A stretch of 64,000 bases of DNA from an uncultured virus (IMG/VR IMGVR_UViG_3300024261_000008) (Duplodnaviria > Heunggongvirae > Uroviricota > Caudoviricetes): the IMG/VR virus record IMGVR_UViG_3300024261_000008, positions 1 through 64,000 of that record; one strand, given 5' to 3'. This document shows positions 1-64,000 of the stretch, piece by piece. The position numbers were made by a program, and so were the translations under genes. The stretch's first letter is position 1. Every line of letters starts with the position of its first letter. The notes beneath the pieces are model-generated. The model ran no database searches. It was not told the origin of the DNA and worked only from the letters and a program-made list of their open reading frames with translations.

Positions 1-45
1 CTCAAATCCAATCACAAGACTCATTAACTGTAGTAACTGTAACAT
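1..45 (-). CDS. 5' end of a small hypothetical gene running off the window (MLQLLQLMSLVIGFE...)
   Basis: ATG at 45 (minus) preceded by GAGGG; frame open to the window edge. Confidence 0.4.
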   Translation of the reverse strand, partial: MLQLLQLMSLVIGFE

Positions 46-133
46 ATTTTCCCTCGATTGCAAGTAAAATCCCGGCCTATATCATATATCGGCATTTATA
101 CCCTGCTGCATTAGGTAAAACATATTTATTTAA

Positions 134-149
134 TGGCACAATTTTCGCC
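134..149 (+). promoter_or_regulatory. sigma54-type -24/-12 element (TGGCACAATTTTCGCC) inside an imperfect palindrome 135-164
   Basis: GG-N10-GC spacing with TGGCAC; one of five related copies. Confidence 0.5.
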
Positions 150-183
150 CGAAAATTCTGTGCCGTTTCTGCCCCCTCTTACA

Positions 184-390
184 TTACCTTTGTTTGAGGC
201 TTTGATTTAATAGGTGCCGGTTTACGATAGGGTTGTTATACTTCTCAACCCTTGCTCTTTCCGCTGCTTTCTCACGATGGCCGGGATGGGCCTTATCATA
301 TGCGGCCTGTTCTGCTGCACACATCCAGATAGTACCACCTACCACACATACTACTACGAATCCGATAAATGTTGCTACTGCTTCGTTCAT
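184..390 (-). CDS. Small hypothetical protein with an N-terminal transmembrane segment
   Basis: 68 aa, hydrophobic FIGFVVVCVVGGTIW; AGGA RBS and a sigma70 promoter upstream. Confidence 0.75.
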   Translation of the reverse strand: MNEAVATFIGFVVVCVVGGTIWMCAAEQAAYDKAHPGHREKAAERARVEKYNNPIVNRHLLNQSLKQR

Positions 391-425
391 CTTATCAATC
401 CTCTGGGGTTAATGTCTTACATCCC

Positions 426-455
426 ATTATACGCATGTGATACTATACTAGTCAA
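426..455 (-). promoter_or_regulatory. sigma70-type promoter
   Basis: TTGACT-N18-TATAAT on the minus strand, just upstream of 184..390. Confidence 0.7.
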
Positions 456-477
456 GTGAAAAGTAGAAAATTTTTCG

Positions 478-493
478 GGCGAAATTTATGCCG
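478..493 (-). promoter_or_regulatory. sigma54-type element (CGGCATAAATTTCGCC)
   Basis: GG-N10-GC; nearly identical to the copy at 1220-1235. Confidence 0.5.
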
Positions 494-494
494 T

Positions 495-701
495 TTATTT
501 CCTACCTTCTTCCCTATATCGTTCGAGTAGTATAGCAGCGGCTACACGTACCCTATCGTATTTTTTATTCTCTTGATTCTCCACAAGATAACATTGTATT
601 AGAGTAGTAGGAAGGCTGTTGAGAAGGACCGTAACTGTTTTCAGGGAGGTCAAGTAGTTTGCCATCCTGTACAAGCGAAATTTACGTTTAATGTCGGTCA
701 T
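495..701 (-). CDS. Small hypothetical protein (MTDIKRKFRLY..., 68 aa)
   Basis: ATG at 701 with AAGGA RBS is a better start than 743 in the ORF track. Confidence 0.65.
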   Translation of the reverse strand: MTDIKRKFRLYRMANYLTSLKTVTVLLNSLPTTLIQCYLVENQENKKYDRVRVAAAILLERYREEGRK

Positions 702-711
702 GATAACGTCC

Positions 712-804
712 TTAGCAAATAGGGGTATAGTTCCAGAAAACACTTACAACAATCACACAGCAAACAATAACAATCAGCAGCAATTCTTGATCAGACTCTC
801 TCAT
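712..804 (-). CDS. 30-aa membrane peptide (MRESDQELLLIVIVCCVIVVSVFWNYTPIC)
   Basis: Not in the ORF track. GGAG RBS, one hydrophobic helix, TTGCTT-N16-TAGAAT upstream; its stop overlaps the RBS of the next gene. Confidence 0.6.
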   Translation of the reverse strand: MRESDQELLLIVIVCCVIVVSVFWNYTPIC

Positions 805-865
805 GATGATTTCTCCGGTGTCGTTTCCAATATGTATATTCTATACTGTCCAACTTAGGAAGCAA

Positions 866-1036
866 CTATTTAACCCAATATTTTTCGGTAACTACTTCAC
901 AATGTTCACCACATCGTGGGCAGCAATCCATATCTTGTGAACCGTATTCACCACAGCAATCACTGAGGTAGTACATAGCGTACATAGGTTCTTTTTTTTC
1001 ATCACACTGAACATTTACATCAAATTTATTTAACAT
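866..1036 (-). CDS. 56-aa Cys-rich putative Zn-binding protein (SDCCG...CCPRCGEHCEV)
   Basis: Not in the ORF track; hand translated. Paralog of 1919..2104; consensus sigma54 site directly upstream. Confidence 0.75.
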   Translation of the reverse strand: MLNKFDVNVQCDEKKEPMYAMYYLSDCCGEYGSQDMDCCPRCGEHCEVVTEKYWVK

Positions 1037-1068
1037 CTTAATACCTTAACTTTCTATATATATTATAG

Positions 1069-1084
1069 TGCAAGTACTGTGCCA
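1069..1084 (-). promoter_or_regulatory. Consensus sigma54 (-24/-12) promoter TGGCAC-AGTAC-TTGCA
   Basis: Exact match to TGGCAC-N5-TTGCW, about 33 nt upstream of the ATG at 1036. Confidence 0.7.
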
Positions 1085-1145
1085 AAACTTAATTATTTTG
1101 AGCCTATAAAACAAGGGGTTTTTTAACGTGTATCAGAATAAGACT

Positions 1146-1191
1146 ATGCATAACGCTACATAATGTGCATAATGCAATGCATAATGCTACA
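1146..1191. repeat. Imperfect tandem CATAA(C/T)G repeats (4 copies) in an AT-rich intergenic region
   Basis: CATAA at 1149, 1159, 1168 and 1180. Confidence 0.6.
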
Positions 1192-1219
1192 GTGCTTGTC
1201 TCAATATGAGAAAATTTTG

Positions 1220-1235
1220 GGCGAAATTTATGCCA
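1220..1235 (-). promoter_or_regulatory. sigma54-type element (TGGCATAAATTTCGCC)
   Basis: GG-N10-GC. Confidence 0.5.
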
Positions 1236-1295
1236 AAAAAAAACACGCCGTTGTGTCAGCGTGTCTCTTCCCTATAGCCCTATAGGTTGGGTGTG

Positions 1296-1634
1296 TCAGT
1301 CTCCGAATGGTGACTGCTCACTGTCTGTCATCTTAGCATACTGCTCAATAAGTGCAGCCTTACGCTCATCACTTCCCGGCAGCCCTACCTTATTAATCAT
1401 CTTATCACATGTGTGCTGTGGCTGTGTTGATACACTAGCCGACTCATACAATGCTTTACGATTAAACTTATTTACTCTTTCACACTTAACAGTACTACCA
1501 TCAGCAGTACTCTTATCTGTCATGTATGCCATGCCCGACCATATGGTATGTACCTGTCGCAGTGCATCGCGTGTGATGTCGTGTTGGTTCATCATGTTCT
1601 CACACTTAGCAATAATCATATCTGCATTAATCAT
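1296..1634 (-). CDS. Hypothetical protein (MINADMIIAK..., 112 aa)
   Basis: ATG at 1634 overlaps (ATGA) the stop of 1631..1741. Confidence 0.7.
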   Translation of the reverse strand: MINADMIIAKCENMMNQHDITRDALRQVHTIWSGMAYMTDKSTADGSTVKCERVNKFNRKALYESASVSTQPQHTCDKMINKVGLPGSDERKAALIEQYAKMTDSEQSPFGD

Positions 1635-1741
1635 TCGTTCACCTTGCTTTCTTCCCAAGTATTACCATTCGCTATTGATGGCTTATCGTTACCACCTATC
1701 AATACATATACGCTACCTTCTTGTGGCTTATCCTTATTCAT
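1631..1741 (-). CDS. 36-aa hypothetical peptide (MNKDKPQEGSVYVLIGG...)
   Basis: GAGGAGG RBS and ATGA overlaps at both ends; not in the ORF track. Confidence 0.6.
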   Translation of the reverse strand: MNKDKPQEGSVYVLIGGNDKPSIANGNTWEESKVNE

Positions 1742-1866
1742 CGTGCATCCTCCTCAAATATTGCATCACCGCATCGATCAACTGCGATACCCTCATCATT
1801 AATAAAGATATCACCATTACGCACACCTTCGATTATAATCTCATTTTTTTCTACATCATCAAACAT
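1738..1866 (-). CDS. 42-aa acidic peptide (MFDDVEKNEIIIEGVRNGDIF...)
   Basis: GGGAG RBS and ATGA overlap with the downstream gene; not in the ORF track. Confidence 0.6.
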   Translation of the reverse strand: MFDDVEKNEIIIEGVRNGDIFINDEGIAVDRCGDAIFEEDAR

Positions 1867-1918
1867 ATCAACTCCCAACATCTAAAGTAAACCAAAATTA
1901 ATTACTACATTCATTGTA

Positions 1919-2104
1919 TCATCCAACTCCGTGCTGGTCAAGCGATGAATCAAACGCTACTACGTTACCGTCAGTATCAAAATCAATTCGATCTTCGATA
2001 ACCTCACAATGTTCGTAGCAAGTAGGGCAAAGATCAGCGTCAGAATGAACTGAAGTTCCGCAACAATCTGAAGAATAAACGATTTCGAAGTTGTTATTTG
2101 ACAT
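1919..2104 (-). CDS. 61-aa Cys-rich acidic putative Zn-binding protein (SDCCG...CPTCYEHCEV)
   Basis: Same motif as 866..1036; strong sigma70 promoter upstream. Confidence 0.8.
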   Translation of the reverse strand: MSNNNFEIVYSSDCCGTSVHSDADLCPTCYEHCEVIEDRIDFDTDGNVVAFDSSLDQHGVG

Positions 2105-2143
2105 TTTAATTTTCTTTCTAAGTTTTTTACTTGTTATACTACC

Positions 2144-2172
2144 ATTGTATACTTAATATCGTCAAAAGTCAA
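2144..2172 (-). promoter_or_regulatory. sigma70-type promoter
   Basis: TTGACT-N17-TACAAT on the minus strand. Confidence 0.75.
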
Positions 2173-2289
2173 GCCTTATCTTTAGAAAATAATTATTTCC
2201 CTATAAAAATAGATCCATTTTAGAAATATTCCATGTTGGACAGTTAGAAAGATGAGATTTACACTTCTTTTAAAGTCATTTTGGACTTT

Positions 2290-2305
2290 TGGCACAATTT
2301 TCGCA
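2290..2305 (+). promoter_or_regulatory. sigma54-type element (TGGCACAATTTTCGCA)
   Basis: GG-N10-GC; 15/16 identical to the copy at 134-149. Confidence 0.5.
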
Positions 2306-2440
2306 CGTAAGTAGGCGGGTATTCTTTAATCTCAGACGGAAGTACCTGAATGTGACGAAAACCCATGGGTGGTGCATACACAACTCAACCAGCCAGATAG
2401 AATTGGCCGGTTTCTTTTGGTTCTAGAAGCGTGATGCTTT

Positions 2441-2671
2441 TTATAAACGGCCCGCACCCTCTATGAAGTTGGCCGGTTTCTTTTCCTTCACGGGTCTACC
2501 CCGTTCTTTTTTCAGACTCAGATGCCGCCTTTGTCGCCGTACCATACTAGTAGTAATATCCTCGCCCGTCATGCTCTTTAAAACCTTGGCTAGTTCCTCA
2601 TCGCACATTGTTTTGTGGTTCGCCCGGATGTATTCCCGTTCAGCGTCAGTCCATCTTTTGTAGTTAGCCAT
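2441..2671 (-). CDS. Small basic helix-turn-helix-like DNA-binding protein
   Basis: KRWTDAEREYIR...DEELAKVL...MVRRQRR pattern; AGGA RBS; divergent from the late operon. Confidence 0.65.
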   Translation of the reverse strand: MANYKRWTDAEREYIRANHKTMCDEELAKVLKSMTGEDITTSMVRRQRRHLSLKKERGRPVKEKKPANFIEGAGRL

Positions 2672-2689
2672 TTTATTTTCCTGTAAAAG

Positions 2690-2720
2690 TTGACAAATCG
2701 TGTAACAACAGTATTATAGT
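2690..2720 (+). promoter_or_regulatory. sigma70-type promoter for the sigma/packaging operon
   Basis: Perfect TTGACA followed by TATTAT (16-nt spacer) or TATAGT (19-nt spacer). Confidence 0.55.
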
Positions 2721-2753
2721 AATGATTGATCACTTTAATGCAAGGAGAAAACC

Positions 2754-2909
2754 GTGAAAAGCACGAAAAATGTTGCAAGCACCTTAAATGTGGTAGCTAG
2801 TGGACAAGTTGATGTGACTCTAGACCTAGAAAAACCCGAAGGAAAGTGCATAGCGAAACTAATAGATGAGCAAGAAGAAACGCAAAAAGAAGACAACGCT
2901 ACCGAATAA
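2754..2909 (+). CDS. 51-aa hypothetical protein (GTG start; MKSTKNVASTLNVVASG...)
   Basis: AAGGAG RBS; overlaps the start of the sigma gene; not in the ORF track. Confidence 0.55.
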   Translation: MKSTKNVASTLNVVASGQVDVTLDLEKPEGKCIAKLIDEQEETQKEDNATE

Positions 2910-3525
2910 TGTCGATGAGACAGAATTTCTACAAGTAGTAGATAATATCAGTAGACGTTTGGGACATAAATTTAAATTCGGATATCATAGCTTCGAGGAT
3001 ATGAAACAACAGTGTGCCATATTCGCCTTGGAAGGACTAAACAAATATGATAATAAACGTCCCCTAGAAAACTTCCTCTGGATTCATGTAAGAAACAGAC
3101 TCTTTAATTTCAAGAGAGATAACTACCAGCGTCCTGATAAACCCTGTTTTGTTTGCAAATTTTACGATGCCCATTGCAGTAAATCGGTCAATCAGTGTTT
3201 AGAATTTAGCGACAAGAACAACTGTGAAGAGTTTACCGCTTGGAATAATAGAAACACTAATAAAAAGAACATAATGAAACCTGTTGGAATAGAGGACTTA
3301 AAAGAGACACAAAAAAGTTTCCAAAAGAATTACGACATAGCGGAACTAGTTACAAGAAAGCAAATAATTCGCATCTTAGACGAACATGTTCCAGCCCCGT
3401 ATAGAGAAACCTACTTACGTTTGAAGTTTGGAGAACGTATTTACAAAAGCGACTTAAATAAACTACTTGAAATAACCACTAAGATATTAGAAGAACACAA
3501 TTATGACATCGAAAAAGATTCCTAA
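2866..3525 (+). CDS. Phage-encoded sigma70-family-like factor (region 2) with a Cys-rich insert
   Basis: FEDMKQQCAIFALEGLNKYD...FLWIHVRNRLFNFKR resembles sigma region 2; CxxC...C...C...C insert; region 4 looks truncated. Confidence 0.75.
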   Translation: MSKKKRKKKTTLPNNVDETEFLQVVDNISRRLGHKFKFGYHSFEDMKQQCAIFALEGLNKYDNKRPLENFLWIHVRNRLFNFKRDNYQRPDKPCFVCKFYDAHCSKSVNQCLEFSDKNNCEEFTAWNNRNTNKKNIMKPVGIEDLKETQKSFQKNYDIAELVTRKQIIRILDEHVPAPYRETYLRLKFGERIYKSDLNKLLEITTKILEEHNYDIEKDS

Positions 3526-4345
3526 AAAACGCGGAAAGCTAAGTATCGACGACGAACGCTATATACGTGAAAACGTAAGCGAACTGAGTATCGAACAAAT
3601 AGCTGATGCCATTAATAGAACTGCCAAACCCGTAGAACGCTTTATCATTGAAAACAATCTTGGGGTTAGCACCTTTACTGAACAACAAAATAATAAAACC
3701 CTGATCACTAAACTTCATAGTAAAACCTTTTGGAACGAGATCGTAAGACAATTTGATGAGACCACAGGAGAACTAGAGTACTTTGAGAATACATGGATTG
3801 GACTAATTAAGCAATTCCGTGAAGATGTGCTGCCTGCTGAAGAAATGCAGATTAAACAATTTATAACTATTGACATATTGATCAATCGTAGCATGAAAGA
3901 GCGTAAGAGACACATACAGGAGACTGAGAGACTACAACGTGAGGTAGAACAAGAATATAAACTGCCAGAAGATGTTAGAGACATCCCTAAACTGGCTAAT
4001 CTGGAAACCCAACTCAGTTTCGCTCGCAATAGCATCGCTAATTACACAAACGAATATACCAAGTTGCTTAATGAGCAACAGAAGATAAGTAAGGATTTGA
4101 AAGCAACCCGTGAGCAGCGTATCAAACGTATAGAAGATGGCAAGAGTAGTTGGATCGGACTTATCAGAATGCTAGAAGACGAAGACATTCGTGAGAAGGC
4201 AGGTCGTGAAATGGAAATCATGGCTATGGCTGTAGACAAGAGCAAAACACAACTTCGTGAACTATATCAGTATGCAGATGAAAATGTAGACAATCCACTT
4301 TTAAATTGTGACACTATGGAAGAAGAAGAGGTAAAGGATGAATAA
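3503..4345 (+). CDS. HTH plus coiled-coil protein, probable terminase small subunit
   Basis: N-terminal HTH-like (SIEQIADAINRT), long coiled coil, position upstream of TerL. Confidence 0.5.
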   Translation: MTSKKIPKKRGKLSIDDERYIRENVSELSIEQIADAINRTAKPVERFIIENNLGVSTFTEQQNNKTLITKLHSKTFWNEIVRQFDETTGELEYFENTWIGLIKQFREDVLPAEEMQIKQFITIDILINRSMKERKRHIQETERLQREVEQEYKLPEDVRDIPKLANLETQLSFARNSIANYTNEYTKLLNEQQKISKDLKATREQRIKRIEDGKSSWIGLIRMLEDEDIREKAGREMEIMAMAVDKSKTQLRELYQYADENVDNPLLNCDTMEEEEVKDE

Positions 4346-5459
4346 AACAGCAATCGTAACAGGCGTAACAGGACAAGACGGCAGCTACCTAAGCGAGCTA
4401 CTCTTATCAAAAGGATATCTTGTATATGGATGTCATCGCCGCACAAGCACACCCAGCACACACAGAATTTCTCGTATCCTGAACAATCCTGACTTTCAAC
4501 TTATAGAGTTTGATCTTACAGACCCTAGTGGAATACATGAAGTTATTAGTGGTATCAAACCACATGAATTTTATAACCTAGCCGCACAGAGTCATGTAGG
4601 AACCAGTTTTAAACAACCCAACACAACCTTTGATATTGATTGTAATGGAGTGATCCACATACTAGAAGCCATTAAACAGCACAGTCCCGGTACTCGCTTT
4701 TATCAGGCCAGCACCAGCGAAATGTTTGGTCGTAATTACTCTCAGATCACAGAAGACGGTAAAAAGTACCAAGACGAAAATACCAGCATGTTGCCTCAGA
4801 GTCCTTATGGTGTTGCTAAACTTGCCTCTCATCATATGGTCACTATCTACCGTGATGCCTACAACCTGTTCGCCACCAGTGGTATCCTATTTAACCATGA
4901 AAGCCCACGCCGTGGTGAGAACTTCGTAACTCGTAAAATTACTAAATACCTCGGAGAATATATAAAAAATCCCCATATACCAACCCTTAAACTTGGCAAC
5001 CTAGCCGCATACAGAGATTGGGGACATGCTAAGGACTACGTAAGGGCAATGCACTTGATGCTACAAGCCCCAGAACCTTCCGACTACGTAATAAGCAGTG
5101 GTGACACTTATTCTGTACAACACTTTCTAGACCTTGCATGTGAGATGGCAGGATTGGATGAAGATCAAACAGATGAGTTGTATGAAATTGATCCAGAGTT
5201 CTTTCGTCCCTGTGAAGTAGATTATCTTTGCGGCGATTCGAGCAAGGCTCGTAATGATTTGGGTTGGACTCAAGAGTACACATTTGAGAAACTCGTAGAG
5301 GACATGCTACGCCATGATTGTGGAGGTCGTGCCGACCTCGTGAAGTCTGCTAAGGCTTGTTGTGGTACAGGCAAGAAGTCCTGTCGTTCTACGAACAATA
5401 CTAGAGAAAAATTTGACCAACAGTCAAAAGACGGCTTTGGTTTTTATACCGGCAATTAA
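4338..5459 (+). CDS. gmd: GDP-mannose 4,6-dehydratase
   Basis: GVTGQDGSYL, LAAQSHV, QASTSEMFG, SPYGVAK (YxxxK), LFNHESPRRG and RDWGHA motifs. Confidence 0.97.
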   Translation: MNKTAIVTGVTGQDGSYLSELLLSKGYLVYGCHRRTSTPSTHRISRILNNPDFQLIEFDLTDPSGIHEVISGIKPHEFYNLAAQSHVGTSFKQPNTTFDIDCNGVIHILEAIKQHSPGTRFYQASTSEMFGRNYSQITEDGKKYQDENTSMLPQSPYGVAKLASHHMVTIYRDAYNLFATSGILFNHESPRRGENFVTRKITKYLGEYIKNPHIPTLKLGNLAAYRDWGHAKDYVRAMHLMLQAPEPSDYVISSGDTYSVQHFLDLACEMAGLDEDQTDELYEIDPEFFRPCEVDYLCGDSSKARNDLGWTQEYTFEKLVEDMLRHDCGGRADLVKSAKACCGTGKKSCRSTNNTREKFDQQSKDGFGFYTGN

Positions 5460-5473
5460 TAAAAGGAACTTTT

Positions 5474-5743
5474 ATGAAGCGATGGTATCAAGACCCAGTA
5501 TATAAAGAATGGCGAAAAAAAGTTTATGCTAGAGACAAACATTGTTGTCGCTGGCCGGGATGCAATAAAAGAAGAGGGCTGCAAGCCCACCACATAATGA
5601 GATGGGCAGATCATCCTGCACTTCGATATGAAATTGGCAACGGTATTACCTTGTGTAAGGACCACCACAAAATGATCACAGGCAACGAAGATGGCTATGC
5701 AGCCGCATTTTTAAGGATACTTGCAAATGATAGATTACAGTAA
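5474..5743 (+). CDS. HNH endonuclease (terminase-associated type)
   Basis: RDKHCCRWPGC...AHHI...NGITLCKDHH. Confidence 0.9.
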   Translation: MKRWYQDPVYKEWRKKVYARDKHCCRWPGCNKRRGLQAHHIMRWADHPALRYEIGNGITLCKDHHKMITGNEDGYAAAFLRILANDRLQ

Positions 5744-6194
5744 TTTTCACATTATAGTAGACACAAGAGAACAACAACCGTGGAACTTTGGCACACTTAG
5801 CCAGAGCGTAGGAAAGCTAGACACAGGAGACTATAGTCTACGTGGTTTAGAAGAGTTGTTTTGCATAGAAAGAAAGATGAGCGTTAGTGAAGTAGCAAAC
5901 AATATCGTGGAGAAACGATGGAAGGATGTTATAAAGAGGCTGGAAAGCTATCAGTATCCCTTTCTGCTTTGCGAATTTAGCCTCTCAGACGTTTATAGCT
6001 ATCCAGAGGGTAGTGACGTACCCAGAAAGCTATGGGGCAAACTGAGGGTCAAGAGCGGCTTTATAATGAAGCACATCTTAGAAATGCAGATGAAGTATGG
6101 AATACACGTATTATTCTGTGGAGATGCAGAGAACGCAAATAAACTAGCACTAGGCCTTATGAGGAAAATATATGAACTCCACGGACAGCCTTGA
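5727..6194 (+). CDS. ERCC4-domain nuclease
   Basis: IIVDTREQ...GDYS...IERK signature. Confidence 0.88.
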   Translation: MIDYSNFHIIVDTREQQPWNFGTLSQSVGKLDTGDYSLRGLEELFCIERKMSVSEVANNIVEKRWKDVIKRLESYQYPFLLCEFSLSDVYSYPEGSDVPRKLWGKLRVKSGFIMKHILEMQMKYGIHVLFCGDAENANKLALGLMRKIYELHGQP

Positions 6195-8223
6195 TATTAG
6201 TCAGTACGATGACGCTTGGCTTGGACTAGGCGATCTAAGCAAAATAAAGACACCTGATAACCAGATGGTTAATCGGAGCGAATATGACATCGAACATCCT
6301 GATTTGCATTTGCTTCGTATGATACGAAACCCAAGAAATCTGGGGATGACCGTTAAACTGTTGTTTGGAATCGAACTTCATCCGATCCAGATCGCAATCT
6401 TACAAGAGTTTTGGAGCAGGCCGTTTCCTATGTTTATAGCGAGTCGTGGTTTCGGTAAAAGTTTTTTGATGAGTCTTTACTGTATTCTTAAATGTACCTT
6501 TGTACCGGGAACCAAGATTGTGGTCGTTGGTGCTGGTTTTCGTCAGAGTAAGATTCTGTTTGAGTATATGGAAGGAATATGGAGAACAAGTCCCATCTTA
6601 AGAAACATCTTCAGTGGAAATAATGATGGCCCGCGTCGAGATGTTGACAGATGCACGATTCGATTGGGCGAATCATGGACTATTGCGATTCCTATGGGTG
6701 ATGGAAGTAAGATTCGAGGTTTGAGAGCCCACATTATCATCGCAGACGAGTTCGCATCAATGAGCCCCGATGTATATGAAACAGTTGTCGCCGGTTTTGC
6801 TGCGGTAAGTGCTTCTCCAATTCAGAATGTCAAAGACGAAGCTAAGAAAGAAGCAATGAAAGAAGCAGGCATTTGGACACCTGAAATGGACGAGATGAAT
6901 GTCAAGATGGGTAATCAAGCTATTATTAGTGGAACAGCAGATTACGGCTTCAAGCACTTTGCCTCGTACTGGAAACGATATAAAGCTATTGTACAGAGCC
7001 AAGGAAGCAAGTTTAAACTAGAGGAAATCTTCAAAGGCGAGGTTCCAGACAACTTTAATTGGAAGGATTATAGTGTCATTAGAATCCCGTATGACCTCAT
7101 CCCGAAGGGTTTTATGGATGACAAACAGATCGCCAGAGCCAGAGCAACGATTCATACTGGAATCTATAATATGGAATATGCGGCGTGTTTTACCGATGAC
7201 AGTGATGGGTTTTTTAAGCGTAGTCTTATTGAAAGCTGTGTGTCAAACCCGGACAAGCCAGTAGTTGTCAATGAAAAGCCGATTGTATTTGAAGCAGCAA
7301 CACAAGGCAATCCTGACTTGCAATACATTTATGGTATTGACCCCGCTTCAGAAAAAGATAATTTCTGTATAGTCGTACTGGAACTACACCCAGATCACAC
7401 AAGGATTGTTCATGTATGGACTACTAACCGAACTAATTTTAAAGACCGACAAAAGAGTGGTCTTGTAGACGAACATGATTTTTATGGCTTTTGTGCTCGA
7501 AAGATACGAAATCTTATGAAGGTCTTCCCATGTTATAGAATAGGATTAGATGCACAAGGAGGTGGAGTAGCTATTGAGGAAGCATTGCACGATCCCGCAA
7601 AATTAGAAGAGGGAGAACAATTAATTTGGCCTATTGTAGATTATGATAACCGTAAAGGCAAAGATACAGATAGTCAGGCAGGTCTACATATTCTGGAATT
7701 GTGTCAGTTCGCTAGAGCAGATTGGACAGCACAAGCGAATCATGGCCTAAGAAAGGATTTCGAAGATAAGCTACTACTGCTACCAGCTTTTGATCAACTA
7801 ACTTTAGGGCTAACTATGGATGCAGAAGGCAAAGATATTTTGAACACAGACCTGTCCAAGAATCTATATGACAATCAAACAGAGTGCATACTAGAGATAG
7901 AAGAACTAAAAAATGAGTTAACAACTATAGTTATGTCGCAGACAAGCACCAGTTCAGGAGCTAGAGACAGATGGGACACTCCAGAAGTGAAACTAAACAA
8001 TGGTAAAAAAGGACGTTTAAGGAAAGATAGATATAGTTCACTGGTTATGGCAAATATGCTAGCTAGGCAGATTAATCGACAGTTAGCACCTGTTAGTTAC
8101 GACGTTATTGGGGGAAATGCTAGTGATATTCATAAAAAGAGAGATGGTAATATGTATGTAGGTCCAGAGTGGTTTACAAAGGGTGGAGGAAATGAAGATT
8201 TTTATGGAGGGATTTACCGATAG
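6172..8223 (+). CDS. terL: Terminase large subunit
   Basis: Walker A ASRGFGKS, Walker B IIIADE, RNase H-like GIDPAS ... KDRYSS. Confidence 0.95.
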   Translation: MNSTDSLDISQYDDAWLGLGDLSKIKTPDNQMVNRSEYDIEHPDLHLLRMIRNPRNLGMTVKLLFGIELHPIQIAILQEFWSRPFPMFIASRGFGKSFLMSLYCILKCTFVPGTKIVVVGAGFRQSKILFEYMEGIWRTSPILRNIFSGNNDGPRRDVDRCTIRLGESWTIAIPMGDGSKIRGLRAHIIIADEFASMSPDVYETVVAGFAAVSASPIQNVKDEAKKEAMKEAGIWTPEMDEMNVKMGNQAIISGTADYGFKHFASYWKRYKAIVQSQGSKFKLEEIFKGEVPDNFNWKDYSVIRIPYDLIPKGFMDDKQIARARATIHTGIYNMEYAACFTDDSDGFFKRSLIESCVSNPDKPVVVNEKPIVFEAATQGNPDLQYIYGIDPASEKDNFCIVVLELHPDHTRIVHVWTTNRTNFKDRQKSGLVDEHDFYGFCARKIRNLMKVFPCYRIGLDAQGGGVAIEEALHDPAKLEEGEQLIWPIVDYDNRKGKDTDSQAGLHILELCQFARADWTAQANHGLRKDFEDKLLLLPAFDQLTLGLTMDAEGKDILNTDLSKNLYDNQTECILEIEELKNELTTIVMSQTSTSSGARDRWDTPEVKLNNGKKGRLRKDRYSSLVMANMLARQINRQLAPVSYDVIGGNASDIHKKRDGNMYVGPEWFTKGGGNEDFYGGIYR

Positions 8224-8224
8224 T

Positions 8225-8231
8225 TGTGTAT
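8225..8231 (+). promoter_or_regulatory. Candidate late promoter (TGTGTAT)
   Basis: GTGTA motif recurring in front of structural genes. Confidence 0.45.
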
Positions 8232-8273
8232 TTAGACAATAGGATTACATTACCATTACAATAGAAATGAAAT

Positions 8274-10460
8274 ATGAGTAAAAAGAAATCACCAAATCAA
8301 GCTATTCAAGACGCTAATATAGTTCCAGAAGACGCCTACGTAACTTGGGGAGATGACCTAGGAAGTAAAAATGATGCACTTAAGGAATCGTCCAAGGCAT
8401 TGGATGAATATGGCATTATCGAACATGCATATGGTCATTATGGTGCTCCTATAGGAAATCGAAGTAATGATTTTCGTGATCTTACTCCAAATGGCACAGA
8501 CGGTCGTCCGGGCTTAACCAAGTCTGCATATGATTGGTTTCGTCCAAATGAAGCAATACCAGTACAGATCAAACCTATTATTAAAAGAGCAGAGCAAGTT
8601 TATCAAAAAGTTGGTTTAGTAAAAAACGTAATTGATTTGATGGGAGACTTTGCTAGTCAAGGCATTAGAATTGTACACAAAGACCCGAAGACACAAATGT
8701 TTTATAGGAACTGGTTTAAAAAAGTAAAAGGCAAAGATAGAAGTGAAAGATTTTTAAACAATCTTTACAAAACCGGCAATGTTGTCATAACTAGACAAAC
8801 AGCTAAACTGACTCCCGGTGGTGCTAAAAAAATGTATAAAGCTGTATCTGATGCTAACTACAAAGTAAGCGATCCTATTGATTTAAAAATTAATAAAAGA
8901 GAAGTGCCTTGGGTTTACACTTTTATTGATCCTTTCTATGTAGACATAGCTGGTGGGGCTTTAGCTGCTTTCACTCAGAAAAAAGTATTTGAAATTAATC
9001 TACCTTCTTATTTACGTAAAGTGATTCTTGCCCCAAAGACAGATGCAGAAAAAGCAATCGTAGAAGGTTTACCTCCAGATATTCTAGAAGCAGCAAAGAC
9101 TAGAAAGAAGTATCCTCTCGACCCAGCAAAGACTATTGTACACTATTATAAAAAAGATGATTGGCAGGCATGGGCTTACCCTATGGTCTATGCCGTGATG
9201 GATGATATTATGGTAATGGAAAAGTTAAAGTTGGCAGATATGGCGGCTCTTGACGGGGCTATTAGTAATATTCGTATATTTAAAATTGGTAATTTAGAAC
9301 ACAAAATTGCTCCAACGAAAGCCGCCGCATCTAAGTTGGCTTCTATCCTCGGCAATAATGTCGGTGGTGGTACAATGGATTTGGTATGGGGACCAGACAT
9401 TGAACTTATTGAAAGTAAAACTAATGTACATCAGTTTTTAGGTGAAGGTAAATATACTCCTCATCTTAATGCTATCTATGCTGGTCTTGGTATTCCTCCA
9501 ACTCTTACTGGAACTTATGGTGCAGCAGGAACGACTAATAACTTTATTAGTTTAAAAACTTTAACACAGCGTTTAGAGTACGGTCGTGATGTACTCACTG
9601 AGTTCTGGAATAAAGAAATGACAATCGTTCAACAAGCGATGGGTTTTAAAGAACCTGCACACTTAGAATACGACAGAATGGATTTGTCAAACGAAGAAAG
9701 TGAAAAGGCTCTATTGGTGCAACTTGCTGATAGAAACTTGATATCCGAAGAACTATTGCAAACTCGATTCGATATGGACCCAGACATGGAGAAGTTTAGA
9801 ATAGATAAAGAAACTCAAGCTAGAGAGAAAGGTAAGATGGCAGATAAAGCAGGTCCATTTTATAACCCTCAAAGCGAGGAGGCCTTAAAGAAAATTGCAT
9901 TACAGCAGGGTCTTGCTACTCCTAGTGAAGTAGGTTTGGAATTGAAGCCAAAGAAAGAAGGAGAAAAGACAGTCACTGAAATGAAGGAAAGCCCATCTTC
10001 GAAGAAGGCAGAAGATGTTCCTACATCTTTGCCAGACAGCGAACCCGGAAGACCAAAGAACTCTCCCGATACTGTTCCTGTAAGGAAACAAAAAACATTT
10101 AAACCGAGACAAGGAGCGAGTTTATCTTTATGGGCCTCAGAAGCACAAGATAAAATCAGCAAGATAGTAAACCCAATTATGTTGGAGTATTATTCCAAGA
10201 ACACACTACGTTCGCTATCAAGCGAACAAACTCGTGAAGTAGAAGACGTAAAAACCCGGATACTTTTCAACTTGCAACCATTCTGTACAATAGACCACGA
10301 CTGTGTGGTCGCCAAAGTGGGCCAATCAATAAATAATGAGATTATGACCAATTATAGTGTATGGTTAAGACAGATGGCTTTAGACCTTGGTAAAGAGTTA
10401 AATGTAGACGAACAAAAACAAGCGAAGGCTTCTTACTACGCAGTACTAAAAGGTGAATAA
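8274..10460 (+). CDS. Portal protein
   Basis: Follows TerL; 728 aa; LVKNVIDLMGDF and IYAGLGIP portal-like segments. Confidence 0.85.
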   Translation: MSKKKSPNQAIQDANIVPEDAYVTWGDDLGSKNDALKESSKALDEYGIIEHAYGHYGAPIGNRSNDFRDLTPNGTDGRPGLTKSAYDWFRPNEAIPVQIKPIIKRAEQVYQKVGLVKNVIDLMGDFASQGIRIVHKDPKTQMFYRNWFKKVKGKDRSERFLNNLYKTGNVVITRQTAKLTPGGAKKMYKAVSDANYKVSDPIDLKINKREVPWVYTFIDPFYVDIAGGALAAFTQKKVFEINLPSYLRKVILAPKTDAEKAIVEGLPPDILEAAKTRKKYPLDPAKTIVHYYKKDDWQAWAYPMVYAVMDDIMVMEKLKLADMAALDGAISNIRIFKIGNLEHKIAPTKAAASKLASILGNNVGGGTMDLVWGPDIELIESKTNVHQFLGEGKYTPHLNAIYAGLGIPPTLTGTYGAAGTTNNFISLKTLTQRLEYGRDVLTEFWNKEMTIVQQAMGFKEPAHLEYDRMDLSNEESEKALLVQLADRNLISEELLQTRFDMDPDMEKFRIDKETQAREKGKMADKAGPFYNPQSEEALKKIALQQGLATPSEVGLELKPKKEGEKTVTEMKESPSSKKAEDVPTSLPDSEPGRPKNSPDTVPVRKQKTFKPRQGASLSLWASEAQDKISKIVNPIMLEYYSKNTLRSLSSEQTREVEDVKTRILFNLQPFCTIDHDCVVAKVGQSINNEIMTNYSVWLRQMALDLGKELNVDEQKQAKASYYAVLKGE

Positions 10461-12101
10461 ATGGAAATATACAAAAATGAAGTAAATGACGGTTTAGCAG
10501 AAAAGATTTTGGCAAGCCAATTTATAACTATCGCTTCCGCAGCAGAACCCTGTCAGAAAACGCTTGCACAGGAATTAAAGAGCCAAAAGGCTGCTGCTTC
10601 CTATGATGATGCAGATTTGTACTATGTGCAGTCTATTATGGTTACATCAAACTGGAATCGAAATGATGATATTTTTGATGCGGTAGAAGTCTGGAAAGCA
10701 CGTAAAAGCCCAGAAGACAAACCAACAAATTTAGAACACGACGAAAGCATTATAATCGGCCATATCACATCAAACTGGCCTATTGATGACAACGGCAAGA
10801 CTTTACCAGATACTCTATCTGATGATGAAGTGCCTCAAAAATTCCACATACTTACTGGATCGGTTATTTATCGTGCATTTACTGACCCAGATTTAATGGA
10901 GCGTTCACAGAAACTAATTGCAGAAATTGAAGATGGTACAAAATATGTGAGTATGGAGTGCTACTTTAAAGCCTTTGATTACGGACTAATTGATAAAAGT
11001 ACCGGGGATTATAAGGTATTGGCCCGTGGTGAAGACACCGCGTATTTGACTAGACATCTTCGTGCTTATGGCGGTACAGGAGAACATGAGAACTATAAAA
11101 TTGGCCGAGTTTTGAGAAATATTACTTTTAGTGGAAAAGGCTTTGTTGACAAACCAGCGAATCCTGAGAGTATAATTTTCACAAAAGAAAATATTGACAA
11201 AATTTTTGATCAAAAAAATGACGATTTATCAGAATCAGGTGTAATACCAAGTACGTTAACTTCTACGGAGAAACTAACCATGAGCACAGATAATTTACAA
11301 CAAGATGTTGCAGAGATCAAAGATAGTCTTTCAACTGTTGCTTCAACAGTAGAGGACGCTAAGGCTTCCGCAGCGGAACTAAAAACACTTAACCTAGAAT
11401 TAGAGGGTAAAATGAGCGAATTACAAGCAGAGGCCGAAATGGTCAAAGATGAAAATCTTAAGATGAAGAAAGAAAAGGAAGAAGCCAAGAAAGAGTATGT
11501 AAAATCTTCCGAGGAACTTGAGGCTCTCAAGGCTGCTTTCGCAGAACTTGAAGAAACCCTTGCAGGAGTACAAAAGAATTTAGCTGAAAAAGAAAAGATG
11601 GAAGCCGAGAAAAAGGCCAAATCTGATGAACTTGAAGCTGAACTTGTTTCTGCACATGAAAAAATTGCTGCTTTTGAAGCAGAGAAGGCTGAAGCTGCCC
11701 GTCTTGTACTTGTAGCTGCCCGTGTTTCTGCTCTCGTAGAAGCAGGCGTTGATGAAGAACAAGCATCAGCGACAGTTGAAAAATTTGCTGATCTTGATGA
11801 CGAATCCTTTGAGGCTATTGTTAGTCTAGCCGCACTCACCAAGAAGCCTCATACTGGCAAGGCTCCTGTTGAGAACGACAAAGATAACACTCCGGTAAAA
11901 ACGGTAAAGGCTGAAGAAGAAGTCCAAGAGACGGAAGGGGCTGAAGAAGCACAAGCAACTGAAGCCGATATTGATTCTTTAGAAGAGGCAGTAGCAGAAG
12001 AGACACCTGATCTCACAGTCGGCTCTACTTCCGAAGAAGATGAACAGTCCAGCGTTCGTGCTGAATTAGTAGAGTTCGTAAGTGCAAGGCTTAACAAATA
12101 A
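10461..12101 (+). CDS. Prohead protease fused to a coiled-coil scaffold
   Basis: KPTNLEH...IIGHI, VSMEC, GFVDKPAN in the N-half; acidic E/A/K coiled coil in the C-half. Confidence 0.85.
   Translation: MEIYKNEVNDGLAEKILASQFITIASAAEPCQKTLAQELKSQKAAASYDDADLYYVQSIMVTSNWNRNDDIFDAVEVWKARKSPEDKPTNLEHDESIIIGHITSNWPIDDNGKTLPDTLSDDEVPQKFHILTGSVIYRAFTDPDLMERSQKLIAEIEDGTKYVSMECYFKAFDYGLIDKSTGDYKVLARGEDTAYLTRHLRAYGGTGEHENYKIGRVLRNITFSGKGFVDKPANPESIIFTKENIDKIFDQKNDDLSESGVIPSTLTSTEKLTMSTDNLQQDVAEIKDSLSTVASTVEDAKASAAELKTLNLELEGKMSELQAEAEMVKDENLKMKKEKEEAKKEYVKSSEELEALKAAFAELEETLAGVQKNLAEKEKMEAEKKAKSDELEAELVSAHEKIAAFEAEKAEAARLVLVAARVSALVEAGVDEEQASATVEKFADLDDESFEAIVSLAALTKKPHTGKAPVENDKDNTPVKTVKAEEEVQETEGAEEAQATEADIDSLEEAVAEETPDLTVGSTSEEDEQSSVRAELVEFVSARLNK
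11280..12101 (+). CDS. Nested in-frame scaffold protein (internal start M274)
   Basis: GGAG at 11267-11270, in-frame ATG at 11280, GGTGTAATA at 11238. Confidence 0.6.
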   Translation: MSTDNLQQDVAEIKDSLSTVASTVEDAKASAAELKTLNLELEGKMSELQAEAEMVKDENLKMKKEKEEAKKEYVKSSEELEALKAAFAELEETLAGVQKNLAEKEKMEAEKKAKSDELEAELVSAHEKIAAFEAEKAEAARLVLVAARVSALVEAGVDEEQASATVEKFADLDDESFEAIVSLAALTKKPHTGKAPVENDKDNTPVKTVKAEEEVQETEGAEEAQATEADIDSLEEAVAEETPDLTVGSTSEEDEQSSVRAELVEFVSARLNK

Positions 12102-12127
12102 CTTTTTTACCAATAGGGAGAATTAAA

Positions 12128-12574
12128 ATGGCTTTAAAACCAGATCGTATCGAGATTTACACAGATATCTCATTTTTCATGAACACCGTTGCCGAGCGTG
12201 GTGGCGTTGTTTCAGTTGTAACAAGCGGTTCAGGCGTATCAATGGATGACGCTAACGCCGTAGTTGAATATGCTGACGCTGCAAGCGGTAGTGCTGCACT
12301 TGGCGTACTTCTTTGTGATGTTGTTAACAAAGACCTCACCAAATGTCATATTAACTGGCATAAGGATGAGATGCAGGTAGGTGGCAAAGTCACTCTCCTT
12401 CGTCGCGGTCAATGTACCACTAATATGGTTGATGGAACTCCATCAGCAGGTGACAAGGCTTATGTCGGAGTTTCCGGCCTAGTCTCAACCACCGAAGGTG
12501 GTCAACACATCGGTCAATGGCTCAGTGCTGTTGATGAAGATGGTTTTGCTAAATTATCCGTTACCGTTCACTAA
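12128..12574 (+). CDS. Capsid decoration/cement protein
   Basis: 148 aa, beta-rich, between scaffold and MCP; CAATAGGGAGAA leader shared with the MCP gene. Confidence 0.7.
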   Translation: MALKPDRIEIYTDISFFMNTVAERGGVVSVVTSGSGVSMDDANAVVEYADAASGSAALGVLLCDVVNKDLTKCHINWHKDEMQVGGKVTLLRRGQCTTNMVDGTPSAGDKAYVGVSGLVSTTEGGQHIGQWLSAVDEDGFAKLSVTVH

Positions 12575-12601
12575 ACTAATTTCAATAGGGAGAAAATAAT
12601 T

Positions 12602-13621
12602 ATGTCAGATGTTCAAACTAAAATTTTCGAGCCGACTCCAGAATTGACTGATCTTTTGATCCGTTCTGGTTCAGCTAAGAAAGAGGTTTCAGTAGCTGCA
12701 AGTGCAGAATTTGCAAAGGCTCTTGAGCAACCTCTCCGTCAGGGTGTCCTTAGTGGCAATATTCTTAATGGTATTTTTGAGCCAATTCGTTTGGCCCAGA
12801 GTGCTACTCCAGAATTTCCACTTGATTTTCTTGCACCGGGAACTGAAAAAGATTTCGTTGCTTATACCATTCCTAATCATGGATATATTCCAGAACGTCA
12901 CGTAGAAGGCGATTATGTCATGGTTCCGACCTTTGACATCGGTGCTTCTATTGATTGGCTTCTGAAGTATGCTCGTGATGCACGTTGGGATGTCGTCGGT
13001 CGTGCTATGGAAGTACTTGAGGCTTCTTTCACTAAGAAGATGAATGATGATGGTTGGCACACCATTCTTGCTGCTGGCGTTGATCGTAACATCGTTGTTT
13101 ATGACAGTGATGCTGCTCAAGGTCAATTTACTAAGCGTCTTGTCAGTCTCATGAAGACCGTCATGCGTCGAAATGGTGGCGGGAATAGTGCTAGTAACAA
13201 TCGTGGTCAGTTGACTGACCTTTATGTTTCACCAGAAGCTATGGAAGACATTCGCAACTGGGGAGTTGATCAGGTTGATGAACTCACTCGTCGTGAAATC
13301 TATGTTGCTTCTGATTCCGCTGCTGTTATCAATCGTGTCTTTGGAGTTAACCTCCATGATCTCGACGAACTCGGTGTCGGTCAGGAATATCAGTTGTTCT
13401 ATGAGAACGTCCTTAATGGCACAATGCCAGCAGGTGACGTAGAAATTTGCGTAGGTCTTGATCTTCGCAAGCGTGATTCCTTCATTATGCCAATTCGTCA
13501 AGAAGTTCAAATCTTCGAAGATGATGTTCTTCATCGTCAGAAGAGAGCAGGCTTCTACGGATGGGCAGAGCAAGGCTTTGCTGTTCTTGATAATCGTAGG
13601 GTCTTACTTGGCTCTATGTAA
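12602..13621 (+). CDS. Major capsid protein
   Basis: Position, 339 aa size, strong RBS, highly expressed codon style, followed by a terminator. Confidence 0.88.
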   Translation: MSDVQTKIFEPTPELTDLLIRSGSAKKEVSVAASAEFAKALEQPLRQGVLSGNILNGIFEPIRLAQSATPEFPLDFLAPGTEKDFVAYTIPNHGYIPERHVEGDYVMVPTFDIGASIDWLLKYARDARWDVVGRAMEVLEASFTKKMNDDGWHTILAAGVDRNIVVYDSDAAQGQFTKRLVSLMKTVMRRNGGGNSASNNRGQLTDLYVSPEAMEDIRNWGVDQVDELTRREIYVASDSAAVINRVFGVNLHDLDELGVGQEYQLFYENVLNGTMPAGDVEICVGLDLRKRDSFIMPIRQEVQIFEDDVLHRQKRAGFYGWAEQGFAVLDNRRVLLGSM

Positions 13622-13653
13622 GGTTTCTCTAATGTTGTAAATTTAATAAAGGG

Positions 13654-13686
13654 GCCGTCCTAAAAGCATTTGGGGCGGCTTTTTTT
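13654..13686 (+). terminator. Rho-independent terminator after MCP
   Basis: GCCGTCCTAAA-AGCA-TTTGGGGCGGC followed by T7. Confidence 0.88.
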
Positions 13687-13698
13687 ATTGTCTTTACT

Positions 13699-13708
13699 GG
13701 TGTATATA
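13699..13708 (+). promoter_or_regulatory. Candidate late promoter GGTGTATATA
   Basis: Directly after the terminator and 30 nt before the next gene; identical 10-mer at 31790. Confidence 0.6.
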
Positions 13709-13738
13709 CAATTATCCTAACATTCAGAGGTAATACCT

Positions 13739-14146
13739 ATGTCAGCAAGCGAATATAACTTTAAAATAGAGCAAGGGTCCACATTTAAGATCAGGTTTTA
13801 TTACAAAGATGAGAATGGCGATCCTATAGATTTAACTGGATACTGTGCTAGATTAACATGGAAGACTAATTTCGGTATCAAACAATCTTTTTTTACTCAA
13901 AACACAGATTATAGTGTATATAAATTTGAATTGGATGAAGCAAACGGAGGTATGATTTTGACGCTTCCTGCGTCAACAACTAACAGTTTTGAATTTTCTT
14001 ATGCTAAATATGACTTAGAACTGCAATCTCCTGATGCTATTTATTCTTCAGATAACTTTTACACATATAGGCTTTTATATGGTAAAGCGACTATTGTGAA
14101 ACGATATAGTACAACTTTAGAAAATTTGGAGTGCCAGAATGAGTAA
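13739..14146 (+). CDS. Fibre adaptor protein (BppU-N-like), paralog of 32433..32900
   Basis: YNFKIEQGSTF...PIDLTGYCARL...YDLEL. Confidence 0.7.
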   Translation: MSASEYNFKIEQGSTFKIRFYYKDENGDPIDLTGYCARLTWKTNFGIKQSFFTQNTDYSVYKFELDEANGGMILTLPASTTNSFEFSYAKYDLELQSPDAIYSSDNFYTYRLLYGKATIVKRYSTTLENLECQNE

Positions 14147-14366
14147 TAAAAATTATATGACAGTTGAAAGTTGCAATATTGACAACCTGCCATATGTACA
14201 AGTTCAGGTCGTTGAACCCTGTTTGAATATACCTATTACTATTGGAGATTTACCAGATAATATTCCTATGTCTAAGATATCTGGTAATTTAGATGTCTCT
14301 AGAATAGACAACTTAGATGATTATTTATTAAACTTTAACTATGAATTAGACGGCGGTACGCCTTAA
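14139..14366 (+). CDS. Small virion protein ending LDGGTP
   Basis: Overlaps the previous gene; C-terminal DGG motif. Confidence 0.7.
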   Translation: MSNKNYMTVESCNIDNLPYVQVQVVEPCLNIPITIGDLPDNIPMSKISGNLDVSRIDNLDDYLLNFNYELDGGTP

Positions 14367-14392
14367 TATTTTTTTACAAGGAGACAATCAAA

Positions 14393-16414
14393 ATGCCAGT
14401 AGATACAAAAATTCAAATTCGTCGAGGTTATTCAGATAGCTTTGCCGGATCAATACCCGCAGGTCAGAGCAAGTGGTCAGGTGTTAATCCTGTTTTAGCA
14501 CAGGGTGAACTTGGCTACGAAATCGACACTAATCGTGTTAAGATTGGTGACGGACTAACAGCATGGACTAGTCTTGAATATGCCAGCAACTCACCTAATG
14601 AAGAATTTCACTATGGAGTAAGCGGTATTGGAATTGACTTTCCAAATGATGAGATTCGTATAGCAGTCACGGGAATCGAACATTCACAAGTAAATGATTG
14701 GGACGATGCCGTTAGTGGTCTTCTTCCAAGTTTTACTGGTGTAGATGGAGTCGAAGTCGTTTGGAGTGGAGAAGAGAACAGATGGTATGTTGCTCTTGAA
14801 GACCCAGTAATTGACACTGGTAACATTATCGGTTTTGAGGAAGCTGTTCGTGACGTTATCGGTGAAGAGGCTGGAGGAAGCGGTTTCCTTCGCAATGGTT
14901 ATGGCATAGACATGACCTACAACGACCTGCAAAACAGTGTTGTTGTTTCTTTCACAGGGACTCAGCTTACAGGTGTTCTTGATGTTAATGCCACAGCAAC
15001 AGAAGTAAACTACCTTGCTGGTTCAATTCCGGGTAGAGTACTTGCTAATAAAGCAGTTGTTGCTGATGCAAGTCGCAATATCGGTAATGTTAATGATTTG
15101 TCAGTAGGCAATGACCTTCGCGTCACCGGAGTTACTACTCTGATCGGTGGAGTTAATGTCACAGGCGTTGTTTCTACAACAACTATTGAGGCTCCTGTTA
15201 TCACTGCCACAGACAGATTTGTTGGCAATCTTAGTGGAACAGCTAATGTTGCAACTAACGTAACAGTAGATCACGACGGTAGTACTTCTACCTTGTATCT
15301 TGCTGGTGTCGAAGGTACTAGTGATGGCAACAAGCCAGTATACTCTGACAATCAACTAAACTTTGTTACGAGCACTAACACTCTTAACTCAACCAATGTT
15401 ACTGCTTCTAGTACTGCTACAGCAAGTGATGTTCAGACTACTACATTGACAGCAGCCGGTACAGCAACCTTTAATGGTGATGTTGACCTCGGTGACAATG
15501 CTAGTGATACTGTAACATTCACAAGTAGAGTAGACAGCAGTATTGTTCCTAGTGTGACTCAATCTAATGACTTGGGTACATCAGCACTAGAATGGCAAAC
15601 AGTCTATGCTAAGACTCTTGAAGTCAGCGAGCATCTTAATGTTGATGGTAATATTGATGTTGGTGGTTTTGTTGTCACAACTGGCAGCGTAACAATCAAC
15701 GGAGACCTTACGGTTAACGGTGACACCACAACTATTAACTCTGAAGTTAAGGTTCTGGAAGACCCAATTATCCTTTTGGGTGGAACTGGTGAAATTACAA
15801 GCAATGACGGTAAAGACCGTGGTGTTGCTGGTCGATATTATCAGGCTTCCAGTTCACCAACTGGTAGTTTCGTTTTCTTCGGATGGGATAATAGTACTAA
15901 CAAGTTTACTTATATCCCAGACGCTACTTTCACCAATGAAGTCGCTGCTGGTGCGATTGGCGAATTGGACGCAAACATTGATTTCGATAAGATTCTCAAT
16001 GCTCCAAGTCCAAATGTTAGCGTAACACTTGATGGAGATATTACTGGTACTGCTAACGCAGACCTGACATCGCTTACTGGAAATGTTGCTCTTACAATCA
16101 CAACAACTATTGAAAACGATAGTATTGTTCTTGGAGACGACACTGAAGGTCAGTATGCTCAGACTCTAGCGGTTGCAGGAAACGGCTTGAGTTGCACAAC
16201 TCCTGCTGCTGATGATGGCACGGATTATACGGTTACTTCAAATGCTACAGCAGCTAATACTGCTGAAACGATTGTCTACAGAGACGCTAATCGTGCATTT
16301 AGTGCTCAGACCATCACAGTTAATGGTCTTGTTAATGTAGCTACAATTAGCGGTGTAAGTGCTGCTGCTCCTGTAGTAATAACTTACGCTGTTATCGACG
16401 GTGGCTCACCATAA
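14393..16414 (+). CDS. Fibre protein with an Mtd_N-like N-terminal domain
   Basis: IQIRRG...W...NPVLAQGELGYEIDTNRVKIGDG; T/S/G-rich beta repeats; ends IDGGSP. Confidence 0.85.
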   Translation: MPVDTKIQIRRGYSDSFAGSIPAGQSKWSGVNPVLAQGELGYEIDTNRVKIGDGLTAWTSLEYASNSPNEEFHYGVSGIGIDFPNDEIRIAVTGIEHSQVNDWDDAVSGLLPSFTGVDGVEVVWSGEENRWYVALEDPVIDTGNIIGFEEAVRDVIGEEAGGSGFLRNGYGIDMTYNDLQNSVVVSFTGTQLTGVLDVNATATEVNYLAGSIPGRVLANKAVVADASRNIGNVNDLSVGNDLRVTGVTTLIGGVNVTGVVSTTTIEAPVITATDRFVGNLSGTANVATNVTVDHDGSTSTLYLAGVEGTSDGNKPVYSDNQLNFVTSTNTLNSTNVTASSTATASDVQTTTLTAAGTATFNGDVDLGDNASDTVTFTSRVDSSIVPSVTQSNDLGTSALEWQTVYAKTLEVSEHLNVDGNIDVGGFVVTTGSVTINGDLTVNGDTTTINSEVKVLEDPIILLGGTGEITSNDGKDRGVAGRYYQASSSPTGSFVFFGWDNSTNKFTYIPDATFTNEVAAGAIGELDANIDFDKILNAPSPNVSVTLDGDITGTANADLTSLTGNVALTITTTIENDSIVLGDDTEGQYAQTLAVAGNGLSCTTPAADDGTDYTVTSNATAANTAETIVYRDANRAFSAQTITVNGLVNVATISGVSAAAPVVITYAVIDGGSP

Positions 16415-16436
16415 GCAGTTAAAGTTTTTGAATATA

Positions 16437-16479
16437 TCCTAGACCTTTTTCTAAATAATTAAGGTCTAGGACTTTTTTT
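16437..16479 (+). terminator. Rho-independent terminator
   Basis: TCCTAGACCTT...AAGGTCTAGGA stem followed by CT7. Confidence 0.8.
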
Positions 16480-16482
16480 AGA

Positions 16483-16510
16483 TTGACAACTTTATTGGAC
16501 TTCTTATAAT
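16483..16510 (+). promoter_or_regulatory. sigma70 consensus promoter inside the structural region
   Basis: TTGACA-N16-TATAAT, both hexamers perfect. Confidence 0.7.
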
Positions 16511-16551
16511 AACATATGGGCCACACCCCTTTTATCAGCGATAGGATAATT

Positions 16552-19500
16552 ATGCCAGCAAACAACCTAATACAATTCCGAAAGGGAAGTTCTACAGAAT
16601 GGTCTACAGAAAATCCAGTACTTAAAAGTGGTGAACCGGGTTTTTCCATAGACGACAATATTTTTAAAATAGGAGATGGAGTTACTGTATGGGAAGACCT
16701 ACTTTCTATAGGCTCTGCTACATATAGTAATTATGTAGTAAGCACCGGACAAACTTCTTTTACAACTGCCACAGGATATACAGTAGGGACTCTGGAACTA
16801 TACCAAAATGGTGTCAAACTTGTTAATAGTTTAGACTTTTCTGCTACAGACGGTGACACAGTTACCCTTAGTGGTGTTGCTCCTTCTGGAAGTATCTTAG
16901 ACTATCGTATAGCCACAGTAAATATCTGTGCAGGTAGTCAAGGAGGTGGAACCACATATACTGCTGGAACAGGTTTAGTTTTAGTAGGTACAGAATTTAA
17001 TATTGACAGTTCTGTTATGCAGACAGGAGACATTAGTACTTCTCTTGCTGCTGGAACTGGTATTGGTCTAGCTTATGATAGTGGTACTGATGTACTTACT
17101 ATTAATTATACTGGAGGCGGCGGGAGTTATACTGCTGGTACAGGCATCTACGTAGATGGTAGCAATGTCATAAATGTAGCTGACCCTGTATTAACAACTG
17201 GCAATTTAGTTGCTGGTTCGGGTTTGTCAAAAAGTGGATATACTTTGAATGTTGACAATACAGTATTGAGAACAGGTGATCTAGGAACAAATCTTACTGC
17301 TGGCACAGGGGTTGTTCTTGAAGAAAATGGTTCTGATCTTAGTATTAATGTCATGTACACTGGACATCCCGTTATTCCCGCTGCTTCTTCTTCTAACAAT
17401 AGTGGAAGTGTAGTTATCCAAGATGTGATTGTTGACAGCAACGGTCATGTAACAGGATTGGGAACTACTGATATCAGCGAACTGTTCACACAGGGCGATG
17501 GAATGAGCCTGACGACAGGTACTATTGGAGACATAACATTTGCTGTTAATCCAACAGTTGTGCGTTCAGGAGACAATATCAGCGACCTAAACAATGATCT
17601 GGGTCTTATCAGCGGTTTTGATCTTAGCGGTTCAGGTTTTCTGACAGGTGTTCCAGACAACATCGACATTGATTCAGTCACAGCCGCCACTGGGTCATTT
17701 GTGTCTCTGCGGTTTGGGAATGACAATATTACTTTCCCGACTAGTGATGGTACAGCGAATCAATATTTAGAAACAGATGGCAACGGAGTTCTGTCCTTTG
17801 TATCTGCTAGTGCTGACAGCAATACGTTTGTTACTGGTGTAACCTACAGTGATACTACTAGAGTAGTAACCTTGCTTAGAAATGATGGCACAAATCTGAC
17901 TGCCCATCTTGATGGACTAGCAACAAGTGGCGATCTTTCTAGTTATGTAGAGATTAGCAATCTGAGTGGAAGTATTAGTGGTTTTGCTAGTAGTGGAGAC
18001 CCACTCAGTATTTTTGTTAATGACTCTGGTTATATCAATGCTCATCCTGCTGTAGACGCAGCAAGTAGTTCAGACAACACTGGACAAACATTTGTACAAG
18101 ACTTGCTCTTTGATGAGTTTGGTCATGTAACAGGAGTAGGCGTTGCTAATGCTTCTGATAACAACACAACATATACTGCGGGTTCCGGTTTAGAACTTGA
18201 TGGTACAGAATTTGACGTTCGTGCTGGTGACGGCATACAAATTTCAAGCGACAATGTAGCAGTAGATGATACTGTAGTAAGAACAACTAATACCTATGAG
18301 AATCCAAGTTGGCTTACTAGTATAAATGCTAATATTTTAAGTGGTGAAGTTCCTGCTGCTAATCTTCCTTCTTATGTAGATGATATACTAGAATATAATG
18401 GCACGGGTAATTTCCCTGCTGCTGGAGAAACAGGCAAGATTTATCTTGACACTAGTACAAACTTTTCTTATCGCTGGGGTGGAAGTTCTTATGTACAGAT
18501 TGTAGACGGTAAGGCTACATGGGGTGGTATCGACGGTACTCTGAGCAGTCAGACAGACCTTAGTATGGCTCTACAAGCCAAGGCTGATGCAACTTACGCG
18601 AACCAAAATAGATCATGGATTAGTGCTAATACTACTAGTGGTGTTGCTTTAGATGTTCGCGTCACAGCCAACGACACCGATATAGAAAACCTCAGTGGAC
18701 TAGTAGAATTAAATGACACTGATATAACAAATCTTAGTGGCTTGGTAGCAACGAACACTACAAATATTGGTAATAATACTGCTAGTGGTCTACAAAACCA
18801 AACTGACGTTGGCACTCTTAGTGGTCTTATAGATGACCTTGAGGCAGTCAGCGGTGCAGAACAACAAATTAGTCACAGTTGGAATAATACAACAGCACAA
18901 TTAGTAAGTACACTCACACCCGGAAACACAGCACTACAACAACTGTTTGAGGGTAAACTTTATGGTGACTCAACTGTAACATATTTAAGAAGTGATGTTG
19001 ATTTGGGTATCGGTACTGTACCATCTGCTGCCCTTCATATAAAGGGTGAGTATGCAGATGATGGTTACTTGATGATAGAAGATACTAGTAGTGCTCTAAA
19101 AACAAAACTATATACAGGTAACACTACTAGCGTTCTTGCAGTAGACGAAGATGATGCTGTTGCTGATTCTGCATTTACGATACAGGTAGACGGAGACAAC
19201 AAAGGTACTTTCGGTGCATCAGCCACAACACTTGATCAAAGTGTTACTATTAATGCTTCTACTAATCAATGTGTTCTTGGAAACACCATAAATGTATTTA
19301 ATGAGGGTGGAGCAGATGTAGACTTTAGGGTCGAAGGCTTAACTGATAACAACTTGCTGTTGTGTGATGCAAGCAAGGATTCGGTTCTTATTGGAAACTC
19401 TACTGATGGAAGCGTTAATTCTAAATTGCATGTTTATGAGGTCAATAAAACAAATAGTACATATTCTAGAACCATTAACGTGCTAGGTAGGGCTTATTCT

Positions 19501-20796
19501 ACTACTGATGGATCATACTATCATATAGGGATTAATAATAGAGCAGAAAAATACCTAAGTGATTCTGTTAATGACGCTGGTTATGTTATAGGTACGAACT
19601 GTGTTCCTGTACTATATGGTGACGGTACTAGTACAACTGTGGCAGAAATGACAGCCGTTAGAGCCAATATGTCAATAAACACAGTGGCTTCTGGTGTGAC
19701 TGTAACAAACGCATATGATATCAAGTGTGTACCAAGCCTAGCAGGAACGGATAACGCTGTAACAAATCATTATGGATTGTTCCTACAGCAAGGAGCAGGA
19801 AGTGCCACTGTTACAAACAGATTTGGAGTATACCAGCAAGACCCTGCTGCTCAGAATATATTCCTTGGCCCAGTAGGTTGCGGTGCTACCAATTTAGGCT
19901 CTAACGATCTCGTAGTTAACGGAACTAGTAAGTTTGACGGTCAAGTTGTTGTTAATGACAGAGTTTCTACTAAAGAATTATATGTTACTAATGATCCTTC
20001 TAGTACATCTTTACCTCTTGGCATAAGAACAGTTTTAGAAGACACCACCAGAGTTGAAACACTTAATGTCAATGCAGAATACACATTCCCGACTACAGAT
20101 GGAACAACATCAGGTCAAGTACTTGTCACAGACGGTGCTGGCAATGTAGATTGGGAAGATCAAACGGGTGGTGGAACAACAAGTAATGTAGACAGAGCAA
20201 CACTATCTCTCACAGCAGCACAACAAACATTTAGTGTTAGCAATGGATATGACACAGGTGCTATTGATGTTTACCTTAATGGTGTTAAACTTGCTGATAG
20301 CACAGACTTTACTGCAAGTAATGGTACTAGTTTTGTTCTAACAGAAGCCGCTGCTTCTGGTGATGTCGTACAGTATACTACATACGATAGGCTTACTACT
20401 AACGGCCTAGTATCTGATAGTGGTGACACCATGACAGGTGATCTTACTATCAATGCCAATCTTGCTGTTACTGGAACTATTGATAGTCCACAGGCTGCAA
20501 AGGCTTGGGTCAACTTTAATGCAGTCGGCACTCTTACTAAAAGAAACGACTATAATGTTACTAGCGTAACAGACAATGGTACTGGAGATTATACTGTTAA
20601 TTTTGAAAATAGTTTACCTGATACTGACTATGCTGTATCCCATTCTGTTGGCAAAACAGAAAATGCCCTTTGGCATAGAGGCCGAGAAGATGTTACTGCT
20701 CGTACTGTGGATGCATATAGGTTTATCAGTGCTCGATTTAGTGATGGTCAACTTATTGATGCTGAATTTGTAAGCGTGATATTTTTCGGAGGCTAA
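16552..20796 (+). CDS. Long fibre protein (Mtd_N-like start, YTAGTG repeats, two YxNGVKL domains, C-terminal AKAWVNF tip domain)
   Basis: Likely start ATG 16552 (AGGA RBS); motifs read from the translation. Confidence 0.88.
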   Translation: MPANNLIQFRKGSSTEWSTENPVLKSGEPGFSIDDNIFKIGDGVTVWEDLLSIGSATYSNYVVSTGQTSFTTATGYTVGTLELYQNGVKLVNSLDFSATDGDTVTLSGVAPSGSILDYRIATVNICAGSQGGGTTYTAGTGLVLVGTEFNIDSSVMQTGDISTSLAAGTGIGLAYDSGTDVLTINYTGGGGSYTAGTGIYVDGSNVINVADPVLTTGNLVAGSGLSKSGYTLNVDNTVLRTGDLGTNLTAGTGVVLEENGSDLSINVMYTGHPVIPAASSSNNSGSVVIQDVIVDSNGHVTGLGTTDISELFTQGDGMSLTTGTIGDITFAVNPTVVRSGDNISDLNNDLGLISGFDLSGSGFLTGVPDNIDIDSVTAATGSFVSLRFGNDNITFPTSDGTANQYLETDGNGVLSFVSASADSNTFVTGVTYSDTTRVVTLLRNDGTNLTAHLDGLATSGDLSSYVEISNLSGSISGFASSGDPLSIFVNDSGYINAHPAVDAASSSDNTGQTFVQDLLFDEFGHVTGVGVANASDNNTTYTAGSGLELDGTEFDVRAGDGIQISSDNVAVDDTVVRTTNTYENPSWLTSINANILSGEVPAANLPSYVDDILEYNGTGNFPAAGETGKIYLDTSTNFSYRWGGSSYVQIVDGKATWGGIDGTLSSQTDLSMALQAKADATYANQNRSWISANTTSGVALDVRVTANDTDIENLSGLVELNDTDITNLSGLVATNTTNIGNNTASGLQNQTDVGTLSGLIDDLEAVSGAEQQISHSWNNTTAQLVSTLTPGNTALQQLFEGKLYGDSTVTYLRSDVDLGIGTVPSAALHIKGEYADDGYLMIEDTSSALKTKLYTGNTTSVLAVDEDDAVADSAFTIQVDGDNKGTFGASATTLDQSVTINASTNQCVLGNTINVFNEGGADVDFRVEGLTDNNLLLCDASKDSVLIGNSTDGSVNSKLHVYEVNKTNSTYSRTINVLGRAYSTTDGSYYHIGINNRAEKYLSDSVNDAGYVIGTNCVPVLYGDGTSTTVAEMTAVRANMSINTVASGVTVTNAYDIKCVPSLAGTDNAVTNHYGLFLQQGAGSATVTNRFGVYQQDPAAQNIFLGPVGCGATNLGSNDLVVNGTSKFDGQVVVNDRVSTKELYVTNDPSSTSLPLGIRTVLEDTTRVETLNVNAEYTFPTTDGTTSGQVLVTDGAGNVDWEDQTGGGTTSNVDRATLSLTAAQQTFSVSNGYDTGAIDVYLNGVKLADSTDFTASNGTSFVLTEAAASGDVVQYTTYDRLTTNGLVSDSGDTMTGDLTINANLAVTGTIDSPQAAKAWVNFNAVGTLTKRNDYNVTSVTDNGTGDYTVNFENSLPDTDYAVSHSVGKTENALWHRGREDVTARTVDAYRFISARFSDGQLIDAEFVSVIFFGG

Positions 20797-20818
20797 CAAA
20801 CACAAGAAAGGTTTAAAA

Positions 20819-21070
20819 ATGAATGAAAGAATAGTTTATCCAAATGATGAGGGTGGAATAGCAGTAATCGTACCTGCTAACAACACCAAACTTACTGTTG
20901 CAGATATTGCATTGAAAGATGTACCTGCTGGAGTAAAATTTAAAGTAATAGACGTTTCCGATATTCCTACAGACAGGACATTTCGAAACGCATGGGAATT
21001 TGACTTCACCAACGACTTCGATGGCGAAGGAATGGGTGCAGAAGCATTTAACGCAACAAGAGGTAACTAA
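20819..21070 (+). CDS. Fibre assembly-type small protein
   Basis: IALKDVPAG...IPTDRTFRNAW; directly after the fibre gene. Confidence 0.65.
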   Translation: MNERIVYPNDEGGIAVIVPANNTKLTVADIALKDVPAGVKFKVIDVSDIPTDRTFRNAWEFDFTNDFDGEGMGAEAFNATRGN

Positions 21071-21072
21071 AG

Positions 21073-21678
21073 ATGATTAATATTAATATGGACAAGGCAA
21101 AAAATATCTGGAGAGACAAAGTTCGGGCAGAGAGAGCACCTTATTTTGAGCAACTAGATGTTGACTACCTCAAGGCCACTGAATCACAAAATGTGGTTGT
21201 CAAAGCTCACATTGAAACCAAGAAGCAACAACTTCGTGATGCTCCAGAAGACAGTAGAATTGAATCAGCAACTACTCCTGAAGAACTCAAGGCTGTAGAT
21301 GTTGTTGAAGAGATTATGTACATTTCTGATTTAGATCAAGCAAAACTAGATAAACTTTCTGATATAGATGAAGAATGGAAAGTTATTCTTAATGCAGGTT
21401 TCCAAACCCCTGAAGGCTGGAGCCTTGGAATTAGCACAGATGACGTAGCACTTCTTAATGGTGCTTACTCACTTGCTAAAGAGGCTACTGCACTAGGAAG
21501 CACAGACCCAGTTGTTATTGTTGATATTGCAGGAGAAGCCCATTCATTATCCCTTGAAGAGATGACACCTATTATGCTGGCTTATGGTTCTTCACGATCA
21601 ACACTTAGTGCTGGTGATGCTGCTAAACGTAAATTGGTAAGAGACGCAACCACAGTGGAAGAGGTAGAGGCTGTTTAA
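21073..21678 (+). CDS. Fibre assembly chaperone-like protein
   Basis: RAERAPYFEQLDV...KQQLRDAP N-half and DUF4376-like C-half. Confidence 0.65.
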   Translation: MININMDKAKNIWRDKVRAERAPYFEQLDVDYLKATESQNVVVKAHIETKKQQLRDAPEDSRIESATTPEELKAVDVVEEIMYISDLDQAKLDKLSDIDEEWKVILNAGFQTPEGWSLGISTDDVALLNGAYSLAKEATALGSTDPVVIVDIAGEAHSLSLEEMTPIMLAYGSSRSTLSAGDAAKRKLVRDATTVEEVEAV

Positions 21679-21851
21679 TGGCTTATAAACTACAAAAAGT
21701 TGGAGACGATTTTAAACTGCTTAAACGCGGAGACAACTATGTTGTGCACAATGATGGTTCATCAGGTGTTAGCAACTCAGGCGGCGGAAACTCAGGCGGC
21801 GGAAACTCAGGCGGTGGAAACTCAGGTGGTGGAAACTCAGGCGGTGGCTAA
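21678..21851 (+). CDS. 57-aa protein with an (NSGGG)5 tail
   Basis: TAATG overlap with the previous gene and GAGG RBS. The repeat varies only at third codon positions in this frame. Confidence 0.7.
   Translation: MAYKLQKVGDDFKLLKRGDNYVVHNDGSSGVSNSGGGNSGGGNSGGGNSGGGNSGGG
21774..21848 (+). repeat. 5 x 15-bp tandem repeat AACTCAGGYGGYGGA
   Basis: Directly visible. Confidence 0.95.
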
Positions 21852-21939
21852 TCACGATCTATATCCTCAGATACTACTATACCATATACTCCTAATTACA
21901 GTTTTAAATATAACAATACATTAACTGGAGAACTAGAAA

Positions 21940-22302
21940 ATGACCAAATCAAGAGACATAAGTGAGATGAAAGACAGTCAAGTTGCTAAGGCTTGGTGTT
22001 ACTTTGGCGGTGGTACTTATAATTCGGTAAATCCTTATATCGTCAGGTCTTTCAATGTTAGTAGTGTAACTGATGCTTCAACTTCAACTGCTGGTGGTCA
22101 ATATACTGTTAATTTTGAAAATAACATGGAATCTGTTGGTTACGTTGTTTCAACATCTGCTGGTATTAATACCGCAGGTTCTGTATCTTCAGTTTGGGCC
22201 AATACTAAAAGTATAAGCAGTGTTGATCTTCATGGATTAGCAAATTATGGCAACATAGCCTATGAGGACATGGGCTCTATAAACTTTGTAGTTTTCGAGT
22301 AA
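21940..22302 (+). CDS. Stand-alone fibre-tip domain, copy 1
   Basis: MTKSRDISEMKDSQVAKAW...FNVSSVTD...YTVNF; paralog of the C-terminus of 16552..20796. Confidence 0.85.
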   Translation: MTKSRDISEMKDSQVAKAWCYFGGGTYNSVNPYIVRSFNVSSVTDASTSTAGGQYTVNFENNMESVGYVVSTSAGINTAGSVSSVWANTKSISSVDLHGLANYGNIAYEDMGSINFVVFE

Positions 22303-22311
22303 GAAAAAAAA

Positions 22312-22686
22312 ATGAGTAACGCAAGAAACATAAGTGAGATGAAAGAAAGTCAAGTTGCTAAGGCTTGGGTTAATTTTGATGGAGAGTTTGCAACTTCCCC
22401 TTTTACTGAAGCCAATGGAGGAATTAGAGATTCATTTAATGTAACCAGTATTACAGACAGAGGAACTGGAAGATATACGGTTAATTTGACTAGTGCTATG
22501 GCTAGTGCTGATTATGCAGTATCGGCTTTATGTGGAAATGGCGATGGATCAAACATAGGTACTACTACTTCCGTTGCTAATGAGACAGTTCTTACGAGCA
22601 GTGCTTTTGGAATAAGAGTAAGTCAGGGAAACGCTGCTATTGATAAAGTTTTTGTAAGTTTAATATTTTTCGGAGAATCATCATGA
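22312..22686 (+). CDS. Stand-alone fibre-tip domain, copy 2
   Basis: MSNARNISEMKESQVAKAWVNF...FNVTSITDRGTGRYTVN...VSLIFFG. Confidence 0.85.
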   Translation: MSNARNISEMKESQVAKAWVNFDGEFATSPFTEANGGIRDSFNVTSITDRGTGRYTVNLTSAMASADYAVSALCGNGDGSNIGTTTSVANETVLTSSAFGIRVSQGNAAIDKVFVSLIFFGESS

Positions 22687-23027
22687 GCAACGCAAGAAAC
22701 ATCTGTGATATGAAAGAAGGTCAAGTCTCCAAGGCTTGGGTTTCCTTTAAGGGAACAGGAACTGTTACCGTCAACAATGATCACAATGTGACAAGTGTAA
22801 CCGATGCTGGTACTGGAGCCTATGTTATTAATTATACTAGTGCTTTCTCAGACACTAAATATTGTTTTACTCTTTTTGGTCGAGACCCAGATAACACTGC
22901 TAATGTAGTCAACAACGCAGGGTGTAAAGCAAGTGATACTAAATCAACAACTCAACTTACAGTAAGATATACATATAACTCTGCAAATTTAGACTGCCCT
23001 GAATTAAACTTTGTTGCATTTGACTAA
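22683..23027 (+). CDS. Stand-alone fibre-tip domain, copy 3
   Basis: MSNARNICDMKEGQVSKAWVSF...NVTSVTDAGTGAYVINY. Confidence 0.85.
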   Translation: MSNARNICDMKEGQVSKAWVSFKGTGTVTVNNDHNVTSVTDAGTGAYVINYTSAFSDTKYCFTLFGRDPDNTANVVNNAGCKASDTKSTTQLTVRYTYNSANLDCPELNFVAFD

Positions 23028-23047
23028 CAAAACATAGAAAGAAAAAA

Positions 23048-23611
23048 ATGAGCAATAATTTTACATACAGAAATTCACTACTAGGGACAGTTCTTAATAC
23101 TTCTGATGATCAGATAGTAATGTCTGGTGTGTCACAGTCTTCTGGTCCAGACGCTTGCATATATAATAGTGGACAGTTTGTTATCTCTAATGGTTCATTT
23201 GAGACAAAGGGAGATGCACAAAGAAGTGAATATGTTCTAAAAAAAGAAACAATCAATGGCAACTGGCAAGACTTACAGCTTTATGATGGAGTCAGTGGAG
23301 TAAGTGGGATATATTTACAGACTAATAAAACCTATGGTTTTAATTTTAGAGTTGTAGCAAGAGGAGTTAGTCAATTAGACAATGCTGCCTATGAGATAGA
23401 AGGAGTCTTAAATAATACTTCAGGAACTTCTACTATACTAACTAGTAGTAAAAATATTATTATGGAAGAATCTGGTGCAACTAACTGGGATATAGAAGTA
23501 AGAACTACGGGGATTGATGACGCTAAATATCTACAAGTTATGGTAAAAGGTGAAACAGCTATAAACATTAACTGGAGTGCTTACGCATCTATTGTGGAAG
23601 TAGGAGGATAA
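23048..23611 (+). CDS. Virion beta-sandwich protein
   Basis: Paralog of the N-half of 23613..24587 (TY.F...VA...LQ+.V.G....INW.A...VE+GG). Confidence 0.7.
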   Translation: MSNNFTYRNSLLGTVLNTSDDQIVMSGVSQSSGPDACIYNSGQFVISNGSFETKGDAQRSEYVLKKETINGNWQDLQLYDGVSGVSGIYLQTNKTYGFNFRVVARGVSQLDNAAYEIEGVLNNTSGTSTILTSSKNIIMEESGATNWDIEVRTTGIDDAKYLQVMVKGETAININWSAYASIVEVGG

Positions 23612-23612
23612 T

Positions 23613-24587
23613 ATGTCAACAGACGCTTATAACTTCTCTATACTAGGTTGTAGTATACAAGTATCTGGAAATAATTTAATATATGATGAAGAGGCTATAC
23701 TTGCAGGACACGGAGGAACACTAGCTGCTGTTAGTGGTTTTACAATTTCTAACGGCCCTGTACATATTTTTGGTGACGATGATGACACGATGGTTAGAAA
23801 GTACTCTCTTATAACACAAACATCAGGAAGCCAAGTTTCTGAATTTAGACTTGATTACCCTAATGGTCTTTCAGGCGTACCGTTGAGAGAGGAACATACA
23901 TATATATTTGATGCAACTATAGTAGCTAAAACTCAAGATTCACAGACACCTAATGACTGTGCAATGTTTAAAGTAAAAGGATTATTAGTAGACGATGCCT
24001 TGGGCTTAGAAGTGGTAGAGCCTTACACAATAGATAGTATATTTAGGTTTTCATCTAGCCTAGGAGTCAGTGCGACAGGAATAAAACAAGATGATAAAGA
24101 ACTGCTACAGATTAACGTGACAGGTATAGCAGGTAAAAATATAAATTGGGTAGCAGGACTAGACTTAGTAGAAATAGGAGGCACAACACAAAGCCCATAC
24201 GGTAGAGGCCGAACAAGCCTTGACGCACACAACAATTATGATGTCGGAGAATACTGTATCATAATTAGACAACCAAACAACTTTGTAGAATCTAGCGGCA
24301 CAGATGTTTCATTCTTCTGTAGCGGCATCACCAATAGTGGAGATGTCACCTATCAATGGCAGTACCGATATAATGGAGACCCCGATGAAGAGACAGAATT
24401 TAAGACCATAGTTGGTGCTACCGGACTCACATACGAACCTCCAGAATCTGCGACTTCACAACTCTTTATTCCAACTAGTTCGCCAAGTGGTCATTCTACA
24501 GCCTATCCTAATGAGTTTAAATGTATAGTTTCTAGCACGAATGGAGAAATTGCCACAAGTAGACCTGTTACTTGGATGTACCTATAG
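23613..24587 (+). CDS. Virion protein with a C-terminal Ig-like domain
   Basis: IIRQP...C...VTYQWQ...GAT...FKCIVS Ig-like pattern. Confidence 0.7.
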   Translation: MSTDAYNFSILGCSIQVSGNNLIYDEEAILAGHGGTLAAVSGFTISNGPVHIFGDDDDTMVRKYSLITQTSGSQVSEFRLDYPNGLSGVPLREEHTYIFDATIVAKTQDSQTPNDCAMFKVKGLLVDDALGLEVVEPYTIDSIFRFSSSLGVSATGIKQDDKELLQINVTGIAGKNINWVAGLDLVEIGGTTQSPYGRGRTSLDAHNNYDVGEYCIIIRQPNNFVESSGTDVSFFCSGITNSGDVTYQWQYRYNGDPDEETEFKTIVGATGLTYEPPESATSQLFIPTSSPSGHSTAYPNEFKCIVSSTNGEIATSRPVTWMYL

Positions 24588-24595
24588 CAGTCTGT

Positions 24596-24605
24596 GGTGT
24601 ATAAA
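24596..24605 (+). promoter_or_regulatory. Candidate late promoter GGTGTATAAA
   Basis: Intergenic, 50 nt before 24655. Confidence 0.55.
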
Positions 24606-24654
24606 GAGTTAATATCATTTGTACACTTTTAACTTTTAAAGAAGGTTTTATAAA

Positions 24655-27600
24655 ATGGCCGTTTATAAACTAATCAAATTAAAAAGAGACTATACTGCTA
24701 ATTGGACTTTACTAAACCCTATTTTGAGTTTAGGAGAACCGGGATACGAAAGAGATACAGGCAAACTTAAAATTGGTGATGGTGTAACACCTTGGGTTGA
24801 TCTAGACTATATAAAAGTGGACATGGATGATGTAGTTATAGACCCAGATGATTTAGCAGATGTTCTTAATAATGTGCTGCAAGGTGGTTTCGGCATAGAT
24901 ATCATTTATTCTGATCCTTCAGACACTATACTCATTAGAACAACAGGGCTAGCCACCCAATCAGACTTTATTGCTTTATCTGGAGATGTAGCCAATTTAG
25001 ATTCTGCATTAATTTTTAGAGGAATCACAGACCCAACACAACTTAATTCTGCTCCAACTGATCCTGTTCCTGACAATGGAGATATGTGGATAAGTAATGC
25101 ATCAGGTCAGATAGATGGTTCATGGGTAAATCTTTCTGGTCAAGACATTGTGGTTGATCAGTTTATGCTCTATGAGGAAGACGCTAACGGCTGGGTTCTC
25201 GGTGGCAATGCAGTAGGTGTTGATCTAAGCGATTATGCTACCAAAGCAGAACTTAACAACCTACAGTATCAGGTGAATCAAAACTCAAACAATATTTCTG
25301 TCAATTATTTAGACATACAGCAGAACATAGTTGATATTATAAATCTTAAAAATTCTACAAACAATCAACAAACACAAATAGACGCACTCATACAAGCAAC
25401 TGGTCATATTCACGATCAAGACATATATCAAATTTTTAATGACCTTATCATTCTTCAAGACAATTATACAGCACTTTCAGGATATAGCGACGCAAGAGAC
25501 GATTCATTACAACAACAAATCAATGCAATATCTGGAGCGATCCCACCAGAAGTAGACCTGTCAGTAATTAGTGGTTATATTGCGGCGAATACAGCAAGCG
25601 GTGTTGTAGTTTTAGGAAAAGCAGATCAAAACAGTGACGATATTGCAACACTTAGTGGTCTTATAGACGGTGGACTAGACTTTAAGGGCTACATCAATCC
25701 TACTGTAACAGGCTCGGCCCCTTCCTTGCCGACTAATGGTGATCTTTGGATTAGTGATACTAGCGGAGTTATAGACAATGGCTGGACATGCATAGCAGGT
25801 CAAGATGTTGGTGTTAATCAGTGGATGATTTATTCTGATGATGATACCTGTTGGCAACTTGGTCCAGCAACAGATATTGACCTTAGTGCTTATGCTCTAA
25901 AGACTGAACTTAATACCGTTAGTGGTCTTGTAGATCAAAATGCTACTGATATTATTACTATTAGCGGGTTGGTTGGTAGCGGTATACCTTCAGGTCTTGT
26001 GGAATACAGCACGGGTCTAGCCATACGACACGGCAGCACTGAAGTTAGTGTTAATGAAGTTAGTGGCAATAGTGTCATTGATCTTACTAATTGGAAAATT
26101 AAAGATGGACATTTTATTCCAAACAGTAATGCGTCATTTGATCTTGGTAATGCAGAATATAAAGTTCGTCACCTGTTTTTGTCTGATAACAGTATATACA
26201 TGGGTGAAGGCAATCTGAGTGCGACTAGCGGTAGCACTGTTCTTTTATGGAATGGCGAACCTCTTGCAAAGATAACAGATATTAATACTATTATTAGTGG
26301 TGAGTTAGCCGAACAAAAACTTTTAGATTTACAAGATGTAACTTCTGACGGCCCAGTAGAACAGTACGCCGTTCCTGTTTATAATCAAGGGACTAGTGAA
26401 TACAAGGTTAAAAGACTGACCCCGTTGGAAGTCGAAGACACTTCAACACCACCGCTAGATGGATATCCTGCTGGAAGTTTAGGAAATGAACTACAAGACA
26501 TTAAGGGAGACATTCAATCTAATACTATCCTTATTAGTGGTATCGCTGAAGATATTGTAGAAATACCAGATGCAGTTATATTCAAGGGTGTTACTGATCC
26601 TACAGTTAGTGGCTCTGCACCTGCTGGCCCCGACAATGGAGATATGTGGGTTAGTAATAATAGCGGACTTATTGATGGTAGTTGGACAGGTCTAAGCGGA
26701 GAAGATGTATTAGAAAATCAATTCTTGCTTTACTCTACAGGATTAAACGTATGGTTGAGGGGTGGTAAGATTGATGTAAGCGATCTTTCTGATCAATATC
26801 TACCTCTTACGGGTAATTTAAATCCCAACGATCAAAAACTAGATGCAGTAGCATTTACTAGTAATGTTGTGACAACAAGTATAAGTGGTTTATATCCTTC
26901 GTCCAGATATATAGGCAATTTAACTTACATAAATCATCCAAACCAGCCTCTACCTGTAGCAGCACAAGTTTACGGTCCTTCAGAATTTAATGTAAACCGT
27001 TCAGACTACAGCCGAGATTGGAAAGACGGTATAGATTATGGTTTTGATTGTGTCAGCATACTGTATGAGAATGAGGATATTCCTGAAGCAGGTTATTCTT
27101 GGAGTATTAAGGTTGGCCCTCCATCAAAATATTTTCCTAGTGGAATAGCAAACAATGGAAAGCCTTATCAACAAAACAGATATCGTGATCCAAATCCTAA
27201 AGGCTGGAATCCTGCTTTTCTTGCACAAAGAGCAGCAATTAGAGGACAAGGTGCTTTTGAATTTCGTCCATATGTGACGACGGCAAGTCAGGATATGACG
27301 ACTGCTCCTTACCAAGTAGGTTTCAGGTCTTGTCCACAAAATGATATAGAGTTTTACAAAGTATACGCGAACGAGCCGAGTGCAACTCCAACCTATATAG
27401 GTTTTCATTCTGATCCTAGACAACAAGTTTTTGATAATGGCCCGATTGGTAGTTCTACAAAAGGTTATGCTTTGCATATCGATTTTCGGGCAGGCTCGGA
27501 TTACGAATTATTCCAAGGAACAGGTCACGGAAGAGTTTATGGCTTTTTTGCTGATATGTTAAACAAAGGAGGAGCAAATGTTGCAGGCTTTATTGAAAGA

Positions 27601-30600
27601 GGTGCAGAGTTTAATCAGTTGCAGGCTCCTACAGTATTCGGTGCTGACACAATCTATGGAGGTTCCAATCCATTTGACTCAGCAAATATCTACAAACCAA
27701 CAGATCAGATCGACATTGCTCAGGGTGGCCTACGAATCCGTAATGCCAAACTCGTGCAAGAGTCCACAAGTGGCAATCCCGGTCAAATAGGTTGGGATCA
27801 GAACGGTCTACTTTGCTATACAAGTTCAAGTTGGAAACGTGCTCCATTGCTTCGTTTCACAACTACTGTAAGCAATCCTACACTTGATAGTGTTGCACTT
27901 ATTGTTGATGGCAATGCTAAACTTACTGCAACTGCAAACGATCTTCAAGCAGCAGCAGGCTATGTTCCACAGACTGATAATAGTCTTGTGACTAAGGGTA
28001 GCATGGAAGATGGCACTGTGAAGGCTAAATTACCAATCGCAGGCGTTGACGGCACTGTTACACTGCTTGGTGCAAATAACATATTTAGTGTGTATAATGC
28101 TGGTAGTGAAAGTTTTATTATTAGTGCAGATCAACATATTGGCTTAGGAATGACTCCTGCCAGTAACGTACTACTTGATGGTACTACTGATCAGGCATTT
28201 GTTTACAGGTTCAAGAGCACCAACACCGGACTATACGATGGTCGCTTTGGTACTAGAATCGAAAGCACTGAGTATATAAACTTTATTGTTGAGACAGTGG
28301 TTGACCCACAACAACAAACTTATGGTTTATGGGGTGGCAACAGTGGTGGAAGTAGTCCAATTATAGTAGGTAGTCAGACTGCCGATGTTCTTATCAGGTC
28401 TACTGGACCTACTGCTGATCAGTTTATCAGATTTGATCTTCCTGTCATCAGTGGTCAAACTGGTGGTAGTATGGTTATTCCTGCTGGCAACAGTGTTCCT
28501 GCAAATCTACTTATAGGTGGCACAGGAGAGAATCCAAAGAGTTCCTTTACTATCTGTGCAAAGGCTGGTGGCAGTGCTGTAACCAATCCTCAAAGTGTGG
28601 TTTGGGCATCTCACATGGATGGAGATCAGTATAGTGGTAGTGCTTACTTTAAGTTGGCACATGGTGACGATGGTAATAATAGCCAACTATCTTACTGGAA
28701 TATTTTTGCCAGTACTCCAACAGACATTACAGATGCTAGTGGTGTTTATGAACGTACAGATTATACGTTTAGAATAGCCGGTACTGTAGCGAAAAGTACT
28801 GACGGGTCTGCTCCCGGTACTGTTAATTACATCACCTGTGTTGAATCTACAGACACAAATCATTGTAAAGTTCAGATAAATCGAGATGTAGAATTTTTGT
28901 CGGCTGTTAGTGGTATCAATATTAGTAATCTGGACGATGTTGAATTTCCAGTTGGACCTAGCCCAGTTTCAGCAGATCAAATACTGCGTTACTCTACCCT
29001 TAACAACAAATGGGTTAATAGCAATGCAGGAAATGCAGTACTAGGCAGTGCTCCTCTTGGTGGCTGGCCTGTTGGCTCAGTCGGTGAGGCTATTGCTAAT
29101 GGTGCTGGTGCTGCCACTCTTCCGATTAGTAGTGTTGATAACAACCTTGAAATCAGTCAAGTAGACACTAAATCGTTTGGCTTTAATATCCAAGGTTCGA
29201 CTGCTGTAGAAATATCACAAAATAACGGCAGTAACTCACCTACTATAAAGATTGGTGACCCTCACTCATTTGGAACTCCGGGTATTAGCACATATAACAG
29301 TGGAACTTTAGGTAGCAGTCAATCACACTATCGCTTGGTAAGTCCAACAGGCACAGATGGTACTGGTCAAAACTATACCTATCTTGGTGTTACGAACCCA
29401 ACTTTCAGTTCTGCCGGAACTGTACTAACTGGTGGCACAGCCTATGTTGCTAGTCAAAGAGACATGGTTGTTGGTGCAGGTATCGATATCAACGATGTCA
29501 CTAGAGCAATCAAGTTTAATGTTGGCAATTGGGCTGAAGTTAACACTGAAATGAAGATAGAACGCAACAAGGTCATGACAAGACCAGCATACAACTACTG
29601 GGCTTGTGGTAACAATTATGATATTGAAAGTTCTAAGTTCTACCTACATTACAGAGGAGATACTTCTAAATACCAAGTTGGTGTTGGCATACCTCCTAGT
29701 CAAGCACAGCCTGCTAGTGACTTTGTAGTAGGAAGTACTGTTTCTGGTAGTTCAACAATCTCTACTATTCAAAGTCGAGGTTTTGCAACTATTCAGTATA
29801 ATCAGTTTAGAGGTGATGATGGTTACTTGAATATCTCTCGTCAAAATCAAAATGGTGTAATCAGTTTTGCGAGCAATGAAGACTCAACTGGCAGAGGGGC
29901 CGAGAACATCATGCAGTTCGTGCCTACTACGCAAGCCATAAGAATGAATTATAATGTTGGTTTAAATTGTGCTGTGGGTGATACAAGACTACAGGTAGAA
30001 AATCCCGGTGCCAGTGGTACTCAAACCGTTTACGGTATGATTGTTGGTGGCAACATGGGTGCTACCTCAATTATTACCAATGCAAGTTGCAGACAAGATC
30101 AGACTACTGCTGCTGGTTTCTATTCCTATAATAGTGTGTCAGCAAATGTAACTTTGGGAACACTATATTGCTTCAGAGCAGATTCACCAAACACTCTAGC
30201 AGGAGATGTAAATTCTCATGTAGGCTTCTATGCTGGTCAAGGTATTAAACATGGTGCTGGTAACAGTATAGGCTTCAGTTCGGCTGTACCAAGTGGAGAG
30301 AGCAACTGGGCATTCTTTAGTAATACTCCCGGTACTCAATCTTACATGAAAGGCAATGTTGGAATTGGTTCGAACCAAAGTAAACCAGCCTACAAACTTT
30401 GTGTAGCAGCAGAAGAAGATGACACTTACACTTTAAGAGTTGGTAATAATGCTGGTGGAGCAGGTAATATTAGAGGTACTACAAGAATTGGTATAGATGC
30501 ATTTGGTCCAACAAACACCCATTCTTCTGTAGCACTGATGGTTAATCAGCACAATACCACTAGTAGTTTTCAGGGTGATCTACACATCCAAATGAGACAG

Positions 30601-31308
30601 GATCAGACTGACTCACTACCAGTAAGTAAGTTTGTATTTACTCCTGAAGGTAACTTTGGTGTTAACGCTAGTGGAGTGTCAGAAGCCCTAGTAGCACTTG
30701 ATGTTAACAGTGACAGGATAGCCATTAGAGACGAATATACTCCTAATGCACTTTCAGCAGGTACAATCGGTGAAATTGGCTGGGATGAAGACTATATCTG
30801 GGTCAGAACACCCGCAGGCTGGAAGAAATCTGCACTTGATACATTTAATGGCAGCGGCAGTTCTTCAAGTGTTGTAAGAGGTTCTGTTGCTGCAACAGGA
30901 ACTCAGACAGACTTTACTGTTACTGAAGGCTATACTGCTAATCAGTTAGATGTTTATGTCAACGGTGTCAAGATGCTTGATACCACAGACTACACTGCCT
31001 CAAACGGTTCCACAATCGTTCTAGCAACGCCTGCTGCTAGTGGAGATATTGTACAGTATACAGCATACTCAAACGTAAGTGTTACACTAGCAACACAAGC
31101 AGGCACTCCACTATCATCTAGTGATGCTGGAAGTATTGGCGATATTAAGCATAGCGACCATTATATATGGGTTAAGACAAGTGCAGGTTGGAAGAAATCT
31201 CCACTATATGCCTTTAACCAAACTCCTAGTTTGACCGTTCGTGTGACTCAGGCTGAGTATGATGCTCTGACCCCTGATTCTGATATAACTTATGTAATTG
31301 TGGGGTAA
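24655..31308 (+). CDS. 2217-aa fibre protein (Mtd_N-like start, internal repeats, C-terminal TQAEYDAL motif)
   Basis: Three FxG..DPT..SAP..P.NGDxW repeats; three G.IG.D...GWK repeats; one YVNGVKM domain. Confidence 0.88.
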   Translation: MAVYKLIKLKRDYTANWTLLNPILSLGEPGYERDTGKLKIGDGVTPWVDLDYIKVDMDDVVIDPDDLADVLNNVLQGGFGIDIIYSDPSDTILIRTTGLATQSDFIALSGDVANLDSALIFRGITDPTQLNSAPTDPVPDNGDMWISNASGQIDGSWVNLSGQDIVVDQFMLYEEDANGWVLGGNAVGVDLSDYATKAELNNLQYQVNQNSNNISVNYLDIQQNIVDIINLKNSTNNQQTQIDALIQATGHIHDQDIYQIFNDLIILQDNYTALSGYSDARDDSLQQQINAISGAIPPEVDLSVISGYIAANTASGVVVLGKADQNSDDIATLSGLIDGGLDFKGYINPTVTGSAPSLPTNGDLWISDTSGVIDNGWTCIAGQDVGVNQWMIYSDDDTCWQLGPATDIDLSAYALKTELNTVSGLVDQNATDIITISGLVGSGIPSGLVEYSTGLAIRHGSTEVSVNEVSGNSVIDLTNWKIKDGHFIPNSNASFDLGNAEYKVRHLFLSDNSIYMGEGNLSATSGSTVLLWNGEPLAKITDINTIISGELAEQKLLDLQDVTSDGPVEQYAVPVYNQGTSEYKVKRLTPLEVEDTSTPPLDGYPAGSLGNELQDIKGDIQSNTILISGIAEDIVEIPDAVIFKGVTDPTVSGSAPAGPDNGDMWVSNNSGLIDGSWTGLSGEDVLENQFLLYSTGLNVWLRGGKIDVSDLSDQYLPLTGNLNPNDQKLDAVAFTSNVVTTSISGLYPSSRYIGNLTYINHPNQPLPVAAQVYGPSEFNVNRSDYSRDWKDGIDYGFDCVSILYENEDIPEAGYSWSIKVGPPSKYFPSGIANNGKPYQQNRYRDPNPKGWNPAFLAQRAAIRGQGAFEFRPYVTTASQDMTTAPYQVGFRSCPQNDIEFYKVYANEPSATPTYIGFHSDPRQQVFDNGPIGSSTKGYALHIDFRAGSDYELFQGTGHGRVYGFFADMLNKGGANVAGFIERGAEFNQLQAPTVFGADTIYGGSNPFDSANIYKPTDQIDIAQGGLRIRNAKLVQESTSGNPGQIGWDQNGLLCYTSSSWKRAPLLRFTTTVSNPTLDSVALIVDGNAKLTATANDLQAAAGYVPQTDNSLVTKGSMEDGTVKAKLPIAGVDGTVTLLGANNIFSVYNAGSESFIISADQHIGLGMTPASNVLLDGTTDQAFVYRFKSTNTGLYDGRFGTRIESTEYINFIVETVVDPQQQTYGLWGGNSGGSSPIIVGSQTADVLIRSTGPTADQFIRFDLPVISGQTGGSMVIPAGNSVPANLLIGGTGENPKSSFTICAKAGGSAVTNPQSVVWASHMDGDQYSGSAYFKLAHGDDGNNSQLSYWNIFASTPTDITDASGVYERTDYTFRIAGTVAKSTDGSAPGTVNYITCVESTDTNHCKVQINRDVEFLSAVSGINISNLDDVEFPVGPSPVSADQILRYSTLNNKWVNSNAGNAVLGSAPLGGWPVGSVGEAIANGAGAATLPISSVDNNLEISQVDTKSFGFNIQGSTAVEISQNNGSNSPTIKIGDPHSFGTPGISTYNSGTLGSSQSHYRLVSPTGTDGTGQNYTYLGVTNPTFSSAGTVLTGGTAYVASQRDMVVGAGIDINDVTRAIKFNVGNWAEVNTEMKIERNKVMTRPAYNYWACGNNYDIESSKFYLHYRGDTSKYQVGVGIPPSQAQPASDFVVGSTVSGSSTISTIQSRGFATIQYNQFRGDDGYLNISRQNQNGVISFASNEDSTGRGAENIMQFVPTTQAIRMNYNVGLNCAVGDTRLQVENPGASGTQTVYGMIVGGNMGATSIITNASCRQDQTTAAGFYSYNSVSANVTLGTLYCFRADSPNTLAGDVNSHVGFYAGQGIKHGAGNSIGFSSAVPSGESNWAFFSNTPGTQSYMKGNVGIGSNQSKPAYKLCVAAEEDDTYTLRVGNNAGGAGNIRGTTRIGIDAFGPTNTHSSVALMVNQHNTTSSFQGDLHIQMRQDQTDSLPVSKFVFTPEGNFGVNASGVSEALVALDVNSDRIAIRDEYTPNALSAGTIGEIGWDEDYIWVRTPAGWKKSALDTFNGSGSSSSVVRGSVAATGTQTDFTVTEGYTANQLDVYVNGVKMLDTTDYTASNGSTIVLATPAASGDIVQYTAYSNVSVTLATQAGTPLSSSDAGSIGDIKHSDHYIWVKTSAGWKKSPLYAFNQTPSLTVRVTQAEYDALTPDSDITYVIVG

Positions 31309-31311
31309 AAT

Positions 31312-31767
31312 ATGCCATTTATAAAATGGGACGAAGCAGATGATGTTAAAAATGGTACTGACGATGTAGACAAAGTCTACATCGGTTCAGACCAAATGTA
31401 CCCACCCGATAATAATTATGCTCTAAGCAGTCCTGTAAATGTGACAGTAAGCGGAGGTAAATACTATTTTGATGGTCAAGACCCAGACCAGTATACTGTA
31501 ACATCAGGATCATACTTATTCCAAAATATTCCTTCAAGTCACCCTATGGCCTTTACCATGAACCAAGCAGGACAAAATGTTGTTTTTGGTGGTCAAGGTG
31601 CAAATGCAGTAGGACAAAAAACTTCTACTATAGATGGTCAAACTTACACCTATTGGCATGGTGATATAATCTTGTATATTACAGGCCCATCTAATGACTT
31701 CTCCTATGAGTGCTATTATCACGGCCCTATGGGTGGTCAGGACAGAATGAAGAACTTAGCCACTTAA
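31312..31767 (+). CDS. Fibre-associated protein with a cupredoxin-like Cu site
   Basis: N-terminal VDKVYIGSDQMYP adaptor motif; SHPM...YECYYHGPMGG (H, C-x2-H-x2-M). Confidence 0.7.
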   Translation: MPFIKWDEADDVKNGTDDVDKVYIGSDQMYPPDNNYALSSPVNVTVSGGKYYFDGQDPDQYTVTSGSYLFQNIPSSHPMAFTMNQAGQNVVFGGQGANAVGQKTSTIDGQTYTYWHGDIILYITGPSNDFSYECYYHGPMGGQDRMKNLAT

Positions 31768-31789
31768 TTTTACAGGATCGGGGATTATA

Positions 31790-31799
31790 GGTGTATATA
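31790..31799 (+). promoter_or_regulatory. Candidate late promoter GGTGTATATA
   Basis: Intergenic; identical to 13699-13708. Confidence 0.6.
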
Positions 31800-31834
31800 C
31801 TCTTGAGTAGTTTACATATTATGGAGATACAATA

Positions 31835-32374
31835 ATGGGCTGGCAAGTAGAATTAAATTTGATGGTCAGGTCGCTAATTTGCGATATGTCCGATGAACCA
31901 AATTTTTCTGATGAAAGAATCCAGCAGGTTATTGTCATTGCTGCACAATATGTTATCCATGAGTTGGACATTCTTAGTCACTATGAGATTGATATTAAAA
32001 ACTTGGTTATTACACCCGACCCAACTAATCCTAGAGATGTAATATTTCTTGGATTGGTAGCCCTCAAAGCTGCCTGTATGCTGGATCAATGCACATTTAG
32101 AAATCGTGCAAATGCTGAAGGTGTAAAAGCTGTTCTTGGACCAGCAGCCCTGACTGTTACTAACAATCTCAAAGGATTTGGACAAATTTTGGAAATGGCT
32201 CCCGGCCCTTGTGCCAAATATGAGCAATTAAAGAAAGAGTACCTGTTCGGTGGAACCAGAGCGATTCGTGCAGTTCTATCTCCATTTGTAGGAAATGAAT
32301 TTGATCCGACACACTACGGTCTCGGTAGAGACTATATGGCTGGAGAAGATCACAGATCAGGCGACTTTAATTAA
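31835..32374 (+). CDS. Probable head-tail adaptor (connector) protein
   Basis: VRSLICD...FSDERI helical N-terminus typical of head-completion proteins; 179 aa. Confidence 0.55.
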   Translation: MGWQVELNLMVRSLICDMSDEPNFSDERIQQVIVIAAQYVIHELDILSHYEIDIKNLVITPDPTNPRDVIFLGLVALKAACMLDQCTFRNRANAEGVKAVLGPAALTVTNNLKGFGQILEMAPGPCAKYEQLKKEYLFGGTRAIRAVLSPFVGNEFDPTHYGLGRDYMAGEDHRSGDFN

Positions 32375-32432
32375 TTTTAGTCTTTGGACGTAAAATAATC
32401 TTAAAGAACCACATTATTAGGATGGGAATCTT

Positions 32433-32900
32433 ATGCCTGCTGCAAATTATAATTTTACTATAGAGCAAGGTTCATCCTTCGCTATCTCTTTTCAATATTT
32501 AGACAATGAGCAAAACCCCATTGATATCACCAACTGGTGTGCAAGGTTACGCTGGAAAGAAGATGTTATTGATCCTGACACTGGAATCAATAGAATCAGA
32601 ACATTTGTCACTCCCACAATAAGTGCTGAGTATGCTTTTACCACCATCCCAAAAGAAGGTAAAATGATTCTCAAAATTCCTGCTGATGAAACCGCTAGCT
32701 ATGATTTCAACACAGCAAATTATGACTTAGAGTTGCAGGAGCCTAATGACCTATATAGTGGTGGTGGCAAGATTGTGTTTAGAATCTTACAAGGTATCGT
32801 TACCTTGACTAGACCAAATGTTCCTGATCCTGATCAACCATTTGATTGTGATCCTGACGCTAATAATCCAGACGTACACCCCGGTTGTGGAACCTGTTAA
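32433..32900 (+). CDS. Fibre adaptor protein, paralog of 13739..14146
   Basis: YNFTIEQGSSF...PIDITNWCARL...YDLEL. Confidence 0.7.
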   Translation: MPAANYNFTIEQGSSFAISFQYLDNEQNPIDITNWCARLRWKEDVIDPDTGINRIRTFVTPTISAEYAFTTIPKEGKMILKIPADETASYDFNTANYDLELQEPNDLYSGGGKIVFRILQGIVTLTRPNVPDPDQPFDCDPDANNPDVHPGCGTC

Positions 32901-35900
32901 TGAGTTGCTCTGTAAATGTACAACAAATAATCGGACCTTTAAATACTTTAGTTATTGAACGCCAAGAAGATGCAGGCGATCCGGGTTCTATTACAACTAC
33001 AAATATTATCATCAGTAATGATGTTCTGCAACAGATAGAAGTTGTAGATATTTGTAGAGGTACACAAGGACCATCTGGCCCGCCGGGAGCAGAAGGGCCA
33101 CCGGGACCAAGCGGTTTACCCGGACCAACTTTTGATATACTGCCCATAGTCAGTGGAGGAACTAATAATAATTCTTTTAGTGCTGATTATATCATTTATT
33201 ATGATGGTGCTAGTGATCAGTTGGCTAGTAGCAATTATACTATAGATGATATTATTGCAGGTGCTCAAGCCTTAACAGGAATTGTTGAAGGTTCAGGTAT
33301 ACAAAAAACCGACCTAGGAAATAATCAAATTAAATTAGATGCTATTGTCGGAGATGGCTTAGACGTACACAGAACTACAAATGCTATTTTTGTTGATGGC
33401 ACCATAGCAAGACTTGATGATCTTACACCCGGACAATTTCAAGGTGTTTTACCCGTATCTAAAGGCGGTACAGCCAATACGTCTTATCTTGATGGTAAAC
33501 TGATAACTTTTGATTCTACTGCTTTAAATGGCTCAGGACAGTTCATAAGTGCTGGCAATCTAAATGCAGATGAGATTGTAGTTAGTGGGAATGGATTCAC
33601 CCTAGCTGCTGGATCAGGACTCGTGAATGGTGGTTTTGTTATTATACCTAATGGTACAGGCAGGATAGATATTCCAGAATCGGCAGATATTACTGTTTTT
33701 GCTGACAGCTTTGAACTTAGTCAAACAGGAACACCCGGTACATACACAAAGGTAACAACAGACTCCAAAGGACGAGTGGAAGCCGGTGGACAACTCACTC
33801 CTTCTGATATATATAATATTTTAGGTTATATACCTTGGCATTCTGGTAATGATGGTTGTGGTTCTCTGCTTGATGCAGATATGCTTTGCGGCCAGAGTGG
33901 TGATTATTACCTTGATGCAACAAATATAACAGGTATTATTAATACTGGTGTTCTACCAGACATAATGGTTGACGGTAGATATACCAAAGTAGACGTAAAC
34001 ACTAAAGGCCTAGTGACTTCTGGAATGCAGATGACACCACAGGACATAGAAGACATACTCGGCTATGATCCTGTCCGACCAACTGGTGGCGTAGATTTCT
34101 GTGGAGACATAGAACTTCATGGTAGCCTATTTATCAACAAGCCAACAGGTTGCCCCGGAGCAACTTCAGGTCTTCTAAGAGTGTACGACAATATGCCTTT
34201 GATTGCTAGAAATAATGCTGATATAGGAGTAGACGAACCTAGAGGTGTTAGCTTTGTTTACGGTGGTGGTTTTATTGCCAGAACAGGTTCTATCGCTTAT
34301 TATCCTACAGAAGATGTTGTTTATGTTACTACTAACATGACAGCTAATAACAACGGTGTTGATGGAGGAGACAGCGACGACGACTTTCAAGATGATGTTA
34401 ACGGAGGAGATGCTAATTCTACATTCCCTATTAGTAATCTCACAGGAACGAAACGACTCTTACTATACAAAGATACAGCAGATGAACTGTATGTTAGTCT
34501 TACAAAAGACCAGCAGATTGTAGCGGGTTTTAAAAAATGGATTAATGGTATAGGTGTTAATGATCAAGTAATTATATATGATAATGATGGCAATCCTACA
34601 GTTCCTCCAACTAATGTAGGCAGCAATACATTACTAAATGTAAATTTTAATGCGGATTTATTAGACAGTCAACACGGAGAGTATTATTTAGACGCTAATA
34701 ATATTACTGGTATTTTTGATCCTACTAAAGTTAGTTTTGGTTTTATTGAAGGCACTAAAAATTATATACCTAAATTCGATGGGGATAATAATCCCGCCAA
34801 CATTATTCGTGACAGTGTAATGTATGAAGATGGTGCCACCAGAGATATTACTATAGGAGAAGAAAAGAATCTTATAGTCGGAGCAAACCAAAGGAATGAC
34901 CAATCGCCTTCAACCAGAAATGCAATGATTGGTGAAGATAATGGGATTAGTTCAGCAGACAATTCTTTGCTTGTCGGACAACAAAATCAGGTTCATGATG
35001 CAAAAAATGTTATAGCCGCTGGTTTTAAAGCCAGTGGACTTAAAGACAATTCTATAGCACACGGTAAATATGGTACTACTTGGCTAGAAAATCAAATAGC
35101 ACATGGGGCTTACAGAGTAGATGACTCTAACAACCTACTCATAGAACATGGTCAAGCTAGTGACTACATGATGTATCTAGAAGGTCAAACCGCAACTAAC
35201 TGGGCAAACCTCATTCCTTCTGTACAATTACCAGATGATACTACGCTGGCTTTTAAAGTATCTATGTTGATGAACAGTGCTTTTTCTACTGGAGTGGCAG
35301 AATTTGAATTTTATAGTGGCATTGTTAAAAATGTAAAACTTCGTGACCCTAGTAACATATCTGAAATTATAAATGTTACTACAATTATGCAGCAACCTAA
35401 AAAGAATGAGATATATAACAACTCACATATACACGATTACTATTTGCAGTTGATGTGTACAGAATTAAATGAAATTCAGAATGAAACTATTAAAGTTAAT
35501 GATTCTCCCATAGATTTGCTACCAATAAGAATAGATAATGAACCAACAGAGATTATTTCTAAATATGAAGACCCAGATGGATACAATGCTACTTATCTTA
35601 AAGACAACTTAGGAAACATGAGTATTACTCTTGATGCTGCATCTATAACAGGAAATTATGTTGGTAGCACTGAAGGTGATTTAAGAGTGTCTTGTAGAGA
35701 CCACGGCTTGCTTCAGGGTGAATATGCATACATAGAATTTACTAGTCACAATCAAGTATCGTTTCCTGATGACAGATATTTAGTTAAGTCTGTTGTTGAT
35801 GAAAATACTTTTGTTTTACAAGGTTTGCATTTCAGGGCAGAGAAACAAACTGACAACTCACTAGGTGTACTTACCATATTGCCTGATGACATTAGAAAGT

Positions 35901-38900
35901 TAGACTCAGCAAATACCGTAACTATGACAGGTCTCACTAGGATAGGCACTAATGGATATGAGATTAGAGATGATAATCAAGTAGGCCTTAATAGATTCCT
36001 TAGTTTGGCTAGCCCAGACTCACATCTTGAGGTTACTATCAATAATGATCCTAATGCCAAACATTATTGCCTTTACCGAAATTTTTCTATAGATAATTTT
36101 AACAGGGAGTTATTGGAGGTAGACTCAACTGACTCTTCAGGAACATCTGTCATTAGAGATATATCCTATAAAGATTACACATATGAGTTTATAAGAAAAG
36201 CAGAATCCCTTAGTGTTTCTGGTACAGCATCTACTGTTAATTGGTTAAATAGTAATACAACTAGTCTTGCAAAATATGTAGAAGGTGGAAATGATGCTTA
36301 TACAGCTATCACTGTTAATGGCGACACATATCTTTCTCCTATTACAGATAATATAGAGGTAATTGGACCTGCACCTACTGGCATGTCCCTTTATCTTGCA
36401 CAAACCTTATCTAGTGTGAATGATGGAGATATAGTAAATATTTCTGTCACTCATACCGGAGTAGAAGGAACTCTTAAAGTCAGGCAAAGACAAAAACATA
36501 CTGGTTCATACCAAAGAATACAGTATAATCCTAATGAGCAAATAGACTGTGTATATACTCTTTATCCTAGCGAAGACCCCGCCCTACCTGCTAGAGTACA
36601 TATTTACGCAGAAGACTACCAAGACTTAGGATTATTAGACAATCCTTACGAGTTCGTTCTTTATGACGATCTTATTACTCCTACGGATAACGATAAATTT
36701 AAAATCGTATCTGATAACGATGTTTACTATTTGTATACCGCAGTAGACATGCCAATGTCTAACATATCCTATACTGTAGAGATCAGAGCCATTAATGTAT
36801 ATGGTGAAGTAGATATAGATCAAATTTTACAGGTAAATGTTTCTGATACTTTGTCTTTAGCAAACAATGAAAAGGGCTTAGACTCAATACTTCTTACAAA
36901 CAATACAATAGCTACAGGAACCCCTGCCGACACATACGTAGGAACAATTTCTGGCAACGGTGGATATAATCCTTATGTGGTATTTGACACACCATACAAT
37001 GGTTTTGAAGCAACATTTGTTTCAGGAACAGACCTCGTTACGTGTACAGGAAATATTAAAAAGTATGACACAACAGAATTAATTGGAGACCCATGCTTTT
37101 TGTGCAGTGGCTCTACCATATCTGTAGATTTTAAGAGATTCAGTGTTCCAGATAGAACCCTTGAAGTTCTTGAGGTTTACTGTGAAACAGGACTCGCGGT
37201 TTCTCCAGTTTTTAACAATAGTGCCGTAGTTAAGTTCGTGTGGACAGACCCATCTCAGGTTGGTTCTGTTATTAATACTCAGACTTTTAATGTTAACGGC
37301 AGCGACATACAGTACACTGTTACTGACACAGGACTACCATATGGTTTTGAAGCACTTGCTGCAAACACTACGGTTCCTGAGATAACAGGTTCTTTTGAAC
37401 CCAACATCGAATGGATAGAGTACACTGGTTTAGCTTCTGAACTTTATGATACGGCTTCTGACGTAAACTATACCACTACAACATTTACTCCTAGCCAACC
37501 AATATCAGGTTTACAAAAAGACGTAGGACAAGCCGTTCTTGATTTTCCAACTCCTGTTACTGGCTTGGTTCTTTGGTTTAGAGATATTGAATCTTCTAAT
37601 TCTCAAGACGGTTATATTCTACAGCAAGACTCATTTAAAATCGCTTTGGAAGATAGTACTGGATTTATTCAAAATGATTCTGATTATTCTAACAGCGGAT
37701 TATTGGTTGCAGATAGACCAATCTATATTCTTGAAGGTTCTAACGCACTCAGCAACATATCTGATAACATCATACCTTTTTCTGGTGCTAGTATTGACAT
37801 GATAGTATGCATGACAGGTGTGGTATCAGGAGAAGTTAGATTCTCGGTATTAGCAGACGCAGGAACCAATTACAAGGTAGCTGTCGGTGAACTACAACAA
37901 TACACTTTTAATAGTAATTCTAATCCTGTTATTAGAGTAAGTGAAGTTTATGAAGATACAATAGACAACCAAGGAGCAGTAATTACATATACTGGAACCC
38001 CTATTGATTCTGGAAATTACATAATCAGTGGATTAAAAGAAGGTCCGGTATTTCGTAGCTGTCAAGAGAATGACGACGATGGCTTCTTTGGTTATGAAAC
38101 CCAAGCAAATGGACTATGTTATGTTACAGGAGAATGCAAAGTTTATTCTTCTATAGTTGGTCCTGATGGAGAAGGTGAAGCAGTATACAGAGTCACTTTT
38201 CCAGAAAATATTTATATAAGTTATGATAGCGAATCATATATACAGTTGTCTAATTGGACACCAACAGACTCAAATCCAAATGGAGAAGTTCTTATTACTC
38301 CTTCAGATGGTCACTACCCTATTACTGAAGTTTCTGGCATTAGTAACAACTCCTTCCTGATTCCTGAACAATACGCTATTGCTTTGCCAGTTGATGGCAC
38401 AGGACTAAGTAGCCAAGGTACTGTGAGTGGTTCTTTTGATATTTATCATGAATACAAGAGCCTTCCAAGTAACATTATTAATCAAGTGCCCGGAGACTTC
38501 TTGACTGTAGAACGAACCTACAATCCTCCTGTATTAGACCCTGACTATAGACCTAAAAATGATCTTTTTGATATTTTGTCAATACAAGGTAATAGGATTA
38601 TTACAGAAGATAAGAAAAATTATGTTCTTATAGAAGACGATAGACCTCCTTATCTTGACCATACAATTCGTGGAATATACACTAATGACTCTAGAGAGTT
38701 CTACGCAAATGTTAAACGGTACGGAAACAGATTAATTGACCTTAGATTTGAGAAAGACCTAGAAAGCAGACGACTACCTTATGCTGATGGACCGTGGGCC
38801 TATAAAGACCTTTATGTCGGTGCTGATTATGACCATGTAAATAAACGACTAATTCTGTTTAATCTTCCTACTGGCGTATATAAACCAATGGATCGTATAC

Positions 38901-41900
38901 AGATTAGTTTTCAAAACCCTAATGATTTACAAAGTATAGGTATTTGTTCAGAGCCGCAATATTTCGAGTTCCCAGCAGATCATATGTATGTCTATACGGG
39001 TCTACCTGTTACAGAATTTGAGACAGATGGAGTAGGAGATATACAGTTTACGTTGTCAGACCAGCCGCCTCAAGGATGGGTTAAACTTGATGGTAGTACG
39101 TATAACATCAATCAATATCCTGCACTCAAGCAATACTTAGATTACTACAGATTAAGATACACGAACTCTGATAACATTTGCTGGGCAGCTTCTACTTTGC
39201 CTGATTTTAGAAATGCAAATGTAATAGGATCGGGAGTCGCCCCTTGGAATAATTTAGGAGAACTAGTTGATGCAACTGGTTTTATTCCGCTTTCAGGTGA
39301 AGAACCCGATAATTATTACGACCCGCCTTTGAATGTAGTTGGCTTCTGGATTATGAAAGCAGAAGGCAGTTTCTTTGATCCAAATATTCCTATTAACTTA
39401 GGAGACTCAGGAAATATTAACTATGTCATAGATAATTTTGACTTAGGACCAAACTCTTGTAATAGCAGCAATCAAATAAGTTTTAGTACAACAGGCTGTA
39501 GAGTCAGATTAGACATATTGCAATTTTTAGAACCAGACTTGAGATTTAATGTGTCTGAATTTACTACCAATGACATATATCAAGTCTCTGGAATTAATCA
39601 CGACTACTATCAAGACCAAAACTACCCTTGTTCAGATGAACCCCTTAGTGATCAAACATTATTGTACACACCTCTTAATCCCGTAACCGTTAAACCAAGG
39701 GCTTATAATGGCAATTATGCTGTTGTCGTATCGCCAGATACCGAACTACTTAATTTTGAAACAGATAGTGGTGTTTTAGGACTGTATACTAAGGAAGAAC
39801 TTCGTAGCCCCAATAACCCACCTTTCCACTGGTGGCCTCTTGGTATTTATGTCAAGTCAGAGACAGATGGACAAGGCCCACTGTCAACTCCTGTAGCATA
39901 TACAAGTGGCTACTACAGTACGCCCAATAATCCCGGTTTTAGTAATGCACCAACTGGCTATGCTACATCAGAGTCTCCTTTAAGGGTTGAAGTTGGTAGT
40001 GATATTAACCCTAGTCCGTTTGCTTTCTATCATTGGTTCTATACAAATGAGTCCTTTGATTATGCACCATTCGATATTTTGGTCAGTGGAGACAGTAGCG
40101 ATCAAAACGATCCCACACAAGTTATTCTTCGTATATACGATGAAAATCATATTCTGGAATGGACCAGTTGTTTTAATGTTAATCAGGCTTCTCAAAATGC
40201 AGATGGATGCATAATATCTGACGGTAACGGCGGCGGTGATAGATATAATCTACCAAGTTTTTATCAACTAGAAATCGAATGGGTTAAAGAGCCATGTAAT
40301 GGCAGCACAGCCGGACCTCCATACAACGGATGGATACATACTTCAGTCAGCGGGGCTGCATTTACTTCAAGTCAAGGAACTTGTTACATTGTTGAGCCTG
40401 ACAATGCAAATACACAATTAAGAACTGACTTCAATCAGTATGCTGCAACAACATTTGACTTACAGCTTTATCAGCTACCTAGTGTGACAATGAGCAGCAA
40501 TTTCTGTGGAAATACTGACAGGGCTAACCTAAAATGGTTCACCCATGCACATAAAATGCACATAAATAACTTCAATACTCCAAGAAGTTACTTAGAGTAT
40601 GGTGATGAATTTAAGATTATTAAACTTAATAATGATACCAACTTTGGTGACAATGTAACTAATTTGCTTACCAAGATCAATCCGACCTCAGAAGACTCCT
40701 CATTGTCAGGTCTTTCTACTTCTGATGAATTATGCAGATATAAACCGTGCTATAAATACTCTAGCGATGAAATGTTTAATAGCTGGAGATATCCAGTAAT
40801 ATGGGGTACTCAAGAAACAAAGGGAGCAAACGACTACCCGTGGAGTTATGCACAGACTGATGGCCCGCCCTATGGTGCAGGTCCGACCAATGTAAATTCT
40901 TTTCCGCAAGGTGCTCCAGTTACAATGTTCATACAAGTGGAAAGCGATGCCCCACCGGGAATACCATATTATGCTGAAGCTGGTATACCGGGAGTTGGCT
41001 TCATAAGAGCAGATGAGAATACTCCTGTTGCCTCATTCACGACGAAATCTACTACAACGGACATAGGAGTCACAAGTAATATAGACAATAATATCAATCC
41101 TAATAATCCTTACTATGTTCGTTGGACTTTGTTTATTGTTGGTGGTGGTTTCCCGTATGCTTGGACAGACCCATTGGTGAACTATGCTATTCTGTCTACT
41201 ACCGAATGGCTGAATACTACTTATGGTAGCCTTAAATTAGATGTTGACGACATACATCATCTTCCAGCAGAATGGTGCAACACAGGGCAGTACGAAGACA
41301 AATACAGAAGCGTTAAACCCGTAGCTAATAACTTGGCTACACAAGTGCCGTTTACAGGAACCTGTGAGTTTAGTCAGAGTATCTCAGGAAGAATGTATAT
41401 ACCTGAAAATAATAACTTGTATTTCCATACTCATGGAGAAACTACGGCTTACTGGCCTTTAGATGAAAATGGAAGTGGCATACCCCATCAACAAACAGGC
41501 ATTTATATTATTGGAGATCAGCTTTCTTCAAGTAGTATAAATAGTTGTGGTTCTGGTTTAGCTTGCATAGAAATTTCAGGTTTTAACAATGTAGACCTTA
41601 CAGGTATACCTACTGTTGGAGATCGAGAAAACATAGGGGTCAATCCTATTGTTATTGAATCTAATGGTGTTACTGGCATCGTAGGAAACTATGGTGCAAA
41701 TAAACAGTTCTACTTTGACTTTGATGATGGACTACCACAACTTTCTAATGTCTATAATGTTATTGATTATGTAGATGGCAGAAAGAAAATAGTAATATCG
41801 GTTCCTGACCTTCCAAACCTATCTAACAAGTCTGGTTTGGTATTTATGATAGAAAATCCTAAGAACATTAAGAGTCATCTCAATCCTAATCTGAGTAATG

Positions 41901-44900
41901 AGTTTATCGTCAGCGATCCCACAGTGACTCCTGAAGAAATCTTCAGCACACAGATTAATCACTTCGATTACTGTACAAAGAGATGGAAACATCTACTACA
42001 TTTTGATTGGGATGTTATTGGTACAGGATATCAAGAGATCAAGATTAATACAGGGAACGAGGAGTCTGTTATTGACCTTTTCCCAATTCCACCAACAGGA
42101 ATAAGTATTTCTGGCATTAGATATACAGATAGCCTTAGCAACCCCTTCACAGACGTAACAGATATTACATCGGACAACACTAGAGATTCATTCTATGTGC
42201 AGTTAGTTACGCTTTATGGAACTCCCTCATTTACACAAGACATTTATCAAGACCTACCTAAAGTCACCATATCTGGCCTGCAAGACTTTGAGTATGAGTT
42301 AGACCCATTAACAGATGTAACAAACTATCATGGTTCTGGCTGGAATATTACCATGAAGGTAAATAGAACAAATGAAATTATTGATAGTAGAGAGATTGTC
42401 TTTAGAGCAGAAGACGCAACAGGCAAAGCAGATACAACAGCAGTATATAATCAAATATTCTTACCAGAACTCTTACAGTCCTATACAGGATATTCTTTGC
42501 CGGGAACCAATGATTGGGAAGTTATCTACGACACTCTCTATCTAGACCTAGACAACATCAACAATAATAATATACTAACCTTTGAGATGCAAGGTACGCC
42601 TACTGTTAATCCTATAAACATTACCTATGAAAGAGTCAGAGACAATGTTCTTAGGGTTTACGGTCCTGTAGACCCCGGCGTAGTCAGTACGACATATTAT
42701 AGTACTACCATTATAGCAAAAACAGGACTTACGCAAACTGAAGTCGCCAGATGTACTGGATTAGTTGTTGACTTGCGTGATGCTCATGATTGGACACCTG
42801 TCCCAATTACACTGAATAACTTTAGAAGTTTTGGAGAGAGAACAGACTCAGGAAACTTCTACGCACATTCTTCTGGTCAAGAATCATTTAAGTTTGATGT
42901 GCCACAACCACAAGGGAGCGTATTGTTTACTGTAAGCCATCTCAACCAAGACGATGTTTCGTCCGGTGTGCTTGGATACGAAATTTTATACTCATACAGT
43001 AATACTGAAAGAAGATTTAATGTAGAAATGATTCCTACGGGAACTGGAGAAGTTTATCCTACGGGGATGCAAGCACATTATCCAAATAATCAACTAGAAA
43101 TTGAAATGGAGTACGAACAATACGATGTCAATGGTCAACTTCAAACTCCAAACGCAAGAGAACAATCTTTCCCAATCTTTAACACAACTTTGTATACAGG
43201 TCTAATCATATCAAATTCCAACCCTGATACAATAAAATATTACAAGACAGATGAACCTTGGCAAATTCAGGTTAAGGTTAGTGGAGGCATAACAGACCAC
43301 AATCCTAGTCTTAGGCCAAATGTCAGAGTATTTAATGCTCCAAATAAAGGAAACTACGAAAAACCCAAAGAGCCGGTTGACTGTATAATCACATATCAAT
43401 ACCAAGATGACCCCGGTAATGCCTGCTGGCTAGTTCAAGCTAATGCCAGAAGAGACATCTTTGGTAATTACATGCCAAATAACACAGGTGAATTTCAGTT
43501 GTATGTGAATGTTGATGACACACTTACGGACTATGCCACACTTAATGATAGTGCAAATATTAATGATCAGTTTACTATCATATATACTAAGCCTTCTGGA
43601 TTTATTAATCTTCCTCCTACCGTTTATTCAGTTCCGGGTGCTCCGTTCTTTACTAAGTGCGATGTTCTGTCTCAAGACAGTGGTAATACTCCAAACATCA
43701 TTAGAACAAATCAGAGCGACCCCGGTTTTAATTTAACTGATGAATGCAATCCGGGCATGAAGTGGGATGGAGACTTCCCTTTATGGCAACGTGGATACAG
43801 AGGAACTACTACTTCTTCAGCATGGGATGCTAAAGTTGAGATTAGTACACAAGGCACAATTACTGCGTCTGTCAAGGGACTAGGTAAAGATAAAGTTATG
43901 GCTGTTGCCAAGGTTGAGTTCTTAGAGATAGAAAGCGACCAGTTAGTAGATGTTCCATTCAGGATTAAAGAAGTTACACCAGAAGAATCAGAGTCAGAAC
44001 AGTTCGGACAAGAAGGAATTATTGTAGAACAAGGAAAGGCTTGGCAACTACAAGTTACAACAGAAGGTGGACTTGCTGATGCTAGATATCCTCCAACTAT
44101 CGTTCTTACAGGAATGCCAACATTTTGTACAGGCTACAACCCTATGGATGGAGATTCTAATGATGACTTAGCTTGCATAGACGGTGAGCCATCATTTGGT
44201 AATGGAGAATGGACATTTAGATTTGAAGGTGAACCATCTTGCGACCTGCTTGGGATCAAACCATTTGGTATTCTAGCCATAGACACGCTTACTGGTATAC
44301 CTCCTAGCTACTTGGCTACAGATACTCATCAAGGTCAATTTATCTACGAAACTGGAGAGTTCTTTGTGTTGCCTCCTGAAATTAGCTTTACGGGTGAAAC
44401 TGACCTATATCCTTTCTGTGACATTTGCTATACAGGATATATAGACTTCGGACCTCAAGTTGAAGATGACCTAGACTGTAATAGCGTTACAGGAATCAAG
44501 ACTATCAGAACTAGTGGTACTTTGCCTGAAGGTCTAAGGTACGGTATTTATTTTCCTGCTGATCCTCCTACATTTCTAGGTAGCGGTCAACTAACTGGTA
44601 GACCTAATGGTGAAAGACAAATTACCCTAGCAGCACCTTATAATAATCTATCTAGTGGATACATTGCCATTACTGGATGTCCAACAGAGTTTGCTGGTGG
44701 AGGACCATATCCTGATGAGTTCTTTGCCGAAGTTTGTAATGCAGTAGACGAATGTGCTGATTTAGTAGTTACTTTTGAAGATGCTTCTAAACCTTTCGAT
44801 CCAAATTTAGACTTTGTATACTTCTTTAGCCAAACGGGTGCTGTACTTAGCCCTAAGAGTGGTGAAGATATTGTTGGTACAGGGCCAGTAGCTGGTAGTC

Positions 44901-47359
44901 GTGCTCCTAATGCACAGGAGTACAATGTAGAATGTCAGAGTATACTGCCTCATGCAGAATGCAAGGTTTTCCATGTGTTCTACAGTGGAAACAATGTTGA
45001 CTCATACATAAGTGGTATATATCCAGAAGGAACTTCTAATAACGACAAGATAGATTTACAGACTAACCCAAATAATTTTGTATACTTTAAAGACGAAGAC
45101 AACCCTCTTAACGATGGAAGATTCGCAGCAATACCTGCTCAGTCACCTTTTAATATTGATTTTGAGATAGTAGCTGTTGGACTAGCCAATGCTTCTACAG
45201 GAACAGGGCTACTCGTAGTAGAAGATATACTAGCAGGTTCTAACTCTTTAGATGTTGACAAACTGGATGACTACTTCCCAAGTCCTTTCAATACATCTAC
45301 TACTAAATGCGTATTAGGTGGTGGAGAGGTTGGATTTGGAACCATACAGGGTCAAGGAAATAAATATGGTCTTAGAGGACATATGATGCCAAGACTGTCT
45401 GGTTTCCTAAGTGGTGACGATGCAGTGTTTAAACAAGCCGATGAGTATATGTCTGGAGTTACATTTGTAGAAGTTAATGCAGACACAGATATACCTTTGA
45501 TAAGTGTATTAGAAGCGAGCGACTGTTGGCAAACCGGAGAAATGAGAATTAGTGGTGTCATTCCACCTTCAATTCAAGCCTTTATTACTGACCCTCCACC
45601 AGCAGCTAATACTAATTACTCTTCGTTGACTGATTCATTCTCATTCCTTACTCGACTTGCTTATGGAACTACTGCTAATCAGCAAAGTAAAACTGAAAAT
45701 CAAAGAACAGCAGGCTTACAATATAGAGTTTACAACATGACTCAAGGAGCCAATCAAATTACACAGGGGTTTGTAACTTCTAATAGTCCATTCCAATTTC
45801 AGCCCACACAAATAAGCGGGGTGGTTTATAGTGTTCAATTATTCAAACTAGGAGATGAATATCCAACTAATAACATTGATCACCAGAATTATACTGAAAG
45901 CTACTACACATGGATACACAAAGGATTAAATGCGAATGCAGCACCTACCGCAGCAGCGTTCCCACCAATATTCCCAACAGGATTTGGAAGTGGAGTGTTC
46001 GCAACCTTCGGATCGTCTACAAACATTGATGGTTTAGCTTATGGTGGATACACAATACCAACATCGTCACAAGAAACTATTATGATAAGTAATAGCGTCA
46101 GTCCTGTTCCTTACTGGCAAGACGGCTCTAATACTAATTGGTCTAACGCAGACTATCTACCTCAAATTAGTGGCATGGTACTTAGTCAGTTTGATAATGT
46201 TGATGGAGTGTGGGTAACTGGAGGCAGCGTAGATATACAAGCTGACCCAGATGTATTCACAATTCCTGTTCCAGATGATTTCGTGGAAGCAGGGTATCCT
46301 GTTAATATCGTAGTACAAACAAATCCAAATTCTGCACCGCAGCTTGATTATACATTTGTTTTAGAACAAAGTAATCTACTAGGAAGTAGTCCAGTAACAG
46401 GTATAACATTTGACAGCCCAATACCTTGGAACTTTACTTCTAATTTCCAAAACGATGATGTTACTATAGACAAGAGCATTTTACTAGTTAGTGGAATTAG
46501 ACAGGTGAATGGTTTTGATAGTCATCTAGTAGTAAGACACAGCGACACATCTTATAGTATTGGAGACCTTGTTGTAGTAGATTCTCCTAGCGGCACATCT
46601 GCTACTTATACTGCTTGTAATGCTATTGATCTAGAAATATCTGACGGCGACACCACTTCAATAGTTGTTTCACCTAAATCTCCAAACGCAACTAACGAGA
46701 CATGGTTAGACAGTCTTATAAGTCCAGATGATCTTGTGACTCTCTACAAACAAGAAGTTGGAGAGATATATGTTGATCCTAATAGTGTCAGTCTACAATC
46801 ACAAGGGATATATGAATACAGCATAGTAGGAACGCCCAACACCCTGTATAAAGACTATAACTTTAGAATAACAACATGCGAAAACCCAAATATGCCAGTA
46901 GCAGATACAAATATTGGTGGAGACCCTGATTTTGTTAAGCAGTCTTCTACAGACTATCCATTGTTTGTTTCCAAGCCAATATCTGTATTTAATACAACGG
47001 TCACAGGCACCAAAACTAGTTGGATTATAAGACTAGAAATAGAAGGTGGTTTGCGTCCAGTACAAAATAATAGCCCAAGAGTTCTATTAAAGTATGGTAA
47101 CAATTTACTAGGTACTCTTTGTGGTTTTGATAGAACAATAGACAGACTTAGACAAACGCCTACAGTAACTTCGCAAGATCAAGAACAAAGTGACAACGTA
47201 CTTCTAGATGAGTACGATGCACAAAATGACAGAATTATTATAGAACTCAGAGCAAACAGTGACTATGCATGGGGAGCACCAGCTAGTCCAACAGCAATTA
47301 CCGTAAGAATATCTGATATTACAGGAGAGGTAAACCACCAAGTACAATTACCACAATAA
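32900..47359 (+). CDS. Giant (~4819 aa) multidomain fibre/adhesin protein
   Basis: Start probably ATG 32900 (TAATG overlap). Collagen Gxy stretch, YTKVxxxxKG and ADxLxxQ fibre repeats, cadherin-like and tail-collar-like segments. Confidence 0.88.
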   Translation: MSCSVNVQQIIGPLNTLVIERQEDAGDPGSITTTNIIISNDVLQQIEVVDICRGTQGPSGPPGAEGPPGPSGLPGPTFDILPIVSGGTNNNSFSADYIIYYDGASDQLASSNYTIDDIIAGAQALTGIVEGSGIQKTDLGNNQIKLDAIVGDGLDVHRTTNAIFVDGTIARLDDLTPGQFQGVLPVSKGGTANTSYLDGKLITFDSTALNGSGQFISAGNLNADEIVVSGNGFTLAAGSGLVNGGFVIIPNGTGRIDIPESADITVFADSFELSQTGTPGTYTKVTTDSKGRVEAGGQLTPSDIYNILGYIPWHSGNDGCGSLLDADMLCGQSGDYYLDATNITGIINTGVLPDIMVDGRYTKVDVNTKGLVTSGMQMTPQDIEDILGYDPVRPTGGVDFCGDIELHGSLFINKPTGCPGATSGLLRVYDNMPLIARNNADIGVDEPRGVSFVYGGGFIARTGSIAYYPTEDVVYVTTNMTANNNGVDGGDSDDDFQDDVNGGDANSTFPISNLTGTKRLLLYKDTADELYVSLTKDQQIVAGFKKWINGIGVNDQVIIYDNDGNPTVPPTNVGSNTLLNVNFNADLLDSQHGEYYLDANNITGIFDPTKVSFGFIEGTKNYIPKFDGDNNPANIIRDSVMYEDGATRDITIGEEKNLIVGANQRNDQSPSTRNAMIGEDNGISSADNSLLVGQQNQVHDAKNVIAAGFKASGLKDNSIAHGKYGTTWLENQIAHGAYRVDDSNNLLIEHGQASDYMMYLEGQTATNWANLIPSVQLPDDTTLAFKVSMLMNSAFSTGVAEFEFYSGIVKNVKLRDPSNISEIINVTTIMQQPKKNEIYNNSHIHDYYLQLMCTELNEIQNETIKVNDSPIDLLPIRIDNEPTEIISKYEDPDGYNATYLKDNLGNMSITLDAASITGNYVGSTEGDLRVSCRDHGLLQGEYAYIEFTSHNQVSFPDDRYLVKSVVDENTFVLQGLHFRAEKQTDNSLGVLTILPDDIRKLDSANTVTMTGLTRIGTNGYEIRDDNQVGLNRFLSLASPDSHLEVTINNDPNAKHYCLYRNFSIDNFNRELLEVDSTDSSGTSVIRDISYKDYTYEFIRKAESLSVSGTASTVNWLNSNTTSLAKYVEGGNDAYTAITVNGDTYLSPITDNIEVIGPAPTGMSLYLAQTLSSVNDGDIVNISVTHTGVEGTLKVRQRQKHTGSYQRIQYNPNEQIDCVYTLYPSEDPALPARVHIYAEDYQDLGLLDNPYEFVLYDDLITPTDNDKFKIVSDNDVYYLYTAVDMPMSNISYTVEIRAINVYGEVDIDQILQVNVSDTLSLANNEKGLDSILLTNNTIATGTPADTYVGTISGNGGYNPYVVFDTPYNGFEATFVSGTDLVTCTGNIKKYDTTELIGDPCFLCSGSTISVDFKRFSVPDRTLEVLEVYCETGLAVSPVFNNSAVVKFVWTDPSQVGSVINTQTFNVNGSDIQYTVTDTGLPYGFEALAANTTVPEITGSFEPNIEWIEYTGLASELYDTASDVNYTTTTFTPSQPISGLQKDVGQAVLDFPTPVTGLVLWFRDIESSNSQDGYILQQDSFKIALEDSTGFIQNDSDYSNSGLLVADRPIYILEGSNALSNISDNIIPFSGASIDMIVCMTGVVSGEVRFSVLADAGTNYKVAVGELQQYTFNSNSNPVIRVSEVYEDTIDNQGAVITYTGTPIDSGNYIISGLKEGPVFRSCQENDDDGFFGYETQANGLCYVTGECKVYSSIVGPDGEGEAVYRVTFPENIYISYDSESYIQLSNWTPTDSNPNGEVLITPSDGHYPITEVSGISNNSFLIPEQYAIALPVDGTGLSSQGTVSGSFDIYHEYKSLPSNIINQVPGDFLTVERTYNPPVLDPDYRPKNDLFDILSIQGNRIITEDKKNYVLIEDDRPPYLDHTIRGIYTNDSREFYANVKRYGNRLIDLRFEKDLESRRLPYADGPWAYKDLYVGADYDHVNKRLILFNLPTGVYKPMDRIQISFQNPNDLQSIGICSEPQYFEFPADHMYVYTGLPVTEFETDGVGDIQFTLSDQPPQGWVKLDGSTYNINQYPALKQYLDYYRLRYTNSDNICWAASTLPDFRNANVIGSGVAPWNNLGELVDATGFIPLSGEEPDNYYDPPLNVVGFWIMKAEGSFFDPNIPINLGDSGNINYVIDNFDLGPNSCNSSNQISFSTTGCRVRLDILQFLEPDLRFNVSEFTTNDIYQVSGINHDYYQDQNYPCSDEPLSDQTLLYTPLNPVTVKPRAYNGNYAVVVSPDTELLNFETDSGVLGLYTKEELRSPNNPPFHWWPLGIYVKSETDGQGPLSTPVAYTSGYYSTPNNPGFSNAPTGYATSESPLRVEVGSDINPSPFAFYHWFYTNESFDYAPFDILVSGDSSDQNDPTQVILRIYDENHILEWTSCFNVNQASQNADGCIISDGNGGGDRYNLPSFYQLEIEWVKEPCNGSTAGPPYNGWIHTSVSGAAFTSSQGTCYIVEPDNANTQLRTDFNQYAATTFDLQLYQLPSVTMSSNFCGNTDRANLKWFTHAHKMHINNFNTPRSYLEYGDEFKIIKLNNDTNFGDNVTNLLTKINPTSEDSSLSGLSTSDELCRYKPCYKYSSDEMFNSWRYPVIWGTQETKGANDYPWSYAQTDGPPYGAGPTNVNSFPQGAPVTMFIQVESDAPPGIPYYAEAGIPGVGFIRADENTPVASFTTKSTTTDIGVTSNIDNNINPNNPYYVRWTLFIVGGGFPYAWTDPLVNYAILSTTEWLNTTYGSLKLDVDDIHHLPAEWCNTGQYEDKYRSVKPVANNLATQVPFTGTCEFSQSISGRMYIPENNNLYFHTHGETTAYWPLDENGSGIPHQQTGIYIIGDQLSSSSINSCGSGLACIEISGFNNVDLTGIPTVGDRENIGVNPIVIESNGVTGIVGNYGANKQFYFDFDDGLPQLSNVYNVIDYVDGRKKIVISVPDLPNLSNKSGLVFMIENPKNIKSHLNPNLSNEFIVSDPTVTPEEIFSTQINHFDYCTKRWKHLLHFDWDVIGTGYQEIKINTGNEESVIDLFPIPPTGISISGIRYTDSLSNPFTDVTDITSDNTRDSFYVQLVTLYGTPSFTQDIYQDLPKVTISGLQDFEYELDPLTDVTNYHGSGWNITMKVNRTNEIIDSREIVFRAEDATGKADTTAVYNQIFLPELLQSYTGYSLPGTNDWEVIYDTLYLDLDNINNNNILTFEMQGTPTVNPINITYERVRDNVLRVYGPVDPGVVSTTYYSTTIIAKTGLTQTEVARCTGLVVDLRDAHDWTPVPITLNNFRSFGERTDSGNFYAHSSGQESFKFDVPQPQGSVLFTVSHLNQDDVSSGVLGYEILYSYSNTERRFNVEMIPTGTGEVYPTGMQAHYPNNQLEIEMEYEQYDVNGQLQTPNAREQSFPIFNTTLYTGLIISNSNPDTIKYYKTDEPWQIQVKVSGGITDHNPSLRPNVRVFNAPNKGNYEKPKEPVDCIITYQYQDDPGNACWLVQANARRDIFGNYMPNNTGEFQLYVNVDDTLTDYATLNDSANINDQFTIIYTKPSGFINLPPTVYSVPGAPFFTKCDVLSQDSGNTPNIIRTNQSDPGFNLTDECNPGMKWDGDFPLWQRGYRGTTTSSAWDAKVEISTQGTITASVKGLGKDKVMAVAKVEFLEIESDQLVDVPFRIKEVTPEESESEQFGQEGIIVEQGKAWQLQVTTEGGLADARYPPTIVLTGMPTFCTGYNPMDGDSNDDLACIDGEPSFGNGEWTFRFEGEPSCDLLGIKPFGILAIDTLTGIPPSYLATDTHQGQFIYETGEFFVLPPEISFTGETDLYPFCDICYTGYIDFGPQVEDDLDCNSVTGIKTIRTSGTLPEGLRYGIYFPADPPTFLGSGQLTGRPNGERQITLAAPYNNLSSGYIAITGCPTEFAGGGPYPDEFFAEVCNAVDECADLVVTFEDASKPFDPNLDFVYFFSQTGAVLSPKSGEDIVGTGPVAGSRAPNAQEYNVECQSILPHAECKVFHVFYSGNNVDSYISGIYPEGTSNNDKIDLQTNPNNFVYFKDEDNPLNDGRFAAIPAQSPFNIDFEIVAVGLANASTGTGLLVVEDILAGSNSLDVDKLDDYFPSPFNTSTTKCVLGGGEVGFGTIQGQGNKYGLRGHMMPRLSGFLSGDDAVFKQADEYMSGVTFVEVNADTDIPLISVLEASDCWQTGEMRISGVIPPSIQAFITDPPPAANTNYSSLTDSFSFLTRLAYGTTANQQSKTENQRTAGLQYRVYNMTQGANQITQGFVTSNSPFQFQPTQISGVVYSVQLFKLGDEYPTNNIDHQNYTESYYTWIHKGLNANAAPTAAAFPPIFPTGFGSGVFATFGSSTNIDGLAYGGYTIPTSSQETIMISNSVSPVPYWQDGSNTNWSNADYLPQISGMVLSQFDNVDGVWVTGGSVDIQADPDVFTIPVPDDFVEAGYPVNIVVQTNPNSAPQLDYTFVLEQSNLLGSSPVTGITFDSPIPWNFTSNFQNDDVTIDKSILLVSGIRQVNGFDSHLVVRHSDTSYSIGDLVVVDSPSGTSATYTACNAIDLEISDGDTTSIVVSPKSPNATNETWLDSLISPDDLVTLYKQEVGEIYVDPNSVSLQSQGIYEYSIVGTPNTLYKDYNFRITTCENPNMPVADTNIGGDPDFVKQSSTDYPLFVSKPISVFNTTVTGTKTSWIIRLEIEGGLRPVQNNSPRVLLKYGNNLLGTLCGFDRTIDRLRQTPTVTSQDQEQSDNVLLDEYDAQNDRIIIELRANSDYAWGAPASPTAITVRISDITGEVNHQVQLPQ

Positions 47360-47360
47360 T

Positions 47361-48530
47361 ATGGCAACAGTAATAGTAAATGAAAACCGACCATCAACTT
47401 TAGAAATTACAACTTGCGTTGCGAGTTGTCCCGGTATCGGTACGTCTGTAGATATTATACCTAGTACACAAGGTCAAGTTGGTGTTATCATAGCAGAAAA
47501 AGGAATCCCCGGCCCACCCGGGCCACCCGGATTGCAGGGACCACCCGGCACTGGAGAGAAGGGAGATAAAGGAGATGCGGGAGACGAAGGCCCACAAGGT
47601 CCAGTAGGAGCAGGACTGCAACGCATAGATATTACAGATAATATTGAGACAATATCTCTTACCGACCCTTTATTAGAATCTATTTCAATAGTAGGAACAA
47701 CAGGTAGCTATGTAGATATTGACTCAGCAAACAACATTATTACCATATCGTCCGAACAAGTAAATGGCAATTACGCACCCATCAACCATACTCATCCTCA
47801 CACAGACATTACAGATTGGACTGAAGCAGTACAAGATACTATGGGTGACACCCTAGAGGCTGGTTATGGTATAAAAATTGTATACAATGATGCAGACTAC
47901 AACAATATTGTTATTAGTAGTACTGGTCTGACCGTAGGAACAAATGTACAGGCTTGGAATGTAAACCTACAAGAAATATCAGATTTAAGTGTGACTGACA
48001 ACAAAATATTCTTTGGTGATGGAGTAGATAGTATTTCTCTAATAGATTTTAGTGACCTTGCTGTAGACTTGGTAGCAGAACCATCACAACAAGGAATGCG
48101 TGATGTTTTAGGCCTAGGTACTTCCGCAACAGAAGATGATACTAAATATGCTGTGATTGATGGAGGAAATGCTTTTACAGGAGGGGAACAAACATTTAAT
48201 GACTTTGCTATTAGTAGATTTTCTGCTAATATTGTTAATGTAACGACAAATACTTTTACTGTTACTCAAGCACACAACGGTAAAGTATTAACTTTTAGTT
48301 CAAACACAGGGCCAATTATAGTTGACTTTGATGCTAATTTACTAGCCGGTTTTAATTGTTTGGCAGTACAGATGGACGTAGGACAGGTAAGATTTAATAG
48401 CGTAGTTAACAGATATAGTGAAACTAAGTTAGTAGGACAATACTCAATAGGAACTCTTGTTAAAGTGCTTTCTAATCCTTCAACTATCATTCTATCTGGA
48501 GATGTAACTTTATATGATGGAGGCCCATAA
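47361..48530 (+). CDS. Collagen-repeat fibre protein
   Basis: GIPGPPGPPGLQGPPG...; HTHPHTDITDW; ends YDGGP. Confidence 0.8.
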   Translation: MATVIVNENRPSTLEITTCVASCPGIGTSVDIIPSTQGQVGVIIAEKGIPGPPGPPGLQGPPGTGEKGDKGDAGDEGPQGPVGAGLQRIDITDNIETISLTDPLLESISIVGTTGSYVDIDSANNIITISSEQVNGNYAPINHTHPHTDITDWTEAVQDTMGDTLEAGYGIKIVYNDADYNNIVISSTGLTVGTNVQAWNVNLQEISDLSVTDNKIFFGDGVDSISLIDFSDLAVDLVAEPSQQGMRDVLGLGTSATEDDTKYAVIDGGNAFTGGEQTFNDFAISRFSANIVNVTTNTFTVTQAHNGKVLTFSSNTGPIIVDFDANLLAGFNCLAVQMDVGQVRFNSVVNRYSETKLVGQYSIGTLVKVLSNPSTIILSGDVTLYDGGP

Positions 48531-48757
48531 TGGTATACATTTTGCCTCCTTTTTATGGCATACAAAGTAGAGACAGTGAAGCTAAAAGAGAACAAAATCT
48601 AAAACTTAAAGTGTATTACATTGGCGTAGATGTATTTTGCTATGGTGACACGGCACTACAAAGTGATTATGGAGACCCGATCAATCCTGTCTCATCTCAA
48701 AGTCTTGCATTTTATCAAAAGATAAACTCTTCTGACCACGACAGAGGAGATATATAA
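48530..48757 (+). CDS. Small hypothetical virion protein
   Basis: TAATG overlaps at both ends. Confidence 0.65.
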   Translation: MVYILPPFYGIQSRDSEAKREQNLKLKVYYIGVDVFCYGDTALQSDYGDPINPVSSQSLAFYQKINSSDHDRGDI

Positions 48758-51700
48758 TGAGCACACTATTTTTTGATGGCTTTGACAGAGCGTATAATGA
48801 TCCAATCTTAGACCCAAAATATTGGTCGCAGGAACACATTGGATCAAACACAGAGGCTTCAAGCCCTATGTATTGTTTTGAAGGAAATGTGATTCAGTCC
48901 GGCAACAGAGGAAGTAAAGACTATCCCACTCGAAGAATTAACGGACACGGTTATTATCCTTCTACTTATCCATTTAGACTTATTACCTATCACATATCTC
49001 CTTTTGCAGCCGAACTGCCTTCTGGTCAACACTATAGCGTTTGGAATGCATATCCGGGCGTAGGCAATGCTCCGGGCTACGTAACACTAGTCAATGTAAA
49101 CGCTAGGAATGAATTTGATCTTTCTCCTATAGACTATATAGCACTTACAGGTTTTGACAATGTAGCTGAAGATGCTACTTCAGCATATGTGGGATGCAGG
49201 TTTTTAGGAATAGAAACGAAAAGTCTTGATTTTGTTTCTAATCCAGACCGCTTCGGAGACAAACACCCATTGATGGCTTTCGTTAGCGGTAATCAAACAG
49301 GTGTGCTATTAAGTGTAGTCAGAGTTTCTGGTAATTGGTTCCGTAACCAGAAGATAGACGATGGGCTTTCTCCTATAACTATGGGTTTACAAGTAGAACA
49401 GAATGGTAGAGTTAGTGGAATATTTGATCTAAATGTATCTTCACTCGTTGACGATTTTCAAATACGTTCTATTGCAGATGTAGATGGTCCCAATACCATG
49501 AATGTAAACACTGGAAAAGTATTAACAATAACTAAAAATCCTCCACCTGTTCAAAGCCAAGAGAATCAGAACTGTACACTTTCTAGATGGGCTATGATCA
49601 ATGTAGAAATACAGTATGACCCAACACCGCTCATTTCTGTACAAGTAGAAGGAGTAGACTGTGTGGCTATACCGTTAGATGATTCTAGCGTAGATATATC
49701 AGACAGGTCCGATCCCAATCTTAGTTTTGAGATAGAAATTGAGCCTGTACCTTTTAATAAAGTAGAAATTTTTAATAGATCGTATGACTCAGATATTAAA
49801 CAACCTTATTACAATAATCCTACGAACATTATTCGCTATACTAGTAACTATTATATGGGAGGTCGTCAAATGGCAATCGATGACTTACATATAAATGACA
49901 ACGCTTTACCAGAACCTACAGGCAGATTAGGCTTAGAGGCAAGAACGGTCAGGCTTTTTCCGGGCTTCCCCGAACATTATAACACAGGACTAGGTAACGA
50001 TGCTTTTTTTCCAGACGGTCTTAGTGAATGGTCTGGTTTAGATGAGGTACATGAATATATTATAGATAATACTCTGATTTTTTGCTGTGTAGAACCTCTC
50101 TCTCTAACGGGTACGTATCAAAAACGTAATTGTGTAAAAGATAAAGACTGCTTCAAAGAAGGCTTACCTTGGGAGACAGGAACTTGCGGAGGTGGTGCTA
50201 AATACATTTACAGTTATAATTCTGGAGACATACAAACTTTTCCATACTTTGCTTATACAGATGAGGCTTTCTCTAATTTTATGTATCTCAATCTGCCTTC
50301 TTATACCACTCAAGGCTGTGATTGGACTCCTGAAGGCGGCTACGAAGGCGATATGTCGCCTTTGCCTCCTCGTCCTTTACAATTTAATGCAGATAATGAA
50401 TCTGTTTGGAGAAACTATCTTGCAAGTGGAATAGGCGGCATTAAAGTATACAATGAATACAAGAACGAATTTTTACATTCTGCTTTTGAAAATGTGTTTT
50501 TTAGTCCAGATTCAGAGAATTGGCCTCCTGTTGACCTAAACAAAACAGATGCACATCTGATTTTTGATGACAGTTTGTTTAATACTACAAATATACTTAA
50601 TTCAGGAATAGCGACTACAGGAACAGAAACATTTTTTCCAGACGATAGAATGTGCTTAATAACTGGTACTGACATGATGTTTCCTGCCGATCCAGATAAA
50701 TGGTCTGTGGGCAGAGGAATAAATTTTAATGGTGGACATGTATTGCCTTACATGACTAACCTAAGTCGGTATCAGTATAATATGCAAAGGTTCGGAGTCT
50801 GTGAAGAGTGCCCCGAAACAAACGGCATAGATAGATGGAGTGGGTCAGGTGTAAATTCTGGGCAGGCTTGGACTATTAGTACATGGGTCTACTTTGAGAA
50901 CGAAGACGATATCATTCATTTATATTCTAGATTTTTTGATGATGACATTAATATTTCTGGAGGTATAGATTATATTAGAGGTATGGACAGAAACCAATAC
51001 TTATTTAATCTTGGTGACGATCCACCCGGAGACCCAATTTTTCCAGACGCATACTATCTCTCTTGCGAAAATCCACCTGACCCCAATGGTGTTTCACCTG
51101 ATCCTGCTTATTGGGACTGCAATGATTATTATACTGCTACAGGAGGAATACCTTTACTGAATAGAGAGAATAATTATGGAGAATGGCAGTTTGCATTGTA
51201 TGCTACTCGTTCAGGCATCAGACTGTCTACAATAGGTGCTGCTACTAATTTATATTATTATAGGTTTCAGCAAGACCCGCTACCCGGAACTGACATAAGT
51301 AACGAGTTCCCTCCTAATGACCCTACTAGTTTTCAAAACCTAGACAGTGTTCCTTATACACAGCAGTTTCAAGGAAGCATGGAGAATCCTATAGGATACA
51401 GAGAATGGTTCTTTAGTGGAGAAATACCAGTTAAACAATGGTGTCACATAGAAATCAACAAATCATCAGACAGGACAGTAAGAGTTTTTGCTTCTGGTTA
51501 TCCTGCAAGTGGACACCAAGTAGTAGCAGGTTCTCATGTAACCAACTGGTACAGAGGTCTTATGCAAGATATGTGTGGAGAAACTTTAACAGGGCCAACT
51601 CCTGATCTTTACAGATTTAATGCTTCTGGATTTAACTTTAACTACTACAATGCTCCCGAAGATAGGGTTCAGCCTTTTCCTTGGATAGATGTAGGCCCAA

Positions 51701-52047
51701 TATTTAATGCTATATATCCAATAGAAGGAAATACTGCAATGATCGGCTACCCTAACCCTATGATAGAAGTACCAGTTAGAGTTGGAGGTGGATATTCACA
51801 AATAGCAGATTATGTGTATGTAACTGGGGAAGCTATTCATCTTTCTCAGTACCCATTACCTTCTGTACAAGTTCCTTTGCCTAAAGACTTTTATATGAGT
51901 ACAGCAAACCCACTTACAGGCATTAACAATTTAGAATGTTCCTATGACAACTATTACTTATTTCAAGACCCTGTATCTAATGATCAATGGAGTAGCGGTC
52001 TAATTGTATCAAATTCTGGTTTCAGATTCGGAGTAAAAAAACTATGA
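48757..52047 (+). CDS. 1096-aa protein with a LamG/ConA-like lectin domain
   Basis: WTISTWVYF...WCHIEI...VRVF pattern. Confidence 0.65.
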   Translation: MSTLFFDGFDRAYNDPILDPKYWSQEHIGSNTEASSPMYCFEGNVIQSGNRGSKDYPTRRINGHGYYPSTYPFRLITYHISPFAAELPSGQHYSVWNAYPGVGNAPGYVTLVNVNARNEFDLSPIDYIALTGFDNVAEDATSAYVGCRFLGIETKSLDFVSNPDRFGDKHPLMAFVSGNQTGVLLSVVRVSGNWFRNQKIDDGLSPITMGLQVEQNGRVSGIFDLNVSSLVDDFQIRSIADVDGPNTMNVNTGKVLTITKNPPPVQSQENQNCTLSRWAMINVEIQYDPTPLISVQVEGVDCVAIPLDDSSVDISDRSDPNLSFEIEIEPVPFNKVEIFNRSYDSDIKQPYYNNPTNIIRYTSNYYMGGRQMAIDDLHINDNALPEPTGRLGLEARTVRLFPGFPEHYNTGLGNDAFFPDGLSEWSGLDEVHEYIIDNTLIFCCVEPLSLTGTYQKRNCVKDKDCFKEGLPWETGTCGGGAKYIYSYNSGDIQTFPYFAYTDEAFSNFMYLNLPSYTTQGCDWTPEGGYEGDMSPLPPRPLQFNADNESVWRNYLASGIGGIKVYNEYKNEFLHSAFENVFFSPDSENWPPVDLNKTDAHLIFDDSLFNTTNILNSGIATTGTETFFPDDRMCLITGTDMMFPADPDKWSVGRGINFNGGHVLPYMTNLSRYQYNMQRFGVCEECPETNGIDRWSGSGVNSGQAWTISTWVYFENEDDIIHLYSRFFDDDINISGGIDYIRGMDRNQYLFNLGDDPPGDPIFPDAYYLSCENPPDPNGVSPDPAYWDCNDYYTATGGIPLLNRENNYGEWQFALYATRSGIRLSTIGAATNLYYYRFQQDPLPGTDISNEFPPNDPTSFQNLDSVPYTQQFQGSMENPIGYREWFFSGEIPVKQWCHIEINKSSDRTVRVFASGYPASGHQVVAGSHVTNWYRGLMQDMCGETLTGPTPDLYRFNASGFNFNYYNAPEDRVQPFPWIDVGPIFNAIYPIEGNTAMIGYPNPMIEVPVRVGGGYSQIADYVYVTGEAIHLSQYPLPSVQVPLPKDFYMSTANPLTGINNLECSYDNYYLFQDPVSNDQWSSGLIVSNSGFRFGVKKL

Positions 52048-54614
52048 GTATTTCACAGACCATAAATGTAGCAAATTTAGGACAAGTAGTAACTAACGCA
52101 GGAGGAATCACATTTGCTGTAGCAACTCCTACTGGTACACTAGGTGCTATATCAACTCTTAATGTTGATGGCTTAAGCGTTAATACTGGCCTTAGATCAG
52201 TGCTTGTTAATGTTCCTTGTTCTGCTTATCAAGGTTCTTTAAATAGTGCAAGTTTTAGCTTTCGCACATTCAGGTCTTCTATTTATTTAAGTGCAGAGGG
52301 TAGGCCTCCTTTTGCTTTTGTAAATACTGAAGATCAACTTTTTAATTTGCAGTCACTTGCTCTCGAAAACGGCCTTAGAGTTGATGACTATGTTATATTC
52401 AATGCTGATGATCCCTTGTCTGATTATAAGATAGGAGATGCCGCACTTTTTATCGGGCCTATTGCCGAACCTCCTGCTGAGAATGCTTGGGTTAGATATC
52501 CCGGTGGTATAACTAGTGCTCCTATAAACCCATCTACCCCTGTTGCTTCAACCGGAGTTAAAGTAGATGGTAAACTGGTTACTAATGACACGGCCCTTCC
52601 TAATAACGCAGGGGCTTGGAACATTATGCCGAAAACTGAAAGTAGCTACAGCTACGACATATCAGCTAATGGCTTTATTAATATAGATGTTACAGATGTT
52701 GTTAAGGAGATAACAGATCAGCCTCTTTGGGAAAAGAATAATCAACTATCTATAATTTTTGAACCAGAAGGCAATGATGGGGACTACCTATTTGACATGG
52801 GTGTAAGTTCAAGTCAGTTTACATTTACGACAGACCACAACCCCGTCCCACCATTTAAACCACAAGATATTCAGATTCAATCAGAATATCGAGCATTGGC
52901 TGTCACTTGGGAGCCTCCACTTGATGATGGTGGTTCTCCAGTAATTGGATATGCTTTTGAATATAGGTCAGAATCAGAACAAGAATGGACTTCGACACTT
53001 GGGACTAGTGCAGATGAGCGTTACTACAATATAGAAGGTCTTACTCCGGGCATATACTACTATGTTAGAATAGCAGCAGCAAACGAGATAGGCTTAGGAG
53101 ATTGGGCTACTCCCACCACTCCCGAAAAACCAAACAATAATGCCCCGGTTCCCATTAACTCCTTGGACTTTAATAGTGCTAACCCTATTCGGGTTAGAAT
53201 TAGAAGAGACTACTCAGCAGCATGGGACGCAGCAGACCCAGTGTTAGCCATTGGAGAGCCGGGGTATGTTTTAGATACTAACTTTATGAAAGTAGGAGAC
53301 GGTCTTAGTAGCTGGACAGGATTAGGCTATGTCCAAGTCCCAGATAGTACTATTAATTTCCCTCCTCCACCAGATGTGTTTCTAAAAGTAAACGACAATG
53401 AGTTCGCTGCTTCTCCTGTAGTAGAGGTTAATCTTTCAAAAAGTCAACCTTTAACTATCAAAGCTGAAAATGGCATTAAGGCAGAATATAGCAACACCTA
53501 TAAAACTGTTACTATGTCTTTAGAAACTACTTTTAATCCTATACAAAGCGGTACGATTTCGAATCCTGAAGCATTAGGTTCTCAAGGGTCAGTCAGGTAC
53601 GACAATGAAAGAATATTTATTTGCGTAGAAGAAAACTTGTGGAAGAGAGTATTACAAGATCAGCCTTGGTTTAATGTCGTTCCAATATCTGTTAGCGATG
53701 GTGCTGGGCAATACCCAAGTAATACAGTCATATCAGCAGACGGTGCAATAGTACAAGTTCAGTCTAATGGTGATCCCTATCCAGCAAAAGCAGGTACACC
53801 TCTTGTTAATGACGGGTTGACTCCTAGAGGTGGATTTCTTGGAGGCTATATACCAGCAAGTCAAAATTATGACTTCGCTATTCTGTACAATGGTGGTGAA
53901 TCTAATAGCAATCCTCAATTAGTTTCAGAAAACCCTATCGCAGTCACAGTCAACGGAGTGGTTATCAAGTCTTCTAAATATTCTGGAGACATAGACATTT
54001 TTTCTCCTCCAAATAACTTTGAATATGACATGCCGTTTTGGACAAATTATTTTGGTATAGACGGTTGTAACGGTTTAGTATTAGATGATCTAGTTTATGT
54101 CTATTATGGAGGACGCTTCGTTAATCAGTGTTGGAACACCAATAAGTTTTATGAGTCTAATGAGTATTTTAATGACACAAACTTTGCTGGAGACTATATT
54201 AGACATAATGATGGTCACTCAAAAATCGTAGGAATAGCATTTGATGGCTATCCTATATATGGACCGTTCGGCTATTCTGACCCACTTAATACCAATTCTA
54301 ATGTAAGACGCATAGCTTCTTCTTACAGGAAACTTGCTACAGATGCTCATAGACCTAACGGATTTAAGTATAATAATTCTTATGTTATAGAAGATGTTAC
54401 ATATACTTTAATAGCCGGTGCGTTTGTGCAAGACTATCAGTTCGATACCACGTTTGGCGATTTGGATGAATATAATGGCCGATATTGCAAGACTCCAGAA
54501 TACCCGAATGGCACTTATGCATACTTTTTGACGTTCTCTGACGACGAATTGCTTTATCCTGCATATCCTTATATAATTGGTACTAGCACTAGGGAGCAGC
54601 GTAGTGTATTATAG
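52044..54614 (+). CDS. FN3 + internal Mtd_N-like + YHYH-family domain protein
   Basis: VTWEPPLDDGGSPVIGY...GLTPG..YYVRIAAAN (FN3); HSKIVGIAFDGYPIYGP...DLDEYNGR...TPEYPNGTYAYF (YHYH-like). Confidence 0.8.
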   Translation: MSISQTINVANLGQVVTNAGGITFAVATPTGTLGAISTLNVDGLSVNTGLRSVLVNVPCSAYQGSLNSASFSFRTFRSSIYLSAEGRPPFAFVNTEDQLFNLQSLALENGLRVDDYVIFNADDPLSDYKIGDAALFIGPIAEPPAENAWVRYPGGITSAPINPSTPVASTGVKVDGKLVTNDTALPNNAGAWNIMPKTESSYSYDISANGFINIDVTDVVKEITDQPLWEKNNQLSIIFEPEGNDGDYLFDMGVSSSQFTFTTDHNPVPPFKPQDIQIQSEYRALAVTWEPPLDDGGSPVIGYAFEYRSESEQEWTSTLGTSADERYYNIEGLTPGIYYYVRIAAANEIGLGDWATPTTPEKPNNNAPVPINSLDFNSANPIRVRIRRDYSAAWDAADPVLAIGEPGYVLDTNFMKVGDGLSSWTGLGYVQVPDSTINFPPPPDVFLKVNDNEFAASPVVEVNLSKSQPLTIKAENGIKAEYSNTYKTVTMSLETTFNPIQSGTISNPEALGSQGSVRYDNERIFICVEENLWKRVLQDQPWFNVVPISVSDGAGQYPSNTVISADGAIVQVQSNGDPYPAKAGTPLVNDGLTPRGGFLGGYIPASQNYDFAILYNGGESNSNPQLVSENPIAVTVNGVVIKSSKYSGDIDIFSPPNNFEYDMPFWTNYFGIDGCNGLVLDDLVYVYYGGRFVNQCWNTNKFYESNEYFNDTNFAGDYIRHNDGHSKIVGIAFDGYPIYGPFGYSDPLNTNSNVRRIASSYRKLATDAHRPNGFKYNNSYVIEDVTYTLIAGAFVQDYQFDTTFGDLDEYNGRYCKTPEYPNGTYAYFLTFSDDELLYPAYPYIIGTSTREQRSVL
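54603..54612 (+). promoter_or_regulatory. Candidate late promoter AGTGTATTAT
   Basis: 35-45 nt before the neck gene at 54647. Confidence 0.45.
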
Positions 54615-54646
54615 GGTAGTAACTTTTACCGAAAGGGCTAATAAAT

Positions 54647-55171
54647 ATGTTTGATCATTTAATAACTCCTGCTTTTAAGAACCTTTACAAAGAAGCTATT
54701 GATACGCTTATAGTCAACAGCACCAATTCTTTAACTGTACCTTGCAAGTTTATATATGACAGTGTAGAACGCAAACTGTGTCCTAATTGTGTATTTGATC
54801 CTATACAGCAAAGATCACTCAATAAGTACAACGGTAGCGGGCCAGCACCTTTTCCTGATCAGAGCATATGCCCTGTCTGTGGTGGATATGGCTTTAGCAA
54901 CATAAGGAATGAAGAGGTAGCACACATGGGTATTATATTTGACAGTAAGTACTGGATGAACTGGGGTTCTAACTCAGTTAATATTACAGAAGGCATGGTG
55001 CAAAGTTTGTCAACTATAAAACTTTTTAATCAAATTAAAAACTGTAGAGAAATGATTATGGATACTAATCTTTCTCATCTTGGTAACTATAATTATACCA
55101 GAGCGGGAGAACCTGAACCAGCAGGTCTAGGGGATCATATCTACTTAATTACTATGTGGAAAAGATTATGA
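54647..55171 (+). CDS. Probable head-closure/neck protein with a Zn ribbon
   Basis: CPNC...CPVCGG; first gene of the neck-tail block. Confidence 0.55.
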   Translation: MFDHLITPAFKNLYKEAIDTLIVNSTNSLTVPCKFIYDSVERKLCPNCVFDPIQQRSLNKYNGSGPAPFPDQSICPVCGGYGFSNIRNEEVAHMGIIFDSKYWMNWGSNSVNITEGMVQSLSTIKLFNQIKNCREMIMDTNLSHLGNYNYTRAGEPEPAGLGDHIYLITMWKRL

Positions 55172-55803
55172 AATTTGAAGTTACAATACAAGAAACAACT
55201 AACCAAATATCTAAAGAGATACTTAATGCTATTTTAAAAGAAATGTCAAAGTCTTGGTTTAAAGGCACACAGGCTATTACTAAAGGTCTACCTACAGTAG
55301 TAATAGACGGTATAAAGTCTCAACCAGAATACAGTGCTTTGCTTTCCGGTCAGTTGAAATTTGAATTTGGTCTTACTAATGCAATTACAAAAGTTGAAGA
55401 GATTATTAATATTTGGGCAAATAACATTGCACTGACAAACTCTCCTCCTAAAATACGAGGTTCGCAAATAACAGCGTCTTATTCGATCAGTATGATAAAG
55501 TCAGATTACAGCGATGTACTTTCAGCCCCTGCTGCTAAACAATTAATTGATGGAGGTAATTTACCTTGGCTAAATTGGTTATTGACCGCAGGTGGCAGTA
55601 TTTTAGTTCCGTCTTATGATGTAGAATTTGGGCCAAGTTCACGGTCTCGTACAGGTGGTGCTATTATGGTAAAAGGTGGTAGTTACCGAGTTGACCCAAA
55701 ATATGCTGGAACACTAGGGAATAATTGGATTACAAGAGCCGTTGGAAGTGTAAATAACAATATAGAAGAACTTATCACAACATCATTGAGGTCAGCATTA
55801 TGA
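55168..55803 (+). CDS. Probable tail completion/neck protein
   Basis: ATGA overlap; position; GTLGNNWITRA C-terminal motif. Confidence 0.5.
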   Translation: MKFEVTIQETTNQISKEILNAILKEMSKSWFKGTQAITKGLPTVVIDGIKSQPEYSALLSGQLKFEFGLTNAITKVEEIINIWANNIALTNSPPKIRGSQITASYSISMIKSDYSDVLSAPAAKQLIDGGNLPWLNWLLTAGGSILVPSYDVEFGPSSRSRTGGAIMVKGGSYRVDPKYAGTLGNNWITRAVGSVNNNIEELITTSLRSAL

Positions 55804-56888
55804 ATGAAGATTGTTCATGTAGTAACGACATAGGCTTTAGTAAAGTAGATGAAATAGGCCCAAGTCAGCTAATTAACCAATTAGAAGAAAATATGAAGGC
55901 ATTTCTAGACTACGGATTCCTCGATATAGGAGGTTTTGTTAATGTCCACTATTCTACTAGCGGGCTTTATGGAGGAAGTTTCGACAGATTGATGCCAAAT
56001 GCTGAACCACCTTTTACTGATGGTAGAATGTACAGAACCCCTAAAAAAGATATAGTTTATGAGTCTGGTATGTCGTATAACGGAATTTCGCCCATTCCTG
56101 TTACTGGAGTTATCATCGATAATCAGTTCATTCCCGGTCCTACAGGCAATTCTCAGCATGGGTTTACAATTAACTATCCAGAAGGCTATGTTTTATTTAA
56201 CCAGCCTTTAGATAGCAACGTAGAGGTTTACATGGCTTATTCCTACCGTTGGATACAGGTTTATAAAAGCAGTGCTAGTCCATATTGGAAAGAATTACAA
56301 GAACTTAGCTATAAACCCGGAGGTATTCATGGCGGTCCCGGTGCTGTTCCTGATTCTCACCCTAGTGATGGAGACCATTGTCCTCCTATGCCAGTGTACA
56401 ACGGCAACTGTGAATATGTCAACCCTAACCTGATAGATGCTAACGGAGCAGCACAATACACAGGCTATAGCAACTCACTTAATCATAACCTACAGATGCC
56501 CTGTATTGTGGTAGAGCCAGTAGCTAGAAGTGATGCAAAACCATATCAGTTAGGATGTGTTGATCATTGGATCGACCAAGATATTCTTTTGCATGTGTTT
56601 GCAGAAAATGGCATAGATAAAAATAGAATCTGTGACATAATTAGATTACAGAGAAATAAGACTATCTGCCTGTATGATCAGAACAAAGTGGCTAATAGCG
56701 GTGCAAGCCCTCTCAACTGGGATGGAAGCATTAATCAAAACGGCCTAAATTATCCATCGCTAGTTACGGATAACGATTATATTTTTACAAAATGCTATTT
56801 TAAAGACATTAAATTAATGGATATGGAAAGTTCAAATAAAAATTTGTATTGGTGTACAATAAGGGTAACAACAGAGGTTATTTTGTAG
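55800..56888 (+). CDS. Probable tail terminator protein
   Basis: MPCIVVE...ILLHVFAE pattern, immediately before the tail tube gene. Confidence 0.5.
   Translation: MNEDCSCSNDIGFSKVDEIGPSQLINQLEENMKAFLDYGFLDIGGFVNVHYSTSGLYGGSFDRLMPNAEPPFTDGRMYRTPKKDIVYESGMSYNGISPIPVTGVIIDNQFIPGPTGNSQHGFTINYPEGYVLFNQPLDSNVEVYMAYSYRWIQVYKSSASPYWKELQELSYKPGGIHGGPGAVPDSHPSDGDHCPPMPVYNGNCEYVNPNLIDANGAAQYTGYSNSLNHNLQMPCIVVEPVARSDAKPYQLGCVDHWIDQDILLHVFAENGIDKNRICDIIRLQRNKTICLYDQNKVANSGASPLNWDGSINQNGLNYPSLVTDNDYIFTKCYFKDIKLMDMESSNKNLYWCTIRVTTEVIL
56851..56860 (+). promoter_or_regulatory. Candidate late promoter GGTGTACAAT
   Basis: About 90 nt before the tail tube ATG. Confidence 0.45.
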
Positions 56889-56944
56889 TCAAGGCACTAC
56901 ATTCTTTTTTCCAACCAAAATCGAAATACTGGAGACAAATACTC

Positions 56945-58066
56945 ATGGCTAATAATAGAATTTTTTATGCTTGCCACAATGTTCAAATTTGCGGTCCTTC
57001 TGGAACCACAACAGCAGAGAACGAAACGTGGTATACAATACAAGGTGCTCAGAGCGTAGGCATGAACACCTCCTTTAATCTAGAAGCAGTTTATCAACTA
57101 GGTCAGTTGAGTCTTTATGATAACTATGAAGAAACTCCAGAAGTTGAAATCACAGTTAATAAAGTACTTGACGGTCAACCAACGATGTATCAAAAATCAA
57201 TGGGTCAGGGTAATCTTGCTGAACTTGCCAACAATCGTTGTGGCATTAAACTGAACATTTATCCTGATACAGACGTTCGTACTACAGGAGTACCTGTAGC
57301 CTCTGTTTTGTGTCAACCTTCTTATCTTAGTACCGTAACTTACACATTCCCAACTGAAGGTAACTTCACAGAAGAATGTACTTTTGTAAGTAATGATAAA
57401 GTATGGTTGAGGAAAGAAACTGACTATGATTGGTCTTCTGATGTTGACAGTGCTCCACAGTATCAGTCACCATCCGGTATTGGTATCATGCGTAGACAGG
57501 CATTCTCAAAAGATACTAGCATCTTTCCAACAGGAAACGATCCACTCATTCCAACACGGTTTGCTGAAAGCGGTGGAATCCCAGAAAGTATGCGTTTCAA
57601 CAACATCACTGTAAGTATGAACCTTGGTCGTGAAGAAATTCGTGAACTTGGTCGCCGTACTCCTTTCTATCGTTACATTAGCTTCCCTGTTGAAGTAACA
57701 TGCGAAATCGAATGTACTGCTAATACTGGTGATATGGTTGGTACTGCTGAAGGTGCAGATGGATGTAACACTCCTAAGTTGCTTTCAGAAAAAGAAATCG
57801 TTCTTGACTTCTGCGATGGTATGAAAATTGATCTCGGTCTTAAGAACAAACTACAAAGTGTTAACTACACTGGCGGTGATACTGGTGGTGGCAACGTGCT
57901 TATCACTTACAGCTACAGTAATTTTAATGACTTTACCTACGAAGGTCCAGACCGTGGTAAGTCTGACATTAATGCTGATGCTAGCAACTTCCAGAGCTCT
58001 GGTCCGGGTAACACAGACACCTTGACAGACGGTGAAGCAGTTGATGATGCTGCAACACCAGCGTAA
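56945..58066 (+). CDS. Major tail (tube) protein
   Basis: Start ATG 56945 with GGAG RBS; GAQSVGMNTSFNLEAVYQLG and internally duplicated NLGREEIRELG; position. Confidence 0.75.
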   Translation: MANNRIFYACHNVQICGPSGTTTAENETWYTIQGAQSVGMNTSFNLEAVYQLGQLSLYDNYEETPEVEITVNKVLDGQPTMYQKSMGQGNLAELANNRCGIKLNIYPDTDVRTTGVPVASVLCQPSYLSTVTYTFPTEGNFTEECTFVSNDKVWLRKETDYDWSSDVDSAPQYQSPSGIGIMRRQAFSKDTSIFPTGNDPLIPTRFAESGGIPESMRFNNITVSMNLGREEIRELGRRTPFYRYISFPVEVTCEIECTANTGDMVGTAEGADGCNTPKLLSEKEIVLDFCDGMKIDLGLKNKLQSVNYTGGDTGGGNVLITYSYSNFNDFTYEGPDRGKSDINADASNFQSSGPGNTDTLTDGEAVDDAATPA

Positions 58067-58114
58067 GTTGATAGAAAGTAAGATTTAGCCAAGGATAAAT
58101 AGCTCGGAGGAAAA

Positions 58115-58273
58115 ATGGACGAAGTATTTCAACACCTTGGGCGACTGTACTACGATGTGGTGCAGTCGCAAAAGGTTATCGAAAATTTAAAGCAACAACT
58201 AGAAGAAGCCAATAAAGAAGTACAGGCTTTAAAACAGGCAGGACAAACCCAAGACATACTATCAGACAATTAA
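58115..58273 (+). CDS. 52-aa coiled-coil protein (MDEVFQHLGRLYYDVV...)
   Basis: GGAGG RBS; not in the ORF track. Confidence 0.7.
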   Translation: MDEVFQHLGRLYYDVVQSQKVIENLKQQLEEANKEVQALKQAGQTQDILSDN

Positions 58274-58281
58274 GGATAACA

Positions 58282-59310
58282 GTGGATGAAGAAAGAAGAA
58301 AAACATCTCTAGTACACAGACTCTTATCAGGCACTCTTATATTCCGCGAGGAAGATAGGATTTTGGAGTTAATATCTCCAAGCCTCGATGTCAAGCTATT
58401 ATCAGATGTGGTTTATGAAGAACACTACCAAGACAATATTTATGATTTTATTCTAAAAGAAGATGTGAGACCTCTGTTGTTAAAGGCCGAACTTATTGGA
58501 CATTTTTATGACAAAGATTTGGAAAGAATAATTAAGAAAATCGAAAAAATAAAAATACAACTTTTTTTAAATTATTGGGACAGAACTAAAACTAAAAGAA
58601 ACAGAGCGGCATTGAAACATGCTAAAAAGTCACAGATTGATCTGATGACAAAAGGAATGTCCTTCGATCATTTAACCTTAGAACATTTTTGCAATATGGA
58701 AGCAGTTAAATATCAAATATCTAGAACTTTAAGAGACCACGAAACAAAACAACCTGTACTTACTCCAGACTCTAACAAAATAGATTACGAGAAGTATTTA
58801 CATATAATAAATCAGCACACACTAGAACTAAACACTATTAGAAAAGTCGCTAGAAGCGAATATTGGAAAGGATACTTTCTATCAAATGAACACAACGTAT
58901 TTGGCAAGAGTGTAGGAGACCTTAATCCTGAACAACTTTCTCTGTTAACTACTACAAGAATGTATACTAGGATCGCAGAACATACAGATGCACCGAATGA
59001 GACTATATTAAATGATGATGATGCTTTAGATGGTTGGGTCTTACATCAAACTGAAAAAGCCTTAGAAGAAAAGAAAAAGGGAGATAAAAAAGATAGTAAG
59101 ATAGGTAACGCTCAAGAAGTTTTTTATATGGCAGAAAACCAAGAACAAAGAGAAGATATTTTAGCACTTAATACACAGGCATCAGAACAGATACAGAAGA
59201 ACAGAATGAACCAAGTAATGAATACGACAGAAGCAATAGACTCAGCAGATTTTCAGGACGTAAGACAAGAACTGAATGAAGCAGTCGCAAATAAACAGAA
59301 GAGGGTATGA
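58282..59310 (+). CDS. Putative tail assembly chaperone (long paralog)
   Basis: Between tube and TMP; N-half aligns by eye with 59620..60516. Confidence 0.55.
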   Translation: MDEERRKTSLVHRLLSGTLIFREEDRILELISPSLDVKLLSDVVYEEHYQDNIYDFILKEDVRPLLLKAELIGHFYDKDLERIIKKIEKIKIQLFLNYWDRTKTKRNRAALKHAKKSQIDLMTKGMSFDHLTLEHFCNMEAVKYQISRTLRDHETKQPVLTPDSNKIDYEKYLHIINQHTLELNTIRKVARSEYWKGYFLSNEHNVFGKSVGDLNPEQLSLLTTTRMYTRIAEHTDAPNETILNDDDALDGWVLHQTEKALEEKKKGDKKDSKIGNAQEVFYMAENQEQREDILALNTQASEQIQKNRMNQVMNTTEAIDSADFQDVRQELNEAVANKQKRV

Positions 59311-59618
59311 TTATGTCTAATGAAGATGTGGAACAACTGATTAGAAAAAGAATACAAACAACTATGATTGGAGCATTAGCAAGATTTGAAGAAAACTTTG
59401 GACATTTATGGGGGCATTACAAAGACCCTAGCGAACCATTGACTTCAGAAGAAGAAAAGTTTGCAGACACTTGGGACTATACCAGAAATCAAATTCTTAA
59501 CCAAGGAAATAGTCAGATAAGAAACTTATCTAAGGACTTGCAAAATGCCATAAGCGGCAACAGCAATCAAACTCGTTATCAATATAATTTCGGAAAACCT
59601 AGAGAGAAAAGAGGATAA
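59307..59618 (+). CDS. Hypothetical protein in the tail assembly block
   Basis: ATGA overlap; 103 aa. Confidence 0.7.
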   Translation: MIMSNEDVEQLIRKRIQTTMIGALARFEENFGHLWGHYKDPSEPLTSEEEKFADTWDYTRNQILNQGNSQIRNLSKDLQNAISGNSNQTRYQYNFGKPREKRG

Positions 59619-59619
59619 T

Positions 59620-60516
59620 ATGAATACTTATGATTTTAAAGCAACTGTAGATGGAAAAGAATGTGAGTTTACCGTTATGAGTCCATCTAACTTCCATTAT
59701 ACTGAAGCACAGAAAGTGTATAATCATGCTTTTAGTGATGCGGTTAAGTCTAATGCCATCGTTAGAGCAAAAATGGAAGATGTTCTTCGGGATCAGGGAC
59801 TATGGGATGACAAGAAAGAATCTGAGTATACTCAGATTGTACAAGAAATAGCTAATGGTGAAAGACTTTTGAAAAAGGGTGGAATTAAGCTATCTGAGGC
59901 TAAAAATTTGGCTATGGAGATGGCAGATAAACGGTCAAAGCTACGTGAATTGATCTCTGTTAGGACAAGTTTAGACAACCAGAGTGCTGAAGGTCAAGCC
60001 GATAACTCTAAATTTAATTATCTAGTATCAGCTTGTGTGGTGTATAAAAGTAATAATCAGCCCTATTTCAAGTCTCTTGAAGAATATCTAAGTAGTAATG
60101 CTTCAGAAGTCTCTAATACAGGTGCTAAACTTTTGGCTAATATGTTATATGGACTTGAAGACGACTTTGAGAAGAAACTACCAGAAAACAGGTTTCTTAA
60201 AAAGTATAATTTTGTAAACGATGATTTACAGTTGGTAAACAAAGAAGGTCATATTGTTGATAGAGAAGGCAGACTTATTGATAAGTTTGGCAGATATGTT
60301 AATGAGAAGGGCGACTATGTTGATAGACAAGGGAATTTGATTGATGATGACGGGGATTATATTGTCGATGAGCATCCTTTCTTAGATGATGATGGCGAAC
60401 CCATTCTAGAAGAAAAGACACAAGAAACCCCAACAGAAGAACAGCAGGATGAAGAGAAAACCAAACCTGTCGCAAAAAAACCTCGTCAGAAAAAAGCTAC
60501 TGCTGAAGCAGAGTAG
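59620..60516 (+). CDS. Putative tail assembly chaperone
   Basis: Directly upstream of TMP; helical core plus 7-aa (V/I)(D/N)xxG repeats. Confidence 0.6.
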   Translation: MNTYDFKATVDGKECEFTVMSPSNFHYTEAQKVYNHAFSDAVKSNAIVRAKMEDVLRDQGLWDDKKESEYTQIVQEIANGERLLKKGGIKLSEAKNLAMEMADKRSKLRELISVRTSLDNQSAEGQADNSKFNYLVSACVVYKSNNQPYFKSLEEYLSSNASEVSNTGAKLLANMLYGLEDDFEKKLPENRFLKKYNFVNDDLQLVNKEGHIVDREGRLIDKFGRYVNEKGDYVDRQGNLIDDDGDYIVDEHPFLDDDGEPILEEKTQETPTEEQQDEEKTKPVAKKPRQKKATAEAE

Positions 60517-60560
60517 TGTTAATGTACACATGATGTCATTAGGATTATAGGAGAACCAAT

Positions 60561-63500
60561 ATGGCATCATTTGATATAACCGCACAAATAAACCTAAGAG
60601 GCCCAAGCAATGTTAAGCAAATTGCTGCGGATATTCGTAGGCAATTATCAAATATTAAGTCTACGGTTAATCTTAAACTTGATCCTAAGACTGTTCAAAA
60701 TGTTGCGATTGTTAATAAAAACTTTAGGGCCTTGAATGCTACTTTAGCAGCAAGCAAAGGAAATATTAATGCTGTAAGCACAGCGTTCAATAATCTAAAC
60801 AAATCAATGGCGAGTTTGTCAACAAGTAGTAAGAATGCTGCTAATAGTGTTAAGTCTGTTGCAACAGCTGCTAAAACTGCCACGGCTGCTACCCAATCCC
60901 TACAAAAGGGTGCTCAAAGTGCAGGTACTGCTGCCAGTAACTTAGGAGCAGAAGTTGCTTCCGGTGCAAGAAAGTTTCTAGTATTCAGTGGAGTCTCTAC
61001 ACTTATTAATGCTGTAACTTCAAGCATTGCTCAGGGAGTCGGTGCTTTTGTTGAATATGAACGAGAACTTGCCAAGGTTCAGCAAGTTACAAACGCTACA
61101 TCAGGAGGTTTATCCAAACTTTCTAAAGATATACAAGAAGCTGCTGTGAGCACAGGAGCAGCAGCCACTGAACTAGCTAAAGTCTCTGTGGTCTTATCAC
61201 AGGCAGGCTTATCTGCTAGAGAAACAAGTGAAGCCTTGCAGACTCTAGCAAAGACTACTTTGGCTCCTACGTTTGGAGACATTACTGATACTACAGAAGG
61301 TGCAATCGCTATTTTGCGTCAGTTTAAATTAGAGACCTCTGAATTAGAAACAGCACTAGGAAGTATCAATGCTGTTGCAGGTGCATTTGCTGTTAGTGCT
61401 TCAGACATCATCACAGCTGTAAAACAGGCAGGTGCTGTTTTTGCAAGTTCTAGTCAAGGAGTTAGCGAGGGTACAGACGCACTCAATGAGTTTATTGCTG
61501 TCTTTACTAGTGTTAGACAGACCACGAGAGAAAGTGCAGAGACTATCGGTACTGGTCTTAAAACCATTGTTACCAGACTACAGAGACTAGATACTATTCA
61601 ATCTCTTAAACAATTTGGGATTCAGTTAACAGACCTAGAAGGTAAGTTTGTTGGTCCTTTTGAAGCCATTAAAAGACTGAGTGAAGGACTACAGGCTTTT
61701 GATCCAAGAGATGTTAGATTTGGTGCTATCATTGAAGAACTTGGTGGTTTTCGTCAGGTAGGTAAGGTTATCCCTCTTATTCAGCAATTTGCTGTTGCTC
61801 AGGAAGCATTAAACGTAGCCAGAGAAGGTGGAACCTCCATTACTGATCAACAGATTATAGCAGAACGTACATTGTCTGTTCAATTACAAAAAACTGCTGC
61901 TAACTTTCAAGCATTTATAACAGGAGTTGCAGAAAGCGATGCTTTTCAAGGTATTACTAAAGGACTGCTTGGTTTTGTTAATGCTTTAATAAGTTTAGCA
62001 GACATACTTAAAGATGTTATACCAGTACTTGCTGCTCTTGCAGCTAATGCCGCTATACCTGCAATAGCACAGTTTGCAGGTGGCTTTGGAGCAAAACTAT
62101 TAGGTAAAAACAAAGGAGGAGCAGTTCCTCATCATTTTGCTAGAGGAGGCTATGTTCCGGGTTCTGGAGATCGAGATACTGTACCAGCAATGTTGACTCC
62201 GGGCGAGTTTGTTATACGCAAGAAAGCAGTACAAGCTATTGGAACCGATAAACTCTCAGCAATGAATGGAGGCCAAGGTGCAGCTATTGCTACACAGGCT
62301 AAAAATAAGGGTGGCATGATTCAACACTTTGCTGAAGGAGGAACAGTAAGCGTTGACTATGCTAAGAAAAAACCTAGTGCATCAAAAGAAAGAGAACTTA
62401 TAGGAAACAACCTTGTTCAATCTGTTAACTCTCTAGCTAGTTACTATGACCCAGAATCAAAACAATTATCCAGTAGGAAAAGTCCTAAAAATCTGCCTAA
62501 TTATGCTGGTATAGTAGGAGGAATATTTGAGTCAGCAGTTGAACTTGTAGCAGGACAATCAGACAAACAAAAAAACGAAGCTGTTTGGGATTACCCATCA
62601 GGGATCGGAAGTACTGATTTGTTTAATAATGTTCCGGGCCTAGGTGTTCCTACAGACGCTAAAAAAAGTGCTACGACCGCAACAGTTAGAAAGAAGCTAA
62701 AAGCACACTACAGAAACGCACAAGGTACTGATCTCAATCGTAAAAAATTTGGTATTGTTGCATTCGGCAAAGGCGAAGACTACGAGTATCAATTTGATCC
62801 TGAAGCAATCAAACAAGAAGTGGCTCCACAAAGAGCCGCAAAAGCACAAAAAGCAAATCGTGGTGGTTTGATTCAACATTTCCAAGATGGAGACCTTGTT
62901 GTTGCTGGATCAGGTAGAGTCACACAAAAAGATATTAAGGAAGCAACTTCTGGACAATTAAATAGTGCTCTACAAAACCCTAAAGTCAATGCAAAAAGTC
63001 GTGCCGCTATTCAAAACGAACTCCAACAAAGAGAAACAGCAAACAATGCGACTAACGTAGCTGTTGTTGGTATCTTACCGTTGGGGTATTCAAAAGATTA
63101 TCCTCCACAGCCTCTTGGTGGAGAGAACGTAAAAATATCTTCTAGGGGACTACCTAAAGCTAAAGAAGAGGCTTTTCTTAATATAGCAGAAGGTCTTAGA
63201 GGAGTTGTACAGACTGCTGCTGTAGAGATTGGAGGTTCAGCAAAGCCACTTACTCCTGAACAAGAAAAATCAACTGGATTAGAAAATGTGCAAGGAACTA
63301 TTTTTGAAGCAGTTCTTTCAGCATTAGGAGCAACTGGAGGATCAATACAAAATCAATCTATGGATTACGCTAATGGACTTGGACCTGCTGCTTCCTTATA
63401 TCCGGGCATTGGTCCAGATTGGCCTACGGAAGTCAAACGTGATGTTACTGGTCCCGGTTTCACTAGAAGTAAAAAGAATATTGCTAATTTCTATAGTGCA

Positions 63501-64000
63501 CAAAAGTTTGCTGAAGGAGGAAAAGTTAAATCTAAAGGTGGGCTCGGAATTAAAACTACCGGAGGTAATACGATTACTTCTGTGTTTGAGGATGGACAAA
63601 GTAGTTCTGGTGAAGTTGTAGCAAAAAGTATAGGCCAGAATTTATTTGCAGTTCTGTCATCTCAAGTGTCTGGTGGTGGAGGCAGGGCCTTATATGATTC
63701 TGCTATGAAACAAGCAACGAGTCAGGGAGGTAGTTTAACTTCAGACAGAAGCAGAGTTAGTAGTTCTGCTTTAAGTAGAATTTGGACTACTTATTTTAAT
63801 AAAGGAACAAGTAAAGACGGGAAGAAAGTTTCCAAGAAGCCTGTACCAGACAACATGCTTTATACTGGTGCATTTTTTGATGAGTCTGATTATCCAAGCC
63901 CTAATCCTGCATCTTGGCAAGGTCAAGCTGTACCTTTGCAATACGCTTATAAACAATTTGCTGATGGTGGAGCAGCATCAGGAGGGGATACAGTTCCCGC
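60561..64000 (+). CDS. Tape measure protein (TP901-type core), 3' end beyond the window, with appended cargo-like modules
   Basis: Not in the ORF track because it has no stop. AGGAGA RBS; MASFDITAQINLRGP...; EYERELAKVQQVT, LSQAG, RESAETIGTGLKTI core; frame open to 64000. Confidence 0.93.
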   Translation, partial: MASFDITAQINLRGPSNVKQIAADIRRQLSNIKSTVNLKLDPKTVQNVAIVNKNFRALNATLAASKGNINAVSTAFNNLNKSMASLSTSSKNAANSVKSVATAAKTATAATQSLQKGAQSAGTAASNLGAEVASGARKFLVFSGVSTLINAVTSSIAQGVGAFVEYERELAKVQQVTNATSGGLSKLSKDIQEAAVSTGAAATELAKVSVVLSQAGLSARETSEALQTLAKTTLAPTFGDITDTTEGAIAILRQFKLETSELETALGSINAVAGAFAVSASDIITAVKQAGAVFASSSQGVSEGTDALNEFIAVFTSVRQTTRESAETIGTGLKTIVTRLQRLDTIQSLKQFGIQLTDLEGKFVGPFEAIKRLSEGLQAFDPRDVRFGAIIEELGGFRQVGKVIPLIQQFAVAQEALNVAREGGTSITDQQIIAERTLSVQLQKTAANFQAFITGVAESDAFQGITKGLLGFVNALISLADILKDVIPVLAALAANAAIPAIAQFAGGFGAKLLGKNKGGAVPHHFARGGYVPGSGDRDTVPAMLTPGEFVIRKKAVQAIGTDKLSAMNGGQGAAIATQAKNKGGMIQHFAEGGTVSVDYAKKKPSASKERELIGNNLVQSVNSLASYYDPESKQLSSRKSPKNLPNYAGIVGGIFESAVELVAGQSDKQKNEAVWDYPSGIGSTDLFNNVPGLGVPTDAKKSATTATVRKKLKAHYRNAQGTDLNRKKFGIVAFGKGEDYEYQFDPEAIKQEVAPQRAAKAQKANRGGLIQHFQDGDLVVAGSGRVTQKDIKEATSGQLNSALQNPKVNAKSRAAIQNELQQRETANNATNVAVVGILPLGYSKDYPPQPLGGENVKISSRGLPKAKEEAFLNIAEGLRGVVQTAAVEIGGSAKPLTPEQEKSTGLENVQGTIFEAVLSALGATGGSIQNQSMDYANGLGPAASLYPGIGPDWPTEVKRDVTGPGFTRSKKNIANFYSAQKFAEGGKVKSKGGLGIKTTGGNTITSVFEDGQSSSGEVVAKSIGQNLFAVLSSQVSGGGGRALYDSAMKQATSQGGSLTSDRSRVSSSALSRIWTTYFNKGTSKDGKKVSKKPVPDNMLYTGAFFDESDYPSPNPASWQGQAVPLQYAYKQFADGGAASGGDTVP

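Follow-up and report, generated by a model that had tools for sequence, protein, structure and literature searches.

What do five sigma-54-type (-24/-12) elements, clustered in both orientations at the start of an uncultured phage genome, do there? Phage early transcription is usually described in terms of host sigma-70 or of a phage polymerase. We analysed the first 64,000 nucleotides (the window) of the 128,183-base IMG/VR record IMGVR_UViG_3300024261_000008, an incomplete record (CheckV 86%). The reading that we favor, with a probability of roughly 0.55, is that all five are sigma-54-type recognition elements, one (copy 3) being a putative enhancer-dependent promoter and the other four, which carry TCGC in the -12 block, probably being auxiliary or antisense promoters or sites of parked complexes. 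As originally predicted, the region has the appearance of an early or accessory block, with small leftward genes and strong sigma-70-type promoters (those at 1941-1913 and 2690-2717 in addition to the ones below). Its main features are:

134 to 164, plus strand: copy 1, TGGCACAATTTTCGCC, which makes up the left arm of a near-palindrome of 30 bp (135-164)
426 to 455, minus strand: sigma-70-type promoter TTGACT-18-TATAAT (11 of 12), a host-type early promoter before the gene at 184-390
478 to 493, minus strand: copy 2, CGGCATAAATTTCGCC, separated by 23 nt from the -35 of the downstream sigma-70-type promoter (455-426)
866 to 1036, minus strand: zinc-ribbon gene B (56 aa), downstream of copy 3
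1069 to 1084, minus strand: copy 3, TGGCACAGTACTTGCA, an exact -24/-12 element and the predicted sigma-54 promoter of zinc-ribbon gene B
1100 to 1118, minus strand: conserved A/T-rich block CCCCTTGTTTTATAGGCTC, between the candidate enhancer sites and the promoter
1146 to 1189, no strand assigned: three 13-bp TTGCA-N3-TGCAA-like palindromes (1177-1189, 1165-1177 and 1146-1158), candidate enhancer (bEBP) sites
1220 to 1235, minus strand: copy 4, TGGCATAAATTTCGCC, directly after a terminator hairpin (1235-1265) and upstream of the enhancer sites
1919 to 2104, minus strand: zinc-ribbon gene A (61 aa), a paralog of gene B, with a sigma-70-type promoter at 2172-2144
2290 to 2305, plus strand: copy 5, TGGCACAATTTTCGCA, facing the 3' end of the HTH gene and diverging from the sigma-70-type promoter of zinc-ribbon gene A
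2441 to 2671, minus strand: small HTH-like protein (76 aa) with weak PHROG matches, the first gene of the leftward block

All five sites are present where the original prediction had placed them (134-149 and 2290-2305 on the plus strand; 478-493, 1069-1084 and 1220-1235 on the minus strand). Each is intergenic, and in 5/5 the GG at -24 and the GC at -12 are exactly 10 nt apart. Expressed as the pattern GGCAYANNNNTYGC, they amount to five matches in the window compared with a mean of 0.21 in 100 dinucleotide shuffles, none of which reached five; the whole record contains no others, and all five lie within its first 2.3 kb. The enrichment over shuffled sequence that had been proposed as a check was borne out for this specific pattern, but not for the loose consensus TGGCACN5TTGCW with up to one mismatch, which showed no window-wide excess (5 versus 2.26 expected, with 11 of 100 shuffles reaching 5). 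The signal is a specific cluster rather than a genome-wide excess. A contig that is 99.8% identical (L246) extends 2,785 nt leftward past the start of the window and adds one TCGC copy. The extended consensus TGGCAC-N5-TTGCW is exact in copy 3, while the other four copies have TCGC. Copy 3, in the form TGGCAC-N5-TTGCA, is therefore the perfect consensus that had been noted directly before a gene, its GC lying 34 nt from the ATG of the gene at 1036-866. Two TCGC sites had been said to point against the local genes, and copies 1 and 5 do face against the leftward genes.

Copy 3 differs from the other copies in what lies upstream of it. Between about -80 and -150 it has three enhancer-type sites, centered at -125 (1177-1189), -113 (1165-1177) and -94 (1146-1158) from the predicted start, whereas copies 1, 2, 4 and 5 have none of their own. 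Sites of the TTGCA-N3-TGCAA type are documented LuxO enhancers, and the palindromes in the window have one to three mismatches to the LuxO site TTGCAWWWTGCAA. In a relative, L010 (75% TerL identity), a copy 3-type promoter is again accompanied by three activator-type sites, with the same internal spacing of 12 and 19 bp, and the module likewise precedes a zinc-ribbon homolog; here one site is an exact LuxO-type site, identical to that of V. cholerae qrr1. When the copy 3 module was aligned with 13 other viral contigs (14 sequences), TGGCA and TTGCA were invariant and the 5-nt spacer varied, and the GCA/TGC cores of the activator-type sites were invariant as well. The ortholog in contig L259 similarly keeps both blocks and has a changed spacer. 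The A/T-rich block at 1100-1118 is possibly a bending site, a function inferred for a sequence that carries no demonstrated IHF consensus.

Activator-type sites on their own were not enriched in the record (15 with up to two mismatches, compared with 22 in Markov controls). In bacteria, at least 120 loci from many phyla have an activator-type site 75-105 bp ahead of TGGCAY-N5-TTGCA, compared with about 2 expected by chance on a rough estimate. Within the candidate host order, the layout of activator site plus promoter occurred in 3 of 51 genomes, and in none with the reversed control. Judged by its layout and conservation, copy 3 is very probably a real enhancer-dependent sigma-54 promoter; the sigma-54 reading proposed for it gains from a full enhancer-promoter arrangement that recurs in the 13 other contigs.

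The spacing between the two blocks is equally strict in relatives. Across 70 related loci (204,660 bases), TGGCAY-Nn-TTGC occurred 85 times at n = 5 and 0-3 times at each other n from 1 to 10, in line with the sigma-54 geometry that had been proposed. TGGCAY-N5-TTGC was present upstream of 22 of 57 distinct zinc-ribbon homologs, and five whole related records yielded 15 clustered matches compared with one for the reversed control. The consensus of 77 elements in relatives was TTTTGGCAC[G/A]..ATTTGC[A/T]. With full context considered, 12 of these 77 had at least two activator-type sites upstream and 65 did not. Geometry, conservation and spacing specificity were all read directly from these sequences; that the relatives share the design would mean that in these phages some early genes are probably coupled to signalling in the host. 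The zinc-ribbon family itself was found at 71 IMG/VR loci and in unannotated viral clusters only; it had no Pfam, PHROG or NCBIfam match that would suggest a function, all its clusters being virus-only and hypothetical. No DNA or protein match for the region was found among 50,697 phage records that would identify a cultured relative, and TerL is only about 23% identical to that of Bacillus phages. Among metagenomes, 16 seawater or marine DNA runs contained at least 0.8 of the region's sampled words.

The four TCGC copies form a subfamily, TGGCAY-N5-TCGCCCG, seen in close relatives only. Within IMG/VR, more than one copy of the motif was present only in a near-identical contig; 20 other loci had a single match each, apparently by chance and in unrelated contexts. 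In 401 Planctomycetota genomes TGGCAYAAWTTTCGC was found twice, compared with four times in the reversed control, which is the chance level. Copy 1 opposes the gene at 184-390, and the next leftward promoter (about 63-36) runs divergently from it; DNA run X5 has three further copies of this type on a different contig. Orthologs of copies 1, 4 and 5 are retained in L247, a contig about 80% identical, despite diverged flanks: copy 4 is identical and again immediately follows a terminator, and copy 5 appears as TGGCACAATTTTCGCC between altered flanks. Copy 2 is polymorphic. GG-N10-GC is kept in L259 and is lost, through a flipped center, in L246, L255, the X5 contig and L247, and because of this loss copy 2 is, on the evidence of these strains, not constrained as a sigma-54 site. 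Among 18 TCGC-type contexts listed from relatives, 11 were not forced by the search pattern yet kept the spacing. The proposal that failure of this spacing in further copies would count against sigma-54 was thus answered favorably by most further copies and unfavorably by copy 2. TCGC at -12 does occur in a proven sigma-54 promoter, that of E. coli glnA. We therefore regard the four TCGC copies as sigma-54-compatible sites that may or may not work as promoters, because all four lack their own activator sites and the spacing of copy 2 is lost in several strains. As a separate observation, the bases CCCG that follow the GC are conserved in the TCGC class and are not needed by sigma-54.

If sigma-54 is used, where would it and its activator come from? 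No sigma-54 DNA-binding domain was found in six phage records, nor any clear bEBP ATPase domain in the phage records examined, although one related record (G408) had a weak AAA+ match to PF00158; host factors would therefore be needed. A DUF1559 gene, present in the window's record and in four of five relatives, probably points to Planctomycetota hosts, an assignment made from a single gene family. The original prediction held that a sigma-54 role implied a host with rpoN, and rpoN was present in four of the five Planctomycetota and Verrucomicrobiota genomes examined.

These results suggest the following sequence of events, in which sigma-54 binding, the identity of the activator, the positions of the starts and the effect on regulation are all inferred. 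The setting would be the accessory or early block of a marine phage infecting, probably, a member of the Planctomycetota. A host bEBP would occupy the three TTGCA-N3-TGCAA-like palindromes that lie some 95-125 bp 5' of copy 3, loop across the A/T-rich block, and open the closed complex of host sigma-54 holoenzyme on TGGCAC-N5-TTGCA. Transcription of zinc-ribbon gene B would then begin some 12 nt beyond the GC of copy 3, and the gene product would be made only while a host signalling pathway was active. The same holoenzyme could most likely bind the lineage-specific TGGCAY-N5-TCGCCCG sites, which, lying in either orientation just 5' of sigma-70-type early promoters, may act as auxiliary or antisense sigma-54 promoters; alternatively, they may hold parked closed complexes that modulate the neighbouring promoters.

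Several other readings of the same sites have to be weighed. One is that they are operators for a phage-encoded DNA-binding protein or transcription factor that switches the adjacent sigma-70-type early promoters, with the likeness to -24/-12 elements arising by convergence. Most elements do lie just 5' of sigma-70-type promoters, often as tandem or back-to-back pairs and often facing away from the gene, and in related phages perfect TGCCA-N3-TGGCA palindromes adjoin them, resembling operator pairs; moreover, the TCGC class conserves the extra bases CGCCCG, and only the 12 of 77 elements mentioned above have activator-type sites. However, the sigma-54 consensus is matched by both conserved blocks, by the exact distance between them and by the base preferences in the flanks, and some elements have enhancer sites of canonical type and position. 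The HTH protein at 2441-2671 had been suggested as the binder of the TCGC sites, a suggestion that finds no support here: homologs occur in L010, L012, L013 and L016, and the last three have the gene but no such site in their available DNA. The sole sigma-like phage protein, at 2866-3525, is at best a weak sigma-70/ECF relative (sub-threshold hints to TIGR02937, E 0.047, and to PDB SigW, E 0.24), and the -35 and -10 elements of that family are about 16-17 bp apart, a spacing that misfits blocks 5 bp apart. We consider operators of this kind unlikely to be the explanation.

A further reading concerns the four TCGC copies only, and would make them mainly structural or recombinational repeats (hairpin- or terminator-like elements, or cassette boundaries) with a secondary fit to sigma-54. 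Copy 1, with its 30-bp near-palindrome, folds into a hairpin of -15.1 kcal/mol (z -5.55), but copies 2 and 4 have no significant hairpin (-2.9 and -3.6 kcal/mol; z -0.53 and -1.11), so that a hairpin as a feature common to all copies was rejected, and in L247 copy 1 has lost the right palindrome arm yet keeps TGGCAC-N5-TCGC. What the copies have in common is the asymmetric TGGCAY-N5-TCGCCCG. The center of copy 2 is inverted in some strains relative to others, as can happen at the core of a palindrome, several contigs end near the region, and cassettes between TCGC copies are present or absent among strains, as in cassettes described, in the part of the literature available, for T4-type phages. 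Contigs L251 and L264 even join the left flank of one TCGC copy to the right flank of another, although these hybrid joins fall at 24-31-nt exact repeats in short metagenome contigs and are possible assembly errors. On balance this reading appears improbable. Least probable of all is that the sites form a sink, in which replicating phage DNA with at least five high-affinity sites per genome draws sigma-54 holoenzyme away from host regulons. Such a sink would explain why orientation is apparently irrelevant (of 88 elements in relatives, 40 point with the local genes and 48 against them), why there are several sites per genome and why most lack activator sites, and holoenzyme is described as sitting inactive at many sites in the portion of the E. 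coli study available (Bonocora et al. 2015, PMC4591121). Nevertheless, the sites are confined to promoter-upstream positions in the early block rather than spread genome-wide, and for some of them the conserved enhancer module speaks in favor of genuine activation.

Returning to the reading of the five sites as sigma-54-type recognition elements, the closest known counterparts are the Vibrio qrr promoters with their LuxO sites and E. coli glnAp2, which have in common with the phage TGGCAC-N5-TTGC(W) and 13-bp palindromes about 95-130 bp upstream; the TCGC variant of the -12 element is also common to glnA and the four phage copies. Unlike these systems, the phage elements lie in a lytic-type genome, the predicted target encodes a small zinc-ribbon protein and is neither an sRNA nor a metabolic gene, and the cluster adds four sites without activator sites, facing both ways. 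A LuxO site, TTGCAWWWTGCAA, upstream of a sigma-54 promoter, as in Vibrio qrr, is found exactly in L010 and with one to three mismatches in the window. The other part of the qrr system, a Qrr sRNA in a Vibrionaceae host, finds no counterpart, there being no Rfam match, a protein-coding gene downstream and DUF1559 in the phage; the window as a whole had 0 Rfam matches and 0 tRNAs (ARAGORN). A LuxO/Vibrio quorum-sensing interpretation, prompted by the exact site in L010, was dropped, and a Vibrio host with it, because the layout occurs in at least 120 loci of many phyla and the phage carries DUF1559. No Vibrio was among the 80 matches listed for bacterial loci with the activator-promoter layout.

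A sigma-54-like promoter on phage DNA is already known from Pseudomonas phage YuA, the only sigma-54 case that we found in print. It is a single published promoter, and conserved activator sites, two-way arrays and a family-wide pattern are not mentioned in the part of the YuA account available. The inactive and intragenic sigma-54 sites of E. coli (PMC4591121) are similar, according to the available portion of that source, in that many bind holoenzyme without being classical promoters and in their non-random orientation, but they are chromosomal and mostly intragenic, whereas the phage sites are intergenic and adjoin sigma-70-type promoters. The phage block also resembles the PeSL cassettes of T4-type phages, as far as these are described in the text available, in having short conserved regulatory repeats around variable small genes in a plastic region. 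PeSLs, however, are composite promoter-terminator motifs, while the core here has sigma-54 geometry and a strong hairpin only in copy 1. The PeSL promoter is of the sigma-70 type.

Taken more widely, and only tentatively, the data may reflect a marine phage clade, probably growing on Planctomycetota, whose early-gene control is built around host sigma-54, with dozens of two-way -24/-12 elements per few kb beside sigma-70-type promoters. The enhancer module would read a host activator ATPase on behalf of a virus-only zinc-ribbon protein, and the outward-facing elements would give sigma-54-gated antisense transcription or hold parked polymerase. If so, phages of this clade would have a signal-dependent means of changing from one early programme to another, for which no phage precedent has been described. 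The conserved module of enhancer and promoter would mean that the phage senses a host two-component or stress pathway before expressing a specific gene, and arrays of such sites would be a new coupling of infection to host physiology. The finding also provides a sequence handle on a large group of uncultured marine phages, together with a first hint of their host.

In run X17, RNA contigs cover 616-766, 1277-1443, 2435-2689 and 2775-3000; being contigs, they reveal neither transcript starts nor strand, and the stretches outside them carry no information on expression. A small RNA starting from copy 5 was considered and rejected, the predicted RNAs of about 110 nt folding no better than shuffled sequences (z -0.88 in the window and -0.50 in L247). 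Two leads remain at copy 5: about 90 nt past it, at 2392-2407, the plus strand has a terminator-like site, and a block of 19 nt is conserved.

Five sites with GG-N10-GC (−24/−12) spacing were confirmed in the window sequence at the positions and on the strands of the original prediction, and all five are, as it also claimed, intergenic:

134-149, plus strand: copy 1, GG-N10-GC site, TCGC type
478-493, minus strand: copy 2, GG-N10-GC site, TCGC type
1069-1084, minus strand: copy 3, GG-N10-GC site, TTGC type
1220-1235, minus strand: copy 4, GG-N10-GC site, TCGC type
2290-2305, plus strand: copy 5, GG-N10-GC site, TCGC type

The pattern GGCAYANNNNTYGC had five matches in the window compared with a mean of 0.21 in 100 dinucleotide-preserving shuffles, none of which reached five, and the whole 128,183-base record held no matches beyond these, all in its first 2.3 kb. 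With a looser consensus (TGGCACN5TTGCW, one mismatch allowed) there was no window-wide enrichment (5 observed versus 2.26 expected); the non-random signal is this cluster of sites.

Copy 3 (minus strand, TGGCACAGTACTTGCA) lies ahead of a 56-aa zinc-ribbon gene (1036-866), with 34 nt from its GC to the ATG. Three sites of 13 bp each, similar to TTGCA-N3-TGCAA, lie upstream of it, with their centres at −125, −113 and −94 relative to the predicted start. In a relative with 75% TerL identity (loci L010/L011), the same arrangement precedes the zinc-ribbon homolog, with TGGCATAGTAATTGCA as promoter and palindromes at −131, −119 and −100 that keep the 12 and 19 bp internal spacing of the window; one of them is an exact TTGCAAAATGCAA. 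An alignment of the zinc-ribbon family was used to retrieve 71 IMG/VR loci. Within 330 bp of the zinc-ribbon genes, TGGCAY-N5-TTGC was present in 22 of 57 distinct upstream regions, 13 of which align with the window across ~155 nt. When these 13 are aligned with the window, TGGCA, TTGCA and the GCA/TGC cores of all three palindromes are invariant, and the 5-nt spacer varies (CAGTA, CGCTA, CGATA, CGCCG, TAGTA, CGGTG, CACCG), which is the pattern expected if proteins contact the blocks and palindromes, and not the spacer. A contig that is ~80% identical, L247, has a sigma-70-type promoter (TTGACA-17-TATACT) in place of copy 3 and the activator sites.

Spacing was counted in 70 zinc-ribbon loci, the near-identical one being left out, over both strands of 204,660 bases and with each identical context entered once. 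These loci were retrieved by protein similarity, and therefore the motif itself had not been selected for. TGGCAY-Nn-TTGC occurred 85 times at n = 5, and every other n between 1 and 10 gave 0–3 occurrences. Distinct elements of the TTGC or TCGC type in relatives, 88 in all, with the consensus TTTTGGCAC[G/A]..ATTTGC[A/T], were divided between the gene strand (40) and the opposite strand (48). Many form tandem or back-to-back pairs directly 5′ of sigma-70-type promoters, and two or more activator-type sites lay upstream of only 12 of the 77 elements with full context. Five whole related records gave 15 element matches, which were clustered, versus one for a reversed control. Perfect CTGCCAAAATGGCAG palindromes, paired 12–14 bp apart, were seen in loci L217 (411-436, 1301-1326), L223, L227 and L229 (1301-1326, 2941-2966), more distant relatives; they adjoin tandem outward-facing −24/−12 elements 5′ of each sigma-70-type early promoter, and the resulting intergenic cassette is repeated.

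The sequence TTGCAWWWTGCAA is given as the LuxO enhancer site at Vibrio qrr promoters in parts of two reports (PMC10162802, PMC3352281) and a site table (PMC10328515). LuxO was set aside as binder of the phage palindromes, the site class being widespread and not Vibrio-specific. When one genome of each prokaryotic species was scanned, such a site with TGGCAY-N5-TTGCA 75–105 bp further on was found at at least 120 loci (the chance number, by our own rough estimate, is ~2), in Planctomycetota, Verrucomicrobiota, Clostridia, several Pseudomonadota classes and others, with no Vibrio among the 80 titles listed. At many such loci the site occurs twice, 31–34 bp apart; the outer two sites of the phage are separated by 31 bp. 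Eight of the genes behind this architecture were checked: four encoded a Nitro_FeMo-Co domain, and one each a pilin-type N-terminus, a PTA_PTB enzyme, a BKACE enzyme and a protein with no Pfam match. Because the architecture is found across many phyla, we take the phage palindromes as candidate sites at which a host activator ATPase of a widespread class, and not LuxO, would bind. Activator-type sites alone were not enriched in the phage record (15 with up to two mismatches versus ~22 in Markov controls); the argument rests on their position and conservation.

Sigma-54 promoters that depend on an enhancer are textbook material in bacteria. At copy 3, host sigma-54 holoenzyme would form a closed complex at TGGCAC-N5-TTGCA, a host activator ATPase on the three palindromes would reach that complex by looping across the conserved A/T-rich block, and ATP hydrolysis would open the promoter, so that the zinc-ribbon transcript would begin ~12 nt beyond the GC. 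We infer all of these biochemical steps from established knowledge of the promoter class; the observations are of sequence features and of how these are conserved. The probability of the sigma-54 reading of copy 3 we put at about 0.75.

The four remaining copies share TGGCAY-(A/G)WWTT-TCGCC(C/A)(C/G). As a −12 variant, TCGC is proven: a published table (PMC2831329) gives the glnA promoter of E. coli as TGGCACAGATTTCGCT. Within IMG/VR, more than one TCGC copy was found only in a near-identical contig, and in 401 Planctomycetota genomes the motif occurred at chance level. A metagenome scan yielded 23 loci, 11 of them this phage or similar marine phage contigs (L246, L247, L250, L251, L255, L256, L259, L260, L262-L264). 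Eighteen TCGC-type contexts were tabulated, 11 of which (our own count) lie outside the search pattern yet retain (T/C)GGCAY-N5-TCGC. In L247, copy 4 is unchanged and again 3′ of a terminator, copy 5 is retained with altered flanks, copy 1 keeps TGGCAC-N5-TCGC with its palindrome arm gone, and the copy 2 ortholog is TGGCATAAAATTCGGGCG. The original prediction had named loss of GG-N10-GC spacing in further copies as evidence against it; the spacing was kept in most contexts, but not at copy 2 in L247, nor in L246, L255 and a contig from DNA run X5, where the centre is flipped, and copy 2 retains it only in L259. This variation argues against sigma-54 constraint at copy 2.

The window's first 2.7 kb carry a run of small leftward genes, beginning at a divergent promoter region at ~2672-2753, with three strong promoters:

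455-426: sigma-70-type promoter, TTGACT-18-TATAAT, small-gene block
2172-2144: sigma-70-type promoter, TTGACT-17-TACAAT, small-gene block
1941-1913: sigma-70-type promoter, TTGACC-17-TACAAT, small-gene block

From this layout of genes and promoters we infer that the block is early or accessory. Copies 2 and 4 have the gene orientation and lie 5′ of promoters. Copies 1 and 5 are oriented away from the next leftward sigma-70-type promoter, an arrangement found for 4/5 elements in L256 and for many elements in more distant relatives. We favour binding of the TCGC copies by the same holoenzyme, which would give either weak activator-gated transcription (antisense for copies 1 and 5) or else complexes that stay parked and modulate neighbouring sigma-70-type promoters. 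For these copies the sigma-54 reading has an even chance; the full account, with host and regulatory roles, stands slightly above that.

It is also possible that the sites act as a sink for sigma-54. A phage-encoded protein could instead bind the elements, as their extra conserved bases, the adjacent TGCCA-N3-TGGCA palindromes in relatives and the positions 5′ of promoters would suggest, but the exact match to sigma-54 geometry and the presence of enhancer sites speak against such a binder. Alternatively, the elements could be structural or recombinational repeats. The hairpin of copy 1 is strong (−15.1 kcal/mol, z −5.55), the centre of copy 2 flips, and flanks in L251 and L264 are hybrid; however, the conserved core is asymmetric, exact repeats may cause misjoins in short contigs, and copies 2 and 4 have no strong hairpin. 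The copy 2 polymorphism (window 478-493 versus L246, L255, L247 and the X5 contig) changes CGCCCG to CGGGCG along with the palindrome arm of copy 1, a change suggestive of gene conversion, or of flipping, between copies.

A sigma-54-like promoter on a phage is of an already known kind: for phage YuA, use of sigma-70 as well as sigma-54 is reported, in the part of the source available (PMC10914365), with one such promoter, whereas the window has a cluster of five sites. Effects of rpoN on Salmonella phages have been attributed to metabolism. The limited literature collection searched reported no arrays of such elements and no conserved enhancer module on phage genomes; these would be the new part.

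The sigma-54 reading calls for host factors. Neither the window's record nor five related ones (two rated 100% complete) yielded the sigma-54 DNA-binding domain (PF04552); the activator ATPase domain (PF00158) had no match in the window's record and a single weak AAA+ match, in one record, among relatives. The sigma-54 domain was found in 4/5 Planctomycetota and Verrucomicrobiota genomes examined, and a survey, as far as its accessible text goes, predicts a sigma-54 regulon in Planctomycetia (PMC12316311). Beyond the window, at 109042-110115 (minus strand) of the record (L167:1042-2115), lies a DUF1559 protein (PF07596, E 1.1e-46) with a prepilin-type N-terminal methylation motif, which may be an auxiliary gene. 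The family occurred in 4/5 related phage records and in 0/14 control genomes, and had 35 matches in a Thermoguttaceae genome, the best nearly full-length at 38% identity. Because of this distribution, of one gene family, the hosts are probably Planctomycetota.

The source is a single record of linear class, 86% complete (CheckV), of which the window is the first half. Terminase, tail genes and giant ORFs, the longest of 4,824 aa, are in a long rightward block (2.7-93 kb). The leftward block (93-128 kb) encodes DnaE (split), DnaB, a likely primase with a Toprim domain, RecA, PhoH, ribonucleotide reductase and enzymes of sugar modification. The phage is marine: 16 seawater or marine DNA runs contained a fraction of 0.8 or more of the words sampled from the region. 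L246, a metagenome contig (99.8% identical), extends 2,785 nt left of the window start and holds one extra TCGC copy, and the X5 contig has three further copies of the 134-164 element. Around the window's left end (1-14), independent contigs (those behind L001, L013 and L016) stop within or just past the small-gene region, through which L246 and run X5 continue; strains differ there in a mosaic manner, and the repeats probably make assembly difficult.

The giant ORFs (window 24655-31308 and 32885-47359; record 60561-71138 and 83318-92410) encode 2,217, 4,824, 3,525 and 3,030 aa, several with tail-fibre-like N-terminal motifs. DnaE (DNA polymerase III alpha) is in two ORFs (record 103232-104848 and 105839-107713, minus strand), with a gene for an RNase T-like exonuclease (104845-105534) and a short gap in between. 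Genes for sugar modification lie at window 4338-5459 (plus strand) and record 123667-126027 (minus strand), and form a sizeable set: the phage carries GDP-mannose 4,6-dehydratase and, elsewhere, one dTDP-sugar and one NAD-dependent epimerase, plus several glycosyltransferases. The rightward block's first gene (window 2866-3525, plus strand), 48–56% identical across four relatives and Cys-rich in its middle, had only sub-threshold matches to ECF-type sigma factors (TIGR02937, E 0.047; PDB SigW, E 0.24), and its product might act as a late-gene sigma factor of the phage. In the gap that separates the HTH gene from zinc-ribbon gene A, a 19-nt block (2367-2385, minus strand, AGTTGTGTATGCACCACCC) is invariant in the window, L247 and locus L205, and adjoins a hairpin flanked by T-runs on both sides (2392-2418); together they might terminate transcription in both directions, or form the 3′ portion of a ~100-nt RNA started at copy 5. 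A hydrophobic 30-aa peptide (window 712-804, minus strand, MRESDQELLLIVIVCCVIVVSVFWNYTPIC) is kept in L010 (~6366-6456) and L247 and is probably a genuine small membrane protein.
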